Below, piece after piece: positions 1 through 64,000 of a stretch of DNA of 64,000 nucleotides (positions are counted from its first letter, which is position 1; the number at the start of each line of letters is the position of its first letter). Made by a program: the position numbers and the translations under genes. Location: contig JAHFEF010000001.1 of the NCBI GenBank assembly GCA_023248545.1, positions 150,329 through 214,328 on the forward strand, in the 5' to 3' direction. The notes below the pieces were generated by a model. It made no database searches and was not told the DNA's origin. It saw only the letters and a list, made by a program, of their open reading frames with translations. This DNA comes from Myxococcales bacterium (GTDB lineage: Bacteria > Myxococcota > UBA727 > JABDBI01).

Positions 1-19
1 TGTTGCAAATTATTGACAC

Positions 20-655
20 TTGTTTATAAGTGCTGATAAAATGCAACATATGGGAGCTAAATCTGAAACAAAAGCCCTAGCATTATTTCGTCAAAACAAG
101 GGTGTCCTCAGAGCCCGAGAGGCTGTCAGGTTGGGGATTTATAGTATGACGCTGAACCGTCTACAAAATAAGGGCCTAATTGAATTGATTTCCCGGGGTA
201 TTTATCGCTTAACTGGGTTAGAACCCCTATCTCACCAAGATTTGGTGATTATCAGCGAACGCGTGCCAGGGGGGGTGATTTGTTTGCTCTCTGCGCTGGC
301 GTTTCATAAGATGACCACGCATAACCCCCGAGAAATATTTGTCGCTGTTCCTCGTGGACATCTGAAAACTCGTATCGATTGGCCCCCTGTCCATGTGTTC
401 CTGTTTGGGGACAAGGCTTATTCGGAAGGAATCGAAACTCATATTCTTGATGGGGTTTCGGTCAAAGTTTACAGCCGTGAGAAAACACTGGTTGATTGTT
501 TTAAGTTTAGAAACAGGCTTGGCTTAGACGTGTTTCTTGAGGCTCTGAAGGCCTATCGAGGAAAATCGCCTATTCAAGTTGATAAGATTCTATACTTCGC
601 TGAAATCTGCAGAGTGAAGCGGATTATCATGCCTTACATCGAGTCAATTCTATGA
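20..655 (+). CDS. abiEi: AbiEi-family antitoxin / transcriptional regulator (type IV TA)
   Basis: 211 aa with an N-terminal wHTH-like region. Its stop overlaps the start of the next gene (ATGA at 652-655), and that gene is AbiEii-like. The family call is from recognisable sequence similarity. Confidence 0.65.
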   Translation: MFISADKMQHMGAKSETKALALFRQNKGVLRAREAVRLGIYSMTLNRLQNKGLIELISRGIYRLTGLEPLSHQDLVIISERVPGGVICLLSALAFHKMTTHNPREIFVAVPRGHLKTRIDWPPVHVFLFGDKAYSEGIETHILDGVSVKVYSREKTLVDCFKFRNRLGLDVFLEALKAYRGKSPIQVDKILYFAEICRVKRIIMPYIESIL

Positions 656-1569
656 AAAAACCCATCATCAATATTGAACAGTCGATTCATCAGAAGCTTT
701 TGAATCAGGCGAAATCAACCAACCAAACGTTTGAACACGTCCTGAAGCGCTATGCGATGGAGCGATTTCTGTATCGGCTGTCTGTTTCGCCTCACGTAAA
801 CGACTTTATCCTAAAAGGCGGACTGCTGCTTGCTTGTTACGACGTACCGAGTTCCAGGCCAACGCTTGATATCGATTTACAGAGCTTCTATCCGGACCAC
901 CATCTAGACCGTGTTAAAATGGTCATTCATGAACTTTGTCAACTTCCGGTCGAACCTGATGGACTCCGATTTGATGCAACAAGTTTGGTTTGCGAGACCT
1001 TGAACCATCTTGATGGTTATGATGGCGTTGGTGTGCACCTCTTTTGCTACCTGGGTCGGGCTGATATCGCTGTCAAAATCGATATTGGTTTTAGTGGAGG
1101 TCTTCGTCCGGCTCCTGTTTTGGTTGATTATCCCACACTACTATCAATGCCAAGACCAAGGCTTCGGGCTTACAGACAAGAAAGTGTCATTGCCGAGAAG
1201 TTTGAGGCGATGCTAAAACATGACTTGGCAACCTCCAGGATGAAAGATTTTTATGATATTTGGATGCTGTCGTCGATATTTGAATACGAGAGCGTTGAAT
1301 TAATGATGGCAATCATGCAAACATTCAAGCATTGTAAGCGTGAAATCGGAGTTAAACCATCTGTATTTCAAGAGGCATTTGCAAGCGATCCCAGGTTGAC
1401 CAAAAAATGGCAGGTATTTCTCCAAAAGAATAACCTCACAGATGCACCAAGAGAATTCTCGGCCGTGATGGAACATATCGGGAAGTTTTTGCAGCCAATT
1501 GTAGAAAATTTAGCTAAAAAGGCTTCAATAAAGGCTCACTGGATACCGCCTGGGCCCTGGAAGGTTTAA
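652..1569 (+). CDS. abiEii: nucleotidyltransferase AbiEii/AbiGii-family toxin (DUF1814)
   Basis: 305 aa, translationally coupled to the upstream AbiEi-like gene. Size and composition fit the AbiEii nucleotidyltransferase family. Confidence 0.7.
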   Translation: MKKPIINIEQSIHQKLLNQAKSTNQTFEHVLKRYAMERFLYRLSVSPHVNDFILKGGLLLACYDVPSSRPTLDIDLQSFYPDHHLDRVKMVIHELCQLPVEPDGLRFDATSLVCETLNHLDGYDGVGVHLFCYLGRADIAVKIDIGFSGGLRPAPVLVDYPTLLSMPRPRLRAYRQESVIAEKFEAMLKHDLATSRMKDFYDIWMLSSIFEYESVELMMAIMQTFKHCKREIGVKPSVFQEAFASDPRLTKKWQVFLQKNNLTDAPREFSAVMEHIGKFLQPIVENLAKKASIKAHWIPPGPWKV

Positions 1570-1577
1570 AGGTTTAG

Positions 1578-2453
1578 ATGGACAAGCAAATAAAGGGAAC
1601 TATTTTGGTGGCGTTGTCGGGTGTGTGCTACGGGACCATCGGATATTTCGGCACAGATTTGTTCCGGGCAGGGCTCTCGGTGACGGATTTATTGTTCTGG
1701 CGTTTTGCGGGGTCTGTCTTGCTGATGCTGCCGTTATTGCCTGTATTTTTGAAGGCCAAGTTCAACGCTTATCAGTGGCAGACGTTGGGGTTATTTTTCG
1801 TGCTGGGGGCGATTTGTTACGGCGGTGGGACGGTCTTGTATTTTCAGTCGGGCTTTATGATCGGCACGGGCTTGGCCATGGTGTTGTTTTTCACATACCC
1901 ACTGTTGGTCGTTGCCTGGTCGGCTGCGGTGCAGAAACGTTGGCCGAATTGGGTTACTTGGCTGTCACTCTTATTGATTGTGGTGGGTTGTATCATGATT
2001 GGCTCGGGGGATGCGGCTCGGGTGAATTGGGAGGGGATTATCCTGGCGGTGATTTCGGGAATGGCTTACGGGGTCTATATTTTGGCCAGTAAAAATCGAG
2101 CTGGCGTTGTGACGCCGTTATTGGCTACTTTTACGGTTTGTTTGGGCAATGTGGCGGGGTTTGTGATTTATATTTTGGCGATGGGCCAGGTTTTTTATGT
2201 GCCGCAGAGTGCGCCAATGATTTGGAATATGTTTTTGTTTAGCCTGGTCGGGACGGTGTTGCCCGTATTGTTGCTTCTTCAGGGCGTCAAGCTGATTTCG
2301 GCCACGAAGACAGCGATTATCTCTGTTTTGGAGCCGGTGACGGTGTTGTTGGTGGGTGTTATGCTGCTTGGCGAGCCGGTGAGTTTAGTGCAGGCTGTGG
2401 GCGCTGTGGTGATTTTAAGCAGCGCGTTGGTGATCCAGGTGGCGCGGGACTAG
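1578..2453 (+). CDS. EamA/DMT-family transporter
   Basis: 291 aa, about 10 hydrophobic helices, Gly-rich duplicated halves typical of drug/metabolite transporters. Confidence 0.7.
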   Translation: MDKQIKGTILVALSGVCYGTIGYFGTDLFRAGLSVTDLLFWRFAGSVLLMLPLLPVFLKAKFNAYQWQTLGLFFVLGAICYGGGTVLYFQSGFMIGTGLAMVLFFTYPLLVVAWSAAVQKRWPNWVTWLSLLLIVVGCIMIGSGDAARVNWEGIILAVISGMAYGVYILASKNRAGVVTPLLATFTVCLGNVAGFVIYILAMGQVFYVPQSAPMIWNMFLFSLVGTVLPVLLLLQGVKLISATKTAIISVLEPVTVLLVGVMLLGEPVSLVQAVGAVVILSSALVIQVARD

Positions 2454-2526
2454 ACAATCGGACAAACTTTTTAAGCTTGCATTGATTATTGAGATCCTAT
2501 AATATGAAAATAGGAGGTTTGTACTT

Positions 2527-2772
2527 ATGGCTAAAGTCTTAACAGTTGCCTCAAATGGGCAGATTTGTATCGGTCGAGAATGGGCTGGCAGGCAAATTTC
2601 GATCGAAGAATTGGGTCCAGCAGAGCTCAAGATTGTGAGTGGGGCTTTTGTGCCTGATCCAGTCTTAGAAGAGTTCGAGCAGTGGCAAGCTAAGAATCCT
2701 GCGAAAAAAACAGATAGAATCGCTCTCATGAAGCGCCTAAGGAACAAAGCTTCTCATGATGAAAAGTATTAA
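2527..2772 (+). CDS. AbrB/MazE/SpoVT-type DNA-binding protein, putative antitoxin
   Basis: 81 aa. The N-terminus (MAKVLTVASNGQICIGREWAGRQISIEE) matches the swapped-hairpin AbrB fold. The gene overlaps the start of the downstream small gene. Confidence 0.6.
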   Translation: MAKVLTVASNGQICIGREWAGRQISIEELGPAELKIVSGAFVPDPVLEEFEQWQAKNPAKKTDRIALMKRLRNKASHDEKY

Positions 2773-3130
2773 AAAGCTGTTTTCCACTCACAATGAGCTG
2801 GTTCAATGCGACCTTGAATTTCCGCGGTTTCAAAGAGAATTGGAAGAACTTGGGCTTGATCAGCTGGATGATTTTGATCGTTGTGTAGACAAAATAGAAC
2901 AAATGACCTGGGCACAGGTTTTGGCAACTGCTTCAAAACATGGAAAACGTGGACTGAATTGGGAACCGATCACTAGGCAAAAAACGAAAACAGGATCAGC
3001 GATTGCCACCATCAGAGTCACCAGAAAATTTCGTGCACGGGTGACACGTGATGGTGTTTTTATGCGCTTCATCTCGTTGCATCTTGATCACGACAGCGCT
3101 TATGAAGAGTCTGGCGGAGAACGTATCTAG
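2756..3130 (+). CDS. putative RelE/HigB-like toxin with an N-terminal extension
   Basis: 124 aa. The C-terminus (IRVTRKFRARVTRDGVFMRFISLHLDHDSAY) resembles the C-terminal RelE/HigB core. It overlaps the upstream AbrB-type gene. Confidence 0.4.
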   Translation: MMKSIKKLFSTHNELVQCDLEFPRFQRELEELGLDQLDDFDRCVDKIEQMTWAQVLATASKHGKRGLNWEPITRQKTKTGSAIATIRVTRKFRARVTRDGVFMRFISLHLDHDSAYEESGGERI

Positions 3131-3239
3131 GAAATCACGATGGGCTAGCCAGGCTCAGAATGGCTTCAGAGATCTTGCTCGATGGCCTTGAATCCGCATG
3201 GATTGGTGTGAACGATTAGCCAGCCAGGCAGGAAAATGA

Positions 3240-4484
3240 GTGGAATCGCTCAAATTTCGGCGAATTTTGTTGATTAACACTCAGATTTCGGCGAATATTG
3301 AAGTTATGGTGCGATTAGAGCGATTGATTAGTCCAAACATTGAGCGAGCCTTGGTCCGTGGCAAGAGCATTCTGCTGCTAGGCCCCAGACAGACTGGGAA
3401 AACTACTTTACTTCAAAAGATACCCTGTGATTTGTCTCTTTCTTTGGTAAAAATCGGTTTGAAGCAGCGCTATGAGAAAGATCCAAGTTTATTGGAAGGC
3501 GAAATCCAAGAATTAGCCAAGCAAAAAAAGAAAAAGCTTCTTATCCTATTAGACGAAGTGCAAAAAGTCCCTGAGCTGTTAGATGTGGCACAGGATTTTT
3601 ATGACTCGGGCCTGGCCCAATTTATTCTGACAGGCTCTTCTGCGAGAAAATTGCGAAAGCAAAAAGCGAATCTTCTCCCAGGTCGCGTTGTTGCTATGCA
3701 CCTCGATCCTTTGACACTGAACGAAACCCCAATTTCTAAAAGAAATCTCGAAAATTTACTGATCTATGGGAGCCTGCCTGGAATTTTACTTCAAGATGAT
3801 CATTTGGATCAAGAAACAGATCTTCGATCCTATGTCGAGACCTACATTGAAGATGAAATTAGAGCCGAATCCGTGGTTCGCAATCTATCGAAATTTTCAA
3901 GATTTTTAGAACTTGCCTGTTCGGAATCCGGTAAAATCATCAATTTTCAAAAGCTCTCCCAGGAGATTGGCGTGGCGCATACAACCATTGCGTCTTACTA
4001 CCAAATTTTAGAAGACTGCCTCCTGCTCGAAAGAATAGAACCTATCAGTGAGTCAAAGACCCGAGCAAGATTGACCCGAACGCAGAGGTTTCTCATTTTT
4101 GATCTCGGAGTCAGGCGCGTTGCAGCAGGAGAACCGGCAACATTATCTCAAAGTGCTCTGGGTGACCTTCTTGAGCATTGGGTAGGCCTAGAACTTATTC
4201 GCTGCGCAAGGCTTGCAGCTGAACTGGTTAAAATTCGATTTTGGAGAGACCCCAGTGGCCCGGAAGTGGACTGGGTCATTGAGAGAAACCAGCATTTTAC
4301 CCCGATTGAAGTCAAATATTCCAAAGCCCCAGGCAAAAGCGACGCTAGACACCTGGAAACATTTTTAAATGAATATCCCAACAGCTCGAACGGTTATATC
4401 GTCTGTCGAACCGAACGACCTTTTCAGATTTCAGACCGTGTGACAGCGATTCCATGGTACGAGTTGCCTGAGTTATTGGCCTAA
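3240..4484 (+). CDS. AAA+ ATPase with C-terminal DUF4143-like PD-(D/E)xK domain
   Basis: Walker A motif GPRQTGKTT and a Walker B-like LLDEVQ. The C-terminus carries D...E-x-K residues (PEVDWVIER, PIEVKYSK). The true start may be the Met at 3306. Confidence 0.7.
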   Translation: MESLKFRRILLINTQISANIEVMVRLERLISPNIERALVRGKSILLLGPRQTGKTTLLQKIPCDLSLSLVKIGLKQRYEKDPSLLEGEIQELAKQKKKKLLILLDEVQKVPELLDVAQDFYDSGLAQFILTGSSARKLRKQKANLLPGRVVAMHLDPLTLNETPISKRNLENLLIYGSLPGILLQDDHLDQETDLRSYVETYIEDEIRAESVVRNLSKFSRFLELACSESGKIINFQKLSQEIGVAHTTIASYYQILEDCLLLERIEPISESKTRARLTRTQRFLIFDLGVRRVAAGEPATLSQSALGDLLEHWVGLELIRCARLAAELVKIRFWRDPSGPEVDWVIERNQHFTPIEVKYSKAPGKSDARHLETFLNEYPNSSNGYIVCRTERPFQISDRVTAIPWYELPELLA

Positions 4485-4544
4485 TTAAAAAAAAACCGTG
4501 CGTCTCATTGCTTTTTTTTCTGCTGCTGAACTATCCTGATTTAT

Positions 4545-6331
4545 ATGAAAAAAACTTTACTTGGTTGCGGTCTAGGTTTTGTGATGCTTCTATCGTTTTC
4601 TTGTGGTGGAGGGAATTCTACTTCGCAGGCCTCGGTTGATTCCAATCTTGCGGCGAGGGTCACCAATTCTCAAACAATTGATCAGAACAGTGTTCTAGTG
4701 TCTCAAGTCGGCGGTGTTTTTAAGACGGGCACTGCCTCCTACCTGCAAGGTTTTGACGCGTTTTTGGATCGCGTCAATGGGCACCCAACCATGAAATTCT
4801 CAGAACTTTTGCGAGGCAAGGTGCAGAAATTTCAACCCATCTTCCGCTGCCGCTGACGAGCAGTAAGCCGGTTTCAAGCACACCCAGCACAGCGCCTCCA
4901 GTTGCTTTCGATTGGAGAAGCAACTCTAAGGCCAGTGCGTGCAATATTAACTCGGTATTTAACCAAGGGCAATGTGGGTCTTGCTGGGCGAACTCGTCGG
5001 CCTACACAATAGGTAATGCCTATTGTGTCCAGAAAGGTGTCAACCCAGGCATGTTGTCAGCGCAGTATTTCATTGATTCAGCGATAGGGTATTCTAATTC
5101 TACGGAGGGCATTGCTGTTCCAGGTAGCTTTGGATGTGCGGGTGGATCACCTATTATAGCCATGAGTATTGCCAAAGAAACGCTCGGAGTTCCTACTAAT
5201 TCTTGTCGTGGCTCACTGTTTAACAACAGCGCTGCCGGTTCATTGGCTTGCATGGGAAACGATACGTGTTCGCGTTGCTCTTGTGTTTCCTCAACGGTGG
5301 CTGGTCAGGCCCAACCCCAAGCCCAGGCTGTTGACTATGCAACAGCCGCGACGACTGTATTAGCAGTAGGCGGAGTACCATCAGCATACTTTTTTGGGCT
5401 TCCGGTTGTTTTTGGTTTTGCGCCGCAATCGAATCTTGCGTTGACCGTGCAGACTCAAATTGGAAGTACCACGATCCTCGATGTGGCAAACCTGCCACAA
5501 TCAAGTTCACCAACGCTGTTGTCGGCACCCTATAGTGGGTTCTTGGGCATTGGAATGGCTAATCCAATGGATAATTTTTTTACACTCACAGGCTCTTATT
5601 CGTGTTTTCCTGGAACCGCTGACGTAACGCCTACACCGTGTACCTTCTCCACAACCTGTGACAATGGAACAGCCATATCATCGAATAGCTCAATAAAAGT
5701 AACGTCTGTTCATCAAATCGATAAGACGACACTCGGTGCGATTTCGACATTACAGGCTTCAGCAACTCCTCCCGTCGACACAACGGATCCATCCTATGTT
5801 GGCGCGATTAGTCAGATTAAAACCTTGGTTCAAACATATGGACCGGTCACAGTCGGATTTAGGGAGCCGTTTTCGTTTATGAACTATCGAGGCGGGGTGT
5901 ATAGCTACACAGGCTGGGTACCCTATGCGGTGGATAGTGCACCGGGCAAACCAGTAACTTGTACGGCGTCCACAGCTTCTACCGCGTGCGCCATTAGTGC
6001 GAATTCGGGTCCAAACGTTTATAAAATCTATACCGAATTAAGTAATATCGGAGGTTCACCGCTGCCCACCAATTGTGTCGGTTCGACATCTTGGCAACCC
6101 GTAACGGGTACAGCCGCTGGCATATGCGCGATGCAAGATGTCTTCGTCGGAGGTCACGCGGTGTCGATCGTGGGTTGGGGAACGGATTCGACGAGCAATC
6201 AAAACTATTGGATCGTCGCCAACAATTGGGGTTCAAACTGGGGGGAAGGTGGCTTTGTCAAAATGGCCATGAACGGCATGACGGGAGCTCAAATCTTCTG
6301 GTATGACTTCGTCGCTGCCGCTCAGTTTTAA
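4545..6331 (+). pseudogene. papain-family (C1) cysteine protease, apparently frameshifted
   Basis: Frame 0 (4545-4856) encodes a lipoprotein-like signal peptide and an N-terminal region. Frame +2 is open from 4757 and encodes FDWR...NQGQCGSCWA (catalytic Cys near 4976) with no in-frame ATG, GTG or TTG before 5051. The His (GGHAVSIVGWG) and Asn/Trp (YWIVANNWGSNWGEGGF) motifs follow in the 5051-6331 ORF. Confidence 0.6.
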
Positions 6332-6345
6332 AGAGGGTCGGTCAT

Positions 6346-7338
6346 TTAGTGTGAAGGCGGCTGGCAAGAAGGGCCAAAAGGGCCATTTTGACAGGTGTTG
6401 CCACTCGGGCAAACATTCCGACAGGCGCCGCAGTTATTTGCATCAGTGGCAAGGTTGGCGCAATAAGCTGCCGGTAACCCGTCGACAACGTCTGCACCGC
6501 TGTTGTAGCAGGTAGTTTGATTGGCAGAGCATGTAGTGGCCGGTGTAGCTGTGTTGGCGTGCCACAGGCTAACATTTGTACTGCTGTATATAACTAGATC
6601 GCCATTGTCTTGCAGGACGAGTTTGTCGCCAGGGTTGCCATCTGTGTTTGTTCTAAATCTGGGTATATTATTGACATCATAGACCACAAAATTGCCATCC
6701 GTCTGCATGTATGCGCTTCCGCCCGCGGCGATATTCGTGGTATTGGAGCTCCAAATAGCAGTGCTTGATTGATACAGTGCGAGATTGCCATCAGTTTGCA
6801 TGACTAGCCTATAGACGCCATTTTGGGACGTAAGCGTTGTACCGGAGGCGAGAGATGGCGCCGTCTTGCCTGGCGCGGCCGTGCTTTGGAGGGTTGTAGG
6901 GCTGGCGATTTCCTGGCATGCGCTGTTTGAGCACTGTTGATTATTCGAACACACCTTCCCACAGCTGCCGCAGTTACTGGCGTCAGTGGCAAGGGCAGCG
7001 CAATAGGGGGAGAGAAAAATCGTATTTCCTTCTTGGCCGGCGGGGCAAGTAACTTGACCGGTGGGGCATTGGCAAGAGCCATTCATGCAAGTGGCGCCGC
7101 TCGAGCAAACATTTCCACAGCTGCCGCAGTTATTGGCGTCAGTGGTAAGGTTGGTGCAATAGGAGGCGATTAGGCTGGTGCAAGTAACTTGACCGCTGGG
7201 GCATTGTCCGGCTGTGCCAGTTACCGCAAGGTTCGCATTGCCTGCTCCGTAATCGCTAGACCCACAACCAAATGAAGTGAAGAGGATGCCCGAAAAAACC
7301 AAAACAGTCGCAAATCTACAACAGTGTTCAAAGCTCAT
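6346..7338 (-). CDS. secreted bulb-type (B) lectin domain protein with Stig1-like Cys-rich repeats
   Basis: Signal peptide. Three QxDxNxVxY-like lectin subdomains (MQTDGNLALY, MQTDGNFVVY, LQDNGDLVIY). Four CxxLxTDxNNCGxCGxxC repeats. Confidence 0.75.
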   Translation of the reverse strand: MSFEHCCRFATVLVFSGILFTSFGCGSSDYGAGNANLAVTGTAGQCPSGQVTCTSLIASYCTNLTTDANNCGSCGNVCSSGATCMNGSCQCPTGQVTCPAGQEGNTIFLSPYCAALATDASNCGSCGKVCSNNQQCSNSACQEIASPTTLQSTAAPGKTAPSLASGTTLTSQNGVYRLVMQTDGNLALYQSSTAIWSSNTTNIAAGGSAYMQTDGNFVVYDVNNIPRFRTNTDGNPGDKLVLQDNGDLVIYSSTNVSLWHANTATPATTCSANQTTCYNSGADVVDGLPAAYCANLATDANNCGACRNVCPSGNTCQNGPFGPSCQPPSH

Positions 7339-7472
7339 TTTATGCCCCTTTAGCCGCTATGTAACTATCGGTATGAAAAAGTGCCATTTAGGTAATGGAT
7401 ATATTGCCGCTCGGGGGCTCGGCAGGCCTGGTGAAAACGGCTTCAAAGCTCGCCCCTGGTGATCAGGGGGAT

Positions 7473-7772
7473 TTATTTTGGATGTTTTGTAATGGCTAGG
7501 ATCGTAATATCATTGCTACCTGGTCCATAGCACCAAAAGATTCGATGAGCGCCTGGCGTATTGTTCTGAGCGTATGCTTCAAATACTTTGCCATCTTTTT
7601 TGAATGGATTTTCCAGCGAATGAAACGGGTGTGTTTCTAAACCAGGGTGTCTAGGATTTTGCTTCAGAAACTTGAGAGCTTTTTGAACCTGCTTGAAAAG
7701 CCCAGGCCTGGAGCTTTTTTCAAGCGAGCGATAAACCTCGAGGGCAGCGTCAGTCCATTGAAGATCAAACAT
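7473..7772 (-). CDS. RelE/ParE-superfamily toxin (YhaV-like)
   Basis: 99 aa with C-terminal HRIFWCYGPGSNDITILAITKHP, a RelE/YhaV-like core. Its start overlaps the stop of the upstream antitoxin gene. Confidence 0.55.
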   Translation of the reverse strand: MFDLQWTDAALEVYRSLEKSSRPGLFKQVQKALKFLKQNPRHPGLETHPFHSLENPFKKDGKVFEAYAQNNTPGAHRIFWCYGPGSNDITILAITKHPK

Positions 7773-8008
7773 TAGAGGGAGACCGCATTCTTAGTGAGCT
7801 TTCCGGATTTTGCTTGCTCTATGCCTCTTAAAACCTGCGCTTTGGCTTCAGGATTTCGATGGAGCCATAGTTCTCTTTCTGGGATGAGGGAGGCCTTTTT
7901 GAACACGAACTCACCAGGTTCCAGCTCCTCAACTAGAAAAAATTGCGAGGCAAAGGCGGTGCCCAAGTTAACTCTTCCTTTAGAATCTGCTTGTAGAGTG
8001 TGTTCCAT
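7772..8008 (-). CDS. AbrB/SpoVT-type (PrlF-like) antitoxin
   Basis: 78 aa with a DSKGRVNLG AbrB-like hairpin. ATGA overlap with the toxin gene. Confidence 0.55.
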   Translation of the reverse strand: MEHTLQADSKGRVNLGTAFASQFFLVEELEPGEFVFKKASLIPERELWLHRNPEAKAQVLRGIEQAKSGKLTKNAVSL

Positions 8009-8119
8009 GCTCCCATTTTAACATTTGTGGGACTTTATGACAAGTGGGAGTTTTTGGCTTAATTCCATACTCTAGGCCTACTTGAATAACCCCCCGATTC
8101 TGCTAGGATTGGGCCCTTC

Positions 8120-8647
8120 ATGCACCCACTTTGGCTTATTTTAGACACGGCCTGCCCAAGGGCGCTCATCGCACTGGCTCAGAATGGAGAAGTCTTGGCC
8201 GAAGTTTATCTCGATGAATATAAGCGACACGGCGAAAAATTGGCCAGTGCGATTGATAGGTGTCTAGCTCAAGCTGGCTGTCAAATTGGCAATATAACAG
8301 CTGTGGCAGTGGGTACGGGGCCCGGGTCGTTTATCGGCGTGCGCATCGCGATGGCCCATGCGAAAGGCTTGTGTACCGCGTTGCAAATCCCTCTCATAGG
8401 TTTTAATACGTTGGCAGGTATTGATTCTCAGAAAGCGAATTGGGTGGCGATTGATGCCCGTCGTGGCGAATATTATGGTTTGGAAATAGGCAGGAAACAG
8501 GCAGTTATTTTGAAATCACTCCCAGAAAATACATATTTAGAATCAAAAGGTCCTGTGGCTCGACAAATCTTGGCTTTGTTGCCGTCAGAAATGAACGATG
8601 AGACACTCACGCTGGTGCCGAACTATATTAGGGATAGCCAATGCTAG
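8120..8647 (+). CDS. tsaB: tRNA threonylcarbamoyladenosine biosynthesis protein TsaB
   Basis: 175 aa, YeaZ-like: ILDTA..ALIALAQNGEVLAE, GPGSFIGVRIAMAHAKG. Confidence 0.8.
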   Translation: MHPLWLILDTACPRALIALAQNGEVLAEVYLDEYKRHGEKLASAIDRCLAQAGCQIGNITAVAVGTGPGSFIGVRIAMAHAKGLCTALQIPLIGFNTLAGIDSQKANWVAIDARRGEYYGLEIGRKQAVILKSLPENTYLESKGPVARQILALLPSEMNDETLTLVPNYIRDSQC

Positions 8648-11394
8648 AACTTCCCTGGCTGCGTTTATTAGAGGCTGTGAGGCCAGAACAAGTTTCGCTG
8701 AGGGTGATGTTTCACGAGTTGCCTCGGCGTGAAGGCAAGTGCCTAGCAGAACTTTATATTGAGCACATTGAAGGCGCTGTGAGCGAGCCTGGTAAGTTGC
8801 TCGACCCCAAATTAAATCTTTCTCCAAGGCAGCTGGCTTGTGTTCAGATTTTTGTAGCGTCCACGGCATTTTCAGCCAAACGTGATGTCTATGCTTTGAG
8901 TCCCGCTCAGGCCATGAGTGTTTTTTTACTGGCCAACGATGTGGGGGTCGAAGTCAGAAATCGAGGCATTGTTACGTTGAGCCCCACGCCAGCTTATTTG
9001 AAAGCCATTTTGGAGGCCGATAAGATTTTATTTCAGGCAGTCGATGCAAATCAAAAGCCAATTAATGAGCCGGTTGTCCTCGGCGTCGATCGGGCATTTT
9101 TGCTAGATTCAAAACTGAAGGTTTATAATCTAGAACCAGTGTTTTTGCCAAGCGAAGCCGATGCGTTGTTATCGATTCCCGCGTTGGCTCTTGAGTCTTT
9201 GGCACACGACGAGTCCCGTGTAGTCTGTTCGCAGTTGGCGAAGCTGGGCGTTGATTTGTCCTGTTTAAAGTCGCTGGGAAGGCAAGCCAAATCGCAGATA
9301 GCTTTGAGGGCGTTACTGGGTAAATCTCTTGAGTTGCGATTGCACTTGGTGAATATTTTGTCTGATGGGGATGTCGAAGACGAAGTTGAAATTAGGTCTA
9401 AAGGAGCCTTAGAACCGATTTTTTGGCTGCCCAATCAAATTGCAATACAGCGGCCGACTGAGCTCGAAGAACAAGCGCGTCAGGCCTTGTTTAAGTTGGG
9501 TGCTTTGCCCAGCCAAAAACACAAGGGTTTCTCAGCCAAGGGCCAAGAGGCGCTGAATCTGTTGTCGCAGATTTCAAATCCAAAAAATTTGCCTGAATGG
9601 TTGTGGGTAGACCCTGATTGTTTGCCAAAAATCATCGCGCTGCCACAAAAGCCAGCTCTGTGGGTCGAAAAGACCGCTGGGGCTGCTTTGAAAGTTCAAG
9701 TTCAGTTGGGCGATGTTTCTTTTTCGCTTGAAAAGCTATTTGAAATTGCTCATCAGGATGGCCAAGCCCTGTTGGTCGAAGACGATACGGTTTTGACTTT
9801 TTCAAAAGAAGCCGTGCGCTCCCTTAAAATTTTGACAGAGTCTTTAGAAATAGGTGAACTCTCTGAATCTAAAGAATACTCATTTTTTGAAATTGCACTG
9901 CTGTTACGCATGCTTGAGTCCAACATAGAAGTTCAAGCAGAAGAAGCTTTATATGAACGTTTGTCGAAGTTTGTGCCCGAATTATTGCCAGAAGATCATT
10001 TATTGCCCGGAACACTCCAGACAGCTTTGAGGCCATATCAGCACGACGCGGTTGCCTGGATGTCGCAGCTGCACCGAGCAGGCCTGGGGCGTCTATTGGC
10101 CGATGAAATGGGTCTGGGTAAGACGCTGATGGTCTTGTGTTTGTTGGTAAAGATTAAAGAACATGAAGGCGCAAAACCCAGTCTGGTAGTTGCCCCAACG
10201 AGTGTGCTCGATGTTTGGATGGCGGAGTCCAAACAGCATTTTGTGGGCTTAAACACGGTCAAATGGCACGGCGCTGATCGGGCGGAGCAGATTGAAGAGG
10301 CGAAGAAGGCTGATTTGGTGATCACCAGCTATGCGCTCCTACGCCGTGATATTCAGACATTGTCGGAGATTAATTTTCGTTATTTGGTGGTGGACGAAGC
10401 GCAGATTATTAAGAATTCGAAAACAGAAAGCTGGAAAGCGGCACGATTGATTAGATCTGAACAGCGTTTGGCATTGTCTGGAACGCCCATCGAGAACAGG
10501 ATCTCAGACTTACATAGTATTTTAGAATTAGTATCGCCAGGTATTTTGGGTGACGAGAGAGCTTTTGTGAAGCGCTATGGTGCGGGTGAAAAAAACGCTG
10601 AGTTGCGTGAACGCGTACGGCCCATGATTTTACGGCGTCGAAAAGAAGAAGTTGAAAGCGATTTGCCGCCCAAAATCGAAAATATTTTGCGCTGTGACAT
10701 GGCGGCCGAACAACGAACGCTCTATTTGGAGATTTTGCGGGCTGCTCAGAAAGAACTTAACCATGCGGCTTATAATAGTATCCCTCTATTGGCCGCATTG
10801 ACGCGTTTGAGGCAAGTTTGCTGTGATCCGAGTTTGATACCGGATCAGCGGGGTAATTTGGGTTCGGCCAAACTGGATTTATTTATTGAGATGATCCAAG
10901 AGTGCTTGTCCAATGGCCGTCGCGTGATCGTGTACAGCCAGTTTGTCAAAATGCAGGGTATTTTGCTGGATGCGCTGGCCAGGCATGGCATCAAAGATAC
11001 ACTTTGGCTGCACGGTGCGACGCAAAATCGAGGAGAGGTCGTCGCGGAGTTTCAAAAACCAGATGGCCCCAGAGTGATTGTGGTGAGTTTGAAAGCCGGT
11101 GGGACGGGTATTACGCTGACAGCGGCCGATACGATTATTTATTACGACCCCTGGTGGAATCCAGCCGTGATGGATCAAGCGGCTGATCGGGCTCATCGGA
11201 TTGGTCAAACCAAGACGGTGCACTTGATCAAATTAGTTTGCCACAATAGCATCGAAGAGCAAATATTGGCTTTGTGTGAGAAAAAACGCGCGGTTGCTGA
11301 CGACGTTTTGTTGGCCGATCGGGCAGGGCAGCGATCACTGACGCTCGAGGACATTAAACAGCTTTTGCAAGTGGAGATAGACCGGGATTTATGA
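8641..11394 (+). CDS. SNF2-family helicase
   Basis: 917 aa. RPYQHDAVAWM, GLGKTL, DEAQIIKN and C-terminal helicase motifs (DPWWNPAVMDQAADRAHRIGQ). The roughly 450-aa N-terminal domain is unassigned. Confidence 0.85.
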   Translation: MLELPWLRLLEAVRPEQVSLRVMFHELPRREGKCLAELYIEHIEGAVSEPGKLLDPKLNLSPRQLACVQIFVASTAFSAKRDVYALSPAQAMSVFLLANDVGVEVRNRGIVTLSPTPAYLKAILEADKILFQAVDANQKPINEPVVLGVDRAFLLDSKLKVYNLEPVFLPSEADALLSIPALALESLAHDESRVVCSQLAKLGVDLSCLKSLGRQAKSQIALRALLGKSLELRLHLVNILSDGDVEDEVEIRSKGALEPIFWLPNQIAIQRPTELEEQARQALFKLGALPSQKHKGFSAKGQEALNLLSQISNPKNLPEWLWVDPDCLPKIIALPQKPALWVEKTAGAALKVQVQLGDVSFSLEKLFEIAHQDGQALLVEDDTVLTFSKEAVRSLKILTESLEIGELSESKEYSFFEIALLLRMLESNIEVQAEEALYERLSKFVPELLPEDHLLPGTLQTALRPYQHDAVAWMSQLHRAGLGRLLADEMGLGKTLMVLCLLVKIKEHEGAKPSLVVAPTSVLDVWMAESKQHFVGLNTVKWHGADRAEQIEEAKKADLVITSYALLRRDIQTLSEINFRYLVVDEAQIIKNSKTESWKAARLIRSEQRLALSGTPIENRISDLHSILELVSPGILGDERAFVKRYGAGEKNAELRERVRPMILRRRKEEVESDLPPKIENILRCDMAAEQRTLYLEILRAAQKELNHAAYNSIPLLAALTRLRQVCCDPSLIPDQRGNLGSAKLDLFIEMIQECLSNGRRVIVYSQFVKMQGILLDALARHGIKDTLWLHGATQNRGEVVAEFQKPDGPRVIVVSLKAGGTGITLTAADTIIYYDPWWNPAVMDQAADRAHRIGQTKTVHLIKLVCHNSIEEQILALCEKKRAVADDVLLADRAGQRSLTLEDIKQLLQVEIDRDL

Positions 11395-11750
11395 AAATTC
11401 TAATTTTCTTGCTGTTACTCAGTGCGGCTTGTTCCAAACCCCAAAAACCAGAACCTGTGCCAGCTGTGGGTCTCGCGGGTTCAGACAAAATATCGCCCAA
11501 TCCAATTTACGAGGGTTTGATTGACGAGGTGATCGAGCGTGATCAATTTGATTACGTGCGCATCGGACAAAACTGGTTTGCCTTGGTGGGCGTGTCTCTT
11601 AAAGCCGGTCGACAAGTGAAAATCGAAGAACAGGCTGTGTTCGATAATTTTCATTCGAAGACGTTAAATAGGACGTTTCAAAAAATTATTTTTGGAAAAT
11701 TAGTGTCGCCAAAACCGGCAAATGGTCCGAAGCCTGTTGAGTCTCATTGA
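11391..11750 (+). CDS. small lipoprotein, hypothetical
   Basis: Lipobox-like LLLSAACSKP. Start overlaps the SNF2 stop. Confidence 0.4.
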   Translation: MKILIFLLLLSAACSKPQKPEPVPAVGLAGSDKISPNPIYEGLIDEVIERDQFDYVRIGQNWFALVGVSLKAGRQVKIEEQAVFDNFHSKTLNRTFQKIIFGKLVSPKPANGPKPVESH

Positions 11751-12699
11751 CCACTTGGCCGCTCAGAACGGTGATGCCCCCAAAAGCAAACACGGCGTCT
11801 AAGCGTTGGTCCGGTTTGTTGGAGGGGAAACTGAAGCCTGTCAGAGGTGCTTCAGAGAAATTGGGAAGGGCCGAACGAATAATTTGAATCGTGTGATCAG
11901 CGGTGTAATCGGTCTCAGGATCATCTTGAAAGCCGGTTTTTTGCGTGGCTTCCGGGGGAATCGAATTAAAATCACCGGCGACGACCACGGGGCCTTTCAG
12001 CGTGCTTAATAGCTTTGTTAGTTCATGCGCTTGCTCTTGCCTCGTATTGATATCAAAGGCTTCCAAATGGACATTGAGCAAGGTGAAGTGTTGATTTCCG
12101 ACTTGCACTTCGACCGATTCAGCACCGCGATCTAAGTAAGCCCAGTTGTACCAAAATGGGTTATTTCTGGGTTTTTCAAACAGGGTTCTCCGGTGGTTTG
12201 AGAGAGGGTAGCGAGACAGGATGCAATTAGCGCTCTTGGTTTTTCCCAACTGGTGCTCGATGGGCCAATAGGGGTAGGGGATGTAATTCTCGTCCCAGAC
12301 GACAGCGCAGGCGATGTAGGGATAGTCCGCGCCCCGAGCAATCCATGCAGCTTCGTTAATATGATGGGTTCTGTCTGAATCGAGATCCACTTCCTGCATC
12401 GTGAGAATATCTGGATTTTCGTGCTGAATCACTTGAGTCACCTGGGCCATTTTTTGACGCGTATAGGCTTCACCTCGCCAATCGGTAGGTTTATTTTTGA
12501 CACCCTGACCGTGTCCAATATTGTAGGTCATAATTTTAATCTGGTTTTGAGGGGTTATCACAATTGGATTGCCTATTTGAATATCCAGTGAGGCTTCTCT
12601 GGGCAGGCCTTTCCCTACGGCCCAAAATATCCATAGGCCGAGCAGTAAAAAGAATAAACCAACGAGCGTGAGCGTTATCTTGAGGATTTTAGCTAGCAT
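11686..12699 (-). CDS. endonuclease/exonuclease/phosphatase (EEP) family protein, membrane-anchored
   Basis: N-terminal TM helix. EEP motifs (MTYNIGHGQG, MQEVD, SDHLPV). Confidence 0.7.
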   Translation of the reverse strand: MLAKILKITLTLVGLFFLLLGLWIFWAVGKGLPREASLDIQIGNPIVITPQNQIKIMTYNIGHGQGVKNKPTDWRGEAYTRQKMAQVTQVIQHENPDILTMQEVDLDSDRTHHINEAAWIARGADYPYIACAVVWDENYIPYPYWPIEHQLGKTKSANCILSRYPLSNHRRTLFEKPRNNPFWYNWAYLDRGAESVEVQVGNQHFTLLNVHLEAFDINTRQEQAHELTKLLSTLKGPVVVAGDFNSIPPEATQKTGFQDDPETDYTADHTIQIIRSALPNFSEAPLTGFSFPSNKPDQRLDAVFAFGGITVLSGQVVNETQQASDHLPVLATLIFQK

Positions 12700-12808
12700 T
12701 GGTCTGTATTAGCGCCCAAGGCCTCAAAATGGACAAAACGAATAAAGCAATTGAATTAATCGTAATATTCGATACGATATTGCAATTGTTTATTTCTTGA
12801 GGCAAATT

Positions 12809-14023
12809 ATGAAAATTGCAATTGTTTTATTCTCTCTGTTGTCGACAGCGTTACTGGCCAACGAGAACACGAACACGGACACGCCAGGGAAACAACGTGT
12901 TCGGCATCACATTGAAATCACGCCGGGTTCTGACCGAATCGGTCAGCGACAAAATCGATATGGTGACCGAGAACTTCGGCCTGTTAGGCTATGGGGCGAT
13001 GCCACTGCTCAGGGCGTTTCCAATCACCTGGTTTATATGGTGACGACAGGAACGGCCGATTTATCCCAAATTCCAATTCGTGATCTAGGTGATAGATTAC
13101 TGACGGAACAAGAGATAAATATATTGGTGCGTGAGATCGCTGCGGGCTTTATGGCAGGAGATTTTTATCGCTATGTCGGAATCACAATTAGGGGCATCTA
13201 TAGGCGCGCAGGTGAACATCGGCGTGCAGTAGATAGTGCTCCAGGGCGCCGCCTGCCCCTGGCCATTCGGCACGAAAATGCCGAGGGCCATCCGGCATTG
13301 ATGCATACGCTGGTTGTTGGAATCCATCCGGAACAAATTACCCGGATCGAAGCCGAATTGATTCGAGTATTGGAGGCTACGGGCCAGCAGGGCTTAAATG
13401 GAAATGTTGGTAATTTAGGTCGCCGAGAACGTGGGACTCGGGGTCAGGTCGAAGTCACCCCTCACTCAGCCGTTCCCCGGACTGAAGAAGGGAGAGATAT
13501 TTTGCAATTTGAGGGTTCCAGACTCACGCCATTGCCGCAAGAACATCTACCAGCGGCGTGGCAAAATATAGTCTATTTAATGACAGAGCCGGGTGTTCGT
13601 ATTGATTTGCCAATTGTCTATTTGGATCAGCAGTTAATCAACGAAGAGCAGATGGCATCTTTGGAGGACCGAATCCGAGCCTGGTTCGATGGCAGAACTG
13701 ATTTTGAAGTTTATGTAGGTTTGGCGGGTGCGGGTGTGCATCAAGATCGAACGCCGCAGACACGAGCGCATGAACATGAACGAGCGGCTCTTGAACACCC
13801 ATTTAGAAGATTACCCTTGGCCATCGATCGGGTGAACCAGGAAGCAGGGCCAGTTCAAATGCATGTCTTGGTGGCCGGGATTCATCCAGAGCAAATCCGC
13901 TGGGTGGAGTCTAGATTAATTAGACTGTTTGGAGGGACGACGGCCAGGGGTTGGAATTCAAATCCAGGTTTGTCGTCTCCAGGGGTGGTGCGCAATTTGT
14001 TTGGAGCTAGCAGTTCCAGCTAG
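12809..14023 (+). CDS. secreted Arg-rich protein with internal ~190-aa duplication, hypothetical
   Basis: Signal peptide MKIAIVLFSLLSTALLA. Duplicated blocks RRLPLAIRHENAEGHPALMHTLVVGIHPEQITRIEAELIRVL and RRLPLAIDRVNQEAGPVQMHVLVAGIHPEQIRWVESRLIRLF. Confidence 0.5.
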   Translation: MKIAIVLFSLLSTALLANENTNTDTPGKQRVRHHIEITPGSDRIGQRQNRYGDRELRPVRLWGDATAQGVSNHLVYMVTTGTADLSQIPIRDLGDRLLTEQEINILVREIAAGFMAGDFYRYVGITIRGIYRRAGEHRRAVDSAPGRRLPLAIRHENAEGHPALMHTLVVGIHPEQITRIEAELIRVLEATGQQGLNGNVGNLGRRERGTRGQVEVTPHSAVPRTEEGRDILQFEGSRLTPLPQEHLPAAWQNIVYLMTEPGVRIDLPIVYLDQQLINEEQMASLEDRIRAWFDGRTDFEVYVGLAGAGVHQDRTPQTRAHEHERAALEHPFRRLPLAIDRVNQEAGPVQMHVLVAGIHPEQIRWVESRLIRLFGGTTARGWNSNPGLSSPGVVRNLFGASSSS

Positions 14024-14223
14024 TCTGTTATATAGTTTGCTTATGCCACGTGTTGAACCGAGATTGGATTTGATCGGTCGCGGAATTGCGACCCACCCGG
14101 AAAGTATCCAAGAGTTGCAAGACGAAATCGCTCGCAAAGAACGGGCGAATGCACCCAAGCCTAAAAAGCCTTTTAAAAAAGTGATTCGAGAGAAATCGCA
14201 AGAAAAATTAGGAGGCGAATAAG

Positions 14224-15186
14224 ATGCCATTGGTTCAAAGTTCGTCTTATGTTTCACCTATTTTGTTTAAGAATCCACATGTTCAGACGATTTATCCGGC
14301 GCTGTTTCGGCAGACGTGGGGTGTGCGCTATTATCGCGAACGCATCACGACGCCAGATGATGATTTTTTAGATTTGGATTGGTCTTTTGTCAGCTCCAAG
14401 CGCTTGGCAATTTTAACGCACGGCCTCGAAGGGCATTCAGGGCATTCTTATATGCTCGGGATGGTCAAAGCCTTAAACCGGCAGGGAATTAGTGCGCTGG
14501 CTTGGAATTTAAGAGGCTGTAGCGGTGAGCTGAATCGAAAAGAATATTTTTATCACATGGGGATCTCAGACGATTTAGAAACCGTAATCAATCACGTGAA
14601 AGACAATTTTGACGAGATTTATTTGATTGGTTTTAGTTTGGGTGGAAACTTAACGCTTAAATATTTAGGCCAACGCGCCGAACAAGTGAGTTCTCGAGTT
14701 AAGTCCGCCGTGACTTTTTCAGCACCGATTGATCTCAAAGCCTGTTCAAACAAAGTCACGGCACATCAAAATTGGGTCTATTTTAGGAAGTTCATGTGGA
14801 CGATTGAACAAAAAATCAGTGCCAAATCGATGGTGTTTAATTTGCCGGCCAGCATGGCCCAAATTAAAAAAATCGCCTCTTTTAAAGAACTCGACGATTT
14901 ATTAACGGCGCCCTTATTTGGATTTGAAAACGCGGAGGAGCTCTGGGCGGATTCTAGTAGCATTGGATATCTTGAAAAAATCAGAGTCCCCACTCTGCTG
15001 ATCACGGCTGCGGATGACCCCTTGTTGGCCCCAGAGTGCTATCCCACGCAATTGGCTCAAAAAAGCACCAATTTTTATTTTGAGAGGCCGGACCATGGCG
15101 GTCATATTGGGTTTATCTCGTTTAATCACAACGGTCAGTATTGGTCTGAGACCCGGGCGCTTGAGTTTATAGACCGTTTATCCTAA
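14224..15186 (+). CDS. alpha/beta hydrolase (YheT-like)
   Basis: 320 aa with GFSLGGN nucleophile elbow. Confidence 0.75.
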   Translation: MPLVQSSSYVSPILFKNPHVQTIYPALFRQTWGVRYYRERITTPDDDFLDLDWSFVSSKRLAILTHGLEGHSGHSYMLGMVKALNRQGISALAWNLRGCSGELNRKEYFYHMGISDDLETVINHVKDNFDEIYLIGFSLGGNLTLKYLGQRAEQVSSRVKSAVTFSAPIDLKACSNKVTAHQNWVYFRKFMWTIEQKISAKSMVFNLPASMAQIKKIASFKELDDLLTAPLFGFENAEELWADSSSIGYLEKIRVPTLLITAADDPLLAPECYPTQLAQKSTNFYFERPDHGGHIGFISFNHNGQYWSETRALEFIDRLS

Positions 15187-15199
15187 ACTGACCCGTACG

Positions 15200-16543
15200 A
15201 TGAAAATTTATTTGATTGGAATTGCCGGCACGGCCATGGGTGCTTTCGCAGGCTTGCTTAAACAAGCAGGGTACCAAGTGACAGGTTCAGATGCGGCCAC
15301 CTATCCTCCAATGGATAAGAAGCTTGCAGACTGGGGCATCGAGGTAAAAACACCCTATGCGGCCAAAAATCTGACACCCGACATAGATTGGGTGGTTGTT
15401 GGCAACGTGGTCAGTAAAAATCACGTCGAAGTCCAAGAAGTTCAACGCCTAGGCTTAAAATACAAATCTTTTCCAGAGACTTTATCAGAACTTTTTTTAA
15501 ATCGCCAAAAATCGATCGTTGCAACAGGAACCCATGGCAAAACAACCATCAGTGCACTTTTAGCTCACACACTCACACACGCTGGCCAAGATCCCAGTTT
15601 TTTAATTGGTGGAATTCCTCGGAATTTCGAGGAGAGCTTTCACTTAGGGCAGGGAGATTATTTTGTTCTTGAAGGCGACGAATATGACACGGCTTATTTT
15701 GATAAGGGCCCTAAGTTTTTGCACTATCAGCCTTATTATTTACTCTGCAGCTCTTTAGAATATGACCACGCTGATATTTATCAAAATGTTGAGGAGATAA
15801 TAGAACGATTTGCGCAGGTGATTGCACTGGTACCCAAAAACGGCTTTGTGGTGCTCAATACGCAATTTCCCTATTTATTAAAGGCCCTCGAGAAAAGCGA
15901 TCTCAAAGCCAGGTTAATTAAATACGCCGAGCCTGAAAATATTCATGAATCTCAGGAAGGTTTGAAATTTGAAATTGATGGCAAACCCATTTTTGTGCCT
16001 TTGTCAGGTCGTCACAATGCTCAAAATGCACTGGGGTGCTATCGAATTTTAGAAGCTGCAGGCTTATCTCACGAGCAAATTAAAGCTGGATTCGCCAGTT
16101 TCGCCGGTGTCAAGCGTCGCTTGGAAGTAGTCGGTGAAAAAAATGGCATAACAGTGATAGACGATTTTGCGCATCACCCCACGGCCGTGAAGACGACTTT
16201 GGAAGGTGCTCATCAGCGCTACGCTGGCAGACCGTTGTGGGCGCTGTTTGAGCCGCGATCGGCCAGCAGCTGTCGCAAGATATTTCAAGATGACTATGCC
16301 AAGAGCTTTGACGTGGCTGACCGAGTTTTGTTGGCGCCCCCAGGACGTCATTTAGACCCCAGTATCATGCTGGACATCAAACAGCTGGCGCGTGATATGG
16401 GTCCCAAAGCGACTGCTTGTGATTCGTATGAACAAATAATTCACATCGTGAAGGCAGAACTCTCCCCAAAGAGCGTTTTATTGTGTATGTCCAATGGCTC
16501 GTTTGGTGGGATCCACCACAAACTATTGGAAGTGATTGGATGA
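15200..16543 (+). CDS. mpl: UDP-N-acetylmuramate:L-alanyl-gamma-D-glutamyl-meso-DAP ligase
   Basis: 447 aa. The N-terminus MKIYLIGIAGTAMGAFAGLL...VTGSD and the Mur ligase motif GTHGKTT match the Mpl family. Confidence 0.85.
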   Translation: MKIYLIGIAGTAMGAFAGLLKQAGYQVTGSDAATYPPMDKKLADWGIEVKTPYAAKNLTPDIDWVVVGNVVSKNHVEVQEVQRLGLKYKSFPETLSELFLNRQKSIVATGTHGKTTISALLAHTLTHAGQDPSFLIGGIPRNFEESFHLGQGDYFVLEGDEYDTAYFDKGPKFLHYQPYYLLCSSLEYDHADIYQNVEEIIERFAQVIALVPKNGFVVLNTQFPYLLKALEKSDLKARLIKYAEPENIHESQEGLKFEIDGKPIFVPLSGRHNAQNALGCYRILEAAGLSHEQIKAGFASFAGVKRRLEVVGEKNGITVIDDFAHHPTAVKTTLEGAHQRYAGRPLWALFEPRSASSCRKIFQDDYAKSFDVADRVLLAPPGRHLDPSIMLDIKQLARDMGPKATACDSYEQIIHIVKAELSPKSVLLCMSNGSFGGIHHKLLEVIG

Positions 16544-17547
16544 TTATTTCGAATTTGAAAGCTTTAGAAGGCCTGCTGTGGGGAATGGCCCTGGGCGATG
16601 GCTTAAACAGAATGCATCGGTTTAGAAAACCGCCATTTTTATTGCACTCAGCGACAGGAACTTGGTTTTTGTCTGTTTTTCAGGCTGTGTTTCAAGAATC
16701 AGACTTGGCACTGAAGCTCGAGATTTTATCCGCGCCGCACTATGCACTGGCACTTCGAGGCTCGCAGCCCTCGCTCGCGCATACGTTGCATGAAGTTTCG
16801 ATGCATCACCCGACACAAAAATTACTCGGCGATATTTTGCCCTGTATGATGCCCCTGGCGTTTTATGCCCAAGAGAACGAGCTGGTTCAAAAGATTATTG
16901 AATGGACGCAGGTCACACACAGGCACCCGCGTGTGATATCCGCTGTGGCTTTGTTGGTAGGCGCGTTGCGTGCGCTTTTAATAGACCCCAAATTGTCGTT
17001 GGAAGGTCAGTTAGAACAAGGCGAGCGTTTGGCAGACAAGACGCTGCATTTGCTCTTTGAACGCCGCGAGGCCGACACGCCACAGGCGATTTATTCTGCG
17101 TACCAGGCATTGCGTCATCATGTGGCTTTGGCCAAAGGTGCTACAGACCCCAGAGATCTGCAAGTGCCCCTGGGGTTTGATGGCCGAGATTGCCCAGAGC
17201 AATTGGTGGTTTATGTGCTGGCGTTGGCCAGCGGCGAGAATGCCTTAGAGCGTGACTTTGATTTAATTTTAGAACAAGGCGGCACCAGTGATATTTTAGC
17301 GCCGTTATTGGTTTCGTTGGTGGGATTTAAACAAGGGGTTTCCGTATTGCCTGACAGCTGGTCCAAGATTCTATGGGGCAAAGATTTGTGGAGTCGGCAT
17401 TTGATTGCTCTTGCGCAGCGCGATTTTTACTTTCCCTGTCTGGTCGAAGAAGAAATTAAGCTCAGTCGCCAAGAACAGGCGGCTTTGAAAGAGCTGGATC
17501 ACTTTCAGATGGTGGCCAGTACCCGAAACCAGTTAGCGCTTTTTTAG
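16540..17547 (+). CDS. ADP-ribosylglycohydrolase-family protein, possibly degenerate
   Basis: GLLWGMALGDGLN resembles GxxxGDALG. The C-terminal GGTSDILAPLLVSLVG replaces the usual GGDTDT. ATGA overlap with the mpl stop. Confidence 0.5.
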   Translation: MIISNLKALEGLLWGMALGDGLNRMHRFRKPPFLLHSATGTWFLSVFQAVFQESDLALKLEILSAPHYALALRGSQPSLAHTLHEVSMHHPTQKLLGDILPCMMPLAFYAQENELVQKIIEWTQVTHRHPRVISAVALLVGALRALLIDPKLSLEGQLEQGERLADKTLHLLFERREADTPQAIYSAYQALRHHVALAKGATDPRDLQVPLGFDGRDCPEQLVVYVLALASGENALERDFDLILEQGGTSDILAPLLVSLVGFKQGVSVLPDSWSKILWGKDLWSRHLIALAQRDFYFPCLVEEEIKLSRQEQAALKELDHFQMVASTRNQLALF

Positions 17548-17554
17548 GAGGGCG

Positions 17555-18697
17555 TTATTGGTGGAGCAGAATGGATATAGTGTCACTGTTTTGATTGGCG
17601 ACAGCGATGTCTAATTTTCCATCTTGATTGAAATCGCCACTCACGATACCGCGAGGAGCTTTCCCGCCTGTTCCGCAAACATCTGTTTGGCTAAAAGTAC
17701 CATTTGTACTTTGCAAAACTGAAACGGTATCGTCCAGCAAATTAGCCACCACGATGCTTTTGTCCCATGCGATGAGATCGGCCGGTCTTCTTCCCACTGT
17801 GACCTGCTGGGAGAGAGTGGGGACATTGCCCTTTGAAACCGTGAAGAACGAAACGGTTGTTCCTCCGAGGTCACTGATGGCGATGCCAAATTTCCCGACA
17901 AGAATTCTGTCTGGCACAGTAATACTGGTTGGCAATTGGGTGGCATTGCACGAAAAGCTCAAGCTCAGACTGGTAGGTGTGCTGTTATTGACACATAAAC
18001 TGAGCGACTTGTCGCCGTAATTGAGCACGGCGAGACCCGGACCAGAGCCCGAATCGAGAGAAATCAGCTGAACATGTCCAGGTCCTTTCCCGCCGGTCGT
18101 TACCTGAATGGCGCTGGGTGTTGGTGTGGCAAAAACGTCGCTGACAACACTCAGATAGTCTGCGCCGCGGTTTGCAACAATCAAGTCAGGTTTCTGATCT
18201 CCGTTTAAATCATGGATGACAATACCTCGTGGCAATGAACCGGTGGGGATGGTCGTCAGGGTGGGTACCATGGGAGTACTATTGCTTAAGGGCTGGGGCA
18301 TTGGAAAGTAAACAACCGAATTGCTGAGCGACATGAACCAGTAGTCGACATTGTTGTAGGCAGTGGATTTAACTTCTGAGGAGGCACCTGGTAGTTGGAC
18401 GCTGCTCGGGGGGACAGAAAAGCCAGCATCTGCACTGGTTACCAGGAAGGTGCCGCTATTTGTTACGGTGTCATTGCTTCCGACCAATAAGCTGAGTTTT
18501 CCGGCATAATTGCCAGAAGCGATGCCATAGGGAAGCTTTCCCGCGGTTCCATAGGATGTGATAGACGGTCGAAACAGGGAACAAGTTAACGACGGTGTAC
18601 TGGTCACTGCCAGGTTACTGTTCCCGGTCTGAGCTCCGTCATTAGAGCTACCACATCCAGATAAAAATATCAAAGCAAGAACAATTTTGGGGTACAT
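17555..18697 (-). CDS. FG-GAP/VCBS repeat lipoprotein
   Basis: Lipobox FLSGC. Repeats DLNGDQKPDLIVAN and GDFNQDGKLDIAVAN. Confidence 0.7.
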   Translation of the reverse strand: MYPKIVLALIFLSGCGSSNDGAQTGNSNLAVTSTPSLTCSLFRPSITSYGTAGKLPYGIASGNYAGKLSLLVGSNDTVTNSGTFLVTSADAGFSVPPSSVQLPGASSEVKSTAYNNVDYWFMSLSNSVVYFPMPQPLSNSTPMVPTLTTIPTGSLPRGIVIHDLNGDQKPDLIVANRGADYLSVVSDVFATPTPSAIQVTTGGKGPGHVQLISLDSGSGPGLAVLNYGDKSLSLCVNNSTPTSLSLSFSCNATQLPTSITVPDRILVGKFGIAISDLGGTTVSFFTVSKGNVPTLSQQVTVGRRPADLIAWDKSIVVANLLDDTVSVLQSTNGTFSQTDVCGTGGKAPRGIVSGDFNQDGKLDIAVANQNSDTISILLHQ

Positions 18698-18731
18698 AAA
18701 ACACCTGCTGGTTTTATTGTACCATCTTTCC

Positions 18732-19112
18732 CTAACGTTTTTTGAAAATCAGCGCATCAAACGAGAACTTGCCCGCGCCCAAGAGCCCAATGCAAATAAA
18801 GGCGATCCCAAACAGCGCAGCGGGCTCTCGAACGCTCCAATCTTGGCCCGTATGAATCTTGAAAAATGCCGTGGCCATAACAATGACGATTGGCACGACC
18901 GCGACGCGTGTCAGCGCACCCAATGCCACCAAGAGTCCACAGAAAAATTCGCCAAATACGGCAAATGCCATGCTTAAGACTGGCCCCACCATAAACGGAT
19001 CCGAAAAATCAGGCGATTTTTCTGAAAAGCTCATGAGTTTGGGTAACCCATGGGCGAGTGCGAGTGAGAGACCGAAAGACAAGCGAAGGAGAAGTTTGGC
19101 AAAGTCTGTCAT
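18732..19112 (-). CDS. DoxX-family membrane protein
   Basis: 126 aa, 4 TM helices, DoxX-like composition. Confidence 0.5.
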   Translation of the reverse strand: MTDFAKLLLRLSFGLSLALAHGLPKLMSFSEKSPDFSDPFMVGPVLSMAFAVFGEFFCGLLVALGALTRVAVVPIVIVMATAFFKIHTGQDWSVREPAALFGIAFICIGLLGAGKFSFDALIFKKR

Positions 19113-19129
19113 GGCATGTTGCTAACATG

Positions 19130-20389
19130 GAATTTATGTCAGATAAAGTATTTATGTTGACCAGGCCTCTTCGAATTGGCTCCCCGGCGATTCCATTTTT
19201 ATTGCTTCTCTTATCTGTCGCAGTTTGGACTGAGATGGACCTGTTTGTGCCGAGTTTGCCCGAGGTCATGCGGTATTTTTCGACAACGGAGCAGGTGATT
19301 CAGTGGACGTTTAGTTTTAATTTTTTTGGATTTTTTGTTTCGAGTTTATTTTGTGGGGCTCTTTCTGACGCTTTGGGTCGACGGGTGGTGTTATTGGCTG
19401 GCACGGCTTTGTTTGTGTTGGGATCGTTTTTTACAGTGGGTGCGACCCAAATCGAATTTTTCTTGTTGGGTCGTCTCATTCAAGGCATCGGCGTGAGTGC
19501 GCCGGCCGTGATTACGATGGCGATCATGGCTGATTTATATGAAGGCGTCACCTTTGTTCGGTGGACGTCGCTGATGAATAGCATGATCACGACCACCATG
19601 GCTTTGGCACCGATGGTCGGTGCGTATTTGACACAGTATTTTGGGTGGCGTTCAAATTTTGCTGTGATTGCAGTTTGCGCGCTGATTGGCTTTATTTTGG
19701 TTTTTTTGTTTGTTCCTGAAACGTTGCCACAACACAAACGAAAGCCATTTCATGCACGATTGCTTGTTGCGAATTACAAGCGTTTATTGATGAGCAAAAG
19801 ATTTATGAACCCGATGATGGGTATGTGTTTTTTGATTACGCCTTATTTTATTTTTATGGGTGTTGTATCGCTGCTCTTTATCAATGAGTTAAAGCTTCCC
19901 ATGCACGAATATGTTTATTATCAAGGTTCTATCGTGGCTGTTTTTGCGGTGGGTAGTTTGATGCTATCGATCTGGGGGGCAAAGCTAGACTTAAGTGGGT
20001 TGATGAAGAAGGGAATTCTAGCCTGCTTAGTGTCCGCTACTGGTTTGGTGATCCACGGCTTATTTTTAGCAGACAGTGCATTGAGTTTAACAGGGTTGAT
20101 GGCTCTTTTTGCGGCAGGCTGCGTGGTGCCCTGTATGGTTTTGTATATGCGTGCCGTGAGTGTTTACCCCGAATTGCAGGGCAGTTCGAGCGCTTTGTTT
20201 CAGAGCATTCGCATGTTCATGTTGGCGGCCGGGACGGCGATTGCGGGTTCGGCTTATAACGGTTTCTATGCACCGATTGGTATGATGACAGGCGTGAGCG
20301 TGCTGATGGCGGTGATTTTGGTCCTACCTATTTTGAAAGAGAAAACCGATGGCAAAGAATTATCAGGATTGGCTCAAGCAGGTCACTAG
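19130..20389 (+). CDS. MFS transporter
   Basis: 12 TM helices with GRRVVLL-type MFS loop motifs. Start chosen after the divergent DoxX gene. Confidence 0.75.
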   Translation, partial: EFMSDKVFMLTRPLRIGSPAIPFLLLLLSVAVWTEMDLFVPSLPEVMRYFSTTEQVIQWTFSFNFFGFFVSSLFCGALSDALGRRVVLLAGTALFVLGSFFTVGATQIEFFLLGRLIQGIGVSAPAVITMAIMADLYEGVTFVRWTSLMNSMITTTMALAPMVGAYLTQYFGWRSNFAVIAVCALIGFILVFLFVPETLPQHKRKPFHARLLVANYKRLLMSKRFMNPMMGMCFLITPYFIFMGVVSLLFINELKLPMHEYVYYQGSIVAVFAVGSLMLSIWGAKLDLSGLMKKGILACLVSATGLVIHGLFLADSALSLTGLMALFAAGCVVPCMVLYMRAVSVYPELQGSSSALFQSIRMFMLAAGTAIAGSAYNGFYAPIGMMTGVSVLMAVILVLPILKEKTDGKELSGLAQAGH

Positions 20390-21338
20390 TCCTGCATTGC
20401 CACCGGTTATCGCTATGGGTGGTGAAGAACGGGCATTTGTGGACGAGGCGTTGGCTGAAATCAAAAAGCGCGTTTTGAATTCAGGACTGGTTGATTTTAA
20501 CTTAGATATTTTGTCGGCCAAGTCCAGTTCGATCGAGGCCATTTTATCAGCCGCCAAAGCGTTGCCTGTGATGGCTTCGCATAGACTGGTCTTGGTGACT
20601 GAATCTGAGTCGGTCAAAGTTGACGATTTGACGACGATCGAGCAAACGCTCAAAACGCCGAACCCGAGTACCGTCTTGGTGTTTGTGTTTGACCAAGTAG
20701 ACACGCGGCTCAAGTTCCAGAAATTGCTTGATGCTCAGGCTGTATTTTATAAGTTTGATCATCCCAAAGAACGCGAAATGCTTGGACTAATCAAATCTCG
20801 TGGCAAATTACGGGGCCTCAAAATCGATGATGAAGCAGCTTTGAGTTTGTTCTTAGAAATCGGCAATAGCTTATTAATGCTGGATCGGGCGTTTGAAAAG
20901 TTAGAGCTCAGTTCAGAAGGACAGCCCATCACGACGCAGCAAATCAGCGAACAAGTGGCCCAGACGGCGTTTCAAGATGCATTTGTACTCGCTCGCGCTG
21001 TCGTGCTGAAAGATCGGGTTCAAGTGGCCAAGAGTTTGTGTGAGCTCAAAAAAGCGCAAGAAATTCCTCTGAGACTGCTCGGTGTGCTGGCGTGGCAGTT
21101 TCGGGTGGTTTTAAAAGCACGGTTGATGCTCGATGACCGGCGCAGCGGGTCTGAAATTGGCAGCAAGTTAAACTTATTTGGCGATAGACTGGATTTCGTG
21201 ATGCGAGCGGCGCGCCTGTTAGACACGGCAGGCCAGATTGGCAGGCTGAAAGCTTTGTTGGAGTTAGACAGAGCCTTGAAGAGCTCGAGGGTGCCTGCTT
21301 GGCTTAATTTTGATCGGGCGGTGCTGGAGTTGGTTTAG
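20349..21338 (+). CDS. holA: DNA polymerase III subunit delta
   Basis: 329 aa with holA-like size and helical architecture. Assignment by similarity only. Confidence 0.55.
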   Translation: MAKNYQDWLKQVTSPALPPVIAMGGEERAFVDEALAEIKKRVLNSGLVDFNLDILSAKSSSIEAILSAAKALPVMASHRLVLVTESESVKVDDLTTIEQTLKTPNPSTVLVFVFDQVDTRLKFQKLLDAQAVFYKFDHPKEREMLGLIKSRGKLRGLKIDDEAALSLFLEIGNSLLMLDRAFEKLELSSEGQPITTQQISEQVAQTAFQDAFVLARAVVLKDRVQVAKSLCELKKAQEIPLRLLGVLAWQFRVVLKARLMLDDRRSGSEIGSKLNLFGDRLDFVMRAARLLDTAGQIGRLKALLELDRALKSSRVPAWLNFDRAVLELV

Positions 21339-21431
21339 GCTAGAGCTGATTATTTTTGCTCTGTTTCTTTCTGACGTTGATGCTGCAGCTTGTTGGTGAA
21401 CGAATCAATCATCAAATCAATCATCAAATCC

Positions 21432-21460
21432 TTGACACAGGCCTATAAATTTGGTATATA
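21432..21460 (+). promoter_or_regulatory. near-consensus sigma70 promoter upstream of the BrnA-like gene
   Basis: TTGACA (21432-21437), 17-bp spacer, TATATA (21455-21460). Preceded by a tandem 12-mer (caatcatcaaat x2, 21406-21429). RBS AGGAGG at 21523. Confidence 0.5.
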
Positions 21461-21532
21461 CTGTAAATGGAGTTCGTCCGGTCTATCGAATTATCAGTGC
21501 GCGCCCAGCAAGTCGTCGAGAAAGGAGGTTAT

Positions 21533-21802
21533 ATGCCGAAAACAGAGGAATTCCCATTTGAACGAGCACGTTCGATTACCGAGAAAGAAGTAACAACTGC
21601 TCGCAAAGCAATTGAAAAGAAACTTGGAGTAAAAAGAACGCCAAGAGGTCGCCGTCCAAAGGGGGATGCAAAATTTAGGCCTATCTCTATTAGGCTGCAT
21701 CCAAAAATTCTTGAATGGGCCAAAAAAGAAGCCAAACGGCTTGGCACAGGCTATCAAACAGTAATCAATAGCATACTCTTAAAAAGAGCCATGCAGAGTT
21801 GA
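21533..21802 (+). CDS. BrnA-like (CopG/RHH) antitoxin-family protein, orphan
   Basis: C-terminus YQTVINSILLKRAMQS matches the BrnA family. RBS AGGAGG at 21523. No BrnT-like partner nearby. Confidence 0.5.
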   Translation: MPKTEEFPFERARSITEKEVTTARKAIEKKLGVKRTPRGRRPKGDAKFRPISIRLHPKILEWAKKEAKRLGTGYQTVINSILLKRAMQS

Positions 21803-21870
21803 AGGCCTGTTTAAGTTCGAAAGCGAGCTTTTTTCACGTGTGGTCATACGAATACGGCCACTTTTTCAAG

Positions 21871-21910
21871 CAATACGGCCATTTTTTCGGAATTTATGGC
21901 CGTATTGTTT
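21871..21910. terminator. 12-bp perfect-stem hairpin between convergent genes (likely bidirectional terminator)
   Basis: caatacggccat-(13 nt loop)-atggccgtattg followed by TTT. A third partial copy (gaatacggccac) lies at 21850. Confidence 0.5.
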
Positions 21911-21938
21911 CCATCTGAATCGTTAGAACCTGGATCCT

Positions 21939-23057
21939 CTAGGCACTCAACTCTGCCAGAAAGTTTGCTGCTGGGCAAACTCGAATTCCGGCATTGTTAA
22001 CGTAGTCTTTCTTGCCTTCGGCGTAGAGTTGATAGGCTTTTGCTTCGGGAAATTTGGCCTTTAAGTAGGCCAGCGGTGGTTCAACGTCTACATCGCTCCA
22101 CTTGCATTCAATGAGATAAATTGGTTTTCTATTTTCTAAAACCACAAAGTCTACTTCCCGGCCATCAATATCCCTGAAATAACGCAGCTCCAAATCACGG
22201 GCAGAGCAATCCTGTTCAAAATGAACCCACTTAAGCAGGTGACAGGCAACCAAATTCTCAAACCGAAATGACGGGGTGGAGACTAATGTCCAATCCATCT
22301 GATAATGTTTTTGTTCTTTCTTCACAGCTCGAATTTTGGGTGCCCCCAACGGAGGAATCCGAAAAATTGAATACAAGCGTTCTAAAATGGCGACCCAACG
22401 CGAAATAGTCTTATGCGAAATCTGCAAATCTTCTCGAAGGGCATTGATCGACAAGGGCGAACCAACGATCTCTGGCAATCGCATTGAGAGCAACTCCAGC
22501 GAGCCAATATCTTGAACCCTTTCAATCGGCGTTAAGTCCTCCTGAATTAATCTGGATCGATATTCCCTGGACCATCGTTTGGCGGCAATTTCACTGCCTC
22601 CCAAAAATGGCTCTGGAAATCCACCCAGCCTCAGCAAATCCATGAGCGTTTTTTGCGACGAAGATTTTAATTCAGCCAATGACAGCGGATGTAATCGAAG
22701 ATAGTGATATCGCCCTTGAAGAGAATCACCAGAAAATCGATAATAATCGAGACGGGCGCTTCCTGTGACCAAAATCTGCTGTGCTTCTGATTTGTCGTCG
22801 TAAAGACCTTTCAGCAGATTGCGCCATAAACGATATTTATGGAGTTCATCGAGAACCCAAAGTGGTCCAACAGGCCATTCGCCTTTCAAAATGCGTTGTC
22901 TTTGGGCGGGGATGTCCCAGTTCAAGTAACCTCCGCCTGCTGCTTTTAGGAGTTCTTTGGCTAGGGTTGTCTTTCCAACCTGCCGCGGGCCGCCCACAAA
23001 AACCATCTTTTTTATCAGGTCGGATTGAATCTGGTTCGTTAAATAGCGTTCTTTCAT
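21939..23057 (-). CDS. AAA+ ATPase with C-terminal DUF4143-like PD-(D/E)xK domain (paralog of 3240..4484)
   Basis: Walker A GGPRQVGKTT. C-terminal REVDFVV...IYLIECKWSD. Confidence 0.7.
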   Translation of the reverse strand: MKERYLTNQIQSDLIKKMVFVGGPRQVGKTTLAKELLKAAGGGYLNWDIPAQRQRILKGEWPVGPLWVLDELHKYRLWRNLLKGLYDDKSEAQQILVTGSARLDYYRFSGDSLQGRYHYLRLHPLSLAELKSSSQKTLMDLLRLGGFPEPFLGGSEIAAKRWSREYRSRLIQEDLTPIERVQDIGSLELLSMRLPEIVGSPLSINALREDLQISHKTISRWVAILERLYSIFRIPPLGAPKIRAVKKEQKHYQMDWTLVSTPSFRFENLVACHLLKWVHFEQDCSARDLELRYFRDIDGREVDFVVLENRKPIYLIECKWSDVDVEPPLAYLKAKFPEAKAYQLYAEGKKDYVNNAGIRVCPAANFLAELSA

Positions 23058-23126
23058 AGAGTTAGCATATGGTTTTTTTTGACTGATGTCAAATAAACTC
23101 GCGTGTATTTTTGACTTTGGTCTAAA

Positions 23127-25352
23127 TTACTCGCTCAAATAATTGAGCGCCGACCCGGCCTTAAACCACTTGATCTGGTCATCAGAGAGCGTGTGTTTGC
23201 ACATAATCGGCTCTTTGCCAGAGATGAGTACTTGCACGGGTTTTCCGGGAGCCAAATGCGCCAAATCTAGGACGCTGAGGGTATCTTTCTCGCCGATTTT
23301 GTCATAGTCGGCTGGATTGGAAAAAGTCAGTGGCAAGACGCCATGTTTTTTAAGATTGCTTTCATGAATGCGAGCGAAACTGCGGGCAATAATTACTTTG
23401 CAACCGAGGTGTCTAGGTTGCATGGCAGCATGTTCACGGCTGGAACCTTCCCCGAAATTCTCATCCCCAACCACACACCAATCTGTATGGCTGTCTTTGT
23501 AGCGCCGTGCTTGCTCCGGGAAGCTGCCTTGATAGCCTTTGCCGGCTTCGCCGGTGTAAGCATTGATGGCACCCATATAGGTGTTGCCAGAAATTTTGTC
23601 CAAGTGGCCCCGATATTGTAGCCAAGGACCGGCTTGAGAAATATGGTCTGTTGTGCACTTGCCCTTGGCCTTGAGTAAAATCGGCAGGTTCAGAAAATCG
23701 TGGCCACCCCAAGCCGGGAAGGGTTCTAACAAAGCGAGTCTCTTAGAATCAGGAGCGATTTTGACTTCGAGGGTCGAGTTATCTGAGACTGGCTCGACAA
23801 AGCCAGCGCGATCTATTTTGAAGCCTTGTGCAGGCAAAGCATCTGAGGCTGGGACCGGAAGGCCCAAATCTTTTGTTGGGTCGCCATCGAGGGTACCAGA
23901 GAGTGCATAAGCCACGGTGACTTCGGGGCTGGCTAAGAAAGACAGCGTGGCTGAACTGCCATCGTTTCGCCCGGGGAAGTTTCTGTTGTAAGAGCTGATA
24001 ATCGAGTTGACCTGGCCCTTTTTCATGTCTGTACGGCGCCATTGGCCGATGCACGGGCCGCAGGCATTCGCGAGCAAGATACCCCCGATGGCTTCGAGAG
24101 CTTTGAGCTGGCCATCTCGCTCGACGGTGGCATAGACGGTTTCGCTGCCAGGGGTAATATAAAACGGGATTTTGGCTTTGAGGCCAGCTTTGAGCGCTGC
24201 TTGGGCAATAGACGCTGCGCGCCCAATGTCTTCGTAGGAGCTATTCGTGCAGCTGCCAATCAAAGCCGCACTGGGGATGGCTGGATAGTGCTCGGTCTGG
24301 ATCGCTTTGCGAAGCTCCGAAATCGGCCTCGACAAATCCGGCGTATGGGGTCCGACGACATGGGGTTCCAATGTGTTTAAGTCGATATGAATCACGCGGT
24401 CATAAAATTTTTCGGGGTTGGCTAAGACTTCAGGGTCAGCTTGTAAATGCTCGCGTTCAGCTTCGGCACGTTCGGCAATATGGGCCCGGGCAGTGGCTTT
24501 AAGATAAGCTGCCATGGTGTTGTCATAGGGAAACACAGACGTCGTTGCGCCGTGTTCAGCACCCATATTGGTAATGGTTCCTTTGCCGGTGGCCGAGATG
24601 CTTTCGCAGCCGGGGCCAAAGAACTCGACGATATGACCCGTGCCTCCTTTGACGGTCAGAATGCCCATGAGCTTCAAGATCACGTCTTTGGGCGACGTCC
24701 AACCCGAAAGTTTGCCTGTGAGTTTGACGCCAATGATACCCGGCCAGTTCAAACTAAAAGGCTGACCGGTCATGACGTCGACGGCATCAGCGCCGCCCAC
24801 CCCGATGGCAATCATGCCCAAGCCACCGGCATTGGGGGTGTGCGAGTCTGTGCCAAGCATCATGCCACCGGGGAACGCGTAATTTTCGAGAACCACCTGG
24901 TGAATAATCCCTGAGCCGGGCTTCCAGAAACCCATGCCGTATTTTTGACTCGCCGTTCTCAAAAAGTCATAGACTTCTCGGTTGGTGACCAAGGCTTCTT
25001 TTAAATCAGGATCGGCGCCACGTTGGGCTTCTATCAAGTGGTCACAATGAATGGTTGTCGGAACAGCGGTGGTTCTTTTGCCAGCGGTGATAAATTGCAA
25101 AACGGCCATTTGCGCAGTGGCATCTTGCATGGCGACGCGATCCGGGTAAAAATTAGCGTAAGAGTGTCGGCGTTTCAGCTGGTTTCCATCTTCGTCGCAG
25201 ACTGCCTTCATGTGGCTGACCAAGATTTTTTCTGCGAGGGTGAGAGGACGTCCGAAGTGTTTGCGGCCTTCTGCAATTTTTGTCGCGTTCATAACGCTCT
25301 GTCTAGCAAGCTTAGATGTGAAGTCAAGGTTGTTCGCCCAATTCATGTCCAA
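23127..25352 (-). CDS. acn: aconitate hydratase (mitochondrial-type)
   Basis: 741 aa. RPLTLAEKIL, DRVAMQDATAQMA, TIHCDHLIEAQ, GSCTNSSYEDI. Confidence 0.9.
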   Translation of the reverse strand: MDMNWANNLDFTSKLARQSVMNATKIAEGRKHFGRPLTLAEKILVSHMKAVCDEDGNQLKRRHSYANFYPDRVAMQDATAQMAVLQFITAGKRTTAVPTTIHCDHLIEAQRGADPDLKEALVTNREVYDFLRTASQKYGMGFWKPGSGIIHQVVLENYAFPGGMMLGTDSHTPNAGGLGMIAIGVGGADAVDVMTGQPFSLNWPGIIGVKLTGKLSGWTSPKDVILKLMGILTVKGGTGHIVEFFGPGCESISATGKGTITNMGAEHGATTSVFPYDNTMAAYLKATARAHIAERAEAEREHLQADPEVLANPEKFYDRVIHIDLNTLEPHVVGPHTPDLSRPISELRKAIQTEHYPAIPSAALIGSCTNSSYEDIGRAASIAQAALKAGLKAKIPFYITPGSETVYATVERDGQLKALEAIGGILLANACGPCIGQWRRTDMKKGQVNSIISSYNRNFPGRNDGSSATLSFLASPEVTVAYALSGTLDGDPTKDLGLPVPASDALPAQGFKIDRAGFVEPVSDNSTLEVKIAPDSKRLALLEPFPAWGGHDFLNLPILLKAKGKCTTDHISQAGPWLQYRGHLDKISGNTYMGAINAYTGEAGKGYQGSFPEQARRYKDSHTDWCVVGDENFGEGSSREHAAMQPRHLGCKVIIARSFARIHESNLKKHGVLPLTFSNPADYDKIGEKDTLSVLDLAHLAPGKPVQVLISGKEPIMCKHTLSDDQIKWFKAGSALNYLSE

Positions 25353-25379
25353 ATAGGATTTACTGTTGCAATAACGATT

Positions 25380-26267
25380 GTGAATAAAATATTTCAGCGG
25401 GTGCTTGTATTGACCACTTTGTTTTGCGCGCAGGGGCGCGCTGTCGAGGAGTCTCCTGATGCCATTCGAGAACCCGAAGCAGCATCAGTAGCTGCTGGCC
25501 ACTTTTCCAGCATCGGTGGATCGTTCGGGTTGGAAGAATATACCCGCCATTTTGCTCCCAATGAGCCGAATTATTTTCTGGCTGGATGGCTGTCGCCGCA
25601 GGTCAAATTTCAGATTAGTTTTCGGTACATGATTCTCAATCCCACGGGTTCACTGGTCCAGAAACATGCGTGGATGAAGGGATTTAATTTTGGTTTCTCT
25701 CAAACCTCTTGGATGAATATTACGACGCTGGATGATTCTTTTTTTGCAGACAGCAGCTATCGCCCGGAATTATTTTACTATTTTGAAAACTTTCTGCCAA
25801 CGGCTTCACAACCCGTTCAGCAATTGGGGCTTCAAGGTGGCATCGGCCATGAATCGAATGGTTTTAAACAATCTGACCACCGTTCGCTCAATATTTTTTT
25901 CCTGAGGCCTCTATTCACCTTAGGTAGCCAATCGAAGGGTCTTTTCCTGACGGTTGCCCCTAAGTTTTATTATTATTTTGGGCCGATTGCTTTGAATCCG
26001 GATATCGCAAACTATCGAGGCTATTGCGACTTACGAGTGACCTTGGGCCAACGCGATGGCTTGCAACTGGCGGTATTAGGCCGGGTTGGCAGTCATTTTG
26101 ATAAGGGAAGCCTCCAGCTGGATTTGACCTATGCTCTCACCAAGATCTTCGACGGAAACTTCGATGTTTCGCTGGATGTACAATATTTTGTTGGTTATGG
26201 CGACACCATCCAAACGTACAGAGATTTTAGCAGCATGTTACGCTTTGGTGTTGCGCTGGTGCGTTAA
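25380..26267 (+). CDS. pldA: outer-membrane phospholipase A1 (OMPLA-like)
   Basis: Catalytic motif GHESNG...RSLN. Length fits OMPLA if the GTG at 25380 starts a signal peptide (VNKIFQRVLVLTTLFCA). The exact start is uncertain. Confidence 0.6.
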   Translation: MNKIFQRVLVLTTLFCAQGRAVEESPDAIREPEAASVAAGHFSSIGGSFGLEEYTRHFAPNEPNYFLAGWLSPQVKFQISFRYMILNPTGSLVQKHAWMKGFNFGFSQTSWMNITTLDDSFFADSSYRPELFYYFENFLPTASQPVQQLGLQGGIGHESNGFKQSDHRSLNIFFLRPLFTLGSQSKGLFLTVAPKFYYYFGPIALNPDIANYRGYCDLRVTLGQRDGLQLAVLGRVGSHFDKGSLQLDLTYALTKIFDGNFDVSLDVQYFVGYGDTIQTYRDFSSMLRFGVALVR

Positions 26268-26290
26268 AATTTGGTATCGAAGCTGGGTAA

Positions 26291-26332
26291 GCTATAGCCG
26301 TATTGCTTCTTGCGTAATATCCGCGCCTTTGA
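26291..26332. repeat. 42-bp direct repeat, copy A (upstream of the Cys-rich gene pair)
   Basis: ctatRgccgtattgcttcttgcgtaatatccRcgcctttgaa. Matches copy B at 40 of 42 positions. Confidence 0.7.
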
Positions 26333-26378
26333 AAGCGGTTTAATGGGTTGGTTGCTATATACCCAAACGGAGGTAGGA

Positions 26379-29192
26379 ATGGGCTTCGGATACTGTTGTA
26401 AAATCGCGGCTGTTTTGCTCTTTTCTAGCATCGTTTTCACATCGTTTGGTTGCGGGTCTGGCTATGGGACAGATGCCGGTGGTGGGAATCTCGCAGCGGC
26501 CGGTGGAACAACGATGAAGTTCTTTGCTGAACCTAGGTTCGGTGGTGGGGGGCTCAGTGGCAGTATACCCCGTGACAATAGTGTCTCCGCTTTCACCGTT
26601 TCGCAAATCACCAACACAGGTTTGCTTGATACGAGCTTTACTTGCAATCCTCCGATAACTGCGAGCGGGATTTGGAAATGTACTTCGAAGAATCCACTTG
26701 CAGATGGGGCATATTTGATCACCACAAACTCAACAAGCTCATCCCCTCCACAAGCGCATATTCTGATTTTCACTTCGGCCTACCCAACAGCTGGGTCTGC
26801 CACCAACCCGATTAAATTCATTACGTCAGACACTGCTATGACCAATTATTTGCTGGGATCTATCAGTGGCGATGCATTCGCCAGCCTGGTGGACAATTCG
26901 AAGTCTACCGATCCATTTTTTGATGTCTATTCTGCGTTTAGCCTTTTTGATTCAACCGATATATCTGCCTTCCTTACGAGCAATAGCAAATTATTTACTT
27001 TTTCTTCTCCCGCCTGCTCGTCGACCGAATTGTTTCCGTCCAAACCGTGGAGCCCGCACGGGTCTTTGAGTGCGAGCAGCAAAATTGTACAGCAGTTGGA
27101 CAGCGGGCACCCGGATGAGTTGACGACTGCTGTTGGGTTAAACGGAGCCAACAACAGTTGTACTCTGGGGACCATCTTAGATACCCCCATCAGCAAACTG
27201 AGTTATCAGGTCTATGGAGGGGCTTATAACGAGAGTAGCCTAGCCAGTTCCATTGCCTTATGCCAAGATTATTCCCACCCTGATTTCGGTGTCGTTGCTA
27301 CGACGGTCTTGGATGCAGCAACCCAAACCAATCTCGGTTGGTATGCTCTGAGAAAATCTGATTTGCCAGCGTTTGTATTGGGCGAATTTTTAGAGTCCGG
27401 GACCGCCCCCAGTATCCAATTTCAGAAAACCGACGGCATTACGTTTTCACCCGATAACATCGCCAGAAACATGATTTTGTCCGATCAACCCCAACAAACG
27501 TATCTTGCGGCTGTAAACCCCAATAAAGACATTTGGTTGTTTAGCAAATGTAACAACGGACCTGATCTGCAATTGGGCTATACACCTGCTTCGACAACAG
27601 TTTCACTCACTTTGTCAAAAAATGCTCCCATTTTGAGTTCTGGAAAGAGAGGCCATTTGCAGATGCTGGTTGTAAAAATTACGGACGAGAGATTGAGCGA
27701 TCTGAAAACTGCTTGTTTGGACAACCTGACCAACCTCGCCCAGGTGCCAAGTCACTTCTTCTCCCCAGTTTGGCCCCTTCTGGTACAAGGTTCAGATGAT
27801 GGAAGGAAACAGCTGGCTGAGTGGATTGGATCGTCAAGGTGTTTATGCGGGTCCTTGTGGAGCTACCCTTATCAGCAAGATTCGATTGTGGATGGGCGAG
27901 ATGACTTCAATTTTATCGTGCCAGCCATCGTTCCTGGAGCCCAGGTCAGTTTCACGACCAGCAAGAGTGGGTTCAGTGGCACAACACCCTCGGCCAACTC
28001 ATCGGGTGTCGTGGGTTATGGCTCGACTCAGTTCCAAGCAGGGGACGTGGTGACGTTTACAACCGGTGCTATCCCACTTGGCTCCTGCACAATTCCAGCT
28101 TGCGCAGCCAATCAGCCGATCATTTTTGCAGATGGCGTCTGTCAGGCTTGCCCGCTAGGACAGTTTCAACAAGACAACGTGTGTATACCCTGTACGCCGG
28201 GCCCCCAGGATCCGGCCGCCTATCTGCCCGCAAACTCTAACCAGTGTCAGCTATGTCAGACGGGCTATTATGAGGAAAATAACGTCTGTACATTATGTCC
28301 CGCAGCTTCCTATCTGCCTACCGGAACGAGTGTCTGTATACCCTGCGCTCCCGCCCAAATCCAAAAGAACAATCAGTGCGTAAATTGCGGTTCGGGCAAA
28401 TATGAAGAGGACAACGTTTGTAAGCGCTGCCTTGGTGCAACTTATTTGCCTGCAGGTTCAAATTCCTGTCAACCGTGTCCCAGCGAACAATTCCAAGCAG
28501 AAAATGTTTGTCAATATTGTACAGGTCCGAATTACTTGCCCAAAGGCAGCAATACCTGTCAGGCTTGTGGTCCGGCACAGATTCAAAAAAACCACCAATG
28601 TCAGCAGTGTCCCGAGAACCATTATCAAAGCAATAACGTCTGTGTACACTGTCCTGCCGCGCATACCTTGCCCGCAAACTCTAACGAGTGCCAGCCATGT
28701 CAGCTGGGCTATTATTCAAACAACAATGTCTGCACAGAGTGTCAGGGTACCACCTACTTGCCTTCAGGTTCCAATACTTGCATAGCTTGCGGTGGGGCCA
28801 ATATTGTCATTGCCAACACGTGCACACTTTGTCCCCCTAGAAGTGTAGCCTCGGGCCGTTCTACTTGCACTCCCTGTGGTTATGGACAAATTGAAACTAA
28901 CAATGCTTGTACCACCTGCCCCGCGGGCCAAATAGCGACTTCGCTCAACACATGCGCTGCAGGGCAAACCAATGACGGCTGTGGAAAAAACTCGGACTGC
29001 GCGCCTGACTTCACGTGCCCGGCGACAACGAATCAATCCGGTACCTGCGCGGCATGTCCTTCAGCCCAACACCATTTATCGTTTACTCCAAACAAGTGTA
29101 CGACCGGTCTAACGGGTTCTCCTTGTGATATTCAAGAAGACTGCGGTGGGGCCTTAAAATGTCTTAACAGTATTTGCACCAACGGAAATTAG
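26379..29192 (+). CDS. secreted Cys-rich protein with ephrin-receptor/furin-like repeats
   Basis: N-terminal leader (CCKIAAVLLFSSIVFTSFGCGS) homologous to the lectin gene at 6346..7338. About 10 C-terminal repeats of the form CxxCxxxxYLPxGSNxCxxC. Confidence 0.7.
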   Translation: MGFGYCCKIAAVLLFSSIVFTSFGCGSGYGTDAGGGNLAAAGGTTMKFFAEPRFGGGGLSGSIPRDNSVSAFTVSQITNTGLLDTSFTCNPPITASGIWKCTSKNPLADGAYLITTNSTSSSPPQAHILIFTSAYPTAGSATNPIKFITSDTAMTNYLLGSISGDAFASLVDNSKSTDPFFDVYSAFSLFDSTDISAFLTSNSKLFTFSSPACSSTELFPSKPWSPHGSLSASSKIVQQLDSGHPDELTTAVGLNGANNSCTLGTILDTPISKLSYQVYGGAYNESSLASSIALCQDYSHPDFGVVATTVLDAATQTNLGWYALRKSDLPAFVLGEFLESGTAPSIQFQKTDGITFSPDNIARNMILSDQPQQTYLAAVNPNKDIWLFSKCNNGPDLQLGYTPASTTVSLTLSKNAPILSSGKRGHLQMLVVKITDERLSDLKTACLDNLTNLAQVPSHFFSPVWPLLVQGSDDGRKQLAEWIGSSRCLCGSLWSYPYQQDSIVDGRDDFNFIVPAIVPGAQVSFTTSKSGFSGTTPSANSSGVVGYGSTQFQAGDVVTFTTGAIPLGSCTIPACAANQPIIFADGVCQACPLGQFQQDNVCIPCTPGPQDPAAYLPANSNQCQLCQTGYYEENNVCTLCPAASYLPTGTSVCIPCAPAQIQKNNQCVNCGSGKYEEDNVCKRCLGATYLPAGSNSCQPCPSEQFQAENVCQYCTGPNYLPKGSNTCQACGPAQIQKNHQCQQCPENHYQSNNVCVHCPAAHTLPANSNECQPCQLGYYSNNNVCTECQGTTYLPSGSNTCIACGGANIVIANTCTLCPPRSVASGRSTCTPCGYGQIETNNACTTCPAGQIATSLNTCAAGQTNDGCGKNSDCAPDFTCPATTNQSGTCAACPSAQHHLSFTPNKCTTGLTGSPCDIQEDCGGALKCLNSICTNGN

Positions 29193-29201
29193 CGAGGGCT
29201 T

Positions 29202-30956
29202 ATGCTCAGAATAATCATGATGGTGTTCCTAGTTTGCTCCTGCAGCGATCCCCGTAGTAACGGTGCAAGTGACAATCTAAGCGCTGACAACGTTCCATCC
29301 AACCCATTGAGTTTTTACGCCGAATTTTGGTATGCAACAAGCAACAGCCTATTGCCCGATGATAGCGTTTCGACTGTAACAGTCCAAGCCGTTGACTCCA
29401 AAGGGACGCTTTCCACCGTTTTATTTAACTGTACCAAGAACTTTTATTGTACTTCGAATAATCCATTGCCAGATGGCATCTACCTGGTAACAACCGATTC
29501 AACGAAGTCTAACCCGAAACAAGCCCATTTATTCACCCTGGGGACGGGACATACCACCGCGGGCACTCAATTGGAACCCGTCAAAATTACAACATTTGAT
29601 GAAAACATCAGCACGTACATTCTGGGCTTGATGAAAACCGGAAGTTATGATTTTCAGACGGCTTTTGTTTCCAAAAATACACAGTATGCGAACCCATTGA
29701 GAATGTTTTACGAGGACTATTACTACACCAATTTGAATAATACCCCTACTTTGACATCGTTGGGCACCTATTTGAGTAAAAACCCCGCTGTTTTTTTTGA
29801 ATTTGTTACAGCACCTACGCAGTCTCAGATACAGTGTAGCGAGCTACCCATCGAGGTTCCATTGGGTGTTCCCGGAATTGGCGTCAGTGTTAACATCAAT
29901 CAGACCTCTATTTACAATTTTACAACCGGTTCATCAGATGGAGTAGCACGGGTAACGTATACCAATGCCTTTCCGGGTGATTCAATCGCATTTTTAGTGG
30001 GGGAAAACCCATTGGAAGACTTTTTTGGCAGTGCCATTGCGTGCAGCATCCCTGATTGCCCCATCAACGGGTCGACGGTCAGCGGCTGGGTCACCACAAC
30101 GAGCGGAGCCAGTTGTCAGGTATGTCCAGCTAATAGCATCAGTGTGAAAAACCTCTGCCAAACCTGTGGCCCATTAAGCGACCGAGAAACTAACAACGCT
30201 TGCCATTGTGGTACAGGGCCTGTTTGCGGCGCCACTTTTTCGAATAATTGCACCGATGGCAGTTGTCAGTGCGGAACTGGGCCCCAGTGTGGCAGTCAGA
30301 ATTCTGATGGTTGTACAGGTGGAGCTTGCCTGTGTGGCAGCAATCCAGCGTGCAGCGGCTCCACAGACACTTGTACCCAGGGTGCTTGTTTTTGTGGCAC
30401 TGGCCCCGCGTGCACTGGAACCACAGACACCTGTATCAATGGGTCTTGCGTTTGCAAGGCAAACAACAACCAACCTTGCAACAGCCGCTCGGCCCCAGTT
30501 TGTTCATCGGTAGGCTGTGGGTGTGGTGACAATGGTGTGCGATGTTCCTCTGAAGCATCCTGTTTTATCGTACCTGTGGGTGATAGCCCATCCGGCTATG
30601 CGTGCAGTTGCTCGTCCAGCTCGCAATGCGCCAGCGGATTAACCTGTCAGCTAGATCCTCAGACTGGACTCCAATTCTGTTTGAGCGTTCCCACAGGATG
30701 CGATCTTCGTAACGCGGGCAACTTCCCCAATGGTTGTTCCTGCAAAACCTCATTAGATTGCCAATACCAATACTGCGCCGATTCATCGGGTCAGTCGTTG
30801 ACTGCATGCGCAACCGGGCTTGCGTGTACCTGTCAGACCCAACCTTCCCAACCTTGCACGGGTTGCAGTTGCTATACCAACCCAAACGATTGCACAAACA
30901 GTCCATTGGGGTGTGCTTGGGCGCCATCTCCTTTCAACTTGTGTTCCCCTGGATAA
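29202..30956 (+). CDS. secreted Cys-rich protein, paralog of 26379..29192 at its N-terminal domain
   Basis: The N-terminal domain aligns with the upstream gene (NPLPDGIYLVTTDSTKSNPKQAHLF versus NPLADGAYLITTNSTSSSPPQAHILIF). C-terminal repeats of the form CxCGTGPxCxxxxxxCxxGxC. Confidence 0.7.
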   Translation: MLRIIMMVFLVCSCSDPRSNGASDNLSADNVPSNPLSFYAEFWYATSNSLLPDDSVSTVTVQAVDSKGTLSTVLFNCTKNFYCTSNNPLPDGIYLVTTDSTKSNPKQAHLFTLGTGHTTAGTQLEPVKITTFDENISTYILGLMKTGSYDFQTAFVSKNTQYANPLRMFYEDYYYTNLNNTPTLTSLGTYLSKNPAVFFEFVTAPTQSQIQCSELPIEVPLGVPGIGVSVNINQTSIYNFTTGSSDGVARVTYTNAFPGDSIAFLVGENPLEDFFGSAIACSIPDCPINGSTVSGWVTTTSGASCQVCPANSISVKNLCQTCGPLSDRETNNACHCGTGPVCGATFSNNCTDGSCQCGTGPQCGSQNSDGCTGGACLCGSNPACSGSTDTCTQGACFCGTGPACTGTTDTCINGSCVCKANNNQPCNSRSAPVCSSVGCGCGDNGVRCSSEASCFIVPVGDSPSGYACSCSSSSQCASGLTCQLDPQTGLQFCLSVPTGCDLRNAGNFPNGCSCKTSLDCQYQYCADSSGQSLTACATGLACTCQTQPSQPCTGCSCYTNPNDCTNSPLGCAWAPSPFNLCSPG

Positions 30957-30957
30957 A

Positions 30958-30999
30958 CTATGGCCGTATTGCTTCTTGCGTAATATCCACGCCTTTGAA
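30958..30999. repeat. 42-bp direct repeat, copy B (immediately downstream of the Cys-rich gene pair, overlapping the 3' end of the small membrane-protein gene)
   Basis: Same 42-mer as copy A. Copies lie 4667 bp apart in direct orientation. Confidence 0.7.
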
Positions 31000-31236
31000 G
31001 ATCAGCAGCAAAACGGCCACGGGGAATAGAAAAATCCCCCAGAAATAGAGCCAGAACCAACTGCCGTGATATCGAAAGCCAAATCGCGAGCCGCCATGAA
31101 CAAAGTAGCCTCTTCGGATGAACATCAAGACGCCGAGTGGCAGCAGAATGATCAAGAAAAAGATGAGAAAAAACAAGTTGCCCTCGTAACGGACGGGGGA
31201 TGAAAATTTGACCGTGGTTGTTGAAACGTCGTTCAT
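30958..31236 (-). CDS. small 2-TM membrane protein, translationally coupled to the M8 protease gene
   Basis: 92 aa with two strongly hydrophobic helices. ATG 31236-31234 overlaps the TGA stop of the upstream gene as ATGA. Confidence 0.4.
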   Translation of the reverse strand: MNDVSTTTVKFSSPVRYEGNLFFLIFFLIILLPLGVLMFIRRGYFVHGGSRFGFRYHGSWFWLYFWGIFLFPVAVLLLIFKGVDITQEAIRP

Positions 31237-33074
31237 GGACCGACCATAGCATAGATGGCTGAAACGAGGGCAACCGTGAAGGCCATAATTGTGTCGAAGC
31301 CACGAGCGCTGCTCGGTGCGGGTGGCGGCGGTGCCGGGGGTATGGGTTTTGGGGTCGGCGCAGCCGTTGTGGTGCTGGGCGGTGGTGCCGGTGGCATCGG
31401 AGCAGGTGCTGCCGTGCTGCTGCTTGCGCTCGGCGTTGGACCTGGGATGCTCGACTGAGCGCACAGCGTCGAAGCGGCTGGGCAGTTAATATAACCCTGA
31501 TAGCCAGATTGGATGGGTGATAGATTGGCTGCCCCTGCGCTACCGTCGCTGGGACACGACACAGTTGTTCCTTGAATGTTGAGGAGCAGTGAGCCTGTTC
31601 CAGAACAGGAGTACTTCAAGCAACGGGCGCCTTGTGAATCAGCAACAAAGCCGTTTTGAATCAAGTTGGAGTCGAAGCACCGACTGCTGGAACCGTAGGT
31701 GGCTCCAAAAACATTTTGAGAGTCTGTGGTCGCAGGATCGATGCAAACTCGATTGGAATAGCCAACCACGTGGGGGCAGTAGTCCGCTAAATCAATGGCT
31801 CCTCCTAAATTCGGGTTTGCAAAATATTGTTCGTAGCTAGGGAGAGCCGAACTGTATTGAGCCAGGAAGCACTGTCCGATGGCGGTCAAGTCCTGCGTAC
31901 AAAGCTGGGTTTGACTGTTTTGTGTCCAGCACCATTCACCCAGGTCTCTCACGGCAGCGTCATTGCAAGAGGAGAGTGCGAAGTTGCAGCCTTTGCCTTT
32001 TCCCCACGTGATAGGGTCTGCTTGAGAGTAGTTGGCTCTGTAGTTGCCCGTGTCTTCAAAGAAAGCCAATGTCATGCGGGAAAAATAAGCCCGTGCCGTG
32101 CTAATTTCACCCACCATGGCTTCGGGGACTAAGATTCTTTTTTCCCAGTGTGATCCCGCGGTGCCGCTTCCCCCTTGGTCTTCGATCTCAAGGCCATTGA
32201 GGGTGGGGCAATTGAAATGAGCCCGGGCTTCAGCCAGCACACGCGGTGAGTTAATTTTAGACACCATATGGCTTCGCTCAGAGATCGTGAGTGTCCCCCC
32301 TGCATGAAATGCATCGTCGAGTCCAAGATAGCCCCTTGAACTAAAAAATGGCGCAGAGAAACCCAAAGCATGGGTGGCTTCGTGTTTGGCTGTGACGATA
32401 TCCAAGTCAGTTTGTATAGAATTTTGAGTGTCAGCGTTTGTTAGAACCGATGGAATAAAATTAATTTGTGCGGCAACGGGTCGGCCATTCCCGTCTGTTC
32501 GACAAGCGACTGCCCAGGCCAGGACGTTGGAGTTAGGATCTCTTGCAGGTGCGGCGGAGACATAAATCACCAAATCGGTATTGGGGATGCCTGTGGTGGT
32601 GTGCGCAGCGGGCACCACAATGCCTGGAGAGACACCACAGGTTGAACCTTGTGAAGAGCCCGATATGACCAAATTACCCATGACGGGGTTTACCTGGAGC
32701 GTGTTTTGAAACCAAGCCTGAGCTTGGGCCAGAACGGTGTTTAACAAATATGTCTTTTTACTGGGTGTGAGCACGTCAACACTGCGACAAGCCTGGGTAG
32801 TTCCTTCAAAATTCGTGACGGTTTGTCCAATGCTTTCGCAGTGTGCGCAGGTGCCCGCTGAGCAATCTCCGGGATCAAACACCACGGTGATTCGAATGGG
32901 GGACCAGGTCAGTTGTGGGCCCCCGGGACCGGGGGCCCAGAGGGAGTAGGGGACCCTGATCGTGTCGGGGTCTCGAAATGTGCTCCAGTTTCTGACATCA
33001 TCGTGGGTGCAGGTATAGTTCTGAGCATAAGCGCCAAGCGATCCGAGCAACAAGAGCAACAATTGATAGACCAT
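31233..33074 (-). CDS. leishmanolysin (peptidase M8, GP63)-like secreted zinc metalloprotease
   Basis: Signal peptide. HEATHALGF (HExxH) and a downstream SHWEKR third-ligand motif. Pro-rich linker and C-terminal hydrophobic tail. Confidence 0.8.
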   Translation of the reverse strand: MVYQLLLLLLGSLGAYAQNYTCTHDDVRNWSTFRDPDTIRVPYSLWAPGPGGPQLTWSPIRITVVFDPGDCSAGTCAHCESIGQTVTNFEGTTQACRSVDVLTPSKKTYLLNTVLAQAQAWFQNTLQVNPVMGNLVISGSSQGSTCGVSPGIVVPAAHTTTGIPNTDLVIYVSAAPARDPNSNVLAWAVACRTDGNGRPVAAQINFIPSVLTNADTQNSIQTDLDIVTAKHEATHALGFSAPFFSSRGYLGLDDAFHAGGTLTISERSHMVSKINSPRVLAEARAHFNCPTLNGLEIEDQGGSGTAGSHWEKRILVPEAMVGEISTARAYFSRMTLAFFEDTGNYRANYSQADPITWGKGKGCNFALSSCNDAAVRDLGEWCWTQNSQTQLCTQDLTAIGQCFLAQYSSALPSYEQYFANPNLGGAIDLADYCPHVVGYSNRVCIDPATTDSQNVFGATYGSSSRCFDSNLIQNGFVADSQGARCLKYSCSGTGSLLLNIQGTTVSCPSDGSAGAANLSPIQSGYQGYINCPAASTLCAQSSIPGPTPSASSSTAAPAPMPPAPPPSTTTAAPTPKPIPPAPPPPAPSSARGFDTIMAFTVALVSAIYAMVGP

Positions 33075-33110
33075 GTTGCGGTTAACACCAGAAAATGGTC
33101 GTTTATTCAG

Positions 33111-34250
33111 ATGGCCAAACTCAAAATCAAACTCGTGCGCAATTTGCGCCGGTCTATCTTACGTGGGCATCCCTGGGTTTACAAAGATGCAATGGTTTCT
33201 CCTGGAAATATCGAGAAGGCACAGCTTTGCCAAATATTGGATCAAAAAGGCGAACTCGCGTGGGGATTTTATGACCCACACAGCGTCTTAGCCGTGCGTA
33301 TTTTGAGTGTAGACAAAGCGCCGCCTTCAGAGTTATTTTTTGAAAAGCGATTCGCCCGAGCTTGGGATTTACGGCGAGGAGTTCGCGCTTACGAAACAGA
33401 TGCTTACAGGCTTTTGAATGGCGAGGGTGATGGGTTGCCTGGTTTGGTGTGCGATCTCTATGGGTCTGTGGCTGTGCTGCAATTCGATGGCCAGGGGCCT
33501 CGCGAATTTTGGGACCAGGATTTAATTAGGCGATGGCTTTTGGAAAATACACCCTGTAGAACAGTAGTCGAGAAAGAGCGTCGTCACGCAGAGCAAAAAA
33601 TAGAGTCCCCTGAAGTCCTGATACTAGAAAACAGTGTGAAATTTCGGGTCAACTTAGAGAAGGGCCAGAAGACGGGCTTTTTTTTGGATCAACGAGACAA
33701 TCGAGAGTATGTTCGGCGTTTCACACGCCACAAGAGTGTGTTGAATTTGTTTAGTTATACGGGCGGGTTTTCTGTGTACGCCGGCCTGGGCGGTGCTTCG
33801 CGCGTCGCAAGTTTGGATGTTTCGAAAGGCGCTCTCGAACTGGCTGAACAAAATTGGATGTTAAATGGTCTAGATCCGAGCAAGCATAGTAGTTTATGTG
33901 TCGACGTGTTTGAGTATCTTCGTGAGAACAACGAGTTTTGGGACTGTCTAATTGTCGATCCGCCCTCGATGAGCCATTCGAAAGACCAAAAAGAATTGGC
34001 CATCGCGAAATATGTTGAGCTGTTTACGGCCGCTGCCAAGCGCGTGAAGCCTGGCGGCGATTTATTTCTGAGTTCGTGTTCCAGTCATATTGGTTTCGAT
34101 GATTTTTTCGGGATGATTGAAGAAGCACTATCGGGGGCCAGGAGGCGAGGGCAGGTTTTGCGTGTGTCGGGGCAGGGGCCTGACCACCCCTTCCCACATG
34201 CGTGCCCGGAGCTCAGATACCTCAAGTTTGTGCACTTAGCGCTGGACTAA
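33111..34250 (+). CDS. rlmI: 23S rRNA m5C1962 methyltransferase RlmI-like (PUA-SAM MTase)
   Basis: Start at MAKLKIKLVRNL. DLYGSVAVLQ. SAM-dependent methyltransferase C-terminal half. Confidence 0.8.
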   Translation: MAKLKIKLVRNLRRSILRGHPWVYKDAMVSPGNIEKAQLCQILDQKGELAWGFYDPHSVLAVRILSVDKAPPSELFFEKRFARAWDLRRGVRAYETDAYRLLNGEGDGLPGLVCDLYGSVAVLQFDGQGPREFWDQDLIRRWLLENTPCRTVVEKERRHAEQKIESPEVLILENSVKFRVNLEKGQKTGFFLDQRDNREYVRRFTRHKSVLNLFSYTGGFSVYAGLGGASRVASLDVSKGALELAEQNWMLNGLDPSKHSSLCVDVFEYLRENNEFWDCLIVDPPSMSHSKDQKELAIAKYVELFTAAAKRVKPGGDLFLSSCSSHIGFDDFFGMIEEALSGARRRGQVLRVSGQGPDHPFPHACPELRYLKFVHLALD

Positions 34251-36362
34251 ATGCTTTCTAAAATACCCCGCCATGCGTTCCCAGAGCTTTTCGGTGAACG
34301 CTGGGTCTAAAACCAGGTGTGTTTGGCCTACCAATGGCAAGAATTCAAAGTCTTTGCCGGCTTTAAACAGCGCATCAGCGAGCTTTAAGCTGTGCCTAAA
34401 ATACACGTTGTCGTCGTTGGTGCCGTGTACGAGCAACAGGGGGTGTTCTAGCTTGTCGGCGTAGGTTAACAACGACGCTTCTTGATAGGCTTTTGGGTTA
34501 TCTTGGGGCAGTCCCAAATAGCGCTCCGTGTAGTGCGTATCGTAATCTTCCCAATCTGTGACCGGCGCACCGGCGACAGCAGCTTTAAAAATATCAGGGC
34601 GCTTTAACACGGCCAAGGCTGCCATCGTGCCACCAAAAGACCAACCAAAAATTCCGACGCGGCTGAGATCCAATTCAGGAAATTGCTTGCCGAGTTCTTG
34701 TAGACCTGACACTTGGTCGTCCAGAGGCACGCTGCCAAAATTTTGGTAAAGCGCGCGTTCCCAATCGTGTCCTCGATTTGGCGTCCCACGATTTTCGATG
34801 GCAACGATGACAAAGCCTTGATTGGCCAGCCATTGGTCCAACAGCCAGTTGCGCATGGCGAGCACGACATGATTGTGACCCGGACCGCCGTAGACATCGA
34901 CCAACACGGGGTATTTTTTGTGAGGGTCAAAGTTCTCTGGCCTGATAATTACAGTTGTTTTTCCAAATTTAACTTGAGGCACAAATGGGGGTGTTTCGGC
35001 CACCGACGGTAGCTCGCCGATCAGCTTGCCATTGGATTTGTGCACGGTAGTTTGAGGCATTTGAGTGCTGGTGCTGCTCGTGAGCACGAAAATCGAGTTG
35101 TCTTTGGAAAACACAGCGCTGTTTTGTCCCAGGGTTGTGCTGAGGCACTTGTGGCCAGGTAGACTCCATAATTCTGACGACATTGGGTTTTTGCTCGCCA
35201 AGTAAGCATCTGTAGAGACAAGGCGCTGGAAGCCTTGGGTGCTTGGCACGAGAATCTTTTTAAGCTTACCCGTGGGGTCGCGTAATTCGAGTTGTGGCCC
35301 CGGTGCGAGATCGCTGACCCAGAGGAAGCCTTTGTGGTTTTGCAACCAGCGAGGAGCGTCTGGGTGCAAGTTGATCCAAGTGCTGTCTTGCTCAGTGATT
35401 AACGGTGTTGTTTGGCCGGTAATCGGATCAATTTTGAGCAGGGCTAATTCTTGTTGGAGGCGAGACTGAACGACGAGTGTCGGTGGACCATTTTTTTCCC
35501 AGCGAACTTGGGCCACATAAGGATATTTTTGGGTGTCCCAGCGGATCCAGGTGGTCTCGCCGCCAGTGCCTGCAATCAACCCCAGTTTTACAGAGACATT
35601 GGTTTTGCCAGGTCTGGGATAATAAAATGGCTGAGCAGCCTGGTCGGGCTTGGCAGGGTCTGAGATGTGCCAAACTTCGACGCCAGAGGCATCGGCTTCT
35701 TCGTAAATAATTTGCTGGTTATCCGGTGACCACCAATATCCTGAAAATCGGGACATTTCTTCTTGGGCCACAAACTCAGCCAGACCGTGGGTTTTCTGTG
35801 CTGTTCCTCCGGTGGTGAGCCTGCGTTCTGTGCGGGTGCTCAAGTCATAGAGATAAATATCATTGTCGAGGACATAACTCACGGTTTTGCTGTCCGGTGA
35901 GAACTTGGGATCTAGGAGTGTGCCGGTTCCTGTTGCGAGTTTTTTCACGGTGTTATCGGAACGATTTAAAACATAGAGCTGTCCGGAAAGAGTTAACAAG
36001 ACCCGAGAGCCGTCGTCGAATATTTGATAGTTGGTAAACCCAGTAGAACTCACCCGCATGCGTTCACGGCGTGCCTTTTCTTCTGGAGTCAGCGTTTCTG
36101 GTGTGTCTCCCAGTACTTGCTCAGGCGTCAAAAGCTCACGTATTTTTTGGGAGCTGACATCGAATTCATACAGTGCCAGGGAGGTATCTCGGGGTTTTGA
36201 ACGTAGAAAGAGAACCGCGCTGCCATCGGGTGTGGGTATGGCTTGGGTAGGTCTGCCCAGCATAAAGCCGCGTGTTTGTGCATAGTCCCGCAGGAAATGT
36301 GTCTGTTGACCGAGGGCCATGAAGCAAAAAATCAGCGACGATAATAAAACTAACTTTTTCAT
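34236..36362 (-). CDS. S9-family dipeptidyl-peptidase/prolyl oligopeptidase
   Basis: Signal peptide, beta-propeller N-terminal half, GWSFGG nucleophile, Asp/His in the C-terminal hydrolase domain. Confidence 0.85.
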   Translation of the reverse strand: MKKLVLLSSLIFCFMALGQQTHFLRDYAQTRGFMLGRPTQAIPTPDGSAVLFLRSKPRDTSLALYEFDVSSQKIRELLTPEQVLGDTPETLTPEEKARRERMRVSSTGFTNYQIFDDGSRVLLTLSGQLYVLNRSDNTVKKLATGTGTLLDPKFSPDSKTVSYVLDNDIYLYDLSTRTERRLTTGGTAQKTHGLAEFVAQEEMSRFSGYWWSPDNQQIIYEEADASGVEVWHISDPAKPDQAAQPFYYPRPGKTNVSVKLGLIAGTGGETTWIRWDTQKYPYVAQVRWEKNGPPTLVVQSRLQQELALLKIDPITGQTTPLITEQDSTWINLHPDAPRWLQNHKGFLWVSDLAPGPQLELRDPTGKLKKILVPSTQGFQRLVSTDAYLASKNPMSSELWSLPGHKCLSTTLGQNSAVFSKDNSIFVLTSSTSTQMPQTTVHKSNGKLIGELPSVAETPPFVPQVKFGKTTVIIRPENFDPHKKYPVLVDVYGGPGHNHVVLAMRNWLLDQWLANQGFVIVAIENRGTPNRGHDWERALYQNFGSVPLDDQVSGLQELGKQFPELDLSRVGIFGWSFGGTMAALAVLKRPDIFKAAVAGAPVTDWEDYDTHYTERYLGLPQDNPKAYQEASLLTYADKLEHPLLLVHGTNDDNVYFRHSLKLADALFKAGKDFEFLPLVGQTHLVLDPAFTEKLWERMAGYFRKHLVQR

Positions 36363-36386
36363 GAAAACTGAGTTACAGGTTGCTGT

Positions 36387-36818
36387 GTGAAATATCAATG
36401 TGCGTTGCATTGCTGTTTGCTTTGTTTGTTGCTTTCTAGCGCTGTGCAGGCTGATGCACCACCCAAAATGCAGGTGGTCTCTGATTGTATGATTGGGCTT
36501 GTGGAGTTAGCTGGACTGCTCAGTAATTGCCCCTCTCTGGCTCCAAGATATTACCAAGGTAACTTCCCGCCGTGGTTTCAGTATGTGGGATGTGTTGGCG
36601 GATTCTTTGGGACGTTTTTTCAAACCAATATTTGTGTGGTCGATATAGTGAACTATTTTGGCATTAAAACACGGGCTTCTGAGCCGTATCGGCCGACCCC
36701 AAGCAACCCACAAGATTTACTGGACAGTCTTTCGGTTCTTCTGGAGGGCAAGGATACTGGGCCCCAGTTGACTGTGATTCTCCGAGCGGCACTTAATCTG
36801 ACTCAGGTAAAACCATGA
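36387..36818 (+). CDS. hypothetical secreted protein
   Basis: Signal-peptide-like N-terminus. Stop overlaps the start of the downstream arginase-family gene (ATGA at 36815). Confidence 0.35.
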   Translation: MKYQCALHCCLLCLLLSSAVQADAPPKMQVVSDCMIGLVELAGLLSNCPSLAPRYYQGNFPPWFQYVGCVGGFFGTFFQTNICVVDIVNYFGIKTRASEPYRPTPSNPQDLLDSLSVLLEGKDTGPQLTVILRAALNLTQVKP

Positions 36819-37762
36819 GTAAAAATTTTGATCCCAACGCGGCTTCCGAAGAAAATTCGGGGATTTTTGGCCTGCCCTGTATTGAGTCTGAGTCAAAACT
36901 CGTCTTTGTGCCGGTTCCTTGGGAGTTGACAACTTCTTATGGCAAAGGAACTGCCGAAGGGCCCGAGGCGATTTTAAGAGCCAGTAAACAAGTCGATCTT
37001 TATCACGCCGAACTTCACCGTGTGTATGAGAAAGGGCTTTATATGTTGCCCATTTCGACAGAAATTGCATCGTTGAATTTGCACCCTAAGGCGGAGGCTA
37101 ATTTTTTGGGGGAACAGGTTAATGCTTATGTCTACAAGAACACGGACAGACTCTTAGCAGAAGATAAGTTGGTTGGTATTGTGGGTGGAGATCACTCGTC
37201 GCCATTTGGGGCGATCCAAGCGATTTCTGAACGGTGCGATTCTTTTGGGATCCTACATCTGGATGCCCACGCAGATACGCGGGATGCCTATGAGGGGTAT
37301 ACTTGGTCACATGCGTCGATCATGCGCAATGTTTTAGAACATATCCCCCAAGTGACTAAACTGGTTCAGGTGGGGATTCGTGATTTTTGCGAGCAAGAAT
37401 TAGAATTTGCACAGGCCCAAAAAGACAGAATGCGGGTTCACACAGATTTCGAACTGATGCGGGCCAAATTCGAAGGGCAATCTTGGGGCGCTCAAACCAG
37501 CCGCATCATTGCCGACTTGCCCGAGAAAGTTTGGGTATCTTTTGATATTGATGCCCTGGACCCGCGGTTTTGCCCGAATACGGGAACGCCGGTACCGGGG
37601 GGATTGGATTTTCAAGAGGCTTATTATTTGATGTCAAACTTGGTTCGATCGGGCCGAAAAATTATCGGCTTTGATTTGTGCGAAGTTGGCAGCGCCGAGT
37701 GGGATGCAAACGTGGGTGCTCGAATGCTCTACCACCTAGCAGGCTGGGCGCTTGAGAGTTGA
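36815..37762 (+). CDS. arginase/agmatinase/formiminoglutamase-family ureohydrolase
   Basis: GGDHSSPFG, LHLDAHADTRD and SFDIDALDP manganese-binding motifs. Confidence 0.75.
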   Translation: MSKNFDPNAASEENSGIFGLPCIESESKLVFVPVPWELTTSYGKGTAEGPEAILRASKQVDLYHAELHRVYEKGLYMLPISTEIASLNLHPKAEANFLGEQVNAYVYKNTDRLLAEDKLVGIVGGDHSSPFGAIQAISERCDSFGILHLDAHADTRDAYEGYTWSHASIMRNVLEHIPQVTKLVQVGIRDFCEQELEFAQAQKDRMRVHTDFELMRAKFEGQSWGAQTSRIIADLPEKVWVSFDIDALDPRFCPNTGTPVPGGLDFQEAYYLMSNLVRSGRKIIGFDLCEVGSAEWDANVGARMLYHLAGWALES

Positions 37763-38623
37763 TGAAAAATAAGTTTCTTTGGCATGGTAGCTGCTTCGAA
37801 CAAATGGCCCGGCGTAGCAGGCTTCAAAGCCCAGCTGCTGGGCTTCGTGTTGCCAACGGGCATAGCTCTCTGCGCCGACATAACGGTCGACGGGCCAGTG
37901 TTTTAAGCTGGGGCGCAAATACTGCCCAATCGTGACAATTTGGACCCCTAAGTCGCGTATCAGAGAGAGCGTCTGTGAGACCTCGTCGTCCGTTTCACCC
38001 AGGCCAACCATGAGGCCGCTTTTGAGCGCCAAGTTCGGTTGTCGACCTAAATAAGAGAGCAGGCTGGTGGTGGTTGTAAAATTAGATTGTGGCCGGATTT
38101 GTTTGTACAGCCTGGGAACACTTTCGGTGTTGTGACCCCAAATATCGGGTTTGGCATCCAAGACGATTTGAATGGCGTCGGGGCGATTTTTAAAATCAGG
38201 CGTGAGCAGCTCGACGGTTACATGGGGGATTGTTTTGAGCGCTTGAATACAAGCTGCAAAGTGCCCAGCACCTAAGTCTTTCAAATCATCACGGTCGACG
38301 CTGGTGATCACAACATGTTCGAGGCCGAGCTCTAACACAGCGTTCTTAAGATTCTCAGGCTCATGGGGGTCTGGCAGGGCAGGTTTGGCCGTTTTGACCG
38401 AGCAAAACAGGCAACGCCGTGTGCAGCGATCGCCTAAAATCATAAACGTCGCTGTTTGATTGGAAAAGCACTCGGTGATATTGGGACATCGGGCCTCTTC
38501 GCAGACAGTATTCAAACGAGAGCGTCGGAGCAGCTTGAAAACTTGACTTTTGTTGGCCGTATGGCCAATGCCTTTGCGAAACCCCGGGGGCAATCGCAAA
38601 GGGGCATCTTGAGTCAGAAGCAT
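37736..38623 (-). CDS. lipA: lipoyl synthase
   Basis: CEEARCPNITEC auxiliary cluster. Radical-SAM CTRRCLFC. Confidence 0.9.
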   Translation of the reverse strand: MLLTQDAPLRLPPGFRKGIGHTANKSQVFKLLRRSRLNTVCEEARCPNITECFSNQTATFMILGDRCTRRCLFCSVKTAKPALPDPHEPENLKNAVLELGLEHVVITSVDRDDLKDLGAGHFAACIQALKTIPHVTVELLTPDFKNRPDAIQIVLDAKPDIWGHNTESVPRLYKQIRPQSNFTTTTSLLSYLGRQPNLALKSGLMVGLGETDDEVSQTLSLIRDLGVQIVTIGQYLRPSLKHWPVDRYVGAESYARWQHEAQQLGFEACYAGPFVRSSYHAKETYFSSTLKRPAC

Positions 38624-39141
38624 TATTTGTCAGCGCGCATCATTTTGGCATAGAAGCGAGCCTGGATATCGGGCTCCACTTCGTAGTTTCTCTTAAACTC
38701 ACCGAGCAAGAAAGTCTCGACGATTTTTCCCACGAACGGAATCTTGACGCTCATTTCGCCTTCGAGCGTTCGCCGGGTTCCGTTTTTGAGCTTCGTGTGT
38801 GTCCACTTGCCGGAACTTTCGAACTTGCCTTGGGCCTTGATGGGCTCGATGGTAAAATACACGGCGTGTTCTTTGGGTACAAAGCGTGATTTCTCCAGCC
38901 ACGTGAAGAGTTCGGGAGAGGCCAGTTTTGAAATCGCTGGGGGGAGTTCGCCACCCGCGGTGACTTTGAAAACCCAATGTTGTTCACCATTGCCGAGTGT
39001 TTGGGACTCTACCAGCTCTCGGCTTTTGAAAGAGGGCATGTGCGCGAGCATGGTGTTCAGTTCTGGGTGGTTTAAGTATTTCTCAAAAACATCGAGCGGG
39101 ACGGACGGAAATTCATGTTCAAGTTTGAAGGGTGTCGTCAT
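38623..39141 (-). CDS. hypothetical protein, possibly SRPBCC-like
   Basis: 172 aa soluble protein. Its stop overlaps the lipA start. Confidence 0.35.
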   Translation of the reverse strand: MTTPFKLEHEFPSVPLDVFEKYLNHPELNTMLAHMPSFKSRELVESQTLGNGEQHWVFKVTAGGELPPAISKLASPELFTWLEKSRFVPKEHAVYFTIEPIKAQGKFESSGKWTHTKLKNGTRRTLEGEMSVKIPFVGKIVETFLLGEFKRNYEVEPDIQARFYAKMMRADK

Positions 39142-39219
39142 GGTTTGCTTCCTGGCATGATTTATTCAAGAAGCCAACTGGACAATTGGGCTAAATCGGG
39201 CTAGTGGGTATCGTTGTCT

Positions 39220-39294
39220 GGGCCCGTAGCTCAGCGGTAGAGCATTCGGCTCATAACCGACCGCGCGCAGGTTCGAATCCCGCCGGGCCCACCA
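39220..39294 (+). tRNA. tRNA with CAT anticodon (Met, or Ile2 if lysidinylated)
   Basis: Manual fold. Acceptor GGGCCCG/CGGGCCC, D-arm GCTC-AGCGGTA-GAGC, anticodon loop CTCATAA, T-loop TTCGAAT, 3' CCA encoded. Confidence 0.8.
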
Positions 39295-39312
39295 GTTTGG
39301 AGTGTTTGAGAT

Positions 39313-40032
39313 ATGATGATTCGTGAGCAGCTCAGTCAGTTGTTAGATTTAGGAAAAAAAGACCGGCAACTCAAAGAACTACGAGAAAAGCAGAAAACAT
39401 TGCCCCAGAAAGCCAACGAGGCCAAAAGTGCAGCACTCGATGCTTCTGTTCGAGAGTCTAATTTAAAGGCCCACAGCAAAGAGTTGGAATTAAAACGGGC
39501 CCAGCTCGATCTGGAGACTCAAACTGAAAAAGGCAATCTGCGCAAATGGGAAGCCCGTGCCGACAAAATCAAAGGCGAGCGCGAATACACGACCCTGATG
39601 TCTGAAATCGGCAGCCAGAAGAAAGCCATCTCAGATTTAGAAACCAGATCTTTGCAAGTCATGCAAGAGCAGGACAAAATTAAGAAAGATTTAGAGGCTG
39701 CTCAAAAAGCGCTTGCTGCAGCGAATACGCTTTATCAAGAAGAATGGTCCAAAGTCGAAAGCGATATGAATGCTCTATCGGCCGAGCTGGCTGCTCTTGA
39801 ACAGAGCAGGGGCGAGCTGTCAAAATCGATGCAGCCTTCGTTGTTTAAACGCTACGAGCAAATTGCTTCTAAGAGGGCTGGCCTCGGCGTTGCTGTGTTG
39901 TCTAAAGAAATTTGTCAGGCTTGCAAACGCACGGTGCCGCCCGAACTCTACAATCGGGTTGCCAAGGGCGAAGTGCTTGAGTCGTGTCCGTTTTGTCAGC
40001 GTTTGTTGGTGACAGAAAACCTAGGAGCTTAA
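39313..40032 (+). CDS. zinc-ribbon/coiled-coil protein (COG1579-like)
   Basis: Long coiled coil. C-terminal CQAC...CPFC. Confidence 0.65.
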
Positions 40033-40033
40033 C

Positions 40034-41257
40034 ATGAGTGCTCTATCAATCGCGGATCCGATGATTGCGAATTTAATTGCGCAGGAAATCAGACGACAAC
40101 ATGAAGGCCTAGAGTTAATTGCGAGCGAAAACTATGTGTCACCAGCCATATTAGAAGCTGTTGGCAGTGTGCTGACGAATAAATATGCCGAAGGATACCC
40201 GGGAGCGCGTTATTATGGGGGTTGTGAATATCACGATCAAATCGAGAACCTGGCGATTGAGCGTGCCAAAAAATTATTCGGAGCTGAGCATGCGAATGTC
40301 CAGCCGCATTCTGGGGCGAATGCCAATTTAGCAGTCTACATGGCTGCCGTGAATCCGGGCGATACGGTCTTGGCGATGAACTTAGACCATGGTGGGCATT
40401 TAACCCACGGTGCCAAAGTGAATTTCTCGGGCCGTTTGTATCGCATTGTCCCCTATGGAGTGAGCGCCGAAACAGGTTTGATAGATTATGACGAGGTCGA
40501 ACGTCTGGCGCATTTGGAAAAACCGAAGATGATCCTGGCTGGCGCATCGGCGTATGCGCGTGTAATAGACTTTGAGCGCTTTGCTGCCATTGCCAAACAA
40601 GTCGGTGCAAAATTATTTGTCGATATGGCACATATCGCTGGCCTGGTGGCGGCTGGGTTGCACCCGTCTCCAATTCCCTATGCTGATTTTGTATCGACAA
40701 CCACCCATAAGACGTTAAGAGGTCCTCGTGGGGGGATGATTTTATGCAAAGCCGAGTACCAGAAAGTGATTGATTCACGGGTGTTTCCGGGCACACAAGG
40801 TGGGCCGCTGATGCACGTGATCGCCGGGAAGGCTGTCTGTTTTCAGGAAGCCTTGCAACCCGAATTTAAAACCTATCAAACGCAAGTGATCGCGAATGCG
40901 AAGGCGTTGGCTGAGGGTTTGCATGCGCAAGGCTTTGATTTGGTTTCGGGGGGAACCGATAATCACCTGGTATTATTAGATTTACGCAGTAAAAATATCA
41001 CCGGAAAAGATGCCGAGGCGGCGTTAAATAGCGCTCATATGGTGGTGAATAAAAACAAGATTCCGTTTGATCCAACGCCAGCCCAAATAACTTCTGGAAT
41101 TCGGCTGGGGACACCGGCTGTGACGACACGGGGTCTGAAAACCCCAGAAATGCAACAGATTGCTGGTTGGATTGGCCAAGTGTTAACAGCGCTTGATGAC
41201 ACCGAGGTGCGCGCGCAAATTAGAGCGCAGGTTCATGCGTTGACGGCGAGGTTTTAG
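40034..41257 (+). CDS. glyA: serine hydroxymethyltransferase
   Basis: [16 protein letters not shown]-lysine motif and SHMT-typical N-terminus. Confidence 0.95.
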
Positions 41258-41259
41258 CC

Positions 41260-42972
41260 ATGTTTTGGGGAAGCATCCTGTCCGCGATCATCGCTGTTGC
41301 TGGTATCTGGTACAAAGTGGCTTATGTAAAGCCCGAGTTTGTGGTGGTGCCGGTGCATTCGACGGAACCGGTCACTGCTTGGTTGCCGGAGTTAAGAGCC
41401 TGGTGGAAAGACGCGGTTATTTATCAAGTTTATTTGCGCAGCTATCAGGATTCTGACGGGGATGGCGTCGGTGATATTAAAGGCCTCATAGACAGGCTTT
41501 CGCATTTGAGTGAGCTTGGCGTCGACGCCATTTGGATCTCGCCCATTCACCCGTCGCCGGATTATGACTTTGGTTATGACGTCGAAGATTATTACGGTGT
41601 GCACACAAAGTATGGCAGTTTAAGAGATTTCGATGATTTGATCCGGGCCTGCAAGCAACGAGGCATCAAAGTTGTGCTTGATTTGGTGGTGAATCATACG
41701 TCGGATCAGCATCCTTGGTTTCGAGAGTCCCGATCCTCGAGAAATCACCCCAAACGTGACTGGTATATCTGGGCCGACCAGCCGAATAATTGGCTTTCGC
41801 GTCTCAATGAACCTGCGTGGGTTTATGATAATCAGACGCAGCAATATTACATGCATTCTTTTTTCAAAGAGCAGCCGGATTTAAACTGGCGTCACCCAGA
41901 AGTTCGAGCAGAAGTTAAAAAAATCATGCGCTTTTGGTTGGACAAAGGCGTCGCCGGGTTTCGCTTGGATTTAGCGAATTATTTTCTCAAAGATCCTGCG
42001 CTTCGAGATAACCCAATCACTTGGAATCAGGCTCACACAGCTTTATTTTATGGTTATCATTGGCAAAAGCATCTCTATGACAAAGACTCCCCCGAGTTGT
42101 TGGATGTGTATCGTGATTTGCGACAAATCACGGACCCCTATGAGGCTGTATTGCTGGGTGAGATAGACAGCGATGATCACCGGGCCAATCTTTCGGCCAG
42201 TTACCTCGGGGAAAAATTAGATGCTTTGAATCTTGCGTTTAATTTCGATTTTCTGGAGTCGTCTTTTGAAGCCCAACAGTTTGCTGATGTGATTCAGGCC
42301 TGGGAACAAGTTCTACCTCCTGGAGGACAGCCTGTTTATACGCTGAGCAATCACGACAAAGTCAGACACATGACGAGATACGGCGATTCATGGGAGAAAG
42401 CCCGATTGGCTGCCATGTTGTTGCTGACTCTCAAAGGCACGCCCGTTTTGTATTATGGCGAAGAAATTGGCATGAAAGAAGCTCAGATTTCTGACGACCA
42501 CATGCAGGATCCCTTGGAACGGATTGTGCGGTCTGCTGTGCCGTTTGTATCAAGATTCATTCATATCGGACGCGACGGGTGTCGCACGCCGATGCAATGG
42601 GGATCTGGGCCTTATGCGGGATTTAGCACGGGGCATCCCTGGGTGGCCATGTCTGACAGGACAGCCTCTGTGTCCGAGCAACGAGAAGACTATGATTCGC
42701 TGCTTTGGTTGTACAGAAAATTAATTGGCCTTAGAAAGTGGGAAGACGCCTTGCGTCTAGGCGATCAGGTGATTCAAACACATGATCACCCAGATGTTTT
42801 GTTGTATTCACGCCGTTATCAGGGCAAAACCATTTGGGTTGCCTTGAATTTCGGGGCCCAAAAAGTTCGTTTGGAACATGCCAGTGAGCCCAAAGTGCAC
42901 TTGAGTACTTACGCAGAAGAATCTGATGGCAAGTCACTCAGGCCCTACGAAGGGGTTATTTGGACGCACTAG
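41260..42972 (+). CDS. GH13 alpha-glucosidase/oligo-1,6-glucosidase-like
   Basis: DAVIYQVY...GDGVGD, LDLVVNHTS, GFRLD. Unusual N-terminal hydrophobic segment. Confidence 0.85.
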   Translation: MFWGSILSAIIAVAGIWYKVAYVKPEFVVVPVHSTEPVTAWLPELRAWWKDAVIYQVYLRSYQDSDGDGVGDIKGLIDRLSHLSELGVDAIWISPIHPSPDYDFGYDVEDYYGVHTKYGSLRDFDDLIRACKQRGIKVVLDLVVNHTSDQHPWFRESRSSRNHPKRDWYIWADQPNNWLSRLNEPAWVYDNQTQQYYMHSFFKEQPDLNWRHPEVRAEVKKIMRFWLDKGVAGFRLDLANYFLKDPALRDNPITWNQAHTALFYGYHWQKHLYDKDSPELLDVYRDLRQITDPYEAVLLGEIDSDDHRANLSASYLGEKLDALNLAFNFDFLESSFEAQQFADVIQAWEQVLPPGGQPVYTLSNHDKVRHMTRYGDSWEKARLAAMLLLTLKGTPVLYYGEEIGMKEAQISDDHMQDPLERIVRSAVPFVSRFIHIGRDGCRTPMQWGSGPYAGFSTGHPWVAMSDRTASVSEQREDYDSLLWLYRKLIGLRKWEDALRLGDQVIQTHDHPDVLLYSRRYQGKTIWVALNFGAQKVRLEHASEPKVHLSTYAEESDGKSLRPYEGVIWTH

Positions 42973-44856
42973 TTACGGCGTGAGATCCAAACATATGGCA
43001 TATACAGTGAAACTCCAGTCATGAGATTCAGCTGAGCCCTCCGCCACTGTTATCGACCAAGTATCAACGTCTGTCGCTGAGGAGGCAGAAGTGTAAAGTT
43101 TGTCCAAGGCAGCACCATCGCTAGTTGCGACCACATTGAACCCAATGACAACCTTGTCCCCCACAGTGGTGCAGTCAACAGATTTTGTTTTAGCGCTGGA
43201 ATTCGTAACAGATGTTGCAGACACGATGTAAAATATTGAAGAGCCTGGTGGGCCTGGTGGGCCTGGCGGGCCTGGTGCGCCTGGTGCTCCTGGTGCGCCC
43301 GGTGCTCCTGGTGCTCCTGGTGCACCCGGTGCTCCTGGTGGGCCAGCGGCGCCGTTACAAACGTATTTCGTCGAATCCACCTCGCCTGCTTCCAAAGTAG
43401 TGTTATTGGCTGTTCCGCTTGGTAAGCCATCGTCTAAGCCTGTATCGACCCTAACTCCACCTGCGGCGCAATTAACCCCGACAGGCTCTGCTGTGGTCTT
43501 AATGAGGGAATTAATTCCATTGGTCCCGTTCGTACCGTTCGTACCGTTCGTACCGTTTGTCCCGTTTGTTCCGGCAGCACCATTGCAAATATATCTTGTC
43601 GAATCCACCTCGCCTGCTTCCAAGATGCTATTATTAGCAGTTCCGCTTGGTAAGCCATCGTCTAAGCCTGTATCGACCCTAACTCCACCTGCGGCGCAAT
43701 TAACCCCGACAGGCTCTGCTGTGGTCTTAATGAGGGAATTAATTCCATTGGTCCCGTTGGTTCCATTAGTACCATTGGTACCGTCGGTACCGTTCGTACC
43801 ATTCGTGCCGTTAGTACCATCGGTCCCGTTGGTTCCATTGGTTCCATTGGTTCCGTTCGTACCGTTTGTCCCGTTGGTTCCAGCAATGCCATCGCAAGTG
43901 TATCTTGCCGAATCCACCTCGCCTGCTTCCAAGATGCTATTATTGGCAGTTCCGCTCGGCGTGCCATCGTCTAAGCCTGTCTCGATCAAAACTCCACCTG
44001 CGGCGCAGTTGGGCCCGGCAGGTTCTACTGCGGTCTCAACGAGGGAATTAACTCCATTGGCACCGTCAGCTCCATTCGTACCATTGGTTCCATCTGTTCC
44101 GTTTGCACCAGCGATGCCATTACAGACATAGGTTGTTGAATCAACCTCAAGTACATCCAGAATAAGGTCATTCACAATCCCGCCAGGTAGACCATCATCT
44201 AGACCTGTCATGACCTTGAATCCACCTGATGCACAGTTAACTCCCGGGTCCTCTATCTCGGTCACGATGAGGGAGCTGATGCCGCTGGAACCAGGAGGGC
44301 CGGCGGGTCCTTGTCCACCACCCGAGGGACCAACACCGGTTGGAGTGTCGTCAATACCATCAGGGATTCCATCATTGTCTGAATCGACGTCACGCGAATC
44401 AAGCAGTCCGTCCCCATCATGATCGACAATGTAGTTCGCGGGGACATAAATATCTCCCGGATCAACCTGGCCATCCCCATCTTGATCCAAGTAACCGAGA
44501 CCCTGTTCTTTTATATCGGGAATGCCATCGGCATCTGAATCTAAATCGTTCCAGTCCGGATACCCATCCCCATCAGTGTCCAATTCTTCGACCTGAGCAA
44601 ACTGAGCAAGTATTTTACTCACCTGGATGACGTTTGAATACTTGCAACCAGATATTCTATGTTCGAGCAAGTCAGAAAGTCCATCTCTGTCAGTGTCCAT
44701 CCTAGAACAGTCAGATCCATCAGGGCTGGATGTAGTTGCATTGGATAAGTCGGGCAAGGAAGCCAGGCTGGTACCGGAACTGCAGGTGGCAGCGAACAGT
44801 GCCACCACCAAGGAACCACCACATAAAACAGCGCTTTGAACCGTTTGGGCGCGCAT
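42973..44856 (-). CDS. secreted collagen-like repeat protein with TSP type-3 repeats
   Basis: Signal peptide. Asp-rich calcium-binding TSP3 repeats ([22 protein letters not shown]). Four tandem ~50-aa modules, each followed by (GTN)n collagen-like tracts. Also a (GAP/GPP)11 collagen triplet block. Confidence 0.75.
43243..44330. repeat. nested tandem repeats inside the collagen-like gene
   Basis: 9-bp units: 11 copies of cctggtgNN at 43243-43342, GTN-coding ggtacgaac-type units at 43523-43575, 43748-43884 and 44055-44110. About 230-300-bp modules repeated 4 times (43367-44330), the first two nearly identical. Confidence 0.8.
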
Positions 44857-44927
44857 AGAGAATCCTCCCATTTAAGGCCTCTTGCCCTGTATCTAATGTC
44901 TCTGGGGGATAATTGCCAAGAGGCGCG

Positions 44928-46220
44928 CTAAAAACGAACGAGCAGCGCGAAATTGATTCTGTTTTCTGACTTGGATAAATCTGGCGTCCAACCTGTTACA
45001 ATGGCATTGGGGTTGCCATTGTTGCCACCCGGCGGGGTGATTCCGCCGGAGCCTGAAAAATACGGTGTGCTGGCTTCACGGTGAATATACTCGAGCCTGA
45101 GTGTCAAAAATTGGCTGGGAAGATAATCAAAAGTCGCCGAAGTGTCCCAGGCCCAAAAATCACCGGCACTGGTATTAAAATAATTAGTTGGAATACTTGA
45201 AGACGCCGTAGCGCCGTTAATTGCAGGAATTACAACCAAATAGCGACCTGGATTTTTAATCGCGCCCCCACCGAGTGTGAGAGCCAATAAATCTTTCAAG
45301 AACCAAAGTCGGTGATAGGCCATGAGGCCTAAGAAATATTGGTTGCTACAAGAAACACCACCGCCCTCTTCACAGCCGGCATCCAGTGTTAAACTCAACG
45401 CTGCTTTGCTCAGCCAAGAACTTGGTTTGTCATAATATTTGTGCTGTAGGCTATTGTCCGTATGTAATCTCACCCGGTTTGGCGTGTTGGCCGTATCGTA
45501 ACCAAAATAACTATTGGATACCAACGACCAATTGCCTGTGGGTCGCCACAAAAATTCAATGCCTAGCCCTGGAGTTTGGTTGAACATACCATAGGATTGC
45601 CAGCCGTTAATCAACCAGTATTCGACTTTAAGTTTGTCCGACGGAAAAGTTTGGACCCGAATGCCATTGAAAAACCAGGGTGTGTTGGCCGACACATAGG
45701 ACATCTGGTAGATCCAATTTTCATAGTTATAATAACTGCATAGGCCAATATACGACATGAAGATTCCAGCGTCGAGATTGATGCCATTCCAAATATCCAG
45801 ATGATACCCAGCATAAGCCTCAGAGACATATCTGTAAGCGTCAGATAAGTTCCATTGGCCTCGGCTGGGACTGGAGTCATTGCGTGGTGTCATGGTCGAG
45901 TAGAGGCCAAACTGTGTCATGAGTCGACCACGGACGTTTTTATAATGAAAGTCGCCGCCAATGCCTAATTGTTGTATTTGAAGTTCGTTGGTGCGTCCGG
46001 TGTTGGTCGAACCCACCAAAGAGTGATCACTTGGATTGGCGAAGTCATAAACAGCATTGCCGTCGAAGATAAATTGGCCTGTAAAGGCCTTGGTTTCCAA
46101 CGGGAATTCTGTTTGGCGCGAATTGCCGTTGAGCCACGAAAAATTAGCAAATGCAAACGGTTCGGCAGTTTCGGCGTGTGTGGCGAAGCTCGCAATGACC
46201 AAGAGGGCTATCATTTTCAT
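44928..46220 (-). CDS. outer-membrane beta-barrel protein (putative porin)
   Basis: Signal peptide, alternating amphipathic strands, C-terminal ...ALLVRF (terminal Phe). Confidence 0.5.
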   Translation of the reverse strand: MKMIALLVIASFATHAETAEPFAFANFSWLNGNSRQTEFPLETKAFTGQFIFDGNAVYDFANPSDHSLVGSTNTGRTNELQIQQLGIGGDFHYKNVRGRLMTQFGLYSTMTPRNDSSPSRGQWNLSDAYRYVSEAYAGYHLDIWNGINLDAGIFMSYIGLCSYYNYENWIYQMSYVSANTPWFFNGIRVQTFPSDKLKVEYWLINGWQSYGMFNQTPGLGIEFLWRPTGNWSLVSNSYFGYDTANTPNRVRLHTDNSLQHKYYDKPSSWLSKAALSLTLDAGCEEGGGVSCSNQYFLGLMAYHRLWFLKDLLALTLGGGAIKNPGRYLVVIPAINGATASSSIPTNYFNTSAGDFWAWDTSATFDYLPSQFLTLRLEYIHREASTPYFSGSGGITPPGGNNGNPNAIVTGWTPDLSKSENRINFALLVRF

Positions 46221-46579
46221 TGAGTAACTACTCCATTAAACTGGGCCCGAGGAGGATGTCTCAGGGCATAAAGATAAGCCCATAAGGGGATGGCACCTGT
46301 GAGAACAAAGCTGATCGCAGAGCACAACAGCCAGCCTGCTTCTTGGACTTGTGCGTTTACTTCGTCGGTTGCACCAGCCCGTTTGTTCCAGCGGAATCCA
46401 CCTATAAAATTGCCGACCCCATTTCCAAAGTTGGCGATGCTGGCAATAATGAGAGCTCCTAGAGGGGAGAACAACCCGTCCAAAAACCGATTGGCTGATA
46501 GGTTTGGGCTGAGCAAGAGAGCGGCGCTCAATAGAAAAACCCTGTTATATCGGAACATGTTTGGTCTCCAACTTGCCAA
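46217..46579 (-). CDS. hypothetical small membrane protein
   Basis: Hydrophobic segments. Overlaps the start of the porin gene. Weak support. Confidence 0.3.
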   Translation of the reverse strand: MASWRPNMFRYNRVFLLSAALLLSPNLSANRFLDGLFSPLGALIIASIANFGNGVGNFIGGFRWNKRAGATDEVNAQVQEAGWLLCSAISFVLTGAIPLWAYLYALRHPPRAQFNGVVTQ

Positions 46580-46623
46580 ATAACCGGCAGTGCCTATAAA
46601 TTAGTCCAAAGGGAGTTTTTCAT

Positions 46624-47364
46624 ATGGAATCAACGAATCCTGTCTTGGCCAGAGGCCTGGCTAAGAGTCAGTCTGAGTATTTGAGTGGCGAGCGCATGAC
46701 GATCAATGGCACGATCAATAAAACGGGCATGTTGCTCGGCATTGCGGCCGTGACGGCGGCGTATCCGTGGAGTTTGGTGCATGCCAGTAACTTCACGGCT
46801 CTGAATCTGCCGATGTGGGGCGGCTTAATTGCCGGCTTTATTGTCGCCATCGCAGTGAGTTTGAAACCGATGTGGGCACCCTGGGGTGCGCCTATCTATG
46901 CGGCTGCTGAAGGGTTGGTGCTGGGGGCCATCTCGGGCATGCTGAATGCACAATATCCTGGCATTGCGATTCAGGCGTTGATTGGCACGATGGGGACGCT
47001 GGCTGTCATGCTGCTGATTTATCGCTCACGTATTATCGAAGTCAATCAACGTTTTCGCATTGGTATTCTGGCCGCTACCGGCGGTGTCGCGCTGATTTAT
47101 TTGGTGTCGATGGTTTTAGGATTTTTTGGCGTGGTGATCCCCGGTATTTTTGGAAATGGTTTAATCGGAATTGGCTTTAGTTTGGTAGTGGTCTGTATTG
47201 CGGCGCTTAATCTCGTGCTTGATTTTGACCTCATCGAGCGTGGCACAAAACAAGGCGCTCCCAAATACATGGAGTGGTTTGGGGCGTTTGCTCTGATGGT
47301 GACGCTGGTATGGCTGTATTTGGAAATACTGCGGCTGATGGCCAAGTTTCGAAGTCGGGATTAA
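46624..47364 (+). CDS. Bax inhibitor-1/YccA-family membrane protein
   Basis: 246 aa, 7 predicted TM helices, YccA-like layout. Confidence 0.5.
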   Translation: MESTNPVLARGLAKSQSEYLSGERMTINGTINKTGMLLGIAAVTAAYPWSLVHASNFTALNLPMWGGLIAGFIVAIAVSLKPMWAPWGAPIYAAAEGLVLGAISGMLNAQYPGIAIQALIGTMGTLAVMLLIYRSRIIEVNQRFRIGILAATGGVALIYLVSMVLGFFGVVIPGIFGNGLIGIGFSLVVVCIAALNLVLDFDLIERGTKQGAPKYMEWFGAFALMVTLVWLYLEILRLMAKFRSRD

Positions 47365-47391
47365 TTCACACGCTCAAGTTGTTGATGGGGG

Positions 47392-49404
47392 ATGCGATTT
47401 TATTTTGTGTCCCCCTTGTTGTTGGCTGGTTTATTAGGTTGCAGTGATTCTGCGAAGCTTCACTCAACGAGTTTCGCTTGTACTGATTCTGAGCAACCTA
47501 CGTGTGAGTTTCAAAGTGAGCCAAGTACTCAGCATGTTTTGGACCCGCTCACACCCGACGAACTCAAATTGGCTGTTGATATTTTGAAACAAGCTGGCCT
47601 GGTGGGGGGTACCTCCTATATCCAACTGCTGTCGACGCTGGAACCTGACAAAGCTTCAGAGGGTATGTATCCCAAGTTTGACAGTGTACCGCGCAAAGCG
47701 TTCGCGATCATCGTGAATACGAGCAACACGGACAAGTTTGAGTGCGTGATTGATTTGGAAAAAAAACAGCTCGAGAGCAAAACGGCCATCACAAGTGGGC
47801 AACCGGCGTTGTTATTTGTCGAGCAAATCAACGCCAAAAAAGCCATTGCGGCGGATGAACGCGTGATCAAAGCCCTGCGGGACAGGGGCCTGGATCCAAA
47901 ATATGTTTACGTCGAGCCTTGGGCGGCGGGGGATCTAAGTTTAGAACAGGATATTGATCGAACGCATCGGTTTATTCGCGGGACGATTTATTATCGACAA
48001 GATTCAATTAATCCTTATGCCAGGCCCATAGAGGGTATCAGCACGCTTTATGATGTCACGATGGGGAAAGTCTCTGTGCGAGATGCTGGCCAGACCCCGT
48101 TACATCCCAAAGCGCATGACTTTTTCAAGCAGTCTCAAAAAGCCGTTCCCCCGCCGGATGGGTTTACGAATACGCATCCCAATATCAAAGTTTCAGGACA
48201 ACAAGTGGAGTGGCGCGGTTGGAAGCTGCGTTTTCAAGTACACCCTCGAGAAGGGCTTGTTTTGTATGATATTTGGCGACAAGACAAGGGCGTTTACAAA
48301 CCCGTCCTCGAACGTGCGTCTCTGTCAGAGATGATCGTGCCTTATGCAGACCCCGATGATCAGTGGTTTTGGAAGTCGGCCTTTGACCAGGGTGAATATG
48401 GCATTGGAACAAACACGGACTCACTCATGCGTGGGGTGCATTTTCCGGTGACTGGGTTGGCATTTCCAGCGAATTTTTCGTCGGAAACAGGAGAGCTCAG
48501 TACGATTGACAATGCCGTGGCCATTTTTGAGAAAGACGCTTTCACGCTGTGGTCCCACTATGACTGGGATACGAATACGCAAAGCGCGCGAGCCGGCAAA
48601 GAACTCGTGATAGTGTCTTTCTTTACCGTCGGTAACTACGATTATGGTTTTCAATGGACGTTTAAAGAAGATGGTTCGATTGATTTTCAGCAGTTACTCA
48701 CTGGCGTGTTGTTAACCAAGGGCAGCAAAATCAAAAAATGCGGCCGTTGCGAAAATTTATCGCTTTTTTCAATCGGTGACCAATTTGGAACGGTGGTCGA
48801 TGAGAAGTTGATCGCCATTGCGCATCAGCATCACTTTAATATGCGATTGGATTTTGCGGTGGCAGGCGGCAAAAACAGCGTGGCTGAAATCACGCTGAAC
48901 AAAGCAGACCCGAGCGATAATACCCATGGCAATGCCTTTTTAATCAGCGAACGTGCATTACATACTGAGAAAGAATCTGTGAGCAAAGTGGTTCACAATC
49001 AAGCGAAGCACTGGTGGATTTATAACCGAGGGGTGAAGAATTCGTTGGGGCACTTTGCAGGATTTTTGCTCGAGCCCGGTAGAACCAGTGATTATTATGG
49101 CGCCGAGGGAGCGTCCGTTTTAGAGCGTGCGCCATTTTTAGAAAATAACTTCTATGTGACGAAATTTCACCCACGCGAAATGCATGCAGCGGGTGACTAC
49201 CCCAACCAAAGTGGCAACGACGGTATCCCCATTTGGATTTCAAAGCGCGATGCATCGATTCAACAACAAGATTTAGTGGTTTGGTACACACTGGGTGTGA
49301 CGCATTTGCCATGTGCAGAAGAATGGCCGGTCATGACTTTGCATCGGGCGGGCTTTACGATTCGACCGATGGGATTTCACGAGCAAAACCTATTGGTGGA
49401 GTGA
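47392..49404 (+). CDS. copper-containing (topaquinone) amine oxidase, lipoprotein
   Basis: Lipobox LLGCS. TPQ consensus TVGNYDYGFQW. Copper-ligand motifs AHQHHF and GVTHLP. Confidence 0.85.
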   Translation: MRFYFVSPLLLAGLLGCSDSAKLHSTSFACTDSEQPTCEFQSEPSTQHVLDPLTPDELKLAVDILKQAGLVGGTSYIQLLSTLEPDKASEGMYPKFDSVPRKAFAIIVNTSNTDKFECVIDLEKKQLESKTAITSGQPALLFVEQINAKKAIAADERVIKALRDRGLDPKYVYVEPWAAGDLSLEQDIDRTHRFIRGTIYYRQDSINPYARPIEGISTLYDVTMGKVSVRDAGQTPLHPKAHDFFKQSQKAVPPPDGFTNTHPNIKVSGQQVEWRGWKLRFQVHPREGLVLYDIWRQDKGVYKPVLERASLSEMIVPYADPDDQWFWKSAFDQGEYGIGTNTDSLMRGVHFPVTGLAFPANFSSETGELSTIDNAVAIFEKDAFTLWSHYDWDTNTQSARAGKELVIVSFFTVGNYDYGFQWTFKEDGSIDFQQLLTGVLLTKGSKIKKCGRCENLSLFSIGDQFGTVVDEKLIAIAHQHHFNMRLDFAVAGGKNSVAEITLNKADPSDNTHGNAFLISERALHTEKESVSKVVHNQAKHWWIYNRGVKNSLGHFAGFLLEPGRTSDYYGAEGASVLERAPFLENNFYVTKFHPREMHAAGDYPNQSGNDGIPIWISKRDASIQQQDLVVWYTLGVTHLPCAEEWPVMTLHRAGFTIRPMGFHEQNLLVE

Positions 49405-49406
49405 CC

Positions 49407-51353
49407 TCACCCAAGCACCAAAATCGCATCACCCGTCTTAATCGCACTGTTATCGTGCACCAAGATTTCCTGGACGGTTTTTATTGCCGTCCCCTCGTAT
49501 TTGAGGGGATGAAAGCATTTCATGACTTCGATGAGCCCGAGTGTGTCCCCAGGTTTTAAAACAGATCCGACTTGAACAAACGGCGGGTCTTTTGGACTGG
49601 CTCGTAAATAAAACAGACCATCCAATGGCGCTCGAATGATATCGCCTGCCTTCGCTGAAGCTACGGCAGGCAAGCCTGAATCTTCTTTTCCAAAGGGGAG
49701 GGGGAATTGAACAGCTCTTGCTTGTTGAACTGCCTCAAAATCATGCAAACTCCAGATTCTGGGGTTCTTGATGCGTCGATGGTTTTGCGCTTGATAGCAA
49801 CACTCGACCAAGCATTCTAAATAGTCACGCAGCTCGGCGAGTTTAACCACTTCGTCGGTGTCCATCTGCCCGGCAGCTTTGAACGGATCCATATCGGCTT
49901 CGATGCGTTCGGCCAACACTTGCATCTGGTCGACTTCACCCGGGCGTGTTTTGAACGCCCCGAGTGCCAGAGTTTTGCCTTCCATCACAGCCAGTCGGGA
50001 CAAACACGTCGATAATTGGATCACCGGGTCATAGGGCAGCCCCGCCATGGCATAATAGCCTGCTCCAGAAGCCTTGCGTAATAAAATAGTAATCAATGGC
50101 GTTTGGCTGATTGAGTTGGCGTAAATCAAACTCGAGCCATAGCCTAATAATCCCTGTTTCTCGGCTTCCAATCCGACGTCAAATCCAGAAACATCTTGGA
50201 GCCAAATCAGGGGGATGCCGTCGGCGTCACAGGCACGGCTAAACTGGGCGAGTTTCGCGACGCCTTCTTTGTATAAAATCCCCCCTGGGCGTTTTTGATT
50301 GGGATCTTTGGGGTGTGGCAACAGGCCTTGGGCATTGGCAGCGATGCCAACATAGAGACCGTTGATTTTGGCGATACCTGTGACGACTTCGTGCCCTGTA
50401 TCCGAAAATAATTCCCAAAATAAGCTGTCGTCGACCAGGCGAGCAATAACTTGCTTGATATCATAGGTTGGAAGCAGGAGTCCGGTAAGTTCTTCAGGGC
50501 TGAACGCCGGCTTGGAGGCCTCGACGCCATTTCGATAGTAAGACACAGCACTCGAGCAGCATTGGCTGATTTCTTCTCGGATGCGCGCCAAGCAAGTTTG
50601 ATCATCGGGGACCCGAAAATCTGCGCAGTTCGAGACGTGCACGTGAATGCTTGGGCCGCCGATATCGATGGAGCTTAAGTTCTGGCTTTTGGCGCCCTGA
50701 ATCAACGCTGCCCCGGCGATGACCATGTAGGCTTGTTCGGTCATGTAGACTTTGTCGGAGATGATCGGCATGTAGCCGCCGCCAGCGATGCAATCTCCAA
50801 AGACGCCGGCGATTTGAGGCACGCCGGCGTTGGAGAGTAAGCTGTTCATTTTGAAAATGTGCCCCGCGCCACGCTGGCCCGGGAACGTATGCGATTGTTC
50901 AGGCAAATACAGCCCCGAGCAATCGACCAAATAAATCACGGGCAGTTTGAGTTTGAGGGCGATTTCTTGGGCGCGAATTATTTTTTCAGGGGTTTTGGGC
51001 CACCAGGATCCAGAGGCTACCGTATTGTCGTTGGCGATAATTATACACCAACGGTCTTCAATTTTAATAAATCCCGTGATGACACCGGCTGCAGGAGCAT
51101 CTTTGTCTTCACCGCCGGATCTGACGAGGGTACCGATGGGGATAACCTCACCCAGTAATGCCAGGCGCTCCCACGTCGTTAACTTGCCCTTAGCATGCAC
51201 ACGCTCTTGGTATTTTTGGCCCCAGCCTTGTTTAATTGCTGAACGCTTTTGATCCAACAGCTGTTCTTTAGAATTAATTTGGGTCTGGTTTTCTAAAAAA
51301 GCAGCGTCTTTTGAAGCAGCTGATCCAATCGGGTTTAGAATCACTTTGGCCAT
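49407..51353 (-). CDS. acyl-CoA carboxylase carboxyltransferase subunit with C-terminal fused biotin-carboxyl-carrier domain
   Basis: PccB-like N-terminus ([15 protein letters not shown]) and carboxyltransferase core. C-terminal LIEVMKCF biotinyl-lysine motif. Confidence 0.85.
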
Positions 51354-52651
51354 GTGAAATCCTCAAAAAAGGCGCAAGAATATTGGCCTTTGATAAAATT
51401 TTTGTCTTGTACAATCGCTTGGTGTAATTTTTGCGTCGTGGGCACACCCTCGATCGTGAGTTCACCCAGGGCGTGTTGTAAATTTTTGATGGCTTCTGCG
51501 CGCGTTTTGCCGTGTGAGATTAATTTTCCCAGCATCGAGTCATAATAAGGCGTGACGAGCGTGCCTGTTTCTAAGTAGCTATCAAAGCGGCTATGTTTGG
51601 GGATTTTTAATTGGGTGACCGTGCCCGGTGCTTCGGCGTTGATTCGGCACTCTATCGCATGGCCTTGGGGGCCCTGATAGTGGATATCGAGATGCTCGCC
51701 GGCGGCGATTTTAATTTGCCAGGCAATCAAATCCAATCCTGTGACCCGTTCTGTCACGGGGTGCTCGACCTGAAGCCGGGTGTTCATTTCCATGAAATAT
51801 AAATTAGATTGGGCATCGAGCAAGAATTCGAGTGTTCCGGCACCCAGATAGCCGATTTTTGAAAGTGCTTGGATAATTTGTTGTCCCATCGAATTGCGCA
51901 GTGATTCAGGAAAATTCGGGGCAGGGGCTTCTTCGAGTAATTTTTGGTGCCGTTTTTGAACCGAGCACTCGCGTTCACCGAGGTGGATGATTGTTCCATA
52001 GGCATCGGCCAAGATTTGAAATTCGATATGCCTGGCTTTTTCGATGTATTTTTCAAGATAAAGCTCAGGATTTGAAAATGCTTTTTCGGCTTCGGTTCGG
52101 GCTTCTACATACGCCGCTGGCAACTCTTTGGCAGAGTGTACCAAGCGCATGCCTTTGCCGCCGCCGCCGGCCGTGGCTTTCAGCAGCACCGGGTAGCCCA
52201 GCTGTTTGGCCATTTCCAGCGCGTCGTGCTCAGATTCCAACAGCTTCGAAGAGCCTGGCAATACGGGCAATCCTGCGGCTTTCATGGTTTTGATCGCCGT
52301 GGCTTTGTCGCCCATCTGTCTGATTTGGTGCGGCTTCGGACCTATAAAAGTCAATTTTTGCTGTTCGCAGCGCGTCGCAAACAATGCATTCTCAGACAAA
52401 AAGCCATAACCAGGGTGAATCGCTTCGCAATCTGTTTCTTCGGCCGCTTTGAGCAGAGCGTCTTGGTTTAAGTAGCTTTTGGACGCCGGTGCTTCGCCGA
52501 TGCGTATCGCTTGTGCGGCTTGCTTGAGATAGCTTAGATGGGTATCCGCGTCGCTGTAAACACATACGGTTTCGATGCCGAGTTCTTGGCAGGTGCGTAA
52601 AATGCGAGCAGCAATTTCGCCGCGGTTGGCAATTAAAATGCGCCTAAACAT
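51341..52651 (-). CDS. accC: biotin carboxylase
   Basis: [17 protein letters not shown] and ATP-grasp motifs. 436 aa. Confidence 0.9.
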
Positions 52652-53186
52652 GTGGAAAGTTCTTCCACATCATAGACTCCATGGGGCGAGGCATTTTCTC
52701 ACGGTATTTGGCGGATTCTTTTTGATGGTAGGGTATGAGTATTTCGCCGCTGAGTTCGAAATAGATCAGTTGGCCGATGGGCATGCCGGCGTAAACGCGT
52801 ACCGGTTGTTTGACCGAGATTTCGAGTGTCCAAAAATTACAAAATCCAACGTCGCCTTTCCCAGCCGTTGCATGAATATCAATTCCGAGGCGTCCAATGC
52901 TTGATTTGCCTTCTAAAAACGGAACATGTTTGTGGGTTTCTGTGTACTCTTCGGTGACGCCTAGATAAAACTTGTGGGGTTCGAGCACCAGGCCCTCTTC
53001 AGGGATGTCGAAATAGCTGATGGGGTTATGGGCTTTGGCGTCTAAAACGGGGGAATCATAGGTCGCGAGCGTTTTACCCAGGTGGACATCGTAGCTGTTG
53101 GAGCCTAGGCAGCTTGGTTTAAACGGTTCTATTTTTATCTTGCCCGAGGCCAGGCCGGCTTTAATTTGCGCGTCGCTTAAAATCAT
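52644..53186 (-). CDS. dcd: dCTP deaminase
   Basis: SSIGRLGIDIHATAG...PYHQKESAKYR matches the Dcd C-terminal half. Confidence 0.85.
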   Translation of the reverse strand: MILSDAQIKAGLASGKIKIEPFKPSCLGSNSYDVHLGKTLATYDSPVLDAKAHNPISYFDIPEEGLVLEPHKFYLGVTEEYTETHKHVPFLEGKSSIGRLGIDIHATAGKGDVGFCNFWTLEISVKQPVRVYAGMPIGQLIYFELSGEILIPYHQKESAKYREKMPRPMESMMWKNFPHV

Positions 53187-53231
53187 GGGGGTTCTATAGC
53201 ATCAAACCCAGTTTGTAGTAATATGCTGTTC

Positions 53232-53660
53232 ATGGCAAAAATCAGCATCATCCAAGGTCCCAATCTGAACTTACTCGGCACGCGCGAGCCACATATCTAC
53301 GGACATTTTACGTTGCATGGCATCCATGAACAGCTCAAAAATGTTTTTGGATCGGCCCACCAGTTGGAGTTCTTTCAAAGCAATCACGAGGGGGCTTTGG
53401 TAGACGCGATTCACCGGGTGCAAGATCAAGATGGGTTGATCATCAATGCTGCGGCCTACACGCATGGCTCCTACGCGATTCGGGACGCCATCGCTGCCGT
53501 CGGTAAGCCGGCCATCGAGGTGCATGTGACGAATGTTTTTGCGCGTGAGGCTTTCAGGCATGAATCTGTGATTGCCCCCGTGTGCATAGGGCAGATCACG
53601 GGCTTTGGGGGCTACGGGTATGAGCTGGCGATGTTGGCTCTGCTGGAGCATTTGGCTTAG
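53232..53660 (+). CDS. aroQ: type II 3-dehydroquinate dehydratase
   Basis: ISIIQGPNLNLLGTREP and HVTNVFAREAFRHES. Confidence 0.9.
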   Translation: MAKISIIQGPNLNLLGTREPHIYGHFTLHGIHEQLKNVFGSAHQLEFFQSNHEGALVDAIHRVQDQDGLIINAAAYTHGSYAIRDAIAAVGKPAIEVHVTNVFAREAFRHESVIAPVCIGQITGFGGYGYELAMLALLEHLA

Positions 53661-54670
53661 GAGTCTGTCTTCAGGCCATGCCCAAACACCCAATAAAGCC
53701 ACATAAAAGACGGTACCAAGGCGATAGAACCAAGCCCTAGCGCTGCCAAAACGGGATTCAAAATCGCATGCGAAGCCGCACTGTCTAAGATGCTATGCGT
53801 ATCGACGATTAAATACGGAAATTGCGCCAGCGCCCAGCCGCCCATCATGCAGATCACTTGAATCATGCCAGCAATCTGGGCCGTTCGATCATACCCAAAC
53901 CAAAGTGCCCCAAAGACTGTCAGAGCCGCCAGACCTGTTGCAATCTGAAACTCCAAAGACCAAGTTTGATGCAGGAGAGCCTCATGGACGCCAGGAGCGC
54001 CTGTTTGGGCCGCCCACAAAGCTCCGAAAGCCGTCAGGCCGGTCAAAACAGCAAATATGAAAGCCCGGAATCGGAATGCTTGGTTTAGCTCTGGATCTGG
54101 CGCACGCTGCAGCAAATACAAAGAAGACAGCAGGGCACATAACCATAGCGTCAAAAAGCCGATTAAAAATGGGAACACCTGAAGCCAAGGGTGAATAAAA
54201 TAAGCGGCAAATTCAAAACCCGCTCCTTCGAGCGGAGAGGGTAGAACTGGGATCCGGCCCGAAGACAACGTGCCCAACGTGACACCCAGCATGAAGGGTG
54301 CCAGAATGCTGCCGATTGCAAATATCAAACTCCAGCGTTGTTTAGTCGACTCAGAATCATGCGTTCGAAATACGAATGCCGAGCCTCGTAACACAATCCC
54401 CACCAGCACCAACGTAATCGGGATGTGCAAGACAATGCTCATGGTCTCAAACACCGGCGGGAAACACACAAACAAGAGAACAATAATCAGAATCAGCCAG
54501 ACGTGGTTGGCCTCCCAGATCGGTGCTAATTGATCGGCGATGAGCGCGCGTTGTTTGCGCGTGGCCACGAGATCTAAGATTCCACCACCGAAATCTGCAC
54601 CGGCTGTTAGCATGTACACGCATAATGCTAAGAGCATGATCGCGGCTAGATAATATTCAGGCATCCACAT
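53657..54670 (-). CDS. cydB: cytochrome bd ubiquinol oxidase subunit II
   Basis: 337 aa multi-TM protein with DFGGG. Confidence 0.85.
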   Translation of the reverse strand: MWMPEYYLAAIMLLALCVYMLTAGADFGGGILDLVATRKQRALIADQLAPIWEANHVWLILIIVLLFVCFPPVFETMSIVLHIPITLVLVGIVLRGSAFVFRTHDSESTKQRWSLIFAIGSILAPFMLGVTLGTLSSGRIPVLPSPLEGAGFEFAAYFIHPWLQVFPFLIGFLTLWLCALLSSLYLLQRAPDPELNQAFRFRAFIFAVLTGLTAFGALWAAQTGAPGVHEALLHQTWSLEFQIATGLAALTVFGALWFGYDRTAQIAGMIQVICMMGGWALAQFPYLIVDTHSILDSAASHAILNPVLAALGLGSIALVPSFMWLYWVFGHGLKTDS

Positions 54671-55958
54671 GAAACACCCGCTTTTTGAGCAAATAAATCA
54701 CAACCACCCCCAACAACAGATACAGCGTTGAGAATAACAGAAACGGCACAACCAAATGAGGCATCGGTGTGATGGCCTCGGCCGTTCGCATCACGTGCCA
54801 AATAACCCATGGCTGACGGCCGACTTCAGTGACCACCCATCCGGTTTCAAGGGCGATAAAACCCAGTGGCGACGCCAAAACCAAGAGTTTCAGAAACCAC
54901 TTCAGTGAACTCCAAGATTTTTTGCGCCAGGTGAGAAAAGCACCCAGACAAGCCACGCCCAGCATTGCCAAACCCGACAGGACCATGATTTGAAAACTGA
55001 TGTGCAAAGGCCAAATGGGTGGCCGGTCTTCTTGGGGGAAACTTGTGATGCCCTGAACCGTCGCATCGAAATTTTCATACGCTAAAAAGCTCAGCATGTT
55101 GGGGATTTCAATCGCGTAGTCTGTTCTTTCTTGTGGCTCGTTTGGCCAGCCTAAGATCCTGAGTGGCGCTCCAGCTTGCGTATGCCACTGGCCTTCCATC
55201 GCAGCCAGCTTCAAAGGCTGATATTCGGCCACGTGTTCGGCGCTTAAATGCCCACTGAATAATTGAATGGGAATGGTGATGGCCCCTACCCAGAAGGCGA
55301 TTTGAATCGCTTTTTGGTGCAGCTGTGAACCCGGAGACTTGAGCAGGCCCAGTGCGTGTATGCCCGCGGCCGCAAAGCCTACAGAGACATAGGCCGCCAG
55401 CGTCATGTGAAGAGTCTGAGAAAAAGAAGCGGGATTCCACATGGCTTTGAATGGGTCAAACTGCGTCACAACGCCGTCTGCGAGTGTGAACCCCGCTGGC
55501 GCATTCATCCAGGCATTCGCACAGACCACAAAGATGCCCGATAAAGTGCCACTGATGAAAACAACTATGCCTGTGAGCCAGTGCGCTCGGGGCGAGATCC
55601 TGTCCCAGCCATAAAAATAGATGCCCAAAAATATTGCTTCTAAAAAAAACGCAAAGCCTTCCAGTGAAAAAGGCATACCAATAATCGGTCCAGCGAATTT
55701 CATGAAAGTGGGCCATAAAAGCCCCAGTTCGAATGATAAAGCCGTCCCAGAGACGGCGCCTACGGCAAACATAATGGCCGTTCCCTGGGCCCAGCGCTTG
55801 GCTAAATCGAGATAAACACGGTTTTGGGTTTTCAAATACAGGCCTTCCGCAATCATCATCAGCAAAGGCATCCCAATGCCCATCACCGCAAAGATAATAT
55901 GAAACCCCAAAGACATCGCCATCTGTGACCGGGCCGCCAAAATGTCGCTCATGATCAT
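54657..55958 (-). CDS. cydA: cytochrome bd ubiquinol oxidase subunit I (short Q-loop)
   Basis: 433 aa. N-terminal FHIIFAV...GLY. Overlaps the cydB start. Confidence 0.85.
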   Translation of the reverse strand: MIMSDILAARSQMAMSLGFHIIFAVMGIGMPLLMMIAEGLYLKTQNRVYLDLAKRWAQGTAIMFAVGAVSGTALSFELGLLWPTFMKFAGPIIGMPFSLEGFAFFLEAIFLGIYFYGWDRISPRAHWLTGIVVFISGTLSGIFVVCANAWMNAPAGFTLADGVVTQFDPFKAMWNPASFSQTLHMTLAAYVSVGFAAAGIHALGLLKSPGSQLHQKAIQIAFWVGAITIPIQLFSGHLSAEHVAEYQPLKLAAMEGQWHTQAGAPLRILGWPNEPQERTDYAIEIPNMLSFLAYENFDATVQGITSFPQEDRPPIWPLHISFQIMVLSGLAMLGVACLGAFLTWRKKSWSSLKWFLKLLVLASPLGFIALETGWVVTEVGRQPWVIWHVMRTAEAITPMPHLVVPFLLFSTLYLLLGVVVIYLLKKRVFHVDA

Positions 55959-56023
55959 AGAAATAGAGTGACAAACTCCCGATTGATAAGCAAACGAAAT
56001 TTGTTTTATGTTATTTTATATAT

Positions 56024-57742
56024 ATGAAGATAAATGATGCGATAATATATTTTTTAAGAGAATATGGAGTTAAATATATATACGGAGTAAGTGGTGCCAA
56101 TATTGAGCACATTCACGACTCGATTCACCGATTGGGCCAGGGCAAGTTGGTGTCGGTCATGTCCAAAAGTGAATCTGGGGCTGCTTTTATGGCCGATGCT
56201 CATGCGCGTGTGCATCACACGCTGGGCGTTTGCTGTGCGACTTCGGGGGGTGGCATGCTGAACCTATTGGTAGGCATTGCCGAGTCTTATATGGAGTCTG
56301 TACCCGTGTTGGCTCTGGTCGGGCAGCCACCGACGAGTTTAGAAGGCAAAGGTGCATTTCAGGATTCTTCAGGGTTTGAACGCAGCGTGAAAGGCGAGCA
56401 GCTGTGGGAGTCCGTGGCGAAGCACATGGTGAAGATCACGAAAGCAGAAGATTTCTGGCCTGAATTTTTGCTGGCGCTGCGTGTTGCTTTTGCTGGCCGT
56501 CCAGGACCCGTGGTGGTTTTGTTGCCTAGGGACGTCTATGATTTGGAAGTCCCAGAGCCTAACCCAGCCTGGATTGAGCAGCTTCAGGCGGATATTATCG
56601 CAACCCCAGTCTGTGAGCCGGCGATGGTGACGCGGGTGAGAGCAGCATTGATCGAAGCCAAAAAGCCAGTTTTGATTATTGGCCAGGGCATTCGTGGGTC
56701 ACCCAAATCAGATGCTGTGATTCAATTTGCCATCGAAACGGGGATTCCAGTGGCGACGACTCTGTCTTCTCGGGGAGATTACCCGAATAATCTACAAAAC
56801 TATTTGGGCATGATTGGCATGGCTGGGCATCCATCGGTGCACCAATATATTCAGCAAGAGGCGGATTTAATTTTGGTGGCAGGTTCGGGTTTGAGTGTGT
56901 TAAACCGAGGTCCATTGGGGCCTCGTTTAGATCACTCGAAGACGATTTTTATTAACATCGAAAGCAGTTCGATTCGTCATTCTTTTCCGAGAGCTCAAGT
57001 GGTAGAAGTCGACGTTGGGGACTTTTTTGAGCGTTTGTTTAAGCAGCGTGAGGGGCTCACGTGGCCGTTTCCTGCGAACTATAAACGCCAGGTCTACAAA
57101 CCCATATTGTCTAACTTGCCGGATCATCGAAACTGGGAGGGCAGCCTGCTGCAAAGCCAAGCCATATTGGCTCTGCAAGAAATTTTGCCGAATCATGGAC
57201 ACTTGTTGTTTGACGCTGGCAATTGTGCTGCCGCAGCGATGCATTACAGCCTGGTTCCGGCGCACACAACTTCGACGATTGCGCTCGGGATGGGTGGCAT
57301 GGGCTATTCAATTGGGGGCGCTATTGGAGCGCAGCTGGGCTCAGATGAGCATGCCCGAACGGTTGTTTTTGTAGGCGATGGAGCGTTTTTAATGTGCGGT
57401 CTCGAGATTCACACGGCGGTTGCACTCAAATTGCCGATTTTATACGTTGTTTTTAATAATAACCAACATGGCATGTGCACGACGCGGCAGCAGCTGTATT
57501 TTGAAGGCCGCTTGGAATGCGTGTCTTATCCTTGTGTTGATATTGCCCAGATTGCCCGAGGTCTTGGAAATAGCCAAAGCATTTGGACCGGGCAGGCCTC
57601 GAGTCTAGATGAGTTGCAAGATTGTCTGAGAGACTATCGTCAACACATGGAAGTGCCCGGTGTGCTAGATTTAAGAATCTCGCGAGAAGAAGTGCCGCCG
57701 TTTACAGCCTTCTTGCCACCCGATGCGGAGGTGATTGATTGA
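56024..57742 (+). CDS. thiamine-diphosphate-dependent enzyme (acetolactate synthase large-subunit-like)
   Basis: 572 aa. N-terminal Pyr domain (GVSGANIEH...HTLGVCCATSGGGMLN). C-terminal PP domain (VFVGDGAFLMCGLEIHTAV). Confidence 0.8.
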   Translation: MKINDAIIYFLREYGVKYIYGVSGANIEHIHDSIHRLGQGKLVSVMSKSESGAAFMADAHARVHHTLGVCCATSGGGMLNLLVGIAESYMESVPVLALVGQPPTSLEGKGAFQDSSGFERSVKGEQLWESVAKHMVKITKAEDFWPEFLLALRVAFAGRPGPVVVLLPRDVYDLEVPEPNPAWIEQLQADIIATPVCEPAMVTRVRAALIEAKKPVLIIGQGIRGSPKSDAVIQFAIETGIPVATTLSSRGDYPNNLQNYLGMIGMAGHPSVHQYIQQEADLILVAGSGLSVLNRGPLGPRLDHSKTIFINIESSSIRHSFPRAQVVEVDVGDFFERLFKQREGLTWPFPANYKRQVYKPILSNLPDHRNWEGSLLQSQAILALQEILPNHGHLLFDAGNCAAAAMHYSLVPAHTTSTIALGMGGMGYSIGGAIGAQLGSDEHARTVVFVGDGAFLMCGLEIHTAVALKLPILYVVFNNNQHGMCTTRQQLYFEGRLECVSYPCVDIAQIARGLGNSQSIWTGQASSLDELQDCLRDYRQHMEVPGVLDLRISREEVPPFTAFLPPDAEVID

Positions 57743-58737
57743 TGAACCGAGCTCATATTGTTGGCATTGCTAGATTTATGCCAGAACAAATTATTTATAA
57801 TACAGTTTCAGATGACCACGGTGAGTTTTTTAAGGCTCCCAAAGAACGCCGGTTTGCTTCGCCAAAATATTCGTCAGCAGACTTAGGTGTCTTGGCGCTC
57901 CAGAATCTCTTGAAACAAACCAATTTTAAAGCCGAAGATTTAGATTTGATTTTGGTTTCGTGTTCGATTCAAGATTTTGTGAATATTTCTGTTGGGCCGG
58001 ATATCCAATATCGATCGGGAGCGACCCGGGCCCAGGTGTTAAATATAGATACTGGCTGTGCGGCTTATGTGTCCATGTTGAACGTTGCCGACGCGTTTAT
58101 CAAAGCCGGTGTTCACAAAAATATCGCCATTGTGACGATTACTAATTTTATCTCGCGGCTGGCAGATTTTCAAAAATCGCCGCGTTCTCAAGTATTAGGA
58201 GATGGAGCCTCAGCAACTCTAATTATTCCGGGCGAGGCGAGCATCTTGGCCAGCGTGGAAGAGTCTCACGGAGAGAACTACCCTCTTTGGAAGTGTCGTC
58301 CCCATGGTCCATCGGGTGAGCCCCAGAACTATTGGGAAACCAACACGGGGCCATTGGAAGTCGAATTCGACGTCGAACAGATTGAAAAAATTAAAAAGAA
58401 CTCAATCGAATTGATAGTCAGTGCTGTCAACAAGAGCATCCAAAAAGCCGAGCTCACCAAAGACCAAATCGATTTTTTAATCACGCACCAGCCGAATCGG
58501 GGTTTGGTCCAAAAATGGCGCGATGGCATTGAGATCGATGTTCCCAGAGCGTTCGATACGTTCGAGCAATTTGGCAACCTGTTTCAGAGCTCGATTCCTG
58601 TGACACTGTCGGTTTTGATGGAGTCAGGGCGTTTGAAATCCGGGAATAAACTGGCGCTGGGGACGTTTTCAAATGCGGGAGATTTCGCGGCGGGGATGGT
58701 CTTGAATTTCCCGGGAGAGGGTCGTATGCCGGCCTGA
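57739..58737 (+). CDS. FabH-like 3-oxoacyl-ACP synthase III family protein
   Basis: Cys (DTGCAAYV), His (ITHQPNRG) and Asn (FGNLFQSSIPV) triad positions. Confidence 0.75.
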   Translation: MMNRAHIVGIARFMPEQIIYNTVSDDHGEFFKAPKERRFASPKYSSADLGVLALQNLLKQTNFKAEDLDLILVSCSIQDFVNISVGPDIQYRSGATRAQVLNIDTGCAAYVSMLNVADAFIKAGVHKNIAIVTITNFISRLADFQKSPRSQVLGDGASATLIIPGEASILASVEESHGENYPLWKCRPHGPSGEPQNYWETNTGPLEVEFDVEQIEKIKKNSIELIVSAVNKSIQKAELTKDQIDFLITHQPNRGLVQKWRDGIEIDVPRAFDTFEQFGNLFQSSIPVTLSVLMESGRLKSGNKLALGTFSNAGDFAAGMVLNFPGEGRMPA

Positions 58738-59555
58738 TGAATATTAATTCTGAATCGATTGTTCACGATCTCACCCAGATTCGACAGAAAAAGCCATTGA
58801 TTCACAACGTGACCAACTATGTCACGATGGAATGGGTTGCGAATGGCTTGTTGTCTTTGGGCGCTTCGCCCGTGATGGCCCATGCGCCTGAAGAAGTAGC
58901 AGATATTGTCAAAATTTCCGGGGCTCTGGTGATGAATATCGGAACGCTGAGTGCTCCGTGGGTTTCAAGCATGAAGCTGGCGCTTCAGGCAGCCAAGGAC
59001 TATGGAGTTCCTGTTGTACTGGACCCAGTCGGAGCAGGCGCGACGCCGTATCGAACCCAAGTCGCGCGTGATTTATTATCACAAGGTGGGGTATCAGTGG
59101 TGAGGGGTAACCCGTCTGAGATTTGCGCGTTGGCCGGCGGCAGTCCCACAACGCGGGGTGTCGAGACGTCGTTGTTGCCCAGTGAAGCTTGTGCTTCTGC
59201 GTCAAAACTCCACCAGGAGTTTGGGTGTGTGGTGGTTGCCAGTGGACCCGATGATTTAATCCTAGGGCCTGAACGTGCCATGCGGGTGTATAATGGCACA
59301 GCCATGATGGCGCGTGTGACGGGCATGGGCTGCTTGGTATCTGCTGTGATTGCTGCGTTTTGCGCGGTTCAAAAAGACCCGACGCTGGCAGCTGCACACG
59401 CCATGGCCTATTGCGGAATCGTGGGTGAACGAGCAGCAGTCAATATTCAAGGCCCTGGCTCTTATGCGGTCACGTATGTGGATTTATTGAGCGAGCTGAA
59501 AGAAGATTGGATTTCAAAATTACTGACGGTTGAGTCTCATGTCTCGCTGTCTTGA
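58737..59555 (+). CDS. thiM: hydroxyethylthiazole kinase
   Basis: LIHNVTNYVTMEWVANGLLSLGASPVMAH. Confidence 0.85.
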   Translation: MNINSESIVHDLTQIRQKKPLIHNVTNYVTMEWVANGLLSLGASPVMAHAPEEVADIVKISGALVMNIGTLSAPWVSSMKLALQAAKDYGVPVVLDPVGAGATPYRTQVARDLLSQGGVSVVRGNPSEICALAGGSPTTRGVETSLLPSEACASASKLHQEFGCVVVASGPDDLILGPERAMRVYNGTAMMARVTGMGCLVSAVIAAFCAVQKDPTLAAAHAMAYCGIVGERAAVNIQGPGSYAVTYVDLLSELKEDWISKLLTVESHVSLS

Positions 59556-60141
59556 TATTCGGTTGCAACTGGTGCTTGAAGACGGTCAAAATTATGACTG
59601 GTTGATTGGCGAGGCTGTTCGAGGGGGAGTGACTTGTGTGCAGTGGCGCCACAAGTTTTTGAATGATCGTGATTTTTATCATCGAGCTATTAATTTGAAA
59701 GCCATTTGCAGACGCCATCGGGTACCCCTAATTATCAACGACCGGGTGGATATTGCGCTGGCAATGGAAGCCGACGGAGTGCACCTGGGACAAAGTGATA
59801 TGCCGTTTGAAGTGGCACGGCGTCTGTTACCGGATTTTATGAGTATTGGCTTATCGGCGGAATGCTTCGAGGATGTTATGTCTGCCGAAAAATTAGACCT
59901 TGATTACTTGGCCATCAGCCCTGTATTCTCGACGCCGACGAAGACGGATACAGCTTCGTCGTTTGGTGTGGATGGTTTCAAGAAGGCGCGTGCAATGAGT
60001 CGACACAGATTGGTTGCGATTGGGGGTGTGAATGCGAAGAATGCCGCCCTACTTCGGCAAGCGGGTGCGGATGGCTTGGCTGTTGTGAGTGCAATTGGAC
60101 GAGCTGAGGCGCCGTACGAGGCGGCTAGGGGGATTTCATGA
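59530..60141 (+). CDS. thiE: thiamine-phosphate synthase
   Basis: [24 protein letters not shown]. Start probably the Met at 59542. Confidence 0.85.
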
Positions 60142-60929
60142 AACGCGTACTCACCCTAGCAGGTTCTGACTCAGGAGGCGGTGCCGGAATCCAGGCTGAC
60201 TTAAAGACTTTCATGGCATTAGGTTGTTATGGGGCATCGGCAATTACAGCGCTAACGGCTCAAAATACGTTGGGTGTTCGTGGAATCTTTCCTGTTTCAC
60301 CCAGTTTTGTCACCGATCAAATCGAAGCTGTATTAGAAGACATTGGCGCCGATGTGATTAAAATTGGCATGCTGTGTAATATGCGAATTATTGAGGCTGT
60401 TGCCCTATGTTTGAAGCGGTTTCCAGAAATCCCAGTAATTTTGGATCCCGTGATGATTTCACAAACAGGTCATGCTCTGTTAGAACCTGATGCCGTGATG
60501 GCTTTGCGCGAATATTTGTTTCCCAGAGCTTATTTGCTGACTCCCAATTTGGACGAAGCCAAAGCACTGGTGGGCGAGTTTGATGTCGAGAGCACGGCGC
60601 ATAAAATCTTGTCGATGGGGCCCAGAGCTGTCTTGGTAAAGGGCGGCCATCGGAATTCAAAAGCCTATGAGGCTGCACAAGACTATTTGTTGTGTTTTGG
60701 TAAAACCAAGGGGACTTATTTTGCGTCGCCCTGGATTAAAACGCGCAACACGCATGGCACTGGCTGTACGCTTTCGGCCGCGATTGCGGCTTATTTGGCG
60801 CAAGGCTTGTTATTGGTTGATGCAATCGGCGAAGCAAAATCGTATTTAAATGGCGCTTTAAATAAGGCCAGTGGCCAATCGGTCGGCGAAGGGGCAGGGC
60901 CTGTCTGTCATCATTGGAGAATCTTATGA
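60138..60929 (+). CDS. thiD: hydroxymethylpyrimidine/phosphomethylpyrimidine kinase
   Basis: [21 protein letters not shown]. Confidence 0.85.
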
Positions 60930-61615
60930 GAAAATGCTTGTTGGGTGTTTCTGTATTTTTAGCTTGTTATGCCGCACAGGCGGTGACTTTTTTCGAAATT
61001 GCGACGGCAGGAACACAAAAAAAACGAGAAGAAATTATTGCGAGCCAATTTGTTCAAGATATGTCAAAGGGCGTTTTGAGCCAAGCGCGATTTAGTTATT
61101 TCAAGACCGAAGATAAAAAATATGTTTGGCGCTACTCGGATAATTTGATGGTTTTAGCGGCCAAAGCAGGTGATTACAGAGTTCGATCATTTTTGCAACA
61201 AGCAGCCGTTGACTCGACCAAAGAATGGAATGGTCCTCGGCCGACGGATATGAGCCAGTGTCCTTCTTGCTTGGCTTACTCTAATTTTGAGGCGGCTTCT
61301 GTGGCTCATTCTTTTGCGGTTGGAATCGCTGCGCTTTTGCCGTGTTACACAGTTTATTGGGAAGTCGGAAATTGGCTGAAAGGACATTCGGTTCCCCACA
61401 ATCCCTACCAATTTTGGATTGACGCCTATTCTGAGCCTGGTTCCCATAAGCATGTCGAGGACATGGTTTCTTTTGCGAACGAAATTTATGAAATCAGTAC
61501 ATCTGAGGTCCGTGAAAGTATGCTGAGGGCCTATATTTTCTCGACGATCTATGAGCTGCAGTTTTTTGATAGCGCCTATAACTTGATTCAATGGGAGACG
61601 ACTCATGCGCAATAG
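60926..61615 (+). CDS. tenA: TenA-family thiaminase II / aminopyrimidine aminohydrolase
   Basis: AALLPCYTVYWEVG (catalytic Cys) and YELQFFDSAY align with B. subtilis TenA. Confidence 0.8.
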   Translation: MRKCLLGVSVFLACYAAQAVTFFEIATAGTQKKREEIIASQFVQDMSKGVLSQARFSYFKTEDKKYVWRYSDNLMVLAAKAGDYRVRSFLQQAAVDSTKEWNGPRPTDMSQCPSCLAYSNFEAASVAHSFAVGIAALLPCYTVYWEVGNWLKGHSVPHNPYQFWIDAYSEPGSHKHVEDMVSFANEIYEISTSEVRESMLRAYIFSTIYELQFFDSAYNLIQWETTHAQ

Positions 61616-62882
61616 CGATTTGTACTCCAGGGCCTGTCAAGTGATTCCCGGCGGCGTGAACAGCCCCGTACGGGCTTTTCAAGGCGTCGGTGGTACACCG
61701 GTGTTTATGAAACGCGGTGAAGGCTGTCATGTGTATGATTCCGAAAACAAGCGTTACACAGATTATGTGCTCTCGTGGGGGCCGTTGGTTTTAGGCCATG
61801 CGTATCCCAGCGTTGTAGAGTCTATTATTCAAACAGCACGGCTTGGCACCAGCTTTGGGGCGCCGACTGAGCTTGAAGTTGAGTTAGCCGAGCTCTTGGT
61901 GAACCAATTTGAGTCGATAGATAGGATTCGGTTTGTAAACAGTGGGACTGAGGCGACGATGAGTGCCCTGAGATTAGCGCGTGCTTATACTCAGCGAGAC
62001 AAGATCATCAAATTTTCTGGCAATTATCATGGCCACGCCGATATGTTGCTCGCTCAAGCAGGCAGCGGCCTGGCGACGCTCTCTATGAGTTCTTCAGCAG
62101 GTGTGCCAGAGAAGTCCGTCCAAGATACGCTGGTAGCGCCCTATAATAACTTAGACGTCGTCAGAGAATTATTTTCAGCCTATCCGGGTCAAATCGCTGG
62201 AATTATTGTCGAACCAGTGGCGGGCAATATGGGTTTAGTATTGCCGAAGCCAGAATTTTTGACAGGCCTGAAATCACTCTGTGAACAACACGGTGCTTTG
62301 CTGATGATGGACGAAGTCATGACCGGGTTCAGGGCGGCCCTGCCAGGGGCCCAAACTTATTTTGGTGTGGACGCCGATATAACTTGTTTAGGCAAAGTGA
62401 TCGGTGGTGGGTTACCGGTGGCTGCGTATGGGGGCAAGCGCAAAATCATGGAACAGGTGGCGCCGCTCGGGCCCATGTATCAAGCAGGGACTCTCTCGGG
62501 AAACCCCCTAGGTATGGCAGCGGGATTGGCGACGGTCAGGGCGCTGTTAAAGCCAGGCGTGTTTGAGAGCGCTGCGGCCCGATGCGAGCAGTTAGTCTTG
62601 GGCATTCGTGAGATGGCTGCTCAGAAAAAAATACCTGTCCAGGCGAGCTCTATGGGCACAATGTTTGGTCTGTATTTCTTGAAAGAGCCAGGCGAAATTT
62701 CTAATTACGAAGACGCCAAAAAATTAGTTGATTCAGAGCGTTATTCGAAGTTCTTTCACAAGATGCTGGAGCTGGGGCACTATTTTGCACCGAGCGCATT
62801 TGAGGCCGGATTTGTGAGTGCAGCGCATACTGAAAAAGATATTCACGAGACACTGGATGCAGTTTGCCAAGCTTTATTGTAA
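61605..62882 (+). CDS. hemL: glutamate-1-semialdehyde 2,1-aminomutase
   Basis: VIPGGVNSPVRAF. Aminotransferase class III. Confidence 0.9.
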   Translation: MRNSDLYSRACQVIPGGVNSPVRAFQGVGGTPVFMKRGEGCHVYDSENKRYTDYVLSWGPLVLGHAYPSVVESIIQTARLGTSFGAPTELEVELAELLVNQFESIDRIRFVNSGTEATMSALRLARAYTQRDKIIKFSGNYHGHADMLLAQAGSGLATLSMSSSAGVPEKSVQDTLVAPYNNLDVVRELFSAYPGQIAGIIVEPVAGNMGLVLPKPEFLTGLKSLCEQHGALLMMDEVMTGFRAALPGAQTYFGVDADITCLGKVIGGGLPVAAYGGKRKIMEQVAPLGPMYQAGTLSGNPLGMAAGLATVRALLKPGVFESAAARCEQLVLGIREMAAQKKIPVQASSMGTMFGLYFLKEPGEISNYEDAKKLVDSERYSKFFHKMLELGHYFAPSAFEAGFVSAAHTEKDIHETLDAVCQALL

Positions 62883-62891
62883 TCTGGGCGC

Positions 62892-64000
62892 ATGCAAATT
62901 CAGATCGCTAAATTCGGTGGATCGTCGTTAAACGAATCGCGTTATATCGCCAAGGCCTGCGATATTATCCAACAAGCGCCCAAAGGCCTCGTGGTGGTTG
63001 TTTCTGCGATGGGTGGGATCACGGATTTATTATTGCAAACGCCGATCCCTGTTGGTATTTTTTTAGAGCGCCATTCCCAAGCTGCACATGAATTAGAACT
63101 TGGGGCTGATTTTCAGGCAGTGCTTGAGTCCGCGAAGAAAGATCTCAACGTGGCCCAAGGTGAGCGCGTGATGGCACAGTTGGTCACGGCGTTACTCAAA
63201 AAACGAGGCGTTCAAGCTGTTTATGTCGACGCACCCGAGATCATCAAAACACGCAACGGTCCAACAGGGCTGATTCACGACCCTGTTGAATGCTCAAAGC
63301 GTATTCAAGAAAAAATCAAGCCGTTGTTAGAAGCCGGCAAACTACCTGTCATACCTGGATTTATAGCGTCGGGTCCAGAGGGACAATGGGTGACCCTAGG
63401 GCGCGGCGGATCTGATTACACGGCGACCATTTTGGCCGCTTCTCTTTCCGCAGAACGCGTGACGCTCTATAAAGAGGTCGATGGGCTGCTCACCGCGGAT
63501 CCAAAATATGTACCCAAAGCTCAGCTGATTCCAGAACTCTCGTATCAAGAAGCTGCTGAGTTGTCTTTTTACGGCGCTAAAATCCTGCACCCCAGATCGA
63601 TTATTCCGCTGATTAAGCCGCGTATTCCCCTGTATCTCAAGAATACTTTTAGGCCGGAAATGCCGGGGACAAAAATTTCTCACGAGGTTTCGAAAAGCAG
63701 ATTGCCCGTGCGAGCACTCACGGCGATATTGGGTCAGTCGCTGATCTCTGTCGAAGGCTGCGGCATGATGGGTGTACCCGGCGTCGCTATGAGGACTTTC
63801 AAAGCCATGAGCGAGGCAGCTATTTCGGTGAGCTTAATTTCACAGGCGTCGAGTGAAGCGTCGATTTGTTTTACGATTCCAGCGACTGATCAGGTTCGGG
63901 CGCTCGATGCTCTCAAAAAGGAGTTTCAGTTTGAGCTTCAAAATCAAGTGATAGAGCGCGTTCAAGGCTTACAACAAGTTGCCATTGTGGCCGTCGTAGG
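62892..64000 (+). CDS. lysC: aspartate kinase (3' truncated by window end)
   Basis: MQIQIAKFGGSSL... Runs to the window edge and is not in the ORF table because it has no stop. Confidence 0.8.
   Translation, partial: MQIQIAKFGGSSLNESRYIAKACDIIQQAPKGLVVVVSAMGGITDLLLQTPIPVGIFLERHSQAAHELELGADFQAVLESAKKDLNVAQGERVMAQLVTALLKKRGVQAVYVDAPEIIKTRNGPTGLIHDPVECSKRIQEKIKPLLEAGKLPVIPGFIASGPEGQWVTLGRGGSDYTATILAASLSAERVTLYKEVDGLLTADPKYVPKAQLIPELSYQEAAELSFYGAKILHPRSIIPLIKPRIPLYLKNTFRPEMPGTKISHEVSKSRLPVRALTAILGQSLISVEGCGMMGVPGVAMRTFKAMSEAAISVSLISQASSEASICFTIPATDQVRALDALKKEFQFELQNQVIERVQGLQQVAIVAVV

Follow-up and report, generated by a model that had tools for sequence, protein, structure and literature searches.

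The protease locus at positions 4545 to 6331 of the window (the whole 64,000-nt stretch of DNA analysed here) is best explained as a single gene for a lipid-anchored, procathepsin-B-like zymogen of peptidase subfamily C1A, which has recently become an authentic pseudogene through the loss of one base, a reading to which we give a probability of roughly 0.75. In the intact form (about 575-595 aa), represented by two relatives, export and the presumed lipidation at Cys20 would depend on an N-terminal lipoprotein signal, and the putative zymogen mechanism would keep the active-site cleft blocked by a helical propeptide, about 95 aa long, up to its removal. Catalysis by the mature enzyme would involve Gln141, Cys147, His538, and Asn560, and clade-specific insertions of about 140 and about 75 aa with conserved cysteines would decorate the fold around the cleft. 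These cysteines probably form disulfides, and the proposed role of the insertions, modelled on the cathepsin B occluding loop, is probably to restrict or direct substrate access. Loss of one base from AAATTT at 4827-4832 would cause translation from ATG 4545 to stop at TGA 4854, yielding a truncated product of 103 aa that comprises the signal peptide and most of the propeptide, and would leave the catalytic domain in the -1 frame with no start that could be used ahead of the catalytic Cys, from which we infer a loss of function.

Gene organization and position of the lost base

The features of the locus are listed below; residue numbers refer, except where a model is named, to the repaired 595-aa protein, obtained by restoring one base at 4827-4832.

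4545 to 4829, + strand: 5' portion of the gene, original frame (from translation), residues 1-95 of the repaired protein, with the signal peptide and most of the propeptide
4827 to 4832, + strand: frameshift site AAATTT, one base short relative to homologues (DNA alignment with L001 and L002)
4830 to 4856, + strand: out-of-frame tail FQPIFRCR and premature stop TGA 4854-4856 (from translation)
4832 to 6331, + strand: rest of the gene, -1 frame, with the propeptide end and linker, then the C1A catalytic domain
5051 to 6331, + strand: 426-aa ORF annotated publicly as the gene (P0001/P0063)
5152 to 5218, + strand: 67-bp SNP tract, to which all 9 window-L003 differences are confined
5219 to 5641, + strand: insertion 1, residues 226-366, about 140 aa, conserved in three family members
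5918 to 6148, + strand: insertion 2, residues about 459-535, about 75 aa (AF2 model and alignment)

The frame-0 ORF (4545-4856) begins with MKKTLLGCGLGFVMLLSFSCGGG and ends at TGA 4854-4856. The QGQCGSCWA box (4964-4990) lies in a second frame that is open from 4757, immediately after TGA 4754-4756, so that both frames are open across the 100 nt of 4757-4856. This catalytic frame carries the codons of Gln141 (4964-4966), Cys147 (4982-4984), His538 (6155-6157), and Asn560 (6221-6223), and ends at TAA 6329-6331. A start-codon scan found no ATG, GTG, or TTG in it from 4757 up to ATG 5051, and its non-canonical candidates before 5051 are confined to ATT (4796, 4829, and 4946), CTG (4847 and 4853), and ATA (5009). 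The signal peptide, propeptide, and catalytic domain thus do not share one frame in the window and, judging from the codons, the catalytic frame is not translatable from a canonical start with the catalytic Cys included. The publicly annotated 426-aa ORF begins past that Cys and has no signal peptide, and would be inactive if made. Translation and the start-codon scan in this way bear out the original prediction of a catalytic frame open from 4757 with no start before 5051, overlapping across 4757-4856 a frame 0 that holds the signal peptide.

Two full-length homologues, each encoded by one continuous ORF, locate the lesion: P0002 (591 aa, 63% identity) and P0003 (574 aa, 54%). The window N-terminus matches theirs residue for residue through ...SELLRGKVQK, the protein alignment places the frame switch between K95 and S97, and the frame-0 tail at 4830-4856 has no homology to either protein beyond K95. 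In the DNA alignment with L001 and L002 a single 1-nt gap falls at CAG-AAATTT-CAA, and the addition of A or T at 4827-4832 restores ...QK(I/F)STH.... The shift that the original prediction described as +2 is hence real and can be stated more exactly as -1 (equivalent to +2), with one base missing; the homopolymer indel it proposed to look for in 4757-4856 corresponds to this gap in AAATTT, within the short runs A3 and T3. Neither homologue has a frameshift at this position. An upstream gene is common to L001 and L002 and is not shared by the window.

The gene is otherwise perfectly intact, which is compatible also with a functional recoded gene or with a circulating intact allele (polymorphism). 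In the three-sequence alignment, every family-invariant column is kept in the window, including the catalytic residues and 15 Cys, and the identity between the window and P0003 (54.5%) against that between P0002 and P0003 (56.1%) indicates no rate acceleration. Since the catalytic residues and conserved cysteines are intact, the rate is not accelerated, and single-nucleotide differences are biased to third positions (see below), the pseudogene would be recent.

The frameshift itself is ordinary and matters mainly for annotation: the public calls, a 426-aa "peptidase" without the catalytic Cys and a 90- or 103-aa orphan, are the halves of one broken gene, and both deserve a pseudogene label.

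Presence of the deletion in other assemblies

The main alternative is an error of sequencing or assembly, in which case the true genome would have 7 nt at 4827-4832 and a single 595-aa ORF. The continuous ORFs of the homologues, a gene that is flawless elsewhere, and an indel within the short homopolymers A3 and T3 all fit this explanation, and the original prediction had held that single continuous ORFs in orthologues would point to it. The orthologues are indeed continuous, but the conclusion does not carry over, given that the same one-base-short allele recurs in three further public contigs from three accessions: L003 and L085 (ENA) and L086 (Logan, from an SRA run), in addition to the NCBI contig. 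The accessions behind the comparison assemblies are SRR14366783, ERZ27280021, and ERZ27276474, and the short-allele contigs come from at least two assembly pipelines. L003 aligns with the window over 8,901 bp without an indel, and L085 and L086 are 100% identical to it over 1.8 and 1.25 kb. The four assemblies are 100% identical outside one 67-bp tract and may partly share a sample or sequencing runs, which would lessen their independence in favour of an error. The two ENA contigs bear "k141_" names, which we take to be the style of MEGAHIT short-read output, and 3-base runs are not error-prone on short-read platforms.

The remainder of the 64-kb window speaks against a generally faulty sequence, as it contains no other ORF with a long start-less N-terminus and nothing else that resembles a frameshift; mpl (1-446/448), holA (5-316/316), and an amine oxidase (8-627/648) cover their NCBIfam profiles almost end to end. 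With the short allele in three more contigs and the rest of the 64 kb free of frameshift-like ORFs, sequencing error is improbable.

All nine differences between the window and L003 lie in the 67-bp tract at 5152-5218. All are transitions, and eight of the nine fall at third codon positions of the protease frame (binomial P about 0.001 for at least 8/9), the ninth changing Ile to Val. The codon phase of these differences was worked out by hand, and the single I-to-V difference agrees with the protein comparison. A paralogue as donor of the tract was rejected because the window holds no second copy.

Family-alignment scans of genome contigs and JGI metagenome contigs returned no relatives, the family was absent from 185,579 species-representative genomes within reach of the two peptide patterns used, and an exact-pattern DNA search of JGI metagenomes permitting 5-9 nt at the indel gave no matches, so that an intact allele of the window species was not recovered. 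In related MAGs of Myxococcota, no C1 peptidase occurs near the Mpl homologues. The window itself is apparently from a Myxococcota-like bacterium that is uncultured. The family comprises three known members or lineages among billions of predicted proteins.

Recoding and gene fission as alternatives

Programmed or tolerated -1 frameshifting, either near 4827-4832 or at 4760-4766, would permit the synthesis of some active zymogen and make the 103-aa product a regulated alternative. The 100-nt overlap of two open frames speaks for it, as do a downstream frame that is wholly intact with third-position-biased variation, and one relaxed heptamer, G TTT TTG at 4760-4766, the only one present. The homology junction, however, is 66 nt downstream of this heptamer, and a shift at 4761 would swap out the conserved segment GHPT.K.SELLRGK.QK. 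No strict X XXY YYZ slippery heptamer was found in the 0 frame across 4757-4856, and re-pairing at the junction, as read from the sequence, would mismatch the first base in either case (AAA to GAA, or UUU to AUU). A stimulatory RNA structure is also absent, with 4834-4910 folding at -13.8 kcal/mol (z=+0.57 against shuffles) and 4760-4960 no better than shuffles (z=-0.54). Programmed frameshift sites are normally conserved, but the shift is missing from both homologues, and recoding is accordingly rated as very improbable. Searches for other regulatory elements gave no Rfam match near the gene and promoter and terminator scans no better than shuffles.

Gene fission with retention of function, in which the 103-aa lipoprotein would serve as a stand-alone propeptide-like inhibitor and/or a cytoplasmic catalytic fragment would be made from a non-canonical start, is extremely improbable. 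In its favour, eukaryotes have stand-alone inhibitors that resemble propeptides (MEROPS family I29), the truncated product keeps the predicted helical pro-region, and an SD-like AAGGTG (4818-4823) stands 5 nt upstream of ATT 4829. Against it, the propeptide is truncated before its C-terminal end, which in known zymogens runs through the cleft, the window has no second C1 peptidase as a target, and folding is unlikely for an enzyme that lacks a signal peptide and stays in the cytoplasm with about 15 conserved Cys, presumably paired in disulfides. In addition, AAGGTG simply codes for the conserved K-V, and ATT start codons are very rare. Put as one question, whether the short allele is recoded (a -1 shift at AAA-UUU giving low, regulated amounts of full-length enzyme) or split (a 103-aa lipoprotein inhibitor), the prospect is likewise slim. 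Among the three origins considered in the original prediction, the authentic pseudogene is retained, and the sequencing indel and programmed frameshifting are disfavoured by the three additional contigs and by the lack of recoding signals, respectively.

Catalytic domain and predicted fold

The papain-family identity proposed at the outset is confirmed, far beyond chance, by a Peptidase_C1 match split into two stretches (PF00112, E=5.7e-30; 105.5 bits, cutoff 20.7), for which P0002 and P0003 score 110 and 118 bits, and by papain-family sequence matches in the PDB with E-values down to 6e-16. The NQGQCGSCWA segment supplies Gln141 and Cys147, the catalytic Cys being the second Cys of the QGQCGSCWA box; it shows the Q-x5-C-W context and aligns to the Cys box of ananain. 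His538 lies in GGHAVSIVGWG and Asn560 in VANNWGSNWGEGG; both segments align to PDB chains, and both residues are invariant in a 62-sequence alignment.

The AF2 model adopts the two-lobe papain fold, with core pLDDT mostly 75-97 and pTM 0.71. A Foldseek search with this model gave 261 PDB matches at E<=0.001, and among the matches listed all 50 are papain-family proteins, with TM 0.56-0.80 normalised to target length. Across this model and that of P0002, the leading matches are cathepsin B and procathepsin B (1gmy_A, 2e-11; 1mir_A, 9e-14), with a cathepsin B TM of 0.71 on the same normalisation. On the combined grounds of sequence and predicted fold, the protein is assigned to peptidase family C1, subfamily C1A.

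Signal peptide and propeptide

The N-terminus carries a putative lipoprotein-type signal peptide in which Cys20 (codon 4602-4604) is followed by GGG. Lipoboxes were compared by inspection: "LVSC" of P0003 fits the consensus [LVI][ASTVI][GAS]C, "SAGC" of P0002 fits partly, and "SFSC" of the window deviates, LSFSC departing from the canonical L-[AS]-[GA]-C. A Gly/Ser-rich linker follows the Cys in the window, P0002, and P0003.

Downstream, the P0002 model, built on a three-sequence-deep alignment, contains N-terminal helices at 31-46, 50-57, and 83-90 whose block-mean pLDDT is roughly 70-85. Foldseek ranks zymogens of procathepsin B first when the N-terminus is part of the query. The Pfam propeptide families I29 and Propeptide_C1 have no match in the window protein, and P0002 and P0003 give PF00112 only.

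Insertions within the catalytic domain

Cys147 and His538 are 391 aa apart, which exceeds the 134 of papain in established numbering by about 257 aa, and the excess divides into about 140 aa (5219-5641), an extra helix of roughly 20 aa, and about 75 aa (5918-6148). The original prediction had correctly noted extra sequence between Cys and His but had put the spacing at about 430 aa and the excess at a single insertion of ~300 aa, where two or three insertions are found. The composition it gave holds only in part: Ser+Thr do make up about 22% of the insertions, at the same level as in the whole protein, and the "GxxxG-rich" description fails, as only 5 GxxxG occur across the 595 aa and the large insertion contains none of them.

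Insertion 1 falls at the L-lobe end, the region that carries the occluding loop in cathepsin B, and opens with a Cys-rich stretch (C236, C242, C245, and C247) followed by a hydrophobic Ala/Ser/Thr-rich segment. Its pLDDT is below 50 in both AF2 models; four β-strands are predicted in the P0002 model, from which the hydrophobic segment is probably β-rich, and a β-sandwich fold is possible. It has no Pfam match, and a profile search of 1.84 billion representatives retrieved only the family itself and three weak matches (P0071, P0072, and P0073). These were judged compositional and set aside, as the matches are spread over several stretches and S/T/A/D-rich repeats make up P0071; Pfam identifies P0071 as a cadherin-repeat protein and P0073 as an Ig-like-repeat protein, and gives only scattered sub-threshold matches for P0072.

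Insertion 2 directly precedes the strand of the catalytic His and contains four conserved Cys (473, 482, 511, and 528). Prediction of the inserted segments, which had been suggested beforehand, was informative here, giving two helices (model residues 359-365 and 374-387) at AF2 block-mean pLDDT of about 69-81, and was not for insertion 1. The models of the propeptide and of both insertions are to be read as resting on shallow three-sequence alignments.

The interest of the family lies in a putative lipoprotein, procathepsin-B-like, with about 257 extra residues within its catalytic domain, which makes it a modestly novel variant of the C1A peptidases. If the intact relatives are active, they would show to what extent a papain fold can accommodate large internal insertions beside the active-site cleft, and through them a new module for gating or binding substrates may come to light in Myxococcota-like bacteria that live as predators or degraders. 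The orphan, probably β-rich domain of about 140 aa at the occluding-loop position could be a new way of gating a C1A active site.

Relation to known C1 peptidases

Procathepsin B and cathepsin B (1mir, 1gmy, and 4i04) are the best structural matches of both models (E 2e-11 to 9e-14, TM 0.64-0.73 normalised to target length). The window protein shares with them the Gln/Cys/His/Asn catalytic apparatus, a motif "ANNWG..WGE.GF" that resembles the cathepsin B motif "ANSWN.DWGDNGF", and extra Cys-rich sequence at the occluding-loop position at the end of the L lobe. Sequence identity in the structural alignments is only about 15%. The occluding loop of cathepsin B has about 20 residues and a His110-His111 pair, whereas the window family has about 140 extra aa, no His-His in the equivalent Cys-rich stretch of the window protein (FNNSAAGSLACMGNDTCSRCSC), and a second insertion of about 75 aa. 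The family also has a putative bacterial lipoprotein-type signal rather than eukaryotic lysosomal targeting, and no Propeptide_C1 match. Judged from the models, the resemblance is structural only, and the protein falls outside the cathepsin B subfamily.

In sequence, the best PDB matches for the Cys-box and the His/Asn-box are plant papain-like peptidases (ananain, bromelain, ficin, and papain), with ananain (6mis/6y6l) at E 5.8e-16. These eukaryotic enzymes differ in having mature forms of 212-222 aa, a Cys-His spacing of about 134, no insertions, and I29-type propeptides.

Subfamily C1B (bleomycin hydrolase/aminopeptidase C, PF03051) has the papain fold and a Cys-His spacing of about 290-300 aa, so a long spacing is not unprecedented in family C1. 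The PF03051 match covers only a 40-residue His region (profile positions 360-400 of 438); with the cutoff at 22 bits, it scores 13.7 bits in the window and 22.1 bits in P0003. Enzymes of C1B differ in being oligomers of the cytoplasm that lack a signal peptide and a propeptide, and their inserted sequences are unrelated to those found here; by sequence, the protein is not a member of C1B.

A survey of bacterial C1A peptidases describes short xylellain-type and multidomain forms such as Cwp84, reports that Deltaproteobacteria/Myxococcota hold diverse C1A peptidases, and notes that insertions in the papain fold limit substrate access to the cleft (PMC10380794). The surveyed enzymes are single-domain or carry appended domains (PMC10380794), whereas the window family has its extra sequence inside the catalytic domain, together with a predicted lipid anchor.

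Organization of the split protease gene

The papain-family (C1A) protease gene at 4545-6331 is divided between two reading frames. The upstream ORF spans 4545-4856, with start MKKTLLGCGLGFVMLLSFSCGGG and stop TGA at 4854-4856, and the catalytic QGQCGSCWA box (4964-4990) lies in a frame that is open from 4757, after a TGA at 4754-4756, to the TAA at 6329-6331. ATG, GTG and TTG were sought in this second frame before ATG 5051 and none was found, the candidates there being ATT, CTG and ATA codons only. The ORF list and six-frame translation bear out the frame layout, the box position and the missing start of the original prediction; with the upstream frame as reference, the downstream one is shifted by -1, equal to the "+2" used there. 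An A7 run at 4548-4554, directly after the start codon (ATGAAAAAAAC), is the longest homopolymer in the 5' part of the gene. It has no bearing on the shift seen here, since many stops interrupt the -1 frame before 4754. In public gene calls the broken gene appears as two proteins (4545-4856 and 5051-6331): an upstream half of 103 aa, called as 90 aa by NCBI, and a 426-aa "Peptidase_C1" without the catalytic Cys or a signal peptide.

A protein search returned only two close relatives, P0002 (591 aa) and P0003 (574 aa); both stem from SRA runs assembled by Logan, and in the proposed comparison with orthologues each proved to be a single continuous ORF. In the protein alignment, their N-termini match the upstream frame up to ...SELLRGKVQK and, from ...STH on, they match the downstream frame, while the DNA alignment contains a lone 1-base gap in the window (CAG-AAATTT-CAA, 4827-4832). 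The frame switch at STH and this lone gap imply that the window is short of exactly one nucleotide, within the A3T3 run. Adding one A or one T at 4827-4832 yields a 595-aa protein, whose residue numbering is used below, with full-length identities of 63% to P0002 and 54% to P0003.

Origin and age of the frameshift

An authentic frameshift mutation, making the gene a pseudogene, is the favored explanation, with a probability of about 0.75. Among the three options initially proposed, the pseudogene is retained, and a sequencing indel and programmed frameshifting are disfavored by the recurrence of the allele and the lack of recoding signals.

A sequencing or assembly error could have produced the 1-base gap; however, the truncated 426-aa ORF recurs at 99% identity on ENA contig k141_1679250 (ERZ27280021), which aligns to window positions 1-8901 with 9 mismatches and zero gaps, indel site included. 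The exact 103-aa upstream ORF also occurs on ENA contig k141_2150412 (ERZ27276474) and Logan contig SRR14366783_2397054, both 100% identical to the window across the indel site, so that the short allele recurs in four assemblies from at least three accessions and at least two assembly pipelines. Since these contigs are near-identical, they may come from related samples, which limits this argument. Over the remainder of the 64 kb, a long start-less N-terminus is seen in no other stop-to-stop ORF. Among the genes compared with NCBIfam, mpl and holA cover practically the whole length of their profiles, and the amine oxidase gene matches positions 8-627 of 648.

Programmed -1 frameshifting would join the two frames, but all three tests for such a site were negative at this locus. 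Throughout the 4757-4856 overlap, the upstream frame contains no strict X XXY YYZ heptamer, and the sole relaxed heptamer, G TTT TTG (4760-4766), is 66 nt upstream of the junction, where a shift would destroy a conserved 22-residue segment. The downstream RNA folds no better than shuffled controls (z=+0.57 and -0.54), and the shift is absent from both homologues. Transcriptional slippage was rejected, since homopolymers as short as A3 and T3 do not support it.

The frameshift is best described as an ordinary, recent pseudogenization of a gene that current public calls mis-split into two ORFs. The downstream frame retains all family-invariant residues (Gln141, Cys147, His538, Asn560 and 15 conserved cysteines), and the window lineage has evolved no faster than that of P0002, their identities to P0003 being 54.5% and 56.1%, respectively. 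All nine differences between the window and k141_1679250 are transitions within 67 bp (5152-5218), the rest of the 8.9 kb being identical; eight fall at third codon positions of the protease frame and are synonymous, and the ninth changes Ile to Val (chance of at least 8/9 on third positions ~0.001, by our own calculation). Within the pseudogene, this segment resembles a short recombination or strain-variant tract, whose divergence appears to have built up under purifying selection on the protease frame. Together, the intact residues, the absence of acceleration and the third-position bias indicate recent inactivation; some form of continued expression has a small probability.

Protein identity and fold

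The 524-codon downstream frame matches Pfam Peptidase_C1 (PF00112, E=5.7e-30), and papain-family PDB chains match at both the Cys and the His/Asn boxes (e.g., ananain, 5.8e-16); the similarity to proteases is not due to chance. AlphaFold2 (AF2) modeling of the catalytic region (window 4892-6331, 62-row alignment) gave a confident papain-fold core (pTM 0.71), for which Foldseek ranked cathepsin B first in the PDB (1gmy_A, E=2e-11, TM 0.71 normalized to target length). All sequence and fold criteria tested place the encoded protein in family C1A. Unlike cathepsin B, it lacks a His-His occluding loop and a Propeptide_C1 match, and assignment to cathepsin B proper was rejected on these grounds; C1B was also rejected, as the PF03051 match covers only 40 residues.

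In the AF2 model of full-length P0002, the N-terminal region forms helices at 31-46, 50-57 and 83-90 (block-mean pLDDT roughly 70-85), and Foldseek with this region included retrieved procathepsin B zymogens first (1mir_A, 9e-14, then 4i04 and 1pbh). The model suggests that the region is a propeptide; no Pfam propeptide families were detected. In the alignment, all three family proteins have a hydrophobic N-terminal signal ending in Cys followed by Gly/Ser, as is typical of lipoproteins, the window's own lipobox being atypical. In a proposed working model, intact members would be exported and lipid-anchored as zymogens blocked by the propeptide, whose removal would activate catalysis by Cys/His/Asn.

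Insertions in the catalytic domain

The Cys-His spacing of papain is 134 residues. Here, Cys147 and His538 are 391 residues apart, an excess of ~257; the predicted extra sequence is therefore present, although smaller than ~300 aa and, in the AF2 models, distributed over three segments instead of a single block.

Insertion (i), residues 226-366 (5219-5641): Cys-rich start, then a hydrophobic Ala/Ser/Thr-rich segment
Insertion (ii): extra helix of ~20 residues before the "YGPVTVGF" strand
Insertion (iii), residues ~459-535 (5918-6148): four conserved Cys and two helices; block-mean pLDDT ~69-81

Structure prediction, as originally proposed, gave a model of insertion (iii) and low confidence for insertion (i), where pLDDT is below 50 in both AF2 models and the P0002 model has four predicted beta strands. 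The description as GxxxG-rich does not hold (five motifs in 595 aa, zero in insertion (i)); the Ser/Thr content of the insertions, ~22%, does not exceed that of the remaining sequence. All three family proteins conserve insertion (i), for which Pfam gave no match. Searched exhaustively as a profile against 1.84 billion representatives, it retrieved only its own family and three weak matches, two of them repeat proteins (cadherin and Ig-like repeats); all three matches were set aside as probably compositional. Insertion (i) lies at the end of the L lobe, adjoining the place of the cathepsin B occluding loop, and may reasonably be proposed to act in gating or in the binding of substrate. Insertions of this kind restrict cleft access as a general principle (PMC10380794).

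Distribution and host

When 5.8 billion protein clusters were searched with a profile, the window protein (and its ENA counterpart), P0002 and P0003 were the only family members recovered; below these, scores fall to ordinary cathepsins at E ~1e-15. Two peptide patterns found no relatives in 185,579 representative genomes and JGI metagenomes, a search that very divergent ones could escape. The underlying family is an extremely rare and modestly novel C1A variant, lipid-anchored by prediction and carrying large internal insertions of orphan type. The Mpl ligase of the window is closest to uncultured Myxococcales, Deltaproteobacteria and Myxococcota MAGs (53-60% identity), a similarity by which the host is probably a deep-branching Myxococcota-like bacterium (~49% GC); the GTDB release 232 set searched contains no close representative.

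Genomic neighborhood

The neighbors of the protease gene are unlike those of the two homologues. Accessory-type genes surround it in the window: the AbiEi/AbiEii pair and the Cys-rich lectin lipoprotein gene listed below, and a DUF4143 ATPase gene.

20-1569, + strand: AbiEi_4/AbiEii pair of abortive-infection/toxin-antitoxin type, upstream of the protease
6346-7338, - strand: Cys-rich lectin lipoprotein gene (330 aa), convergent, ending 15 nt from the protease stop
8641-11394, + strand: Snf2-family helicase gene (917 aa), after a TsaD-family fragment gene (8120-8647)

Downstream of the protease, two small overlapping minus-strand ORFs (7473-8008; 99 and 78 aa) look like another toxin-antitoxin pair and, with the AbiE pair, place the pseudogene in an accessory-gene neighborhood. 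The 330-aa protein, recorded identically in Logan and ENA, combines a signal resembling those of lipoproteins (…FTSFGCGSS) with three Stig1-like Cys-rich repeats (PF04885, E=2.7e-13) and, under cutoff, a bulb-type mannose-binding lectin segment (PF01453). Since the Stig1 family takes its name from a plant stigma protein, this combination is unusual for a bacterium. The largest gap in a greedy map of selected long ORFs (25485-26297, ~0.8 kb), in which no Rfam families were detected, is flanked by a 741-aa ORF on the minus strand and, on the plus strand, by a 960-aa ORF with no NCBIfam match. The Snf2-family helicase partially matches pilus-regulating Snf2, ZorD and DrmD defense helicases, far under equivalog cutoffs.

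Follow-up and report, generated by a model that had tools for sequence, protein, structure and literature searches.

Do proteins with unrelated bodies, encoded in one segment of a bacterial chromosome, share an N-terminal leader, and if so, what part of the leader is shared and how did it come to be shared? The question is raised by three predicted lipoproteins, here called A, B and C, that are encoded in a stretch of 64,000 nucleotides (the window; 49% G+C), in which Rfam finds one tRNA and no other match. An earlier note, made from the sequence, had read the three N-termini as homologous beyond a generic signal peptide, and had proposed either a common sorting or export tag or the recombinational shuffling of a leader cassette onto different bodies. 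The three N-termini were confirmed in position and reading (Table 1). Two further predicted lipoproteins of the window, D and E, enter the comparison below.

Genes and Their Architecture

Table 1. Genes, signal peptides, tethers and homology tracts in the window
Feature	Position	Strand	Description	Basis
Gene A	6346..7338	-	330 aa, predicted lipoprotein; Stig1/MXAN_6577-like Cys-rich repeats and bulb-type (putidacin-like) lectin domain	ORF, Pfam, NCBIfam
A signal peptide	7264..7338	-	MSFEHCCRFATVLVFSGILFTSFGC; lipobox SFGC, Cys25	PROSITE-like lipobox rule
A tether	7213..7263	-	GSSDYGAGNANLAVTGT; NLAV at 7222-7233	
A side of A/B DNA homology tract	7252..7339	-	88 nt	blastn, codon test
Gene B	26379..29192	+	937 aa, predicted lipoprotein; orphan N-terminal region of ~570 aa, then C-terminal CxxC-type Cys-rich repeats	
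B side of A/B DNA homology tract	26378..26465	+	88 nt	blastn
B tether	26454..26513	+	GSGYGTDAGGGNLAAAGGTT; NLAA at 26487-26498	
Gene C	17555..18697	-	380 aa, predicted FG-GAP beta-propeller lipoprotein	
C signal peptide	18653-18697	-	MYPKIVLALIFLSGC; Cys15, ...FLSGC	
C tether	18596..18652	-	GSSNDGAQTGNSNLAVTST; NLAV at 18605-18616	
Gene D	29202..30956	+	584 aa, tandem paralogue directly downstream of B; signal peptide MLRIIMMVFLVCSC	
D tether		+	SDPRSNGASDNLSADNVPSNP (Cys followed by SDPRSNGASDNLSADNV); NLSA at 29274-29285	
ORF E	4545..4856	+	103 aa; lipoprotein leader MKKTLLGCGLGFVMLLSFSC, then tether GGGNSTSQASVDSNLAARVT; NLAA at 4644-4655	
Peptidase_C1 open frame	4757..6331	+	Entire domain (5.7e-30), without its own signal peptide; overlaps E in a different frame	

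Gene A joins Cys-rich repeats to a lectin domain, and the architecture that the earlier note had described is borne out by Pfam matches to Stig1 (2.7e-13) and B_lectin (4.4e-7; 30.8 bits, under the gathering cut-off of 32.4). NCBIfam adds the putidacin-L1 lectin family (1e-21) and the MXAN_6577-like Cys-rich family (2e-19), both under their curated cut-offs. The protein is present as an identical copy on four metagenome contigs. Two small overlapping ORFs of 78 and 99 aa (7473-8008, minus strand) adjoin gene A and resemble a toxin-antitoxin pair; another such pair, AbiEi/AbiEii-like, lies at the start of the window (20-1569, plus strand).

The start codon of gene B is the ATG at 26379; a GGAGG ribosome-binding site precedes it, and metagenome gene callers choose the identical start. 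Its N-terminal region of ~570 aa has no family match in the domain search. Residues 1-572 of B, joined to four leaders in a chimeric query, retrieved only B itself from 5.8 billion proteins in a word-indexed search, which is insensitive to short matches and missed even the exact A leader. The mature N-terminal domains of B and D are 31% identical (E 2e-19). The C-termini of both (26379-30956, plus strand) consist of Cys-rich CxxC repeats with a weak resemblance to Giardia VSP or TNFR-like modules.

ORF E came to notice when the leaders were compared with the window by tblastn; it represents the 5' part, out of frame, of a papain-like peptidase gene. A frameshift in this gene (4545-6331, plus strand) splits the ORF for the leader and pro-region from the catalytic frame, and the split has an identical sequence in an independent ENA assembly. 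The gene could be a pseudogene, the frameshift could be programmed, or the two assemblies could share a sequencing error. The Stig1 and papain domains share the window with further eukaryote-like proteins: a leishmanolysin (Peptidase_M8, 3.9e-105; 31233-33074, minus strand), a mitochondrial-type aconitase (TIGR01340, 1018 bits; 23127-25352, minus strand) and a collagen-repeat/DUF7151 protein (42973-44871, minus strand).

Predicted Lipoprotein Signal Peptides

Lipoboxes were called with a PROSITE PS51257-type rule, {DERK}(6)-[LIVMFWSTAG](2)-[LIVMFYSTAGCQ]-[AGS]-C. The pattern is matched by A, B, C, D and E, with the classical Leu at -3 only in C (LSGC). The lipobox Cys is residue 25 in A and B, 20 in E, 15 in C and 14 in D, the last being one short of the 15-35 range of the rule. 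Lys or Arg occurs inside the first seven residues of C, D and E, and at position 8 in A and B. All five proteins have the lipobox, the uncharged hydrophobic region and a Lys or Arg near the N-terminus. On these sequence features, they are very probably lipoproteins. Genes for OMPLA (outer-membrane phospholipase A1, PF02253) and for an OmpL-like porin are also present in the window, which indicates that the organism is a diderm.

The leaders resemble ordinary signal peptidase II leaders in having an N-terminal Lys/Arg, an uncharged hydrophobic core, a lipobox Cys at 14-25 and a Gly/Ser-rich linker. They differ in three respects: the lipobox is S-F-G/S-C in A, B and E (the A and B leaders end in FTSFGC), not L-[AS]-[GA]-C; the n-region of A and B contains a Cys-Cys pair; and 10-14 residues after the Cys there is a conserved element, NL[AS][AV], for which Pfam and NCBIfam have no model. 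The Cys-Cys pair is part of a Cys-Cys-Arg/Lys triplet (A, MSFEHCCR, 7315-7323, minus strand; B, MGFGYCCK, 26394-26402, plus strand) that is unusual for signal peptides and absent from P0065, a homologue of A described below.

The export tag of the earlier note therefore stands in the ordinary sense of a lipoprotein signal peptide and polar tether, with five carriers in the window. We infer from established knowledge that it would serve the ordinary route of Sec, Lgt and signal peptidase II. Sec would export each protein, Lgt would lipidate the lipobox Cys and signal peptidase II would cleave just before it. The mature protein would then hang from the membrane by a tether some 10-14 residues long, in which Gly, Ser, Asn and Asp abound and which ends in NL[AS][AV].

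A Signal Peptide Shared by A and B at the DNA Level

The earlier note had also seen nucleotide similarity between the starts of A and B, and the alignment of the leader DNA upholds it. In blastn the two genes are 78.4% identical over 88 nt (E 3e-16, and 1.5e-17 in a second comparison), and this is their sole significant match. The tract (-1 to +87) takes in the single nucleotide ahead of the ATG and codons 1-29, and ends four codons past the lipobox Cys. At the protein level, blastp gives 60% identity over 43 aa, and an alignment of the pre-Cys peptides scores 95, where shuffled sequences give 21 +/- 5. Outside the 88 nt, blastn and blastp find no similarity between A and B upstream or in the bodies, Cys-rich low-complexity matches aside. 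More generally, no pair among A-E has similarity in the upstream region, promoter or 5' UTR at E <= 0.05. An assembly artefact was considered as the source of the A/B similarity and rejected, since the tracts agree at just 78% of positions and four independent contigs carry the identical A.

Codon choice divides the two leaders at about the same place. Within codons 1-28, 12 of the 17 codons that specify the same residue in A and B are identical, against 6.5 expected from the codon usage of the window (P = 0.0045). In the tether none of eight such codons is identical, and the contrast between the two segments is significant (Fisher p = 0.0016). Synonymous divergence is thus low in the signal peptide and saturated just after it, which implies that the DNA for the signal peptide shares a more recent ancestry than the sequence downstream. 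Codon usage specific to signal peptides could be a partial cause of the excess identity.

The histories of leader and body also differ in the relatives of these genes. The signal peptide of D is unrelated to that of B, despite the paralogy of B and D, and P0065 has retained the leader. In all probability, A and B exchanged a common signal-peptide segment, or inherited it, separately from their bodies. Codons 1-29 of the two genes would then be a tract of gene conversion or of recombination at the 5' end.

The Tether after the Lipobox Cysteine

A and C resemble each other in a different part of the leader. Immediately after the Cys, 17-19 residues are alike (GSSDYGA--GNANLAVTGT in A, GSSNDGAQTGNSNLAVTST in C), with the pattern GSS..GA..GNxNLAVTxT. 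This alignment scores 51 against 19 +/- 4, a value reached by 0 of 5000 shuffles. The pre-Cys parts of A and C are not significantly similar in the shuffle test and show no signal-peptide likeness beyond composition. No DNA similarity was found between A and C, and identical codons make up 4 of 15 same-residue positions against 4.5 expected, so that synonymous sites are saturated. The B tether (GSGYGTDAGGGNLAAAGG) has marginal similarity to those of A and C (p about 0.05).

Since A and B share the signal peptide, and A and C share the post-Cys stretch, the similarity is a mosaic and not one common module. The homology beyond a generic signal peptide claimed earlier holds above chance for A and C after the Cys and for A and B before it; it does not reach significance for A and C before the Cys, and is borderline for A and B after it. 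Likewise, the G-x-G-N-x-N-L-A-V-T segment, said to be common to all three, belongs to A and C, while B has only GGNLAA. Judging from the sequences, the tether similarity appears to be old and kept at the protein level only, which is consistent with functional constraint.

The core of this similarity, NL[AS][AV], recurs in the window. It occurs seven times in 18,780 aa (47 window genes), against about two expected, and five of the seven sites fall 11-14 residues past the lipobox Cys, a positional window of four residues, in A, B, C, D and E. The carriers are five of about eight lipoproteins surveyed in this one 64-kb window, and their bodies are unrelated: a papain-like peptidase, a lectin/Cys-rich protein, an FG-GAP propeller and the B/D family. 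The motif closes the tether, and the first folded element follows 7-12 residues later. Two lipoproteins are without it: a primary-amine oxidase (47392-49404; Cys followed by SDSAKLH...) and a small ORF of unassigned function (11391-11750). The E. coli counterpart of the amine oxidase, TynA, is periplasmic. The collagen-like protein noted above also has no motif, and its own lipobox is doubtful. Two readings of the motif were rejected: it is not an N-glycosylation sequon, as N-L-A differs from N-x-S/T, and a structural role within one fold does not apply, as the bodies are unrelated.

Because the motif was chosen with the data in view, and because the tethers are of low complexity, composition-preserving controls were used. 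An identical 3-mer is shared by at least four of the eight tethers in 2.9% of such shuffles. The best shared 7-mer block of the eight tethers scores 79 against 64.7 +/- 4.7, a value reached in 19 of 3000 shuffles. The motif is thus real but not overwhelming, and the positional clustering adds weight outside the 3-mer and 7-mer tests.

Relatives and Distribution of the Leader

When a profile built from the three leaders was run against 1.84 billion representative proteins, only A, B, C and one weak match, P0004, came back. This is a DUF1573/HYDIN-like Ig protein whose leader reads LLFSALVFTAVGC, followed by GSDYGTASGNA (E 5.6e-4). Nothing in this search points to a widely distributed tag. A word-indexed search with the alignment of the three leaders gave no candidates. 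Searches of GTDB species genomes and JGI metagenome contigs with the A leader and with an alignment of the A, B and P0065 leaders gave pattern matches only, none of which was confirmed by tblastn. On the leaders alone, no Pfam or NCBIfam model matches, and the 64-kb window holds no extra or silent leader copies.

Two homologues of A are informative. P0065, on another NCBI contig, is 48% identical over 69% of A. Its leader, IALGLIFSSIIFTSFGC up to the cleavage site and SSNYGSKTGNLAAN after it, ends in FSSIIFTSFGC before the tether, and both leader and NLA are kept; by a manual residue count, its pre-Cys part is more like that of B than that of A. The second, P0100, is a short lectin homologue from the two ENA samples that also contain A; its lipobox VFSSC is followed by GSSDNGTAS, with no NLA. 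The contig of P0100 (L009) also encodes an HSP20-family protein (73-684, plus strand) that is unusually Cys-rich, with several Cys-Cys pairs. The combination of leader and tether is therefore lineage-restricted, and is not universal even within the lineage.

Proposed Explanation and Alternatives

We lean, with modest confidence, towards a lineage-specific prolipoprotein leader joined to a tether rich in Gly, Ser, Asn and Asp, in which the signal peptides of A and B were subject to gene conversion or recombination at the 5' end. The NL[AS][AV] element would be under purifying selection and read by the lipoprotein handling machinery of the lineage, most likely for sorting to, or release from, the cell surface. 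These components differ in strength. That the element is selected because something reads it is a somewhat favoured reading of the sequence statistics. That the reader is a surface-sorting or release step is a tentative suggestion, more apt to prove wrong than right; it is prompted by the effector-like nature of the carriers (protease, lectin, propeller and Cys-rich adhesin-like protein) and by the Acinetobacter T2SS/GspN precedent described below. It is rather improbable that NL[AS][AV], 10-14 residues after the lipidated Cys and behind a Gly/Ser/Asn/Asp tether, is a previously undescribed sorting or release signal in an uncultured lineage of diderms, marking lipoproteins of the protease, lectin and adhesin-like kinds that are bound for the surface or the medium.

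The best-placed alternative is that only the signal-peptide paralogy of A and B is real, and that the post-Cys likeness arose by chance in low-complexity linkers of Gly, Ser, Asn and Ala behind a generic GCGS start. Such a start is common among bacterial lipoproteins. The marginal A-B and B-C tether similarities, the frequency of 3-mer sharing in shuffles and the near-empty result of the profile search all fit this account. It is harder to reconcile with the A-C tether score that no shuffle reached, with the rarity of the 7-mer block score, with the gathering of five of seven motif sites in one four-residue window after the Cys and with the retention of the motif in P0065. We regard chance as unlikely, though a serious contender.

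A second alternative makes NL[AS][AV] a secondary proteolytic site, at which the lectin, protease and other bodies are shed from the lipid anchor into the medium. The carriers are of the extracellular-effector type, among them a papain-like protease and a lectin akin to the lectin-like bacteriocins, and the place of the motif at the end of the tether, just ahead of the first folded element, would suit such cleavage. No cognate protease was found, however, and the motif is not known to match any cleavage site; shedding of this kind seems improbable.

The proposal of recombinational shuffling holds for A and B only, where DNA homology is confined to codons 1-29 and the leader of D is unrelated; nothing in the window points to a dedicated cassette. 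Such a system, comparable to Borrelia erp or Mycoplasma vlp/vsp, would recombine one promoter-leader unit onto many bodies and diversify surface antigens. In its favour, A and B carry a similar signal peptide on unrelated bodies, the paralogue of B bears a different leader, and Borrelia erp genes do place one leader and sorting sequence on bodies of many origins (PMC10016077). Against it, every pair lacks upstream or promoter homology, no additional copies of the leader exist in the window, and identity of only 78% implies that any exchange was not recent. The genes are, moreover, dispersed in a housekeeping chromosomal context, and no recombinase was noticed in the nearby ORF lists and domain scans. 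A dedicated cassette is accordingly very improbable. Equally improbable is an explanation of the synonymous conservation in the 88-nt tract of A and B by an mRNA-level element (acting in translation control or as a small-RNA target) in place of recombination: the codon identity does exceed the expectation from codon usage, but the similarity has no 5' UTR part, as it begins 1 nt before the ATG, it stops just past the signal peptide, and no Rfam family matches there.

Comparison with Known Systems

Signals for surface lipoproteins are, to our knowledge, described in a few lineages only: the Bacteroidetes LES, the Borrelia tethers, the Neisseria Slam substrates and the Acinetobacter T2SS/GspN motif. 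The closest evolutionary analogue of the leaders described here is the Borrelia Erp family. In Borrelia burgdorferi, the Erp (OspE/F/Elp) genes carry one leader and sorting sequence on bodies of many origins, with shared promoters and loci on prophage plasmids (PMC10016077). Common to both cases are a conserved leader and first mature residues on unrelated bodies (here A and B), and recombination, probable for A and B, as the source. Erp genes, however, share promoter and operator DNA and occupy allelic sites on cp32 prophage plasmids, whereas the genes of the window have no upstream homology, are chromosomal and dispersed, and show leader homology at the DNA level only in the pair A/B.

In Acinetobacter baumannii, Gly/Ser- or Asn/Asp-rich residues right after the lipobox are required for surface display that depends on T2SS and GspN (PMC12802150). 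The proteins described here have post-Cys residues of the same kinds, and their bodies look like those of surface or extracellular effectors. The Acinetobacter motif consists of GGG or ND(N/D) at P2'-P4' with enrichment of Gly, Ser, Asp and Asn over P1'-P8'. In the window, GGG is seen in E, GSS or GSG before D, N or G in A, B and C, and SDPRSNG in D; the composition fits this motif, and the exact logo does not. The Acinetobacter motif, in turn, spans P2'-P8', and at +10 to +14 it has nothing like NLA. Neither T2SS genes nor gspN were noticed in the ORF lists and domain scans of the window.

The LES of Bacteroidetes, K-(D/E)2 or Q-A-(D/E)2 straight after the Cys (PMC5080379), is likewise a short post-Cys signal on lipoproteins with diverse bodies, and decides their surface exposure. 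It is absent at +2 to +5 of A-E, where the residues are GSSD, GSGY, GSSN, SDPR and GGGN, in order. These positions hold Gly and Ser without an acidic cluster. The Shine-Dalgarno sites upstream of A and B speak against Bacteroidota as well.

The finding amounts, at present, to a modest variation, restricted to one lineage, on ordinary lipoprotein export; it is not a new system. Within it, the pair A/B illustrates, neatly and on a small scale, how a signal peptide can pass between genes that are otherwise unrelated. If a position-specific motif does mark unrelated lipoproteins of the effector type, it would offer a cheap handle for predicting the surface proteome and would hint at another sorting rule.

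Follow-up and report, generated by a model that had tools for sequence, protein, structure and literature searches.

A 51-nt direct repeat bracketing genes for two putative Cys-rich lipoproteins, next to a GP63-type protease gene, in a Myxococcales genome

RESULTS

Two adjacent, paralogous genes of a Myxococcales bacterium are enclosed by two copies of a direct repeat, one of which forms the 3' end of a small gene that overlaps a leishmanolysin-like protease gene. This arrangement raises the question of whether the repeat marks a mobile or inserted cassette and, if not, how the repeat arose and where the genes around it came from. We analyzed the locus within a stretch of 64,000 nt (referred to here as the window). 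The relevant features are as follows (positions within the window; strand in parentheses).

6346-7338 (-): third Cys-rich lipoprotein gene, with a leader approximately 60% identical to that of gene A
25380-26267 (+): outer-membrane phospholipase A1 (PLA1) gene; left flank of the block and start of the housekeeping context
26283-26333 (-): repeat copy A; nonfunctional relic of the small gene's end (13 codons and the stop) and of the 9 nt that follow it
26379-29192 (+): gene A, 937 aa, putative lipoprotein; leader MGFGYCCKIAAVLLFSSIVFTSFGC; strong SD (GGAGG) before the ATG
29202-30956 (+): gene B, 584 aa, paralog of A, putative lipoprotein; N-domain as in A
30949-30999 (-): repeat copy B; the small gene's live 3' end, with 42 coding nt (stop included) and a further 9 nt
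30958-31236 (-): small membrane-protein gene, 92 aa; two hydrophobic helices; ATG overlapping the M8 stop
31233-33074 (-): leishmanolysin (GP63, peptidase M8) homolog, 613 aa, full-length and motif-intact

Geometry of the direct repeat

The sequence-only reading of this locus had described a 42-bp direct repeat with 40 of 42 identical positions. The repeat is real, but its length is 51 nt, with 47 of 51 positions identical (92% DNA identity) and an exact 26-nt core. As had been proposed, it brackets the A-B pair exactly, and copy B supplies the final 13 codons of the small gene together with its stop. The 9 nt past this stop coincide with the terminus of gene B, which is read from the opposite strand and has its last Gly codon and TAA within the repeat. 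Copy A is located 15 nt past the PLA1 stop and 45 nt upstream of the gene A ATG, and its minus-strand reading is H*TAFKGADITQEAIRL*. The corresponding peptide (FKGADITQEAIRL*), whose frame is cut off by a stop located two codons upstream, carries the KGxDI..E motif that forms the conserved C terminus of the small-protein family; the earlier interpretation that copy A is what remains of a 3' end of the small gene was thereby borne out. The two copies differ at four positions, two of which alter residues of the small protein. Both edges of the repeat are sharp, i.e., alignments of the flanks scored no better than shuffled controls.

A search for further copies, as the sequence-only reading had suggested, detected the repeat core (up to 3 mismatches) at only two sites in the 64-kb window (versus 0.00 expected in shuffles), and no copy was present between genes A and B. 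The coding pattern of the repeat had zero matches in JGI metagenomes, and its core had zero matches in IMG/VR viral contigs. No promoter or terminator was called at either repeat, no Rfam family was detected at the repeats, and neither copy had a stable RNA fold (fold z-scores, -0.2 to +1.2). A REP-like dispersed repeat or terminator was rejected given the presence of only two copies in 64 kb and the lack of a hairpin or terminator signal. The copy A junction was observed in two independent assemblies (ERZ27280021 and ERZ27276474) and the copy B junction in three (ERZ27280021, ERZ27276474, and SRR14366787).

Genes A and B encode paralogous putative lipoproteins

The products of genes A and B have an N-terminal domain in common (31% protein identity over 171 aa; E = 2e-19) and differ in their Cys-rich tails, as the sequence-only reading had stated; a second matching segment is located just before these tails (E = 1e-5). 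These alignments identify A and B as true paralogs. The A protein is composed of the beta-rich N-domain in common with B, a middle region of approximately 300 aa, and a Cys-rich part with approximately 19 tandem CxxC units (14 to 16 aa each) and two C-terminal GSxC...DC modules. The tail of B consists of CxCGTGPxC units of 20 to 21 aa. Excluding the leader Cys, both proteins contain an even number of Cys residues (58 in A and 52 in B).

Homologs of this pair are extremely rare. A word-indexed search for homologs of A and B matched A alone, and a full HMMER scan added a single genuine A homolog outside this genome (E = 1e-40), namely, P0127, an 840-aa lipoprotein from the MAG GCA_015999675.1. 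P0128 was discarded as a spurious FG-GAP-like match in the same scan. P0127 has a lipobox, and it resembles A in its N-domain, middle region, CxxC units, and GSxC...DC modules at the C terminus. With respect to the lipobox pattern L-[AS]-[GA]-C, the P0127 sequence is canonical (LVSC), whereas those of B (VCSC) and A (SFGC) are noncanonical. Unlike A, P0127 is encoded by a single gene amid genes for heme synthesis, thioredoxin, plsB, and uvrA, and its neighborhood contains no M8 gene, small gene, or repeat. Neither Pfam nor NCBIfam includes a model for the A/B family. Judging from these searches, the family of A and B is bacterial and close to orphan, with a single additional homolog among 1.8 billion representative proteins.

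One of the two Cys-rich repeat families had been labeled as ephrin-receptor/furin-like, a label that is sub-threshold, since the matches of A to Ephrin_rec_like (PF07699; E = 3.5) and TNFR_ELAPOR1_6th (PF23091; E = 0.002; 18.4 bits versus a cutoff of 33.2 bits) were both below threshold. Gene B had no match to the Ephrin_rec_like, GCC2_GCC3, or ELAPOR1-type Pfam models, and PDB sequence searches with both Cys-rich tails were empty. The AF2 models were poor (pLDDT, 37.5 for A and 40.2 for B; 52 to 69 in the A repeat region only). The top Foldseek match of the low-confidence A model against the PDB was ELAPOR1 (9vql; E = 1.1e-3; probability, 0.44; very low TM-score). ELAPOR1 was the best match of A in both Pfam and Foldseek, with all scores below curated or significance thresholds. 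The modeled likeness of A to ELAPOR1, ephrin-receptor-like, and furin-like rods lies in its tandem 14- to 16-aa CxxC units, which are predicted to form stacked beta-hairpins; the predicted build of A and B is one of Ig-like beta domains plus a rod of CxxC beta-hairpins. Unlike the eukaryotic CxxC rods, the repeats of A and B are carried on putative bacterial lipoprotein leaders and on an N-domain without a eukaryotic homolog.

The product of the third Cys-rich lipoprotein gene (6346-7338) carries STIG1-type Cys-rich and bulb-lectin-like modules. Because this gene, 19 kb away, has the same leader type as gene A, we consider the A leader type to be native to this genome. The GC3 and codon usage of A, B, and the M8 gene are typical of the window; of 46 genes, these three rank among those that deviate least. 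Given their typical codon usage and the occurrence of the A leader in a second gene, A and B look native, not acquired. They are putatively lineage-restricted, fast-evolving, disulfide-rich surface or periplasmic lipoproteins.

The neighboring genes encode a GP63-type protease and a small membrane protein

The assignment of the neighboring gene to the M8 (GP63-like) metalloproteases proved correct. Its product matched Pfam Peptidase_M8 (PF01457) with an E value of 3.9e-105 (353 bits versus a cutoff of 21; profile positions 62 to 525 of 529) and aligned over its full length with 1LML (E = 3e-63). In common with leishmanolysin/GP63 (MEROPS M8; PDB 1LML; Bodo saltans GP63), the protein has an HExxH motif (HEATH, residues 231 to 235) and a third His (His309 in GSHWEKR, aligned to GSHIKMR of 1LML), after which comes the Met-turn region, with a Met at position 320. 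The order of its parts is also that of GP63, i.e., signal peptide (uncharged here), M8 domain, Pro/Thr-rich linker, and C-terminal hydrophobic tail. By its motifs, the protein is predicted to be a catalytically intact, GP63-type zinc protease. It differs from bodonid GP63 in being without an extra C-terminal Cys-rich domain and from the GP63 of eukaryotes in the bacterial codon usage of its gene and in the location of that gene on a bacterial chromosome. Its hydrophobic tail would be no GPI signal in a bacterium and, if it has any role, may serve as a membrane anchor.

The M8 protein is 46% identical to a Bodo saltans GP63 and nests among bodonid GP63 sequences in an NJ tree. Bodonid-nested bacterial GP63 sequences were present on two bacterial contigs; the nearest bacterial M8 gene is followed by an ankyrin protein gene, and no small gene is located alongside it. 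The tree and the sequence identity support an old transfer from a kinetoplastid-like eukaryote. An ancestor of this bacterium would have taken up the M8 gene, the codon usage of which would since have fully adapted. No report of GP63 in Bodo endosymbionts was found in the literature.

The ATGA overlap between the M8 stop and the start of the small gene (31233 to 31236) was confirmed. From this overlap, the two genes are predicted to be cotranscribed, and their translation is probably coupled. The small protein contains the GNLFFLI and YHGxWxWL motifs that are invariant in its family (alignment of 9 sequences; hydropathy), and by this alignment it belongs to a rare, conserved, unnamed family for which Pfam and NCBIfam have no model. 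Most relatives of the small gene are located in dapA-small-smpB strings; homologs adjoin smpB, clpX, dapA, or cinA, and in none of the cases an M8 gene. A profile scan of reference genomes detected three distant loci, which had no synteny with the block. The MAG labels of related loci, which are submitters' names, were "Myxococcaceae" and "Ca. Finniella." Of the proposal that the small membrane protein is coupled to the protease, the overlap stands, but a conserved coupling does not; judging from the neighborhoods of the homologs, the M8-small pairing is fortuitous and particular to this locus, with no conserved partnership behind it. An exact look-up of the 92-aa protein returned no record, because the gene callers had skipped the gene.

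Neighborhood of the block and signs of mobility

Housekeeping genes flank the block, which lies in the interval from aconitase-PLA1 to RlmI-DPP-IV. No integrase, recombinase, or transposase turned up when every gene between 19 and 41 kb was scanned with Pfam, and no integrase, excisionase, or relaxase was found in the block or within approximately 10 kb. The segment ends have no terminal inverted repeats, and the A-B cassette had no plasmid or phage match. A transposon or insertion sequence was rejected as a candidate given the lack of a transposase and of terminal inverted repeats and the length of the duplication (51 nt). A tRNA-Met gene at 39220 was considered as an island border, and nothing ties it to the block.

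Exact-protein look-ups of M8, A, and PLA1 showed that every assembly with these genes has the identical arrangement, with no empty-site or presence/absence variant in the assemblies looked up. PLA1 had no relatives in JGI metagenomes. Scans of reference genomes and JGI metagenomes detected neither a close relative of the organism nor the empty site with a single repeat copy that the sequence-only reading had proposed to look for in relatives. There is no evidence of the block being a mobile cassette, and its genes are ordinary residents of this genome.

Origin of the repeat

The sequence-only reading had offered two origins for the repeat, namely, a duplication junction or a pair of attL/attR sites. 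The former is untenable as an explanation of the paralog pair, because the divergence of A and B (31% protein identity) long predates a repeat with 92% DNA identity; the lack of a copy between the two genes points in the same direction.

We consider it somewhat more probable than not that the repeat is the scar of one past recombination event rather than a working site. A 4.6-kb segment with the already old A-B pair would have landed between the PLA1 gene and the terminal part of the small gene; the same event would have duplicated the last 42 nt of the small gene plus 9 nt downstream. The right-hand copy would have stayed joined to the small gene and kept it intact, and the left-hand copy would have been orphaned and then drifted, thus acquiring the four differences. 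The segment would most likely have been inserted by illegitimate or homology-facilitated recombination: a circularized fragment may have entered through a Campbell-type single crossover, or one end may have been anchored and the other joined illegitimately. A target duplication of 51 nt exceeds the lengths of classical transposition, so the mechanism would be unusual whatever its nature. The direction of the event is one that we infer, because the pre-event (empty-site) arrangement was never seen. The location of the lone A homolog, P0127, in an unrelated neighborhood counts in favor of this explanation; it counts against it that copy A could equally be the residue left after the deletion of a second full small gene.

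Known junctions of this general kind include homology-facilitated illegitimate recombination, Campbell-type integration, and attL/attR sites in gene 3' ends (including those of integrase-less, cis-mobilizable elements). The present locus resembles these insertion junctions in the direct repeats of a gene 3' end around an inserted segment and in the intact target gene, and it differs from them in the lack of recombinase genes, a compositional signature, and polymorphism. Unlike islands in gene 3' ends, it has no known target (tRNA or tmRNA gene) and only two native-looking cargo genes.

The most serious alternative, which we nevertheless regard as unlikely, is that A-B was never inserted and that a second small gene, complete at one time and perhaps accompanied by a second M8 gene, stood upstream of A; copy A would be its last 51 nt, the rest having been deleted. 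The small gene has clearly switched neighborhoods within its clade, a sharp edge is expected from any deletion, and the four differences between the copies fit the drift of a dead copy. However, two events would be needed, i.e., a duplication and then a precise deletion that spared the ribosome-binding region of gene A. Moreover, copy A lies a mere 15 nt from the PLA1 stop, with no further trace of a small gene or M8 gene beside it.

It is decidedly improbable that the repeats are attL and attR left by an integrative element, now decayed, which had the small gene's 3' end as its target and brought along a substitute for it, like a cis-mobilizable element whose integrase is gone. The exact bracketing of the segment by direct repeats, the reconstituted 3' end of the target gene, and a length of 42 to 51 nt, which is within the range of att cores, would all be expected of such an element. 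Beyond the repeat itself, however, this second proposal of the sequence-only reading gained no support: there is no integrase, transposase, excisionase, or relaxase nearby, the codon usage is native, the cargo is unmatched in phage and plasmid collections and the repeat core in viral contigs, and no assembly has an empty site or other arrangement. Furthermore, a chromosomal gene elsewhere has an A-type leader peptide, and the sole A homolog is without flanking small-gene fragments.

We assign a very low probability to the retention of the repeat for a function, either RecA-mediated loss or amplification of A-B or a 51-nt antisense segment of the PLA1-A transcript that pairs with the 3' end of the M8-small mRNA and links expression. 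The 26-nt perfect core is close to the minimum for homologous recombination. As there is no terminator between PLA1 and A, plus-strand transcription probably runs through copy A, and the resulting RNA would be complementary to the small-gene mRNA. Against a function, no deletion or amplification variants were seen, the repeat has no structure signal, and two of the four differences alter the peptide, as neutral decay predicts. Finally, a chance match or an assembly artifact has a negligible probability: no match was expected in shuffles, the copy A peptide fits the family motif, and the recurrence of each junction in at least two independent assemblies rules out an artifact of assembly.

The sequence-only reading had regarded the whole block as acquired or rearranged. 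A rearrangement and the acquisition of the M8 gene are both upheld by these analyses, but the acquisition of A and B is not.

DISCUSSION

The repeat that we favor as the scar of a single event provides a tidy case of partial duplication of a gene end through rearrangement. It also carries a caution, namely, that genes between repeats need not be mobile. Genes A and B establish a family of putative Cys-rich lipoproteins with hardly any other members, and the small gene represents a conserved two-TM family that is usually located next to smpB. No major concept is changed by the repeat or by these genes.

The M8 gene is the most interesting part of the locus. In a broader scenario, which we regard as doubtful, the GP63 of a bodonid-like host or prey would have been captured in this bacterium and at least one other. 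Placed here in a native operon with the small gene and beside lineage-specific lipoproteins that mimic eukaryotic Cys-rich receptor rods, it would be part of a surface module for interaction with protists; the repeats would still allow RecA-mediated loss or amplification of A-B and would thereby vary the surface. The presence of bodonid-nested bacterial GP63 on two contigs points to gene flow from kinetoplastid-like eukaryotes to bacteria, and bacterial GP63 is a candidate factor in the interaction between bacteria and protists.

Gene layout and the 51-nt direct repeat

Genes of the block and its flanks, with a third Cys-rich lipoprotein gene of the window
6346-7338, - strand, third Cys-rich lipoprotein (330 aa)
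25380-26267, + strand, outer-membrane phospholipase A1 gene (PLA1), left flank
26379-29192, + strand, gene A (937 aa)
29202-30956, + strand, gene B (584 aa)
30958-31236, - strand, small gene, encoding a two-TM membrane protein (92 aa)
31233-33074, - strand, M8 gene, encoding a leishmanolysin (GP63)-type peptidase (613 aa)
33111-34250, + strand, RlmI-type methyltransferase gene (coordinates as called in the assemblies; our scan began at 33096)
Right of the methyltransferase gene, DPP-IV peptidase gene

The sequence-only reading had placed a direct repeat around genes A and B, and this was borne out. The repeat measures 51 nt (26283-26333, copy A; 30949-30999, copy B; 47/51 identical; exact core, 26 nt), and its edges are sharp, because alignments of the outside flanks score like shuffles. 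The core is present at two sites only in the 64-kb window (≤3 mismatches allowed), where chance would give none. The repeat junctions recur in independent metagenome assemblies with 99.96 to 100% identity to the window (that of copy A in two assemblies, that of copy B in three).

Copy B, as had been proposed, consists of the final 13 codons and stop of the small gene; it further takes in 9 nt with the last Gly codon and TAA of gene B on the opposite strand. The minus strand of copy A encodes FKGADITQEAIRL*, closed by a stop two codons upstream, and nothing gene-like was found upstream of that stop in this reading. Given that the C-terminus of the small-protein family is KGVDI.EE, this peptide agrees with the earlier proposal of a remnant, and copy A is a dead fragment of the 3' end of the small gene. 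The two copies differ at four positions (26287, 26291, 26296, and 26323), of which two would alter small-protein residues, a third lies between the two stop codons, and the last is synonymous in gene B.

The repeat matches no element of a known kind. Neither a sigma-70-like promoter nor an intrinsic terminator was predicted to coincide with it, Rfam gave nothing there (sole match, tRNA-Met at 39220), and RNA folding of both strands of both copies was no more stable than that of shuffles. The core was not found in IMG/VR, nor was a back-translated pattern for KG[VA]DITQEAIR found in JGI metagenomes.

Genes A and B

Genes A and B have in common an N-terminal domain (31% identity over 171 aa; E, 2e-19) and a second segment just ahead of their differing Cys-rich tails, which upholds the initial description and, on these alignments, makes them paralogs. 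Gene A has an extra middle region of ~300 aa. Its tail comprises ~19 CxxC units of 14 to 16 aa each and two GSxC...DC modules; that of B comprises CxCGTGPxC units of 20 to 21 aa each, followed by a less regular Cys-rich stretch. Both leaders are hydrophobic with a Cys at the end, and the Cys residues beyond it are even in number in each protein, consistent with predicted disulfide-bonded exported lipoproteins.

The tails had been called ephrin-receptor/furin-like, an assignment that HMM searches did not sustain: neither protein had a significant Pfam or NCBIfam match (TNFR_ELAPOR1_6th, E of 0.002, below its own cut-off; Ephrin_rec_like, just E of 3.5). Sequence searches of the PDB were empty. 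AlphaFold models built from three sequences were poor (mean pLDDT, 37.5 for A and 40.2 for B); at this low confidence, they have beta-rich N-domains and, in A residues 650 to 860, a regular beta-hairpin stack (pLDDT, 52 to 69). Foldseek of the A model against the PDB placed ELAPOR1 on top (E, 1.1e-3; probability, 0.44), with Ig-like domains next, none of them significant. Two independent weak signals, from Pfam and Foldseek, concur on the label, which is plausible as a resemblance and not a demonstrated membership.

A word-indexed search of 5.8 billion proteins returned A itself only. When 1.8 billion representatives were scanned in full with HMMER, the sole match besides A and B was P0127 (E, 1e-40), encoded in MAG GCA_015999675.1; it is an A-like lipoprotein whose lipobox, LVSC, is canonical. 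Its gene occurs singly amid heme-synthesis, thioredoxin, plsB, and uvrA genes, with no small gene, M8, or PLA1 nearby. Beside it, L019 13339-17888 looks like a plastic region, with an 815-nt non-coding gap, a PDDEXK_2 nuclease gene, and a protein of 1028 aa that has no Pfam hits and carries tandem ~27-aa repeats (…QQRKERIAIQ…EKARGVC…).

Genes A and B look native to the genome. In GC, GC3, and codon usage, both rank with the most typical of the window's 46 genes, and the leader of A (MGFGYCCKIAAVLLFSSIVFTSFGCGS) is ~60% identical to that of the third Cys-rich lipoprotein. The latter has a plant-type STIG1 Cys-rich domain (Pfam E, 2.7e-13, above cut-off) and three bulb-lectin-like QxDGNLVxY motifs (B_lectin E, 4e-7, slightly under cut-off). 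It adjoins a papain-family cysteine protease gene (5051-6331, +; Peptidase_C1, E of 7e-18), a further protease type commoner in eukaryotes. Elsewhere in the window, a 632-aa protein (42973-44871, -) that combines collagen triple-helix repeats with four DUF7151 domains adjoins an OmpL-like beta-barrel porin gene (44928-46220). Defence and toxin-antitoxin genes (AbiEii toxin, two AAA_14/DUF4143 ATPases, and BrnA antitoxin) are scattered at 652-1569 (+), 3240-4484 (+), 21939-23057 (-), and ~21.5 kb.

The small gene

Relatives of the 92-aa protein were found in eight metagenome protein clusters and three reference-MAG loci (47 to 66% identity). The family is rare yet well conserved; its invariant motifs are GNLFFLI and YHGxWxWL, and the protein has two hydrophobic helices. 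In the 'Finniella'-labelled group (L004/L005, L011, and L012), the gene lies within an SLT / dapA-small-smpB-rsmI-yraN-BON string, complete in the longer loci L004 and L011; the short contig L007 carries dapA-small-smpB. In L004, L005, L007, L011, and L012, it is directly upstream of smpB, a position that may hint at a housekeeping role. A different metagenome contig carries it in convergent orientation to clpX, and in L010 it has cell-wall genes on one side and a cinA-like gene on the other. M8, A, B, and PLA1 were not found near any of these relatives. The small gene of the window is a conserved gene displaced from its usual context.

The small protein had been described as coupled to M8. 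The ATGA overlap of the two genes is real and would give co-transcription and probably coupled translation, but the coupling is not conserved, the relatives lying beside dapA/smpB, clpX, or cinA-like genes. On the other side of M8, its start codon and the divergent one of the RlmI-like gene are just 36 nt apart (33075-33110), and therefore each gene's promoter must sit within the other's coding region; a promoter-like site lies inside M8 (32992-33019, +).

A GP63-type peptidase in bacteria

The assignment of the adjoining protease to the M8 (GP63-like) family proved correct (Pfam Peptidase_M8, E of 3.9e-105; residues 55 to 539 aligned with Leishmania GP63 [1LML], E of 3e-63), with HEATH at 231 to 235 and the third His at 309. 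Its named homologs are all from eukaryotes, the best being a Bodo saltans GP63 (46% identity; E, 4e-133). The closest homolog overall (57%) comes from a contig that is clearly bacterial, bearing ftsZ, skp, fabZ, murJ, and rpsA. There (L015 10001-14045), M8 is followed by a 13-nt gap and a 738-aa ankyrin-repeat protein, with no small gene. Lipase_3 and LNS2/PITM-like genes are also present on this contig, whose content suggests a eukaryote-associated bacterium. Another homolog (44%) is on a eukaryote-like contig (GC, 60%). In a further metagenomic homolog (P0126), an Ephrin_rec_like (PF07699) domain is fused to the protease; therefore, M8 and such a Cys-rich repeat do co-occur in some proteins elsewhere.

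The two bacterial and the bodonid proteins have a common architecture of uncharged signal peptide, M8 domain, Pro/Thr-rich linker, and C-terminal hydrophobic tail. In a neighbor-joining tree (without bootstrap), the two bacterial proteins pair and are nested within the bodonid group, with trypanosomatids, amoebozoans, plants, and animals outside it. The window's M8 has native codon usage. From these sequences we infer that bacteria long ago acquired the gene from a kinetoplastid-like eukaryote; a literature search found no report of such a transfer.

Origin of the block

Our conclusion is that one recombination event left the repeat as its scar. A single recombination would have brought the A-B segment to its present place, with PLA1 on one side and the small gene on the other, duplicating 51 nt of target; the frame of gene B would then run into duplicated sequence to reach its stop, or else the B/repeat junction is original. 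Insertion with target duplication, homology-anchored illegitimate insertion, and deletion of a second small-gene copy are alike tenable, because no close relative of the source organism was found in the collections searched.

Other origins fared less well. The block does not look like a mobile cassette: Pfam scans of 19 to 41 kb of the window gave housekeeping genes only, with no recombinase or transposase, the remainder holds defence and secreted-protein genes with no recombinase, the whole cassette had no blastn match among plasmids or phages, and A and B have native codon usage. The repeat is not a duplication junction of A and B, because their divergence far exceeds that of the repeat copies and no copy lies between them. 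A generic REP or terminator element is disfavored by the two copies only in the window and the lack of an intrinsic terminator.

Of the acquired or rearranged module put forward in the sequence-only reading, rearrangement stands; acquisition is supported for M8 but not for A and B, given their codon usage and the leader in common with the 6346-7338 protein. In the block, a native orphan lipoprotein pair, a displaced small gene, and an anciently acquired GP63 are juxtaposed, and the bacterial GP63 (of moderate interest) is more noteworthy than the repeat (moderate to low).

Follow-up and report, generated by a model that had tools for sequence, protein, structure and literature searches.

What are a ThDP-dependent enzyme and a KAS III homologue doing at the head of a thiamine salvage array? 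The first-pass annotation had raised this question for eight apparently co-transcribed genes at 56024-62882 of the window, as we call the whole 64-kb stretch of DNA analyzed, and had offered two answers: that the leading pair supplies a thiazole or pyrimidine precursor by synthesis or remodeling, or that it yields an acyloin-type product. Here we examine the pair, its neighbors and its relatives in other genomes with respect to both.

Layout of the array and its leader

The co-directional, overlapping array is present on the + strand, with seven genes in this interval and not eight; the aspartokinase gene begins beyond it.

53657-54670, - strand: cydB, cytochrome bd oxidase subunit (Cyt_bd_oxida_I/II gene calls)
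54657-55958, - strand: cydA, cytochrome bd oxidase subunit (Cyt_bd_oxida_I/II gene calls)
55959-56023, no strand: intergenic leader common to cydA and the ThDP gene, 65 nt, 26% G+C
56024-57742, + strand: putative ThDP-dependent carboligase of CqsB3/NzsH type, 572 aa, three TPP_enzyme domains
57742-58737, + strand: putative KAS III-like condensing enzyme of CqsB1/NzsJ type, 331 aa, ACP_syn_III and ACP_syn_III_C
58737-59555, + strand: thiM, hydroxyethylthiazole kinase (NF006830, 319 bits; cut-off 180)
59539-60141, + strand: thiE, thiamine-phosphate synthase (TIGR00693, 184 bits; cut-off 145)
60138-60929, + strand: thiD, HMP/HMP-P kinase (TIGR00097, 297 bits; cut-off 205)
60926-61615, + strand: tenA-like thiaminase II / aminopyrimidine aminohydrolase (PF03070, TENA_THI-4, 57 bits; cut-off 22)
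61605-62882, + strand: hemL, glutamate-1-semialdehyde aminomutase (TIGR00713, 594 bits; cut-off 527)
62892-64000, + strand: aspartokinase, AA_kinase and ACT domains, cut by the window end

Three of these reading frames open slightly upstream of the starts given, at 57739 (TTG; ATG of the KAS III-like gene at 57742), 59530 (TTG; likely ATG of thiE at 59539) and 60914 (tenA). Overlaps occur at all six junctions of the array (in order, TGATG, TGATG, 17 nt, ATGA, ATGA and 11 nt), with the thiM ATG overlapping the KAS III stop and the thiD start overlapping the thiE stop. The pair and thiM-thiE-thiD-tenA now form one translationally coupled array. No promoter-like or terminator-like site separates the KAS III gene (57739-58737) from thiM, the boundary at which the first-pass annotation had suggested looking for a break, and neither kind of site is enriched (promoter-like, 12 observed versus 9.0 ± 3.1 expected; terminator-like, 14 observed versus 8.9 ± 2.9 expected).

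The overlaps do not set this array apart, since overlapping or abutting genes make up 17 of the 34 same-strand neighbor pairs in the window, and the coding share of the window is about 95%. Such density speaks for a neutral reading, in which the pair and the thi genes are unrelated, were packed together by a compact genome and are kept by descent rather than by selection. The end of the array speaks for it as well: hemL, which is functionally unrelated to the rest, overlaps tenA, and aspartokinase starts 9 nt past hemL.

The thiM-thiE-thiD-tenA module led by the two enzymes was assigned as first annotated, with scores above cut-offs for its thi genes. The tenA product carries the LLPCY motif with the active-site cysteine, has a signal-peptide-like N terminus, scores 82 bits against TIGR04306 (under the cut-off of 130) and evolves fast, with 37-39% identity to its counterparts in three relatives (L103, L104 and L002). 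The Staphylococcus aureus tenA-thiM-thiD-thiE operon (PMC2766623) likewise unites HET kinase, HMP/HMP-P kinase, thiamine-phosphate synthase and thiaminase II. By comparison, the window operon has the order thiM-thiE-thiD-tenA, lacks a TPP riboswitch, encodes a TenA with a signal-peptide-like N terminus, is headed by two non-thiamine genes and is trailed by unrelated ones.

The AT-rich leader has the length first reported, and the region 55959-56023 leaves too little room for a TPP riboswitch. In agreement with the earlier reading, an Rfam scan of the entire window gave no match to RF00059 or any other family at gathering score, nor was there a match in 55700-56300 even at E<=10. Of the five relatives that share the arrangement, L002, L018 and L019 were scanned as well and likewise gave nothing at gathering score. 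A leader motif, TAAGCAAACGAAAT...TTTTATGTTA, is kept in L018 too, and TTGATA-18-TATGTT at 55983-56012 is a weak promoter-like match that is not significant taken alone.

Family of the two leading enzymes

The first-pass names for the pair, an ALS-like ThDP enzyme and a FabH-like KAS III, stand as far as ThDP dependence and KAS III homology are concerned. An explanation by housekeeping, with an acetolactate synthase for branched-chain amino acids beside the cell's FabH, could appeal to the best NCBIfam names (acetolactate synthase large subunit and beta-ketoacyl-ACP synthase III), with which the source databases agree. However, every score is at most about half its curated cut-off: 260 bits for the ThDP enzyme against TIGR00118 (cut-off 538), and 134 bits for the KAS III-like enzyme against TIGR00747 (cut-off 292; 134-140 versus 249-292 across NCBIfam models). 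True ALS-like loci are only 24-32% identical and form the outgroup in 200 of 200 bootstraps, and ilvN, ilvC and fab neighbors are absent. Acetolactate synthase and FabH identities were rejected on these scores and, for the former, on the outgroup position; we regard the housekeeping explanation as scarcely credible.

Among solved structures, the closest to the ThDP enzyme is BbmA (PDB 8x3x, E 3.9e-72; also 8x3y and 8xod), together with CsmA (8x3z). BbmA matches over the full length (residues 10-559) and shares the three-domain ThDP fold, but its match is much weaker than those of CqsB3-type homologues. At E<=1e-30 the ThDP enzyme has 1784 homologues; among the 120 listed, identities are 48-79% and the sources are largely secondary-metabolite producers.

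By homology, the leading pair belongs to the CqsB3/NzsH plus CqsB1/NzsJ family of bacterial carbazole-forming enzymes, and the ThDP enzyme is placed among carbazole-type acyloin synthases, apart from ALS. The reactions of NzsH, NzsJ and NzsI (CqsB3, CqsB1 and CqsB2) in carquinostatin and neocarazostatin biosynthesis are described in a review that lists Sorangium cellulosum and Scytonema tolypothrichoides among the carriers (PMC7466098). Family membership is anchored on these literature-named carrier homologues and on an adjacent CqsB2 match, not on the CqsB1, CqsB3, NzsH or NzsJ sequences themselves. The window ThDP enzyme is 55% identical to its Scytonema counterpart (L004) and 52% to that of Sorangium So ce56 (L014), and the KAS III-like enzyme 51% and 48%, respectively. 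As in the CqsB machinery, the two genes are adjacent and catalytic residues are kept (Glu50 and the GDG...NN ThDP motif in the first product, Cys107-His250-Asn280 in the second). A KAS III gene adjoins the ThDP gene in all in-family loci with enough flank, and most of these also encode a protein of about 223 aa; for the Scytonema 223-aa protein, the match to the solved structure of carbazole synthase CqsB2 (6ipv) has E 1.8e-76.

A second family also pairs a TPP acyloin synthase, CybE, with CybF, a KAS III-like furanolide synthase annotated as 3-oxoacyl-ACP synthase, in the pathways to cyanobacterin, nostoclide, maculalactone and (as proposed) deoxyenhygrolide; here a butenolide would arise from two 2-oxo acids and cinnamoyl- or coumaroyl-CoA. 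The two genes are co-localized, in myxobacteria among others (PMC13288894, PMC8777810, PMC12395478). The core set of that pathway is CybB, CybC, CybE and CybF, whereas the window lacks CybB and CybC, and neither an ammonia lyase nor a CoA ligase turned up in it. CybE and CybF measure 623 and 376 aa against 572 and 331 aa in the window, nearly all of the best 120 KAS III relatives have 300-346 aa, and the close relatives of the pair adjoin CqsB2-type cyclases, not CybB/CybC. We consider a furanolide module improbable, a distinction drawn from size and gene context.

Conservation of the block in related genomes

The same gene order recurs in five related genomes (L018, L103, L104, L002 and L019; six with the window). 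The arrangement of TPP enzyme, KAS III and thiMED is thus not a one-genome accident. Its thi linkage is seen in one lineage alone, which is monophyletic in 200 of 200 bootstraps of the ThDP-enzyme tree and 198 of 200 of the KAS III tree, where the window lineage, L020 and L022 form one clade (196 of 200). Members of the clade in which the window lineage nests have an adjacent CqsB2 homologue, as L020 does. In the window lineage, by contrast, thiM directly follows the KAS III gene in all six genomes, and no cyclase gene was found in the six thi-linked loci or anywhere in the 64-kb window. In this lineage the module descends from an ancestral locus that included a cyclase gene, and that gene has since left the locus. 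A CqsB2 homologue appears to persist elsewhere in one relative: P0247, 63% identical to the L020 cyclase, is recorded on a contig whose length, 929,517 bp, is also that of the L104 contig, so that the two seem to share one contig.

The pair differs from the CqsB machinery (PMC7466098) in further respects. Its locus has no tryptophan-deaminating enzyme (aminotransferase or dehydrogenase), dedicated ACP, second KAS III, prenyltransferase or P450; the pair is flanked by cydAB and thiM in the core genome and is not part of a secondary-metabolite gene cluster; and its host is an uncultured Myxococcota-like lineage of about 49% G+C.

How much of this conservation reflects selection? The ThDP and KAS III genes are under purifying selection as strong as that on the thi genes (dN/dS 0.04-0.09 for the pair, a range shared with the thi genes and cydA). 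For neutral adjacency, the unrelated cydAB, divergently transcribed from the array, is likewise conserved next to the block (72-100% identity) in the five genomes with upstream contig sequence, the L103 contig starting at the ThDP gene. Downstream, hemL belongs to the window array but is not a conserved member as first grouped: purB holds its position, abutting tenA, in L002 and L019. In L104 the array goes on through a bifunctional aspartokinase/homoserine dehydrogenase gene, thrB and thrC. The thi linkage, moreover, occurs in a single monophyletic lineage. Given two rearrangement breakpoints among some 20 junctions, it is not improbable that both missed the block by chance; our own estimate is about 0.4. 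Against neutral adjacency, the block is intact across about 35% protein divergence while both flanks have altered, the ancestral partner cyclase gene was displaced from the exact position that thiM now holds, and the downstream genes supply a cofactor that the first gene product requires. Neutral adjacency is a tentative reading, if far from a negligible one.

Likely chemistry and the link to thiamine

The proposal that the pair makes a thiazole or pyrimidine precursor for ThiM or ThiD, in place of the thiG or thiC routes, draws on its co-transcription with thiM, thiE, thiD and tenA in six genomes and on our chemical reasoning that pyruvate and a C4 2-oxo acid could give, on paper, the five-carbon skeleton of hydroxyethylthiazole. 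It also agrees with the outcome of a Pfam search, in which the remaining window ORFs with 90 aa or more yielded no ThiC, ThiG, ThiF or ThiL. The reported absence of thiC and thiG is borne out within the window, and no thiS was seen there, although ThiS (about 66 aa) is under the size threshold of this search. A 64-kb window, however, says nothing on thiC or thiG in the rest of the genome, and no sulfur-transfer or C-N-forming enzyme lies alongside the pair. The family is a secondary-metabolite module, widespread in Sorangium, Streptomyces, Scytonema and metagenomic loci that have no thi genes, and the CqsB2-type cyclase in at least one lineage member points to retained ancestral chemistry. We judge a precursor-making role very unlikely.

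Homology instead supports the acyloin-type alternative, and we lean toward reading the pair as a two-enzyme carbazole-type module that is now coupled to thi salvage and whose product is not a thiamine precursor. [quoted passage not shown] The predicted product is an acylated acyloin, a secondary or specialized metabolite. In characterized carbazole systems the ThDP enzyme uses pyruvate and indole-3-pyruvate, and CqsB1 and CqsB2 must act in concert, as the intermediate otherwise rearranges. Because the cyclase is absent from the locus, the product here may therefore not be a carbazole; a carbazole-like ring could form from the acylated acyloin, should it be a substrate of the unlinked CqsB2-type cyclase of the one relative.

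In conclusion, the novelty of this locus lies in its gene arrangement, the component enzymes and thi genes being already known. Chemistry ties the two halves together at one point only, the cofactor, which the first enzyme uses and the later genes help to provide. The thiamine link is probably a matter of cofactor economy or of neutral packing in a compact genome; we slightly favor the former, in which co-transcription would let a ThDP-requiring enzyme be expressed in step with ThDP salvage.

Composition of the gene array

An ORF call places seven plus-strand ORFs in 56024-62882, headed by a thiamine diphosphate (ThDP) enzyme gene and a KAS III-like gene (hereafter, the pair).

Genes of the array, with domain content or model scores against cut-offs
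56024-57742, + strand, ThDP enzyme; three TPP_enzyme domains, 572 aa
57739-58737, + strand, KAS III-like; ACP_syn_III and ACP_syn_III_C, 331 aa
58737-59555, + strand, ThiM; 319 against an NCBIfam cut-off of 180
59530-60141, + strand, ThiE; 184 against an NCBIfam cut-off of 145
60138-60929, + strand, ThiD; 297 against an NCBIfam cut-off of 205
60914-61615, + strand, TENA/THI-4 protein (TenA); Pfam 57 against 22 (passed), TIGR04306 82 against 130 (failed)
61605-62882, + strand, HemL; 594 bits, above the cut-off of 527
from 62892, + strand, aspartokinase; outside 56024-62882, runs off the window end

The first-pass annotation had described a thiamine salvage operon of eight genes in this interval. 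Its co-directional, tightly set genes and its thi salvage module stand, but the count is seven, the eighth gene being the aspartokinase gene that begins beyond the interval. ThiM, ThiE, and ThiD score above curated cut-offs and TenA above the Pfam cut-off only; the PCY active-site motif of TenA aligns with that of Bacillus TenA. With the likeliest starts, the successive junctions are TGATG, TGATG, a 17-nt overlap, ATGA, ATGA, and an 11-nt overlap, and the start of the KAS III gene overlaps the stop codon of the ThDP gene. In consensus scans, promoter-like and terminator-like sites were not in excess, and the KAS III/thiM junction, where such a site would part the pair from the thi genes, has none. 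Tight boundaries are the rule in the window, with 17 of 34 same-strand neighbor pairs overlapping or abutting and about 95% of the sequence coding, and they therefore say little on shared function.

The leader comprises 65 nt of 26% G+C and is common to the divergent cydA. The array is without a riboswitch, in agreement with the earlier reading: neither RF00059 nor any other Rfam family matched at gathering score in the whole window or in the related loci L002, L018, and L019, and no Rfam match was obtained even at E<=10 in 55700-56300, which includes the region around 55900-56100 in which a TPP riboswitch was to be sought.

The TenA homologue has further peculiarities. In the window (60926-61615) and in L002 and L019 (14919-15596 in both) it has a conserved hydrophobic, signal-peptide-like N terminus (MKLIIACILFASWSLFA in L002), which Bacillus TenA does not have, together with a lineage-specific QCPxC motif. 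It also diverges far more quickly than the proteins encoded beside it, with 37-39% identity between sub-lineages vs 64-84% for ThiM and ThiD. Judged from these sequence features, it may be an exported thiaminase II.

Family membership of the two leading genes

Identification of the leading proteins as acetolactate synthase (ALS) and FabH was rejected because all curated-model scores are far under cut-off. The ThDP enzyme scores 260 bits vs 538 against the biosynthetic ALS model TIGR00118, with other ALS models also far below, and the KAS III-like protein scores 134 vs 292 (TIGR00747) and 140 vs 249 (NF006829) against FabH models. The ThDP enzyme has 1784 homologues at E<=1e-30, and the 120 listed, which are 48-79% identical, come from Sorangium, Streptomyces, Kitasatospora, Saccharothrix, Nostoc, Scytonema, Moorena, and many metagenomes. 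It is 55% identical over 580 aa to its counterpart in the Scytonema locus L004 and 52% to that of Sorangium So ce56 (L014), and the corresponding values for the KAS III-like protein are 51% and 48%. Catalytic residues are retained in both, namely Glu50 and the GDG...NN motif in the ThDP enzyme, and Cys107, His250, and Asn280 in the KAS III-like protein.

Wherever the flanking sequence of an in-family locus is long enough, a KAS III homologue adjoins the ThDP gene (Scytonema L004, six Sorangium chromosomes, Streptomyces L011, and L012, L020-L023, L025-L028, and L102), and at least 20 pairs of ThDP and KAS III matches from two protein searches are recorded on longest contigs of equal size. Most in-family loci contain a third conserved gene, encoding a protein of about 223 aa without a Pfam domain; the Sorangium and Scytonema proteins are 72-74% identical to each other. 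Against the solved carbazole synthase CqsB2 (PDB 6ipv), the Scytonema protein gives a match at 1.8e-76. In carbazole biosynthesis, the KAS III-like NzsJ/CqsB1 condenses the acid made by the ThDP enzyme NzsH/CqsB3 decarboxylatively with 3-hydroxybutyryl-ACP, and NzsI/CqsB2 closes the A ring; Streptomyces cattleya, Sorangium cellulosum, and Scytonema tolypothrichoides are named as organisms with the conserved trio (PMC7466098). The Sorangium cellulosum and Scytonema tolypothrichoides carriers correspond to loci L014 and L004. Bootstrap neighbor-joining trees (about 25 sequences, 200 replicates) place the ThDP enzyme in an in-family clade apart from ALS-like proteins in 200/200 replicates. By homology and neighborhood, the pair thus belongs to the carbazole-type CqsB3/NzsH and CqsB1/NzsJ family, membership being judged against homologues from the literature-named carriers rather than against CqsB3/CqsB1 or NzsH/NzsJ themselves.

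The Scytonema locus had initially prompted the working idea that the pair is the CybE/CybF module of furanolide biosynthesis, the core of which likewise has an adjacent TPP enzyme and KAS III-like gene. CybE and CybF are, however, larger (623 and 376 aa, compared by size with 572 and 331 aa in the window), and the furanolide core also includes CybB (ammonia lyase) and CybC (acyl-CoA ligase), neither domain of which was found in the window by the Pfam sweep. Moreover, close relatives of the window pair adjoin CqsB2-type cyclases. Given the match of the third conserved gene to CqsB2, and as the same organisms are named in the review (PMC7466098), we retain the carbazole-type assignment and regard the furanolide module as a more distant analogue.

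The closest solved structures are BbmA/CsmA, for which a literature search gave nothing relevant. A metagenome scan with the KAS III protein gave no relative, and one with the ThDP alignment gave mostly true ALS and eight in-family loci, none from the lineage described below. The Legionella MAG locus L016 is cut within the ThDP gene and is uninformative.

In one subgroup of cyclase-linked KAS III homologues (L025, L027, L012, and L026), Asn replaces the catalytic His (TNQPN vs THQPN), and in L012 two CqsB2-like genes flank the pair. CqsB2-type proteins of 41-49% identity are annotated in Bdellovibrio sp. qaytius, Bacteriovorax and Bacteriovoracaceae MAGs, Legionella dresdenensis, and a Blastocatellia MAG, and relatives of the KAS III-like protein and ThDP enzyme occur also in Tatlockia and Legionella MAGs. 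Carbazole-type machinery seems to be much more widely spread than the actinomycete literature implies.

The thi-linked lineage and the location of the cyclase gene

The gene order ThDP-KAS III-thiM-thiE-thiD-tenA, which the first-pass annotation had seen in the window, is kept in five further contigs (L018 is cut within thiD), and these form with the window what we call the thi-linked lineage. Its Myxococcota-like label derives from the depositors' MAG titles.

Members of the thi-linked lineage, with identity of the ThDP enzyme to that of the window
L018, 79%, Logan contig
L103, 78%, JGI contig
L104, 72%, GCA_040384225.1, 'Myxococcota bacterium'
L002/L006, 66%, GCA_964635635.1, 'uncultured Myxococcaceae'
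L019, 64%, GCA_964484075.1

The translationally coupled array is conserved in six genomes. Its KAS III and thiM genes have no spacer (0 nt) in the window, whereas L018 and L103 have one of 27 nt, L104 one of 31 nt, and L002 and L019 one of 45 nt. Downstream of tenA, the window and L103 have hemL and ask, L104 has hemL, ask/hom, thrB, and thrC, and L002 and L019 have purB; since these genes differ among relatives, hemL falls outside the conserved unit. The lineage is monophyletic in 200/200 bootstraps for the ThDP enzyme and 198/200 for the KAS III-like protein, and in both trees it falls within the carbazole-type clade. Its KAS III-like proteins group with those of the outgroup loci L020 and L022 in 196/200 bootstraps.

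Both pair genes are under purifying selection, with dN/dS of 0.04-0.09 in the L018/L103 and L002/L019 comparisons, values that match those of thiM, thiE, thiD, and cydA; the analysis was restricted to these closer pairs because synonymous divergence is saturated in most comparisons involving the window. The pair is better conserved between L018 and the window (79-80% identity) than are thiM and thiE (70-77%). On this sequence evidence, the two are constrained, working genes with core-like behavior rather than a decaying gene-cluster remnant.

A CqsB2/NzsI cyclase (about 220-240 aa, Bet v1-like) in the same cluster is the mark of a carbazole cluster, and none is present at the locus. tblastn with four CqsB2 homologue queries gave nothing in the window (best E 0.014), and no CqsB2 homologue was found by tblastn in the L002, L018, L019, L103, and L104 loci, in which thiM is directly 3' of the KAS III gene as in the window. 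The cyclase gene is in this same position in L020, and L022 and L021 have the pair only. Because the lineage's KAS III groups with L020/L022 and L020 has an adjacent cyclase, the ancestor of the lineage most likely had a cyclase beside the pair.

A search with the L020 cyclase returned P0247 ('V4534_04470 [Myxococcota bacterium]'), a 221-aa protein 63% identical to the query and recorded on a 929,517-bp contig. The contig carrying L104 is exactly 929,517 bp, and because of this identical size an unlinked cyclase is very probably kept in at least one lineage member. P0247 is beyond the 21-kb L104 stretch, which separates it from the KAS III gene by more than 10 kb. The cyclase gene is therefore unlinked, rather than demonstrably missing from the genome. 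None of the matches in this search was recorded on a contig as long as that of the window (227,255 bp), of L002 (202,486 bp), or of L019 (35,103 bp), when exact lengths were compared. Among ORFs of at least 90 aa, the array and its neighbors contain no tryptophan aminotransferase/dehydrogenase and no ACP plus KAS III for 3-hydroxybutyryl-ACP, although an ACP would be smaller; the only aminotransferase there is the true hemL at 61605-62882. An acyl-CoA carboxylase pair (carboxyltransferase and biotin carboxylase; 49407-52651, opposite strand, 3-6 kb upstream), conserved in L104 (1-2248), is probably housekeeping and possibly an extender-unit source.

Several features of the surroundings deserve mention. 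The cytochrome bd oxidase genes cydBA are divergent from the ThDP gene, and the short, AT-rich spacer between them measures 48-92 nt in the window (53657-56023), L018, L104, and L002, and 92-194 nt in L019, depending on the cydA start; this makes five of the five members with upstream sequence, the L103 contig beginning at the ThDP gene. In the nearest outgroups, L020 and L022, purD takes the place of cydBA. The products of CqsB2 are ortho-quinone carbazoles, and a link to respiration is conceivable. In L104 (13855-20987) the array runs on through hemL, a bifunctional aspartokinase/homoserine dehydrogenase gene, thrB, thrC, a cytochrome c assembly gene, and hemA. In L022 (13064-17760), ask/hom, thrB, and thrC lie on the opposite strand just downstream of the pair, which hints at an old shared neighborhood. 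In L019 (19264-20253), about 4 kb downstream of tenA, hemL is seemingly in two fragments, a pseudogene or an assembly error.

Elsewhere in the window, 5051-7338, 31233-33074, 42973-44871, and 46624-49404 encode a set of eukaryote-like or secreted-type proteins, comprising a papain-family C1 protease, a STIG1/B-lectin-like protein, a leishmanolysin (M8), a collagen-repeat/DUF7151 protein, a Bax-inhibitor-like protein, and a copper amine oxidase. Together with a 987-aa ankyrin-repeat protein encoded in L002, this set suggests a predatory or host-associated lifestyle. A stretch of about 957 nt without an ORF of at least 90 aa (25353-26309) precedes a pair of large ORFs (960 and 584 aa, to 30956) that abut each other and lack a Pfam match at E<=1e-6. 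An AbiEi/AbiEii toxin-antitoxin pair, a BrnA-like antitoxin, and two AAA_14/DUF4143 ATPases are encoded in 20-1569, 3240-4484, and 21467-23057, and an AAA_14 gene is also found downstream of purB in L002.

Proposed function and significance

By analogy with characterized homologues, the KAS III-like enzyme would condense the acid made by the ThDP enzyme with an acyl thioester, and the product would be a specialized metabolite, possibly cyclized by an unlinked CqsB2 homologue. Cotranscription with thiM, thiE, thiD, and tenA might serve cofactor economy, as the first enzyme is ThDP-dependent and the products of the later genes salvage ThDP precursors. The main rival to cofactor economy is neutral packing, with the pair and the thi genes merely strung together. 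In agreement with such packing, the overlapping array also contains the unrelated hemL, ask, thrB/thrC, and purB, the adjoining cydAB is conserved to the same extent, and the pair-thi linkage has a single origin.

The first-pass annotation had also raised a possible role of the pair in making or remodeling a thiazole or pyrimidine precursor. We found no evidence for this: the family is widespread without thi genes, and a sulfur-transfer or C-N-forming partner of the pair is absent. A Pfam search of all other window ORFs with 90 aa or more gave no ThiC, ThiG, ThiF, or ThiL. The reported absence of thiC and thiG accordingly holds for these ORFs but is uninformative for the rest of the genome, and as 64 kb says nothing on the latter, it does not support a precursor role. 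We consider it highly improbable that the carbazole-type pair has been co-opted for a thiamine-related job and that its fusion to thiMED-tenA is an adaptation and not an accident; a pair so co-opted might supply a precursor or analogue for ThiM, ThiD, or ThiE, or might tie salvage-gene expression to ThDP status via the ThDP-binding first enzyme. No new thiamine route is revealed by our results.

Both parts of the array are already known: the ThDP/KAS III pair is of the carbazole type, and the thiamine salvage module is a standard one. Our literature search gave no description of a thi-carbazole linkage or of such a pair leading a thiamine salvage operon, and the pair split from its cyclase, or embedded in the core genome, was not found described either. 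The strongest reason for a further look is the combination of housekeeping-like conservation, an uncultured host lineage, and a product yet to be found. If the assignment holds, the carbazole machinery has a ThDP/KAS III half that can exist apart from the cyclase, can resemble a core gene, with purifying selection of housekeeping strength, in an uncultured Myxococcota-like lineage, and can be wired into a cofactor-salvage operon. The array would then represent a rare physical fusion of a cofactor-supply operon with a consumer of that cofactor, and would point to an acyloin- or carbazole-derived metabolite, possibly a new one, from uncultured bacteria.
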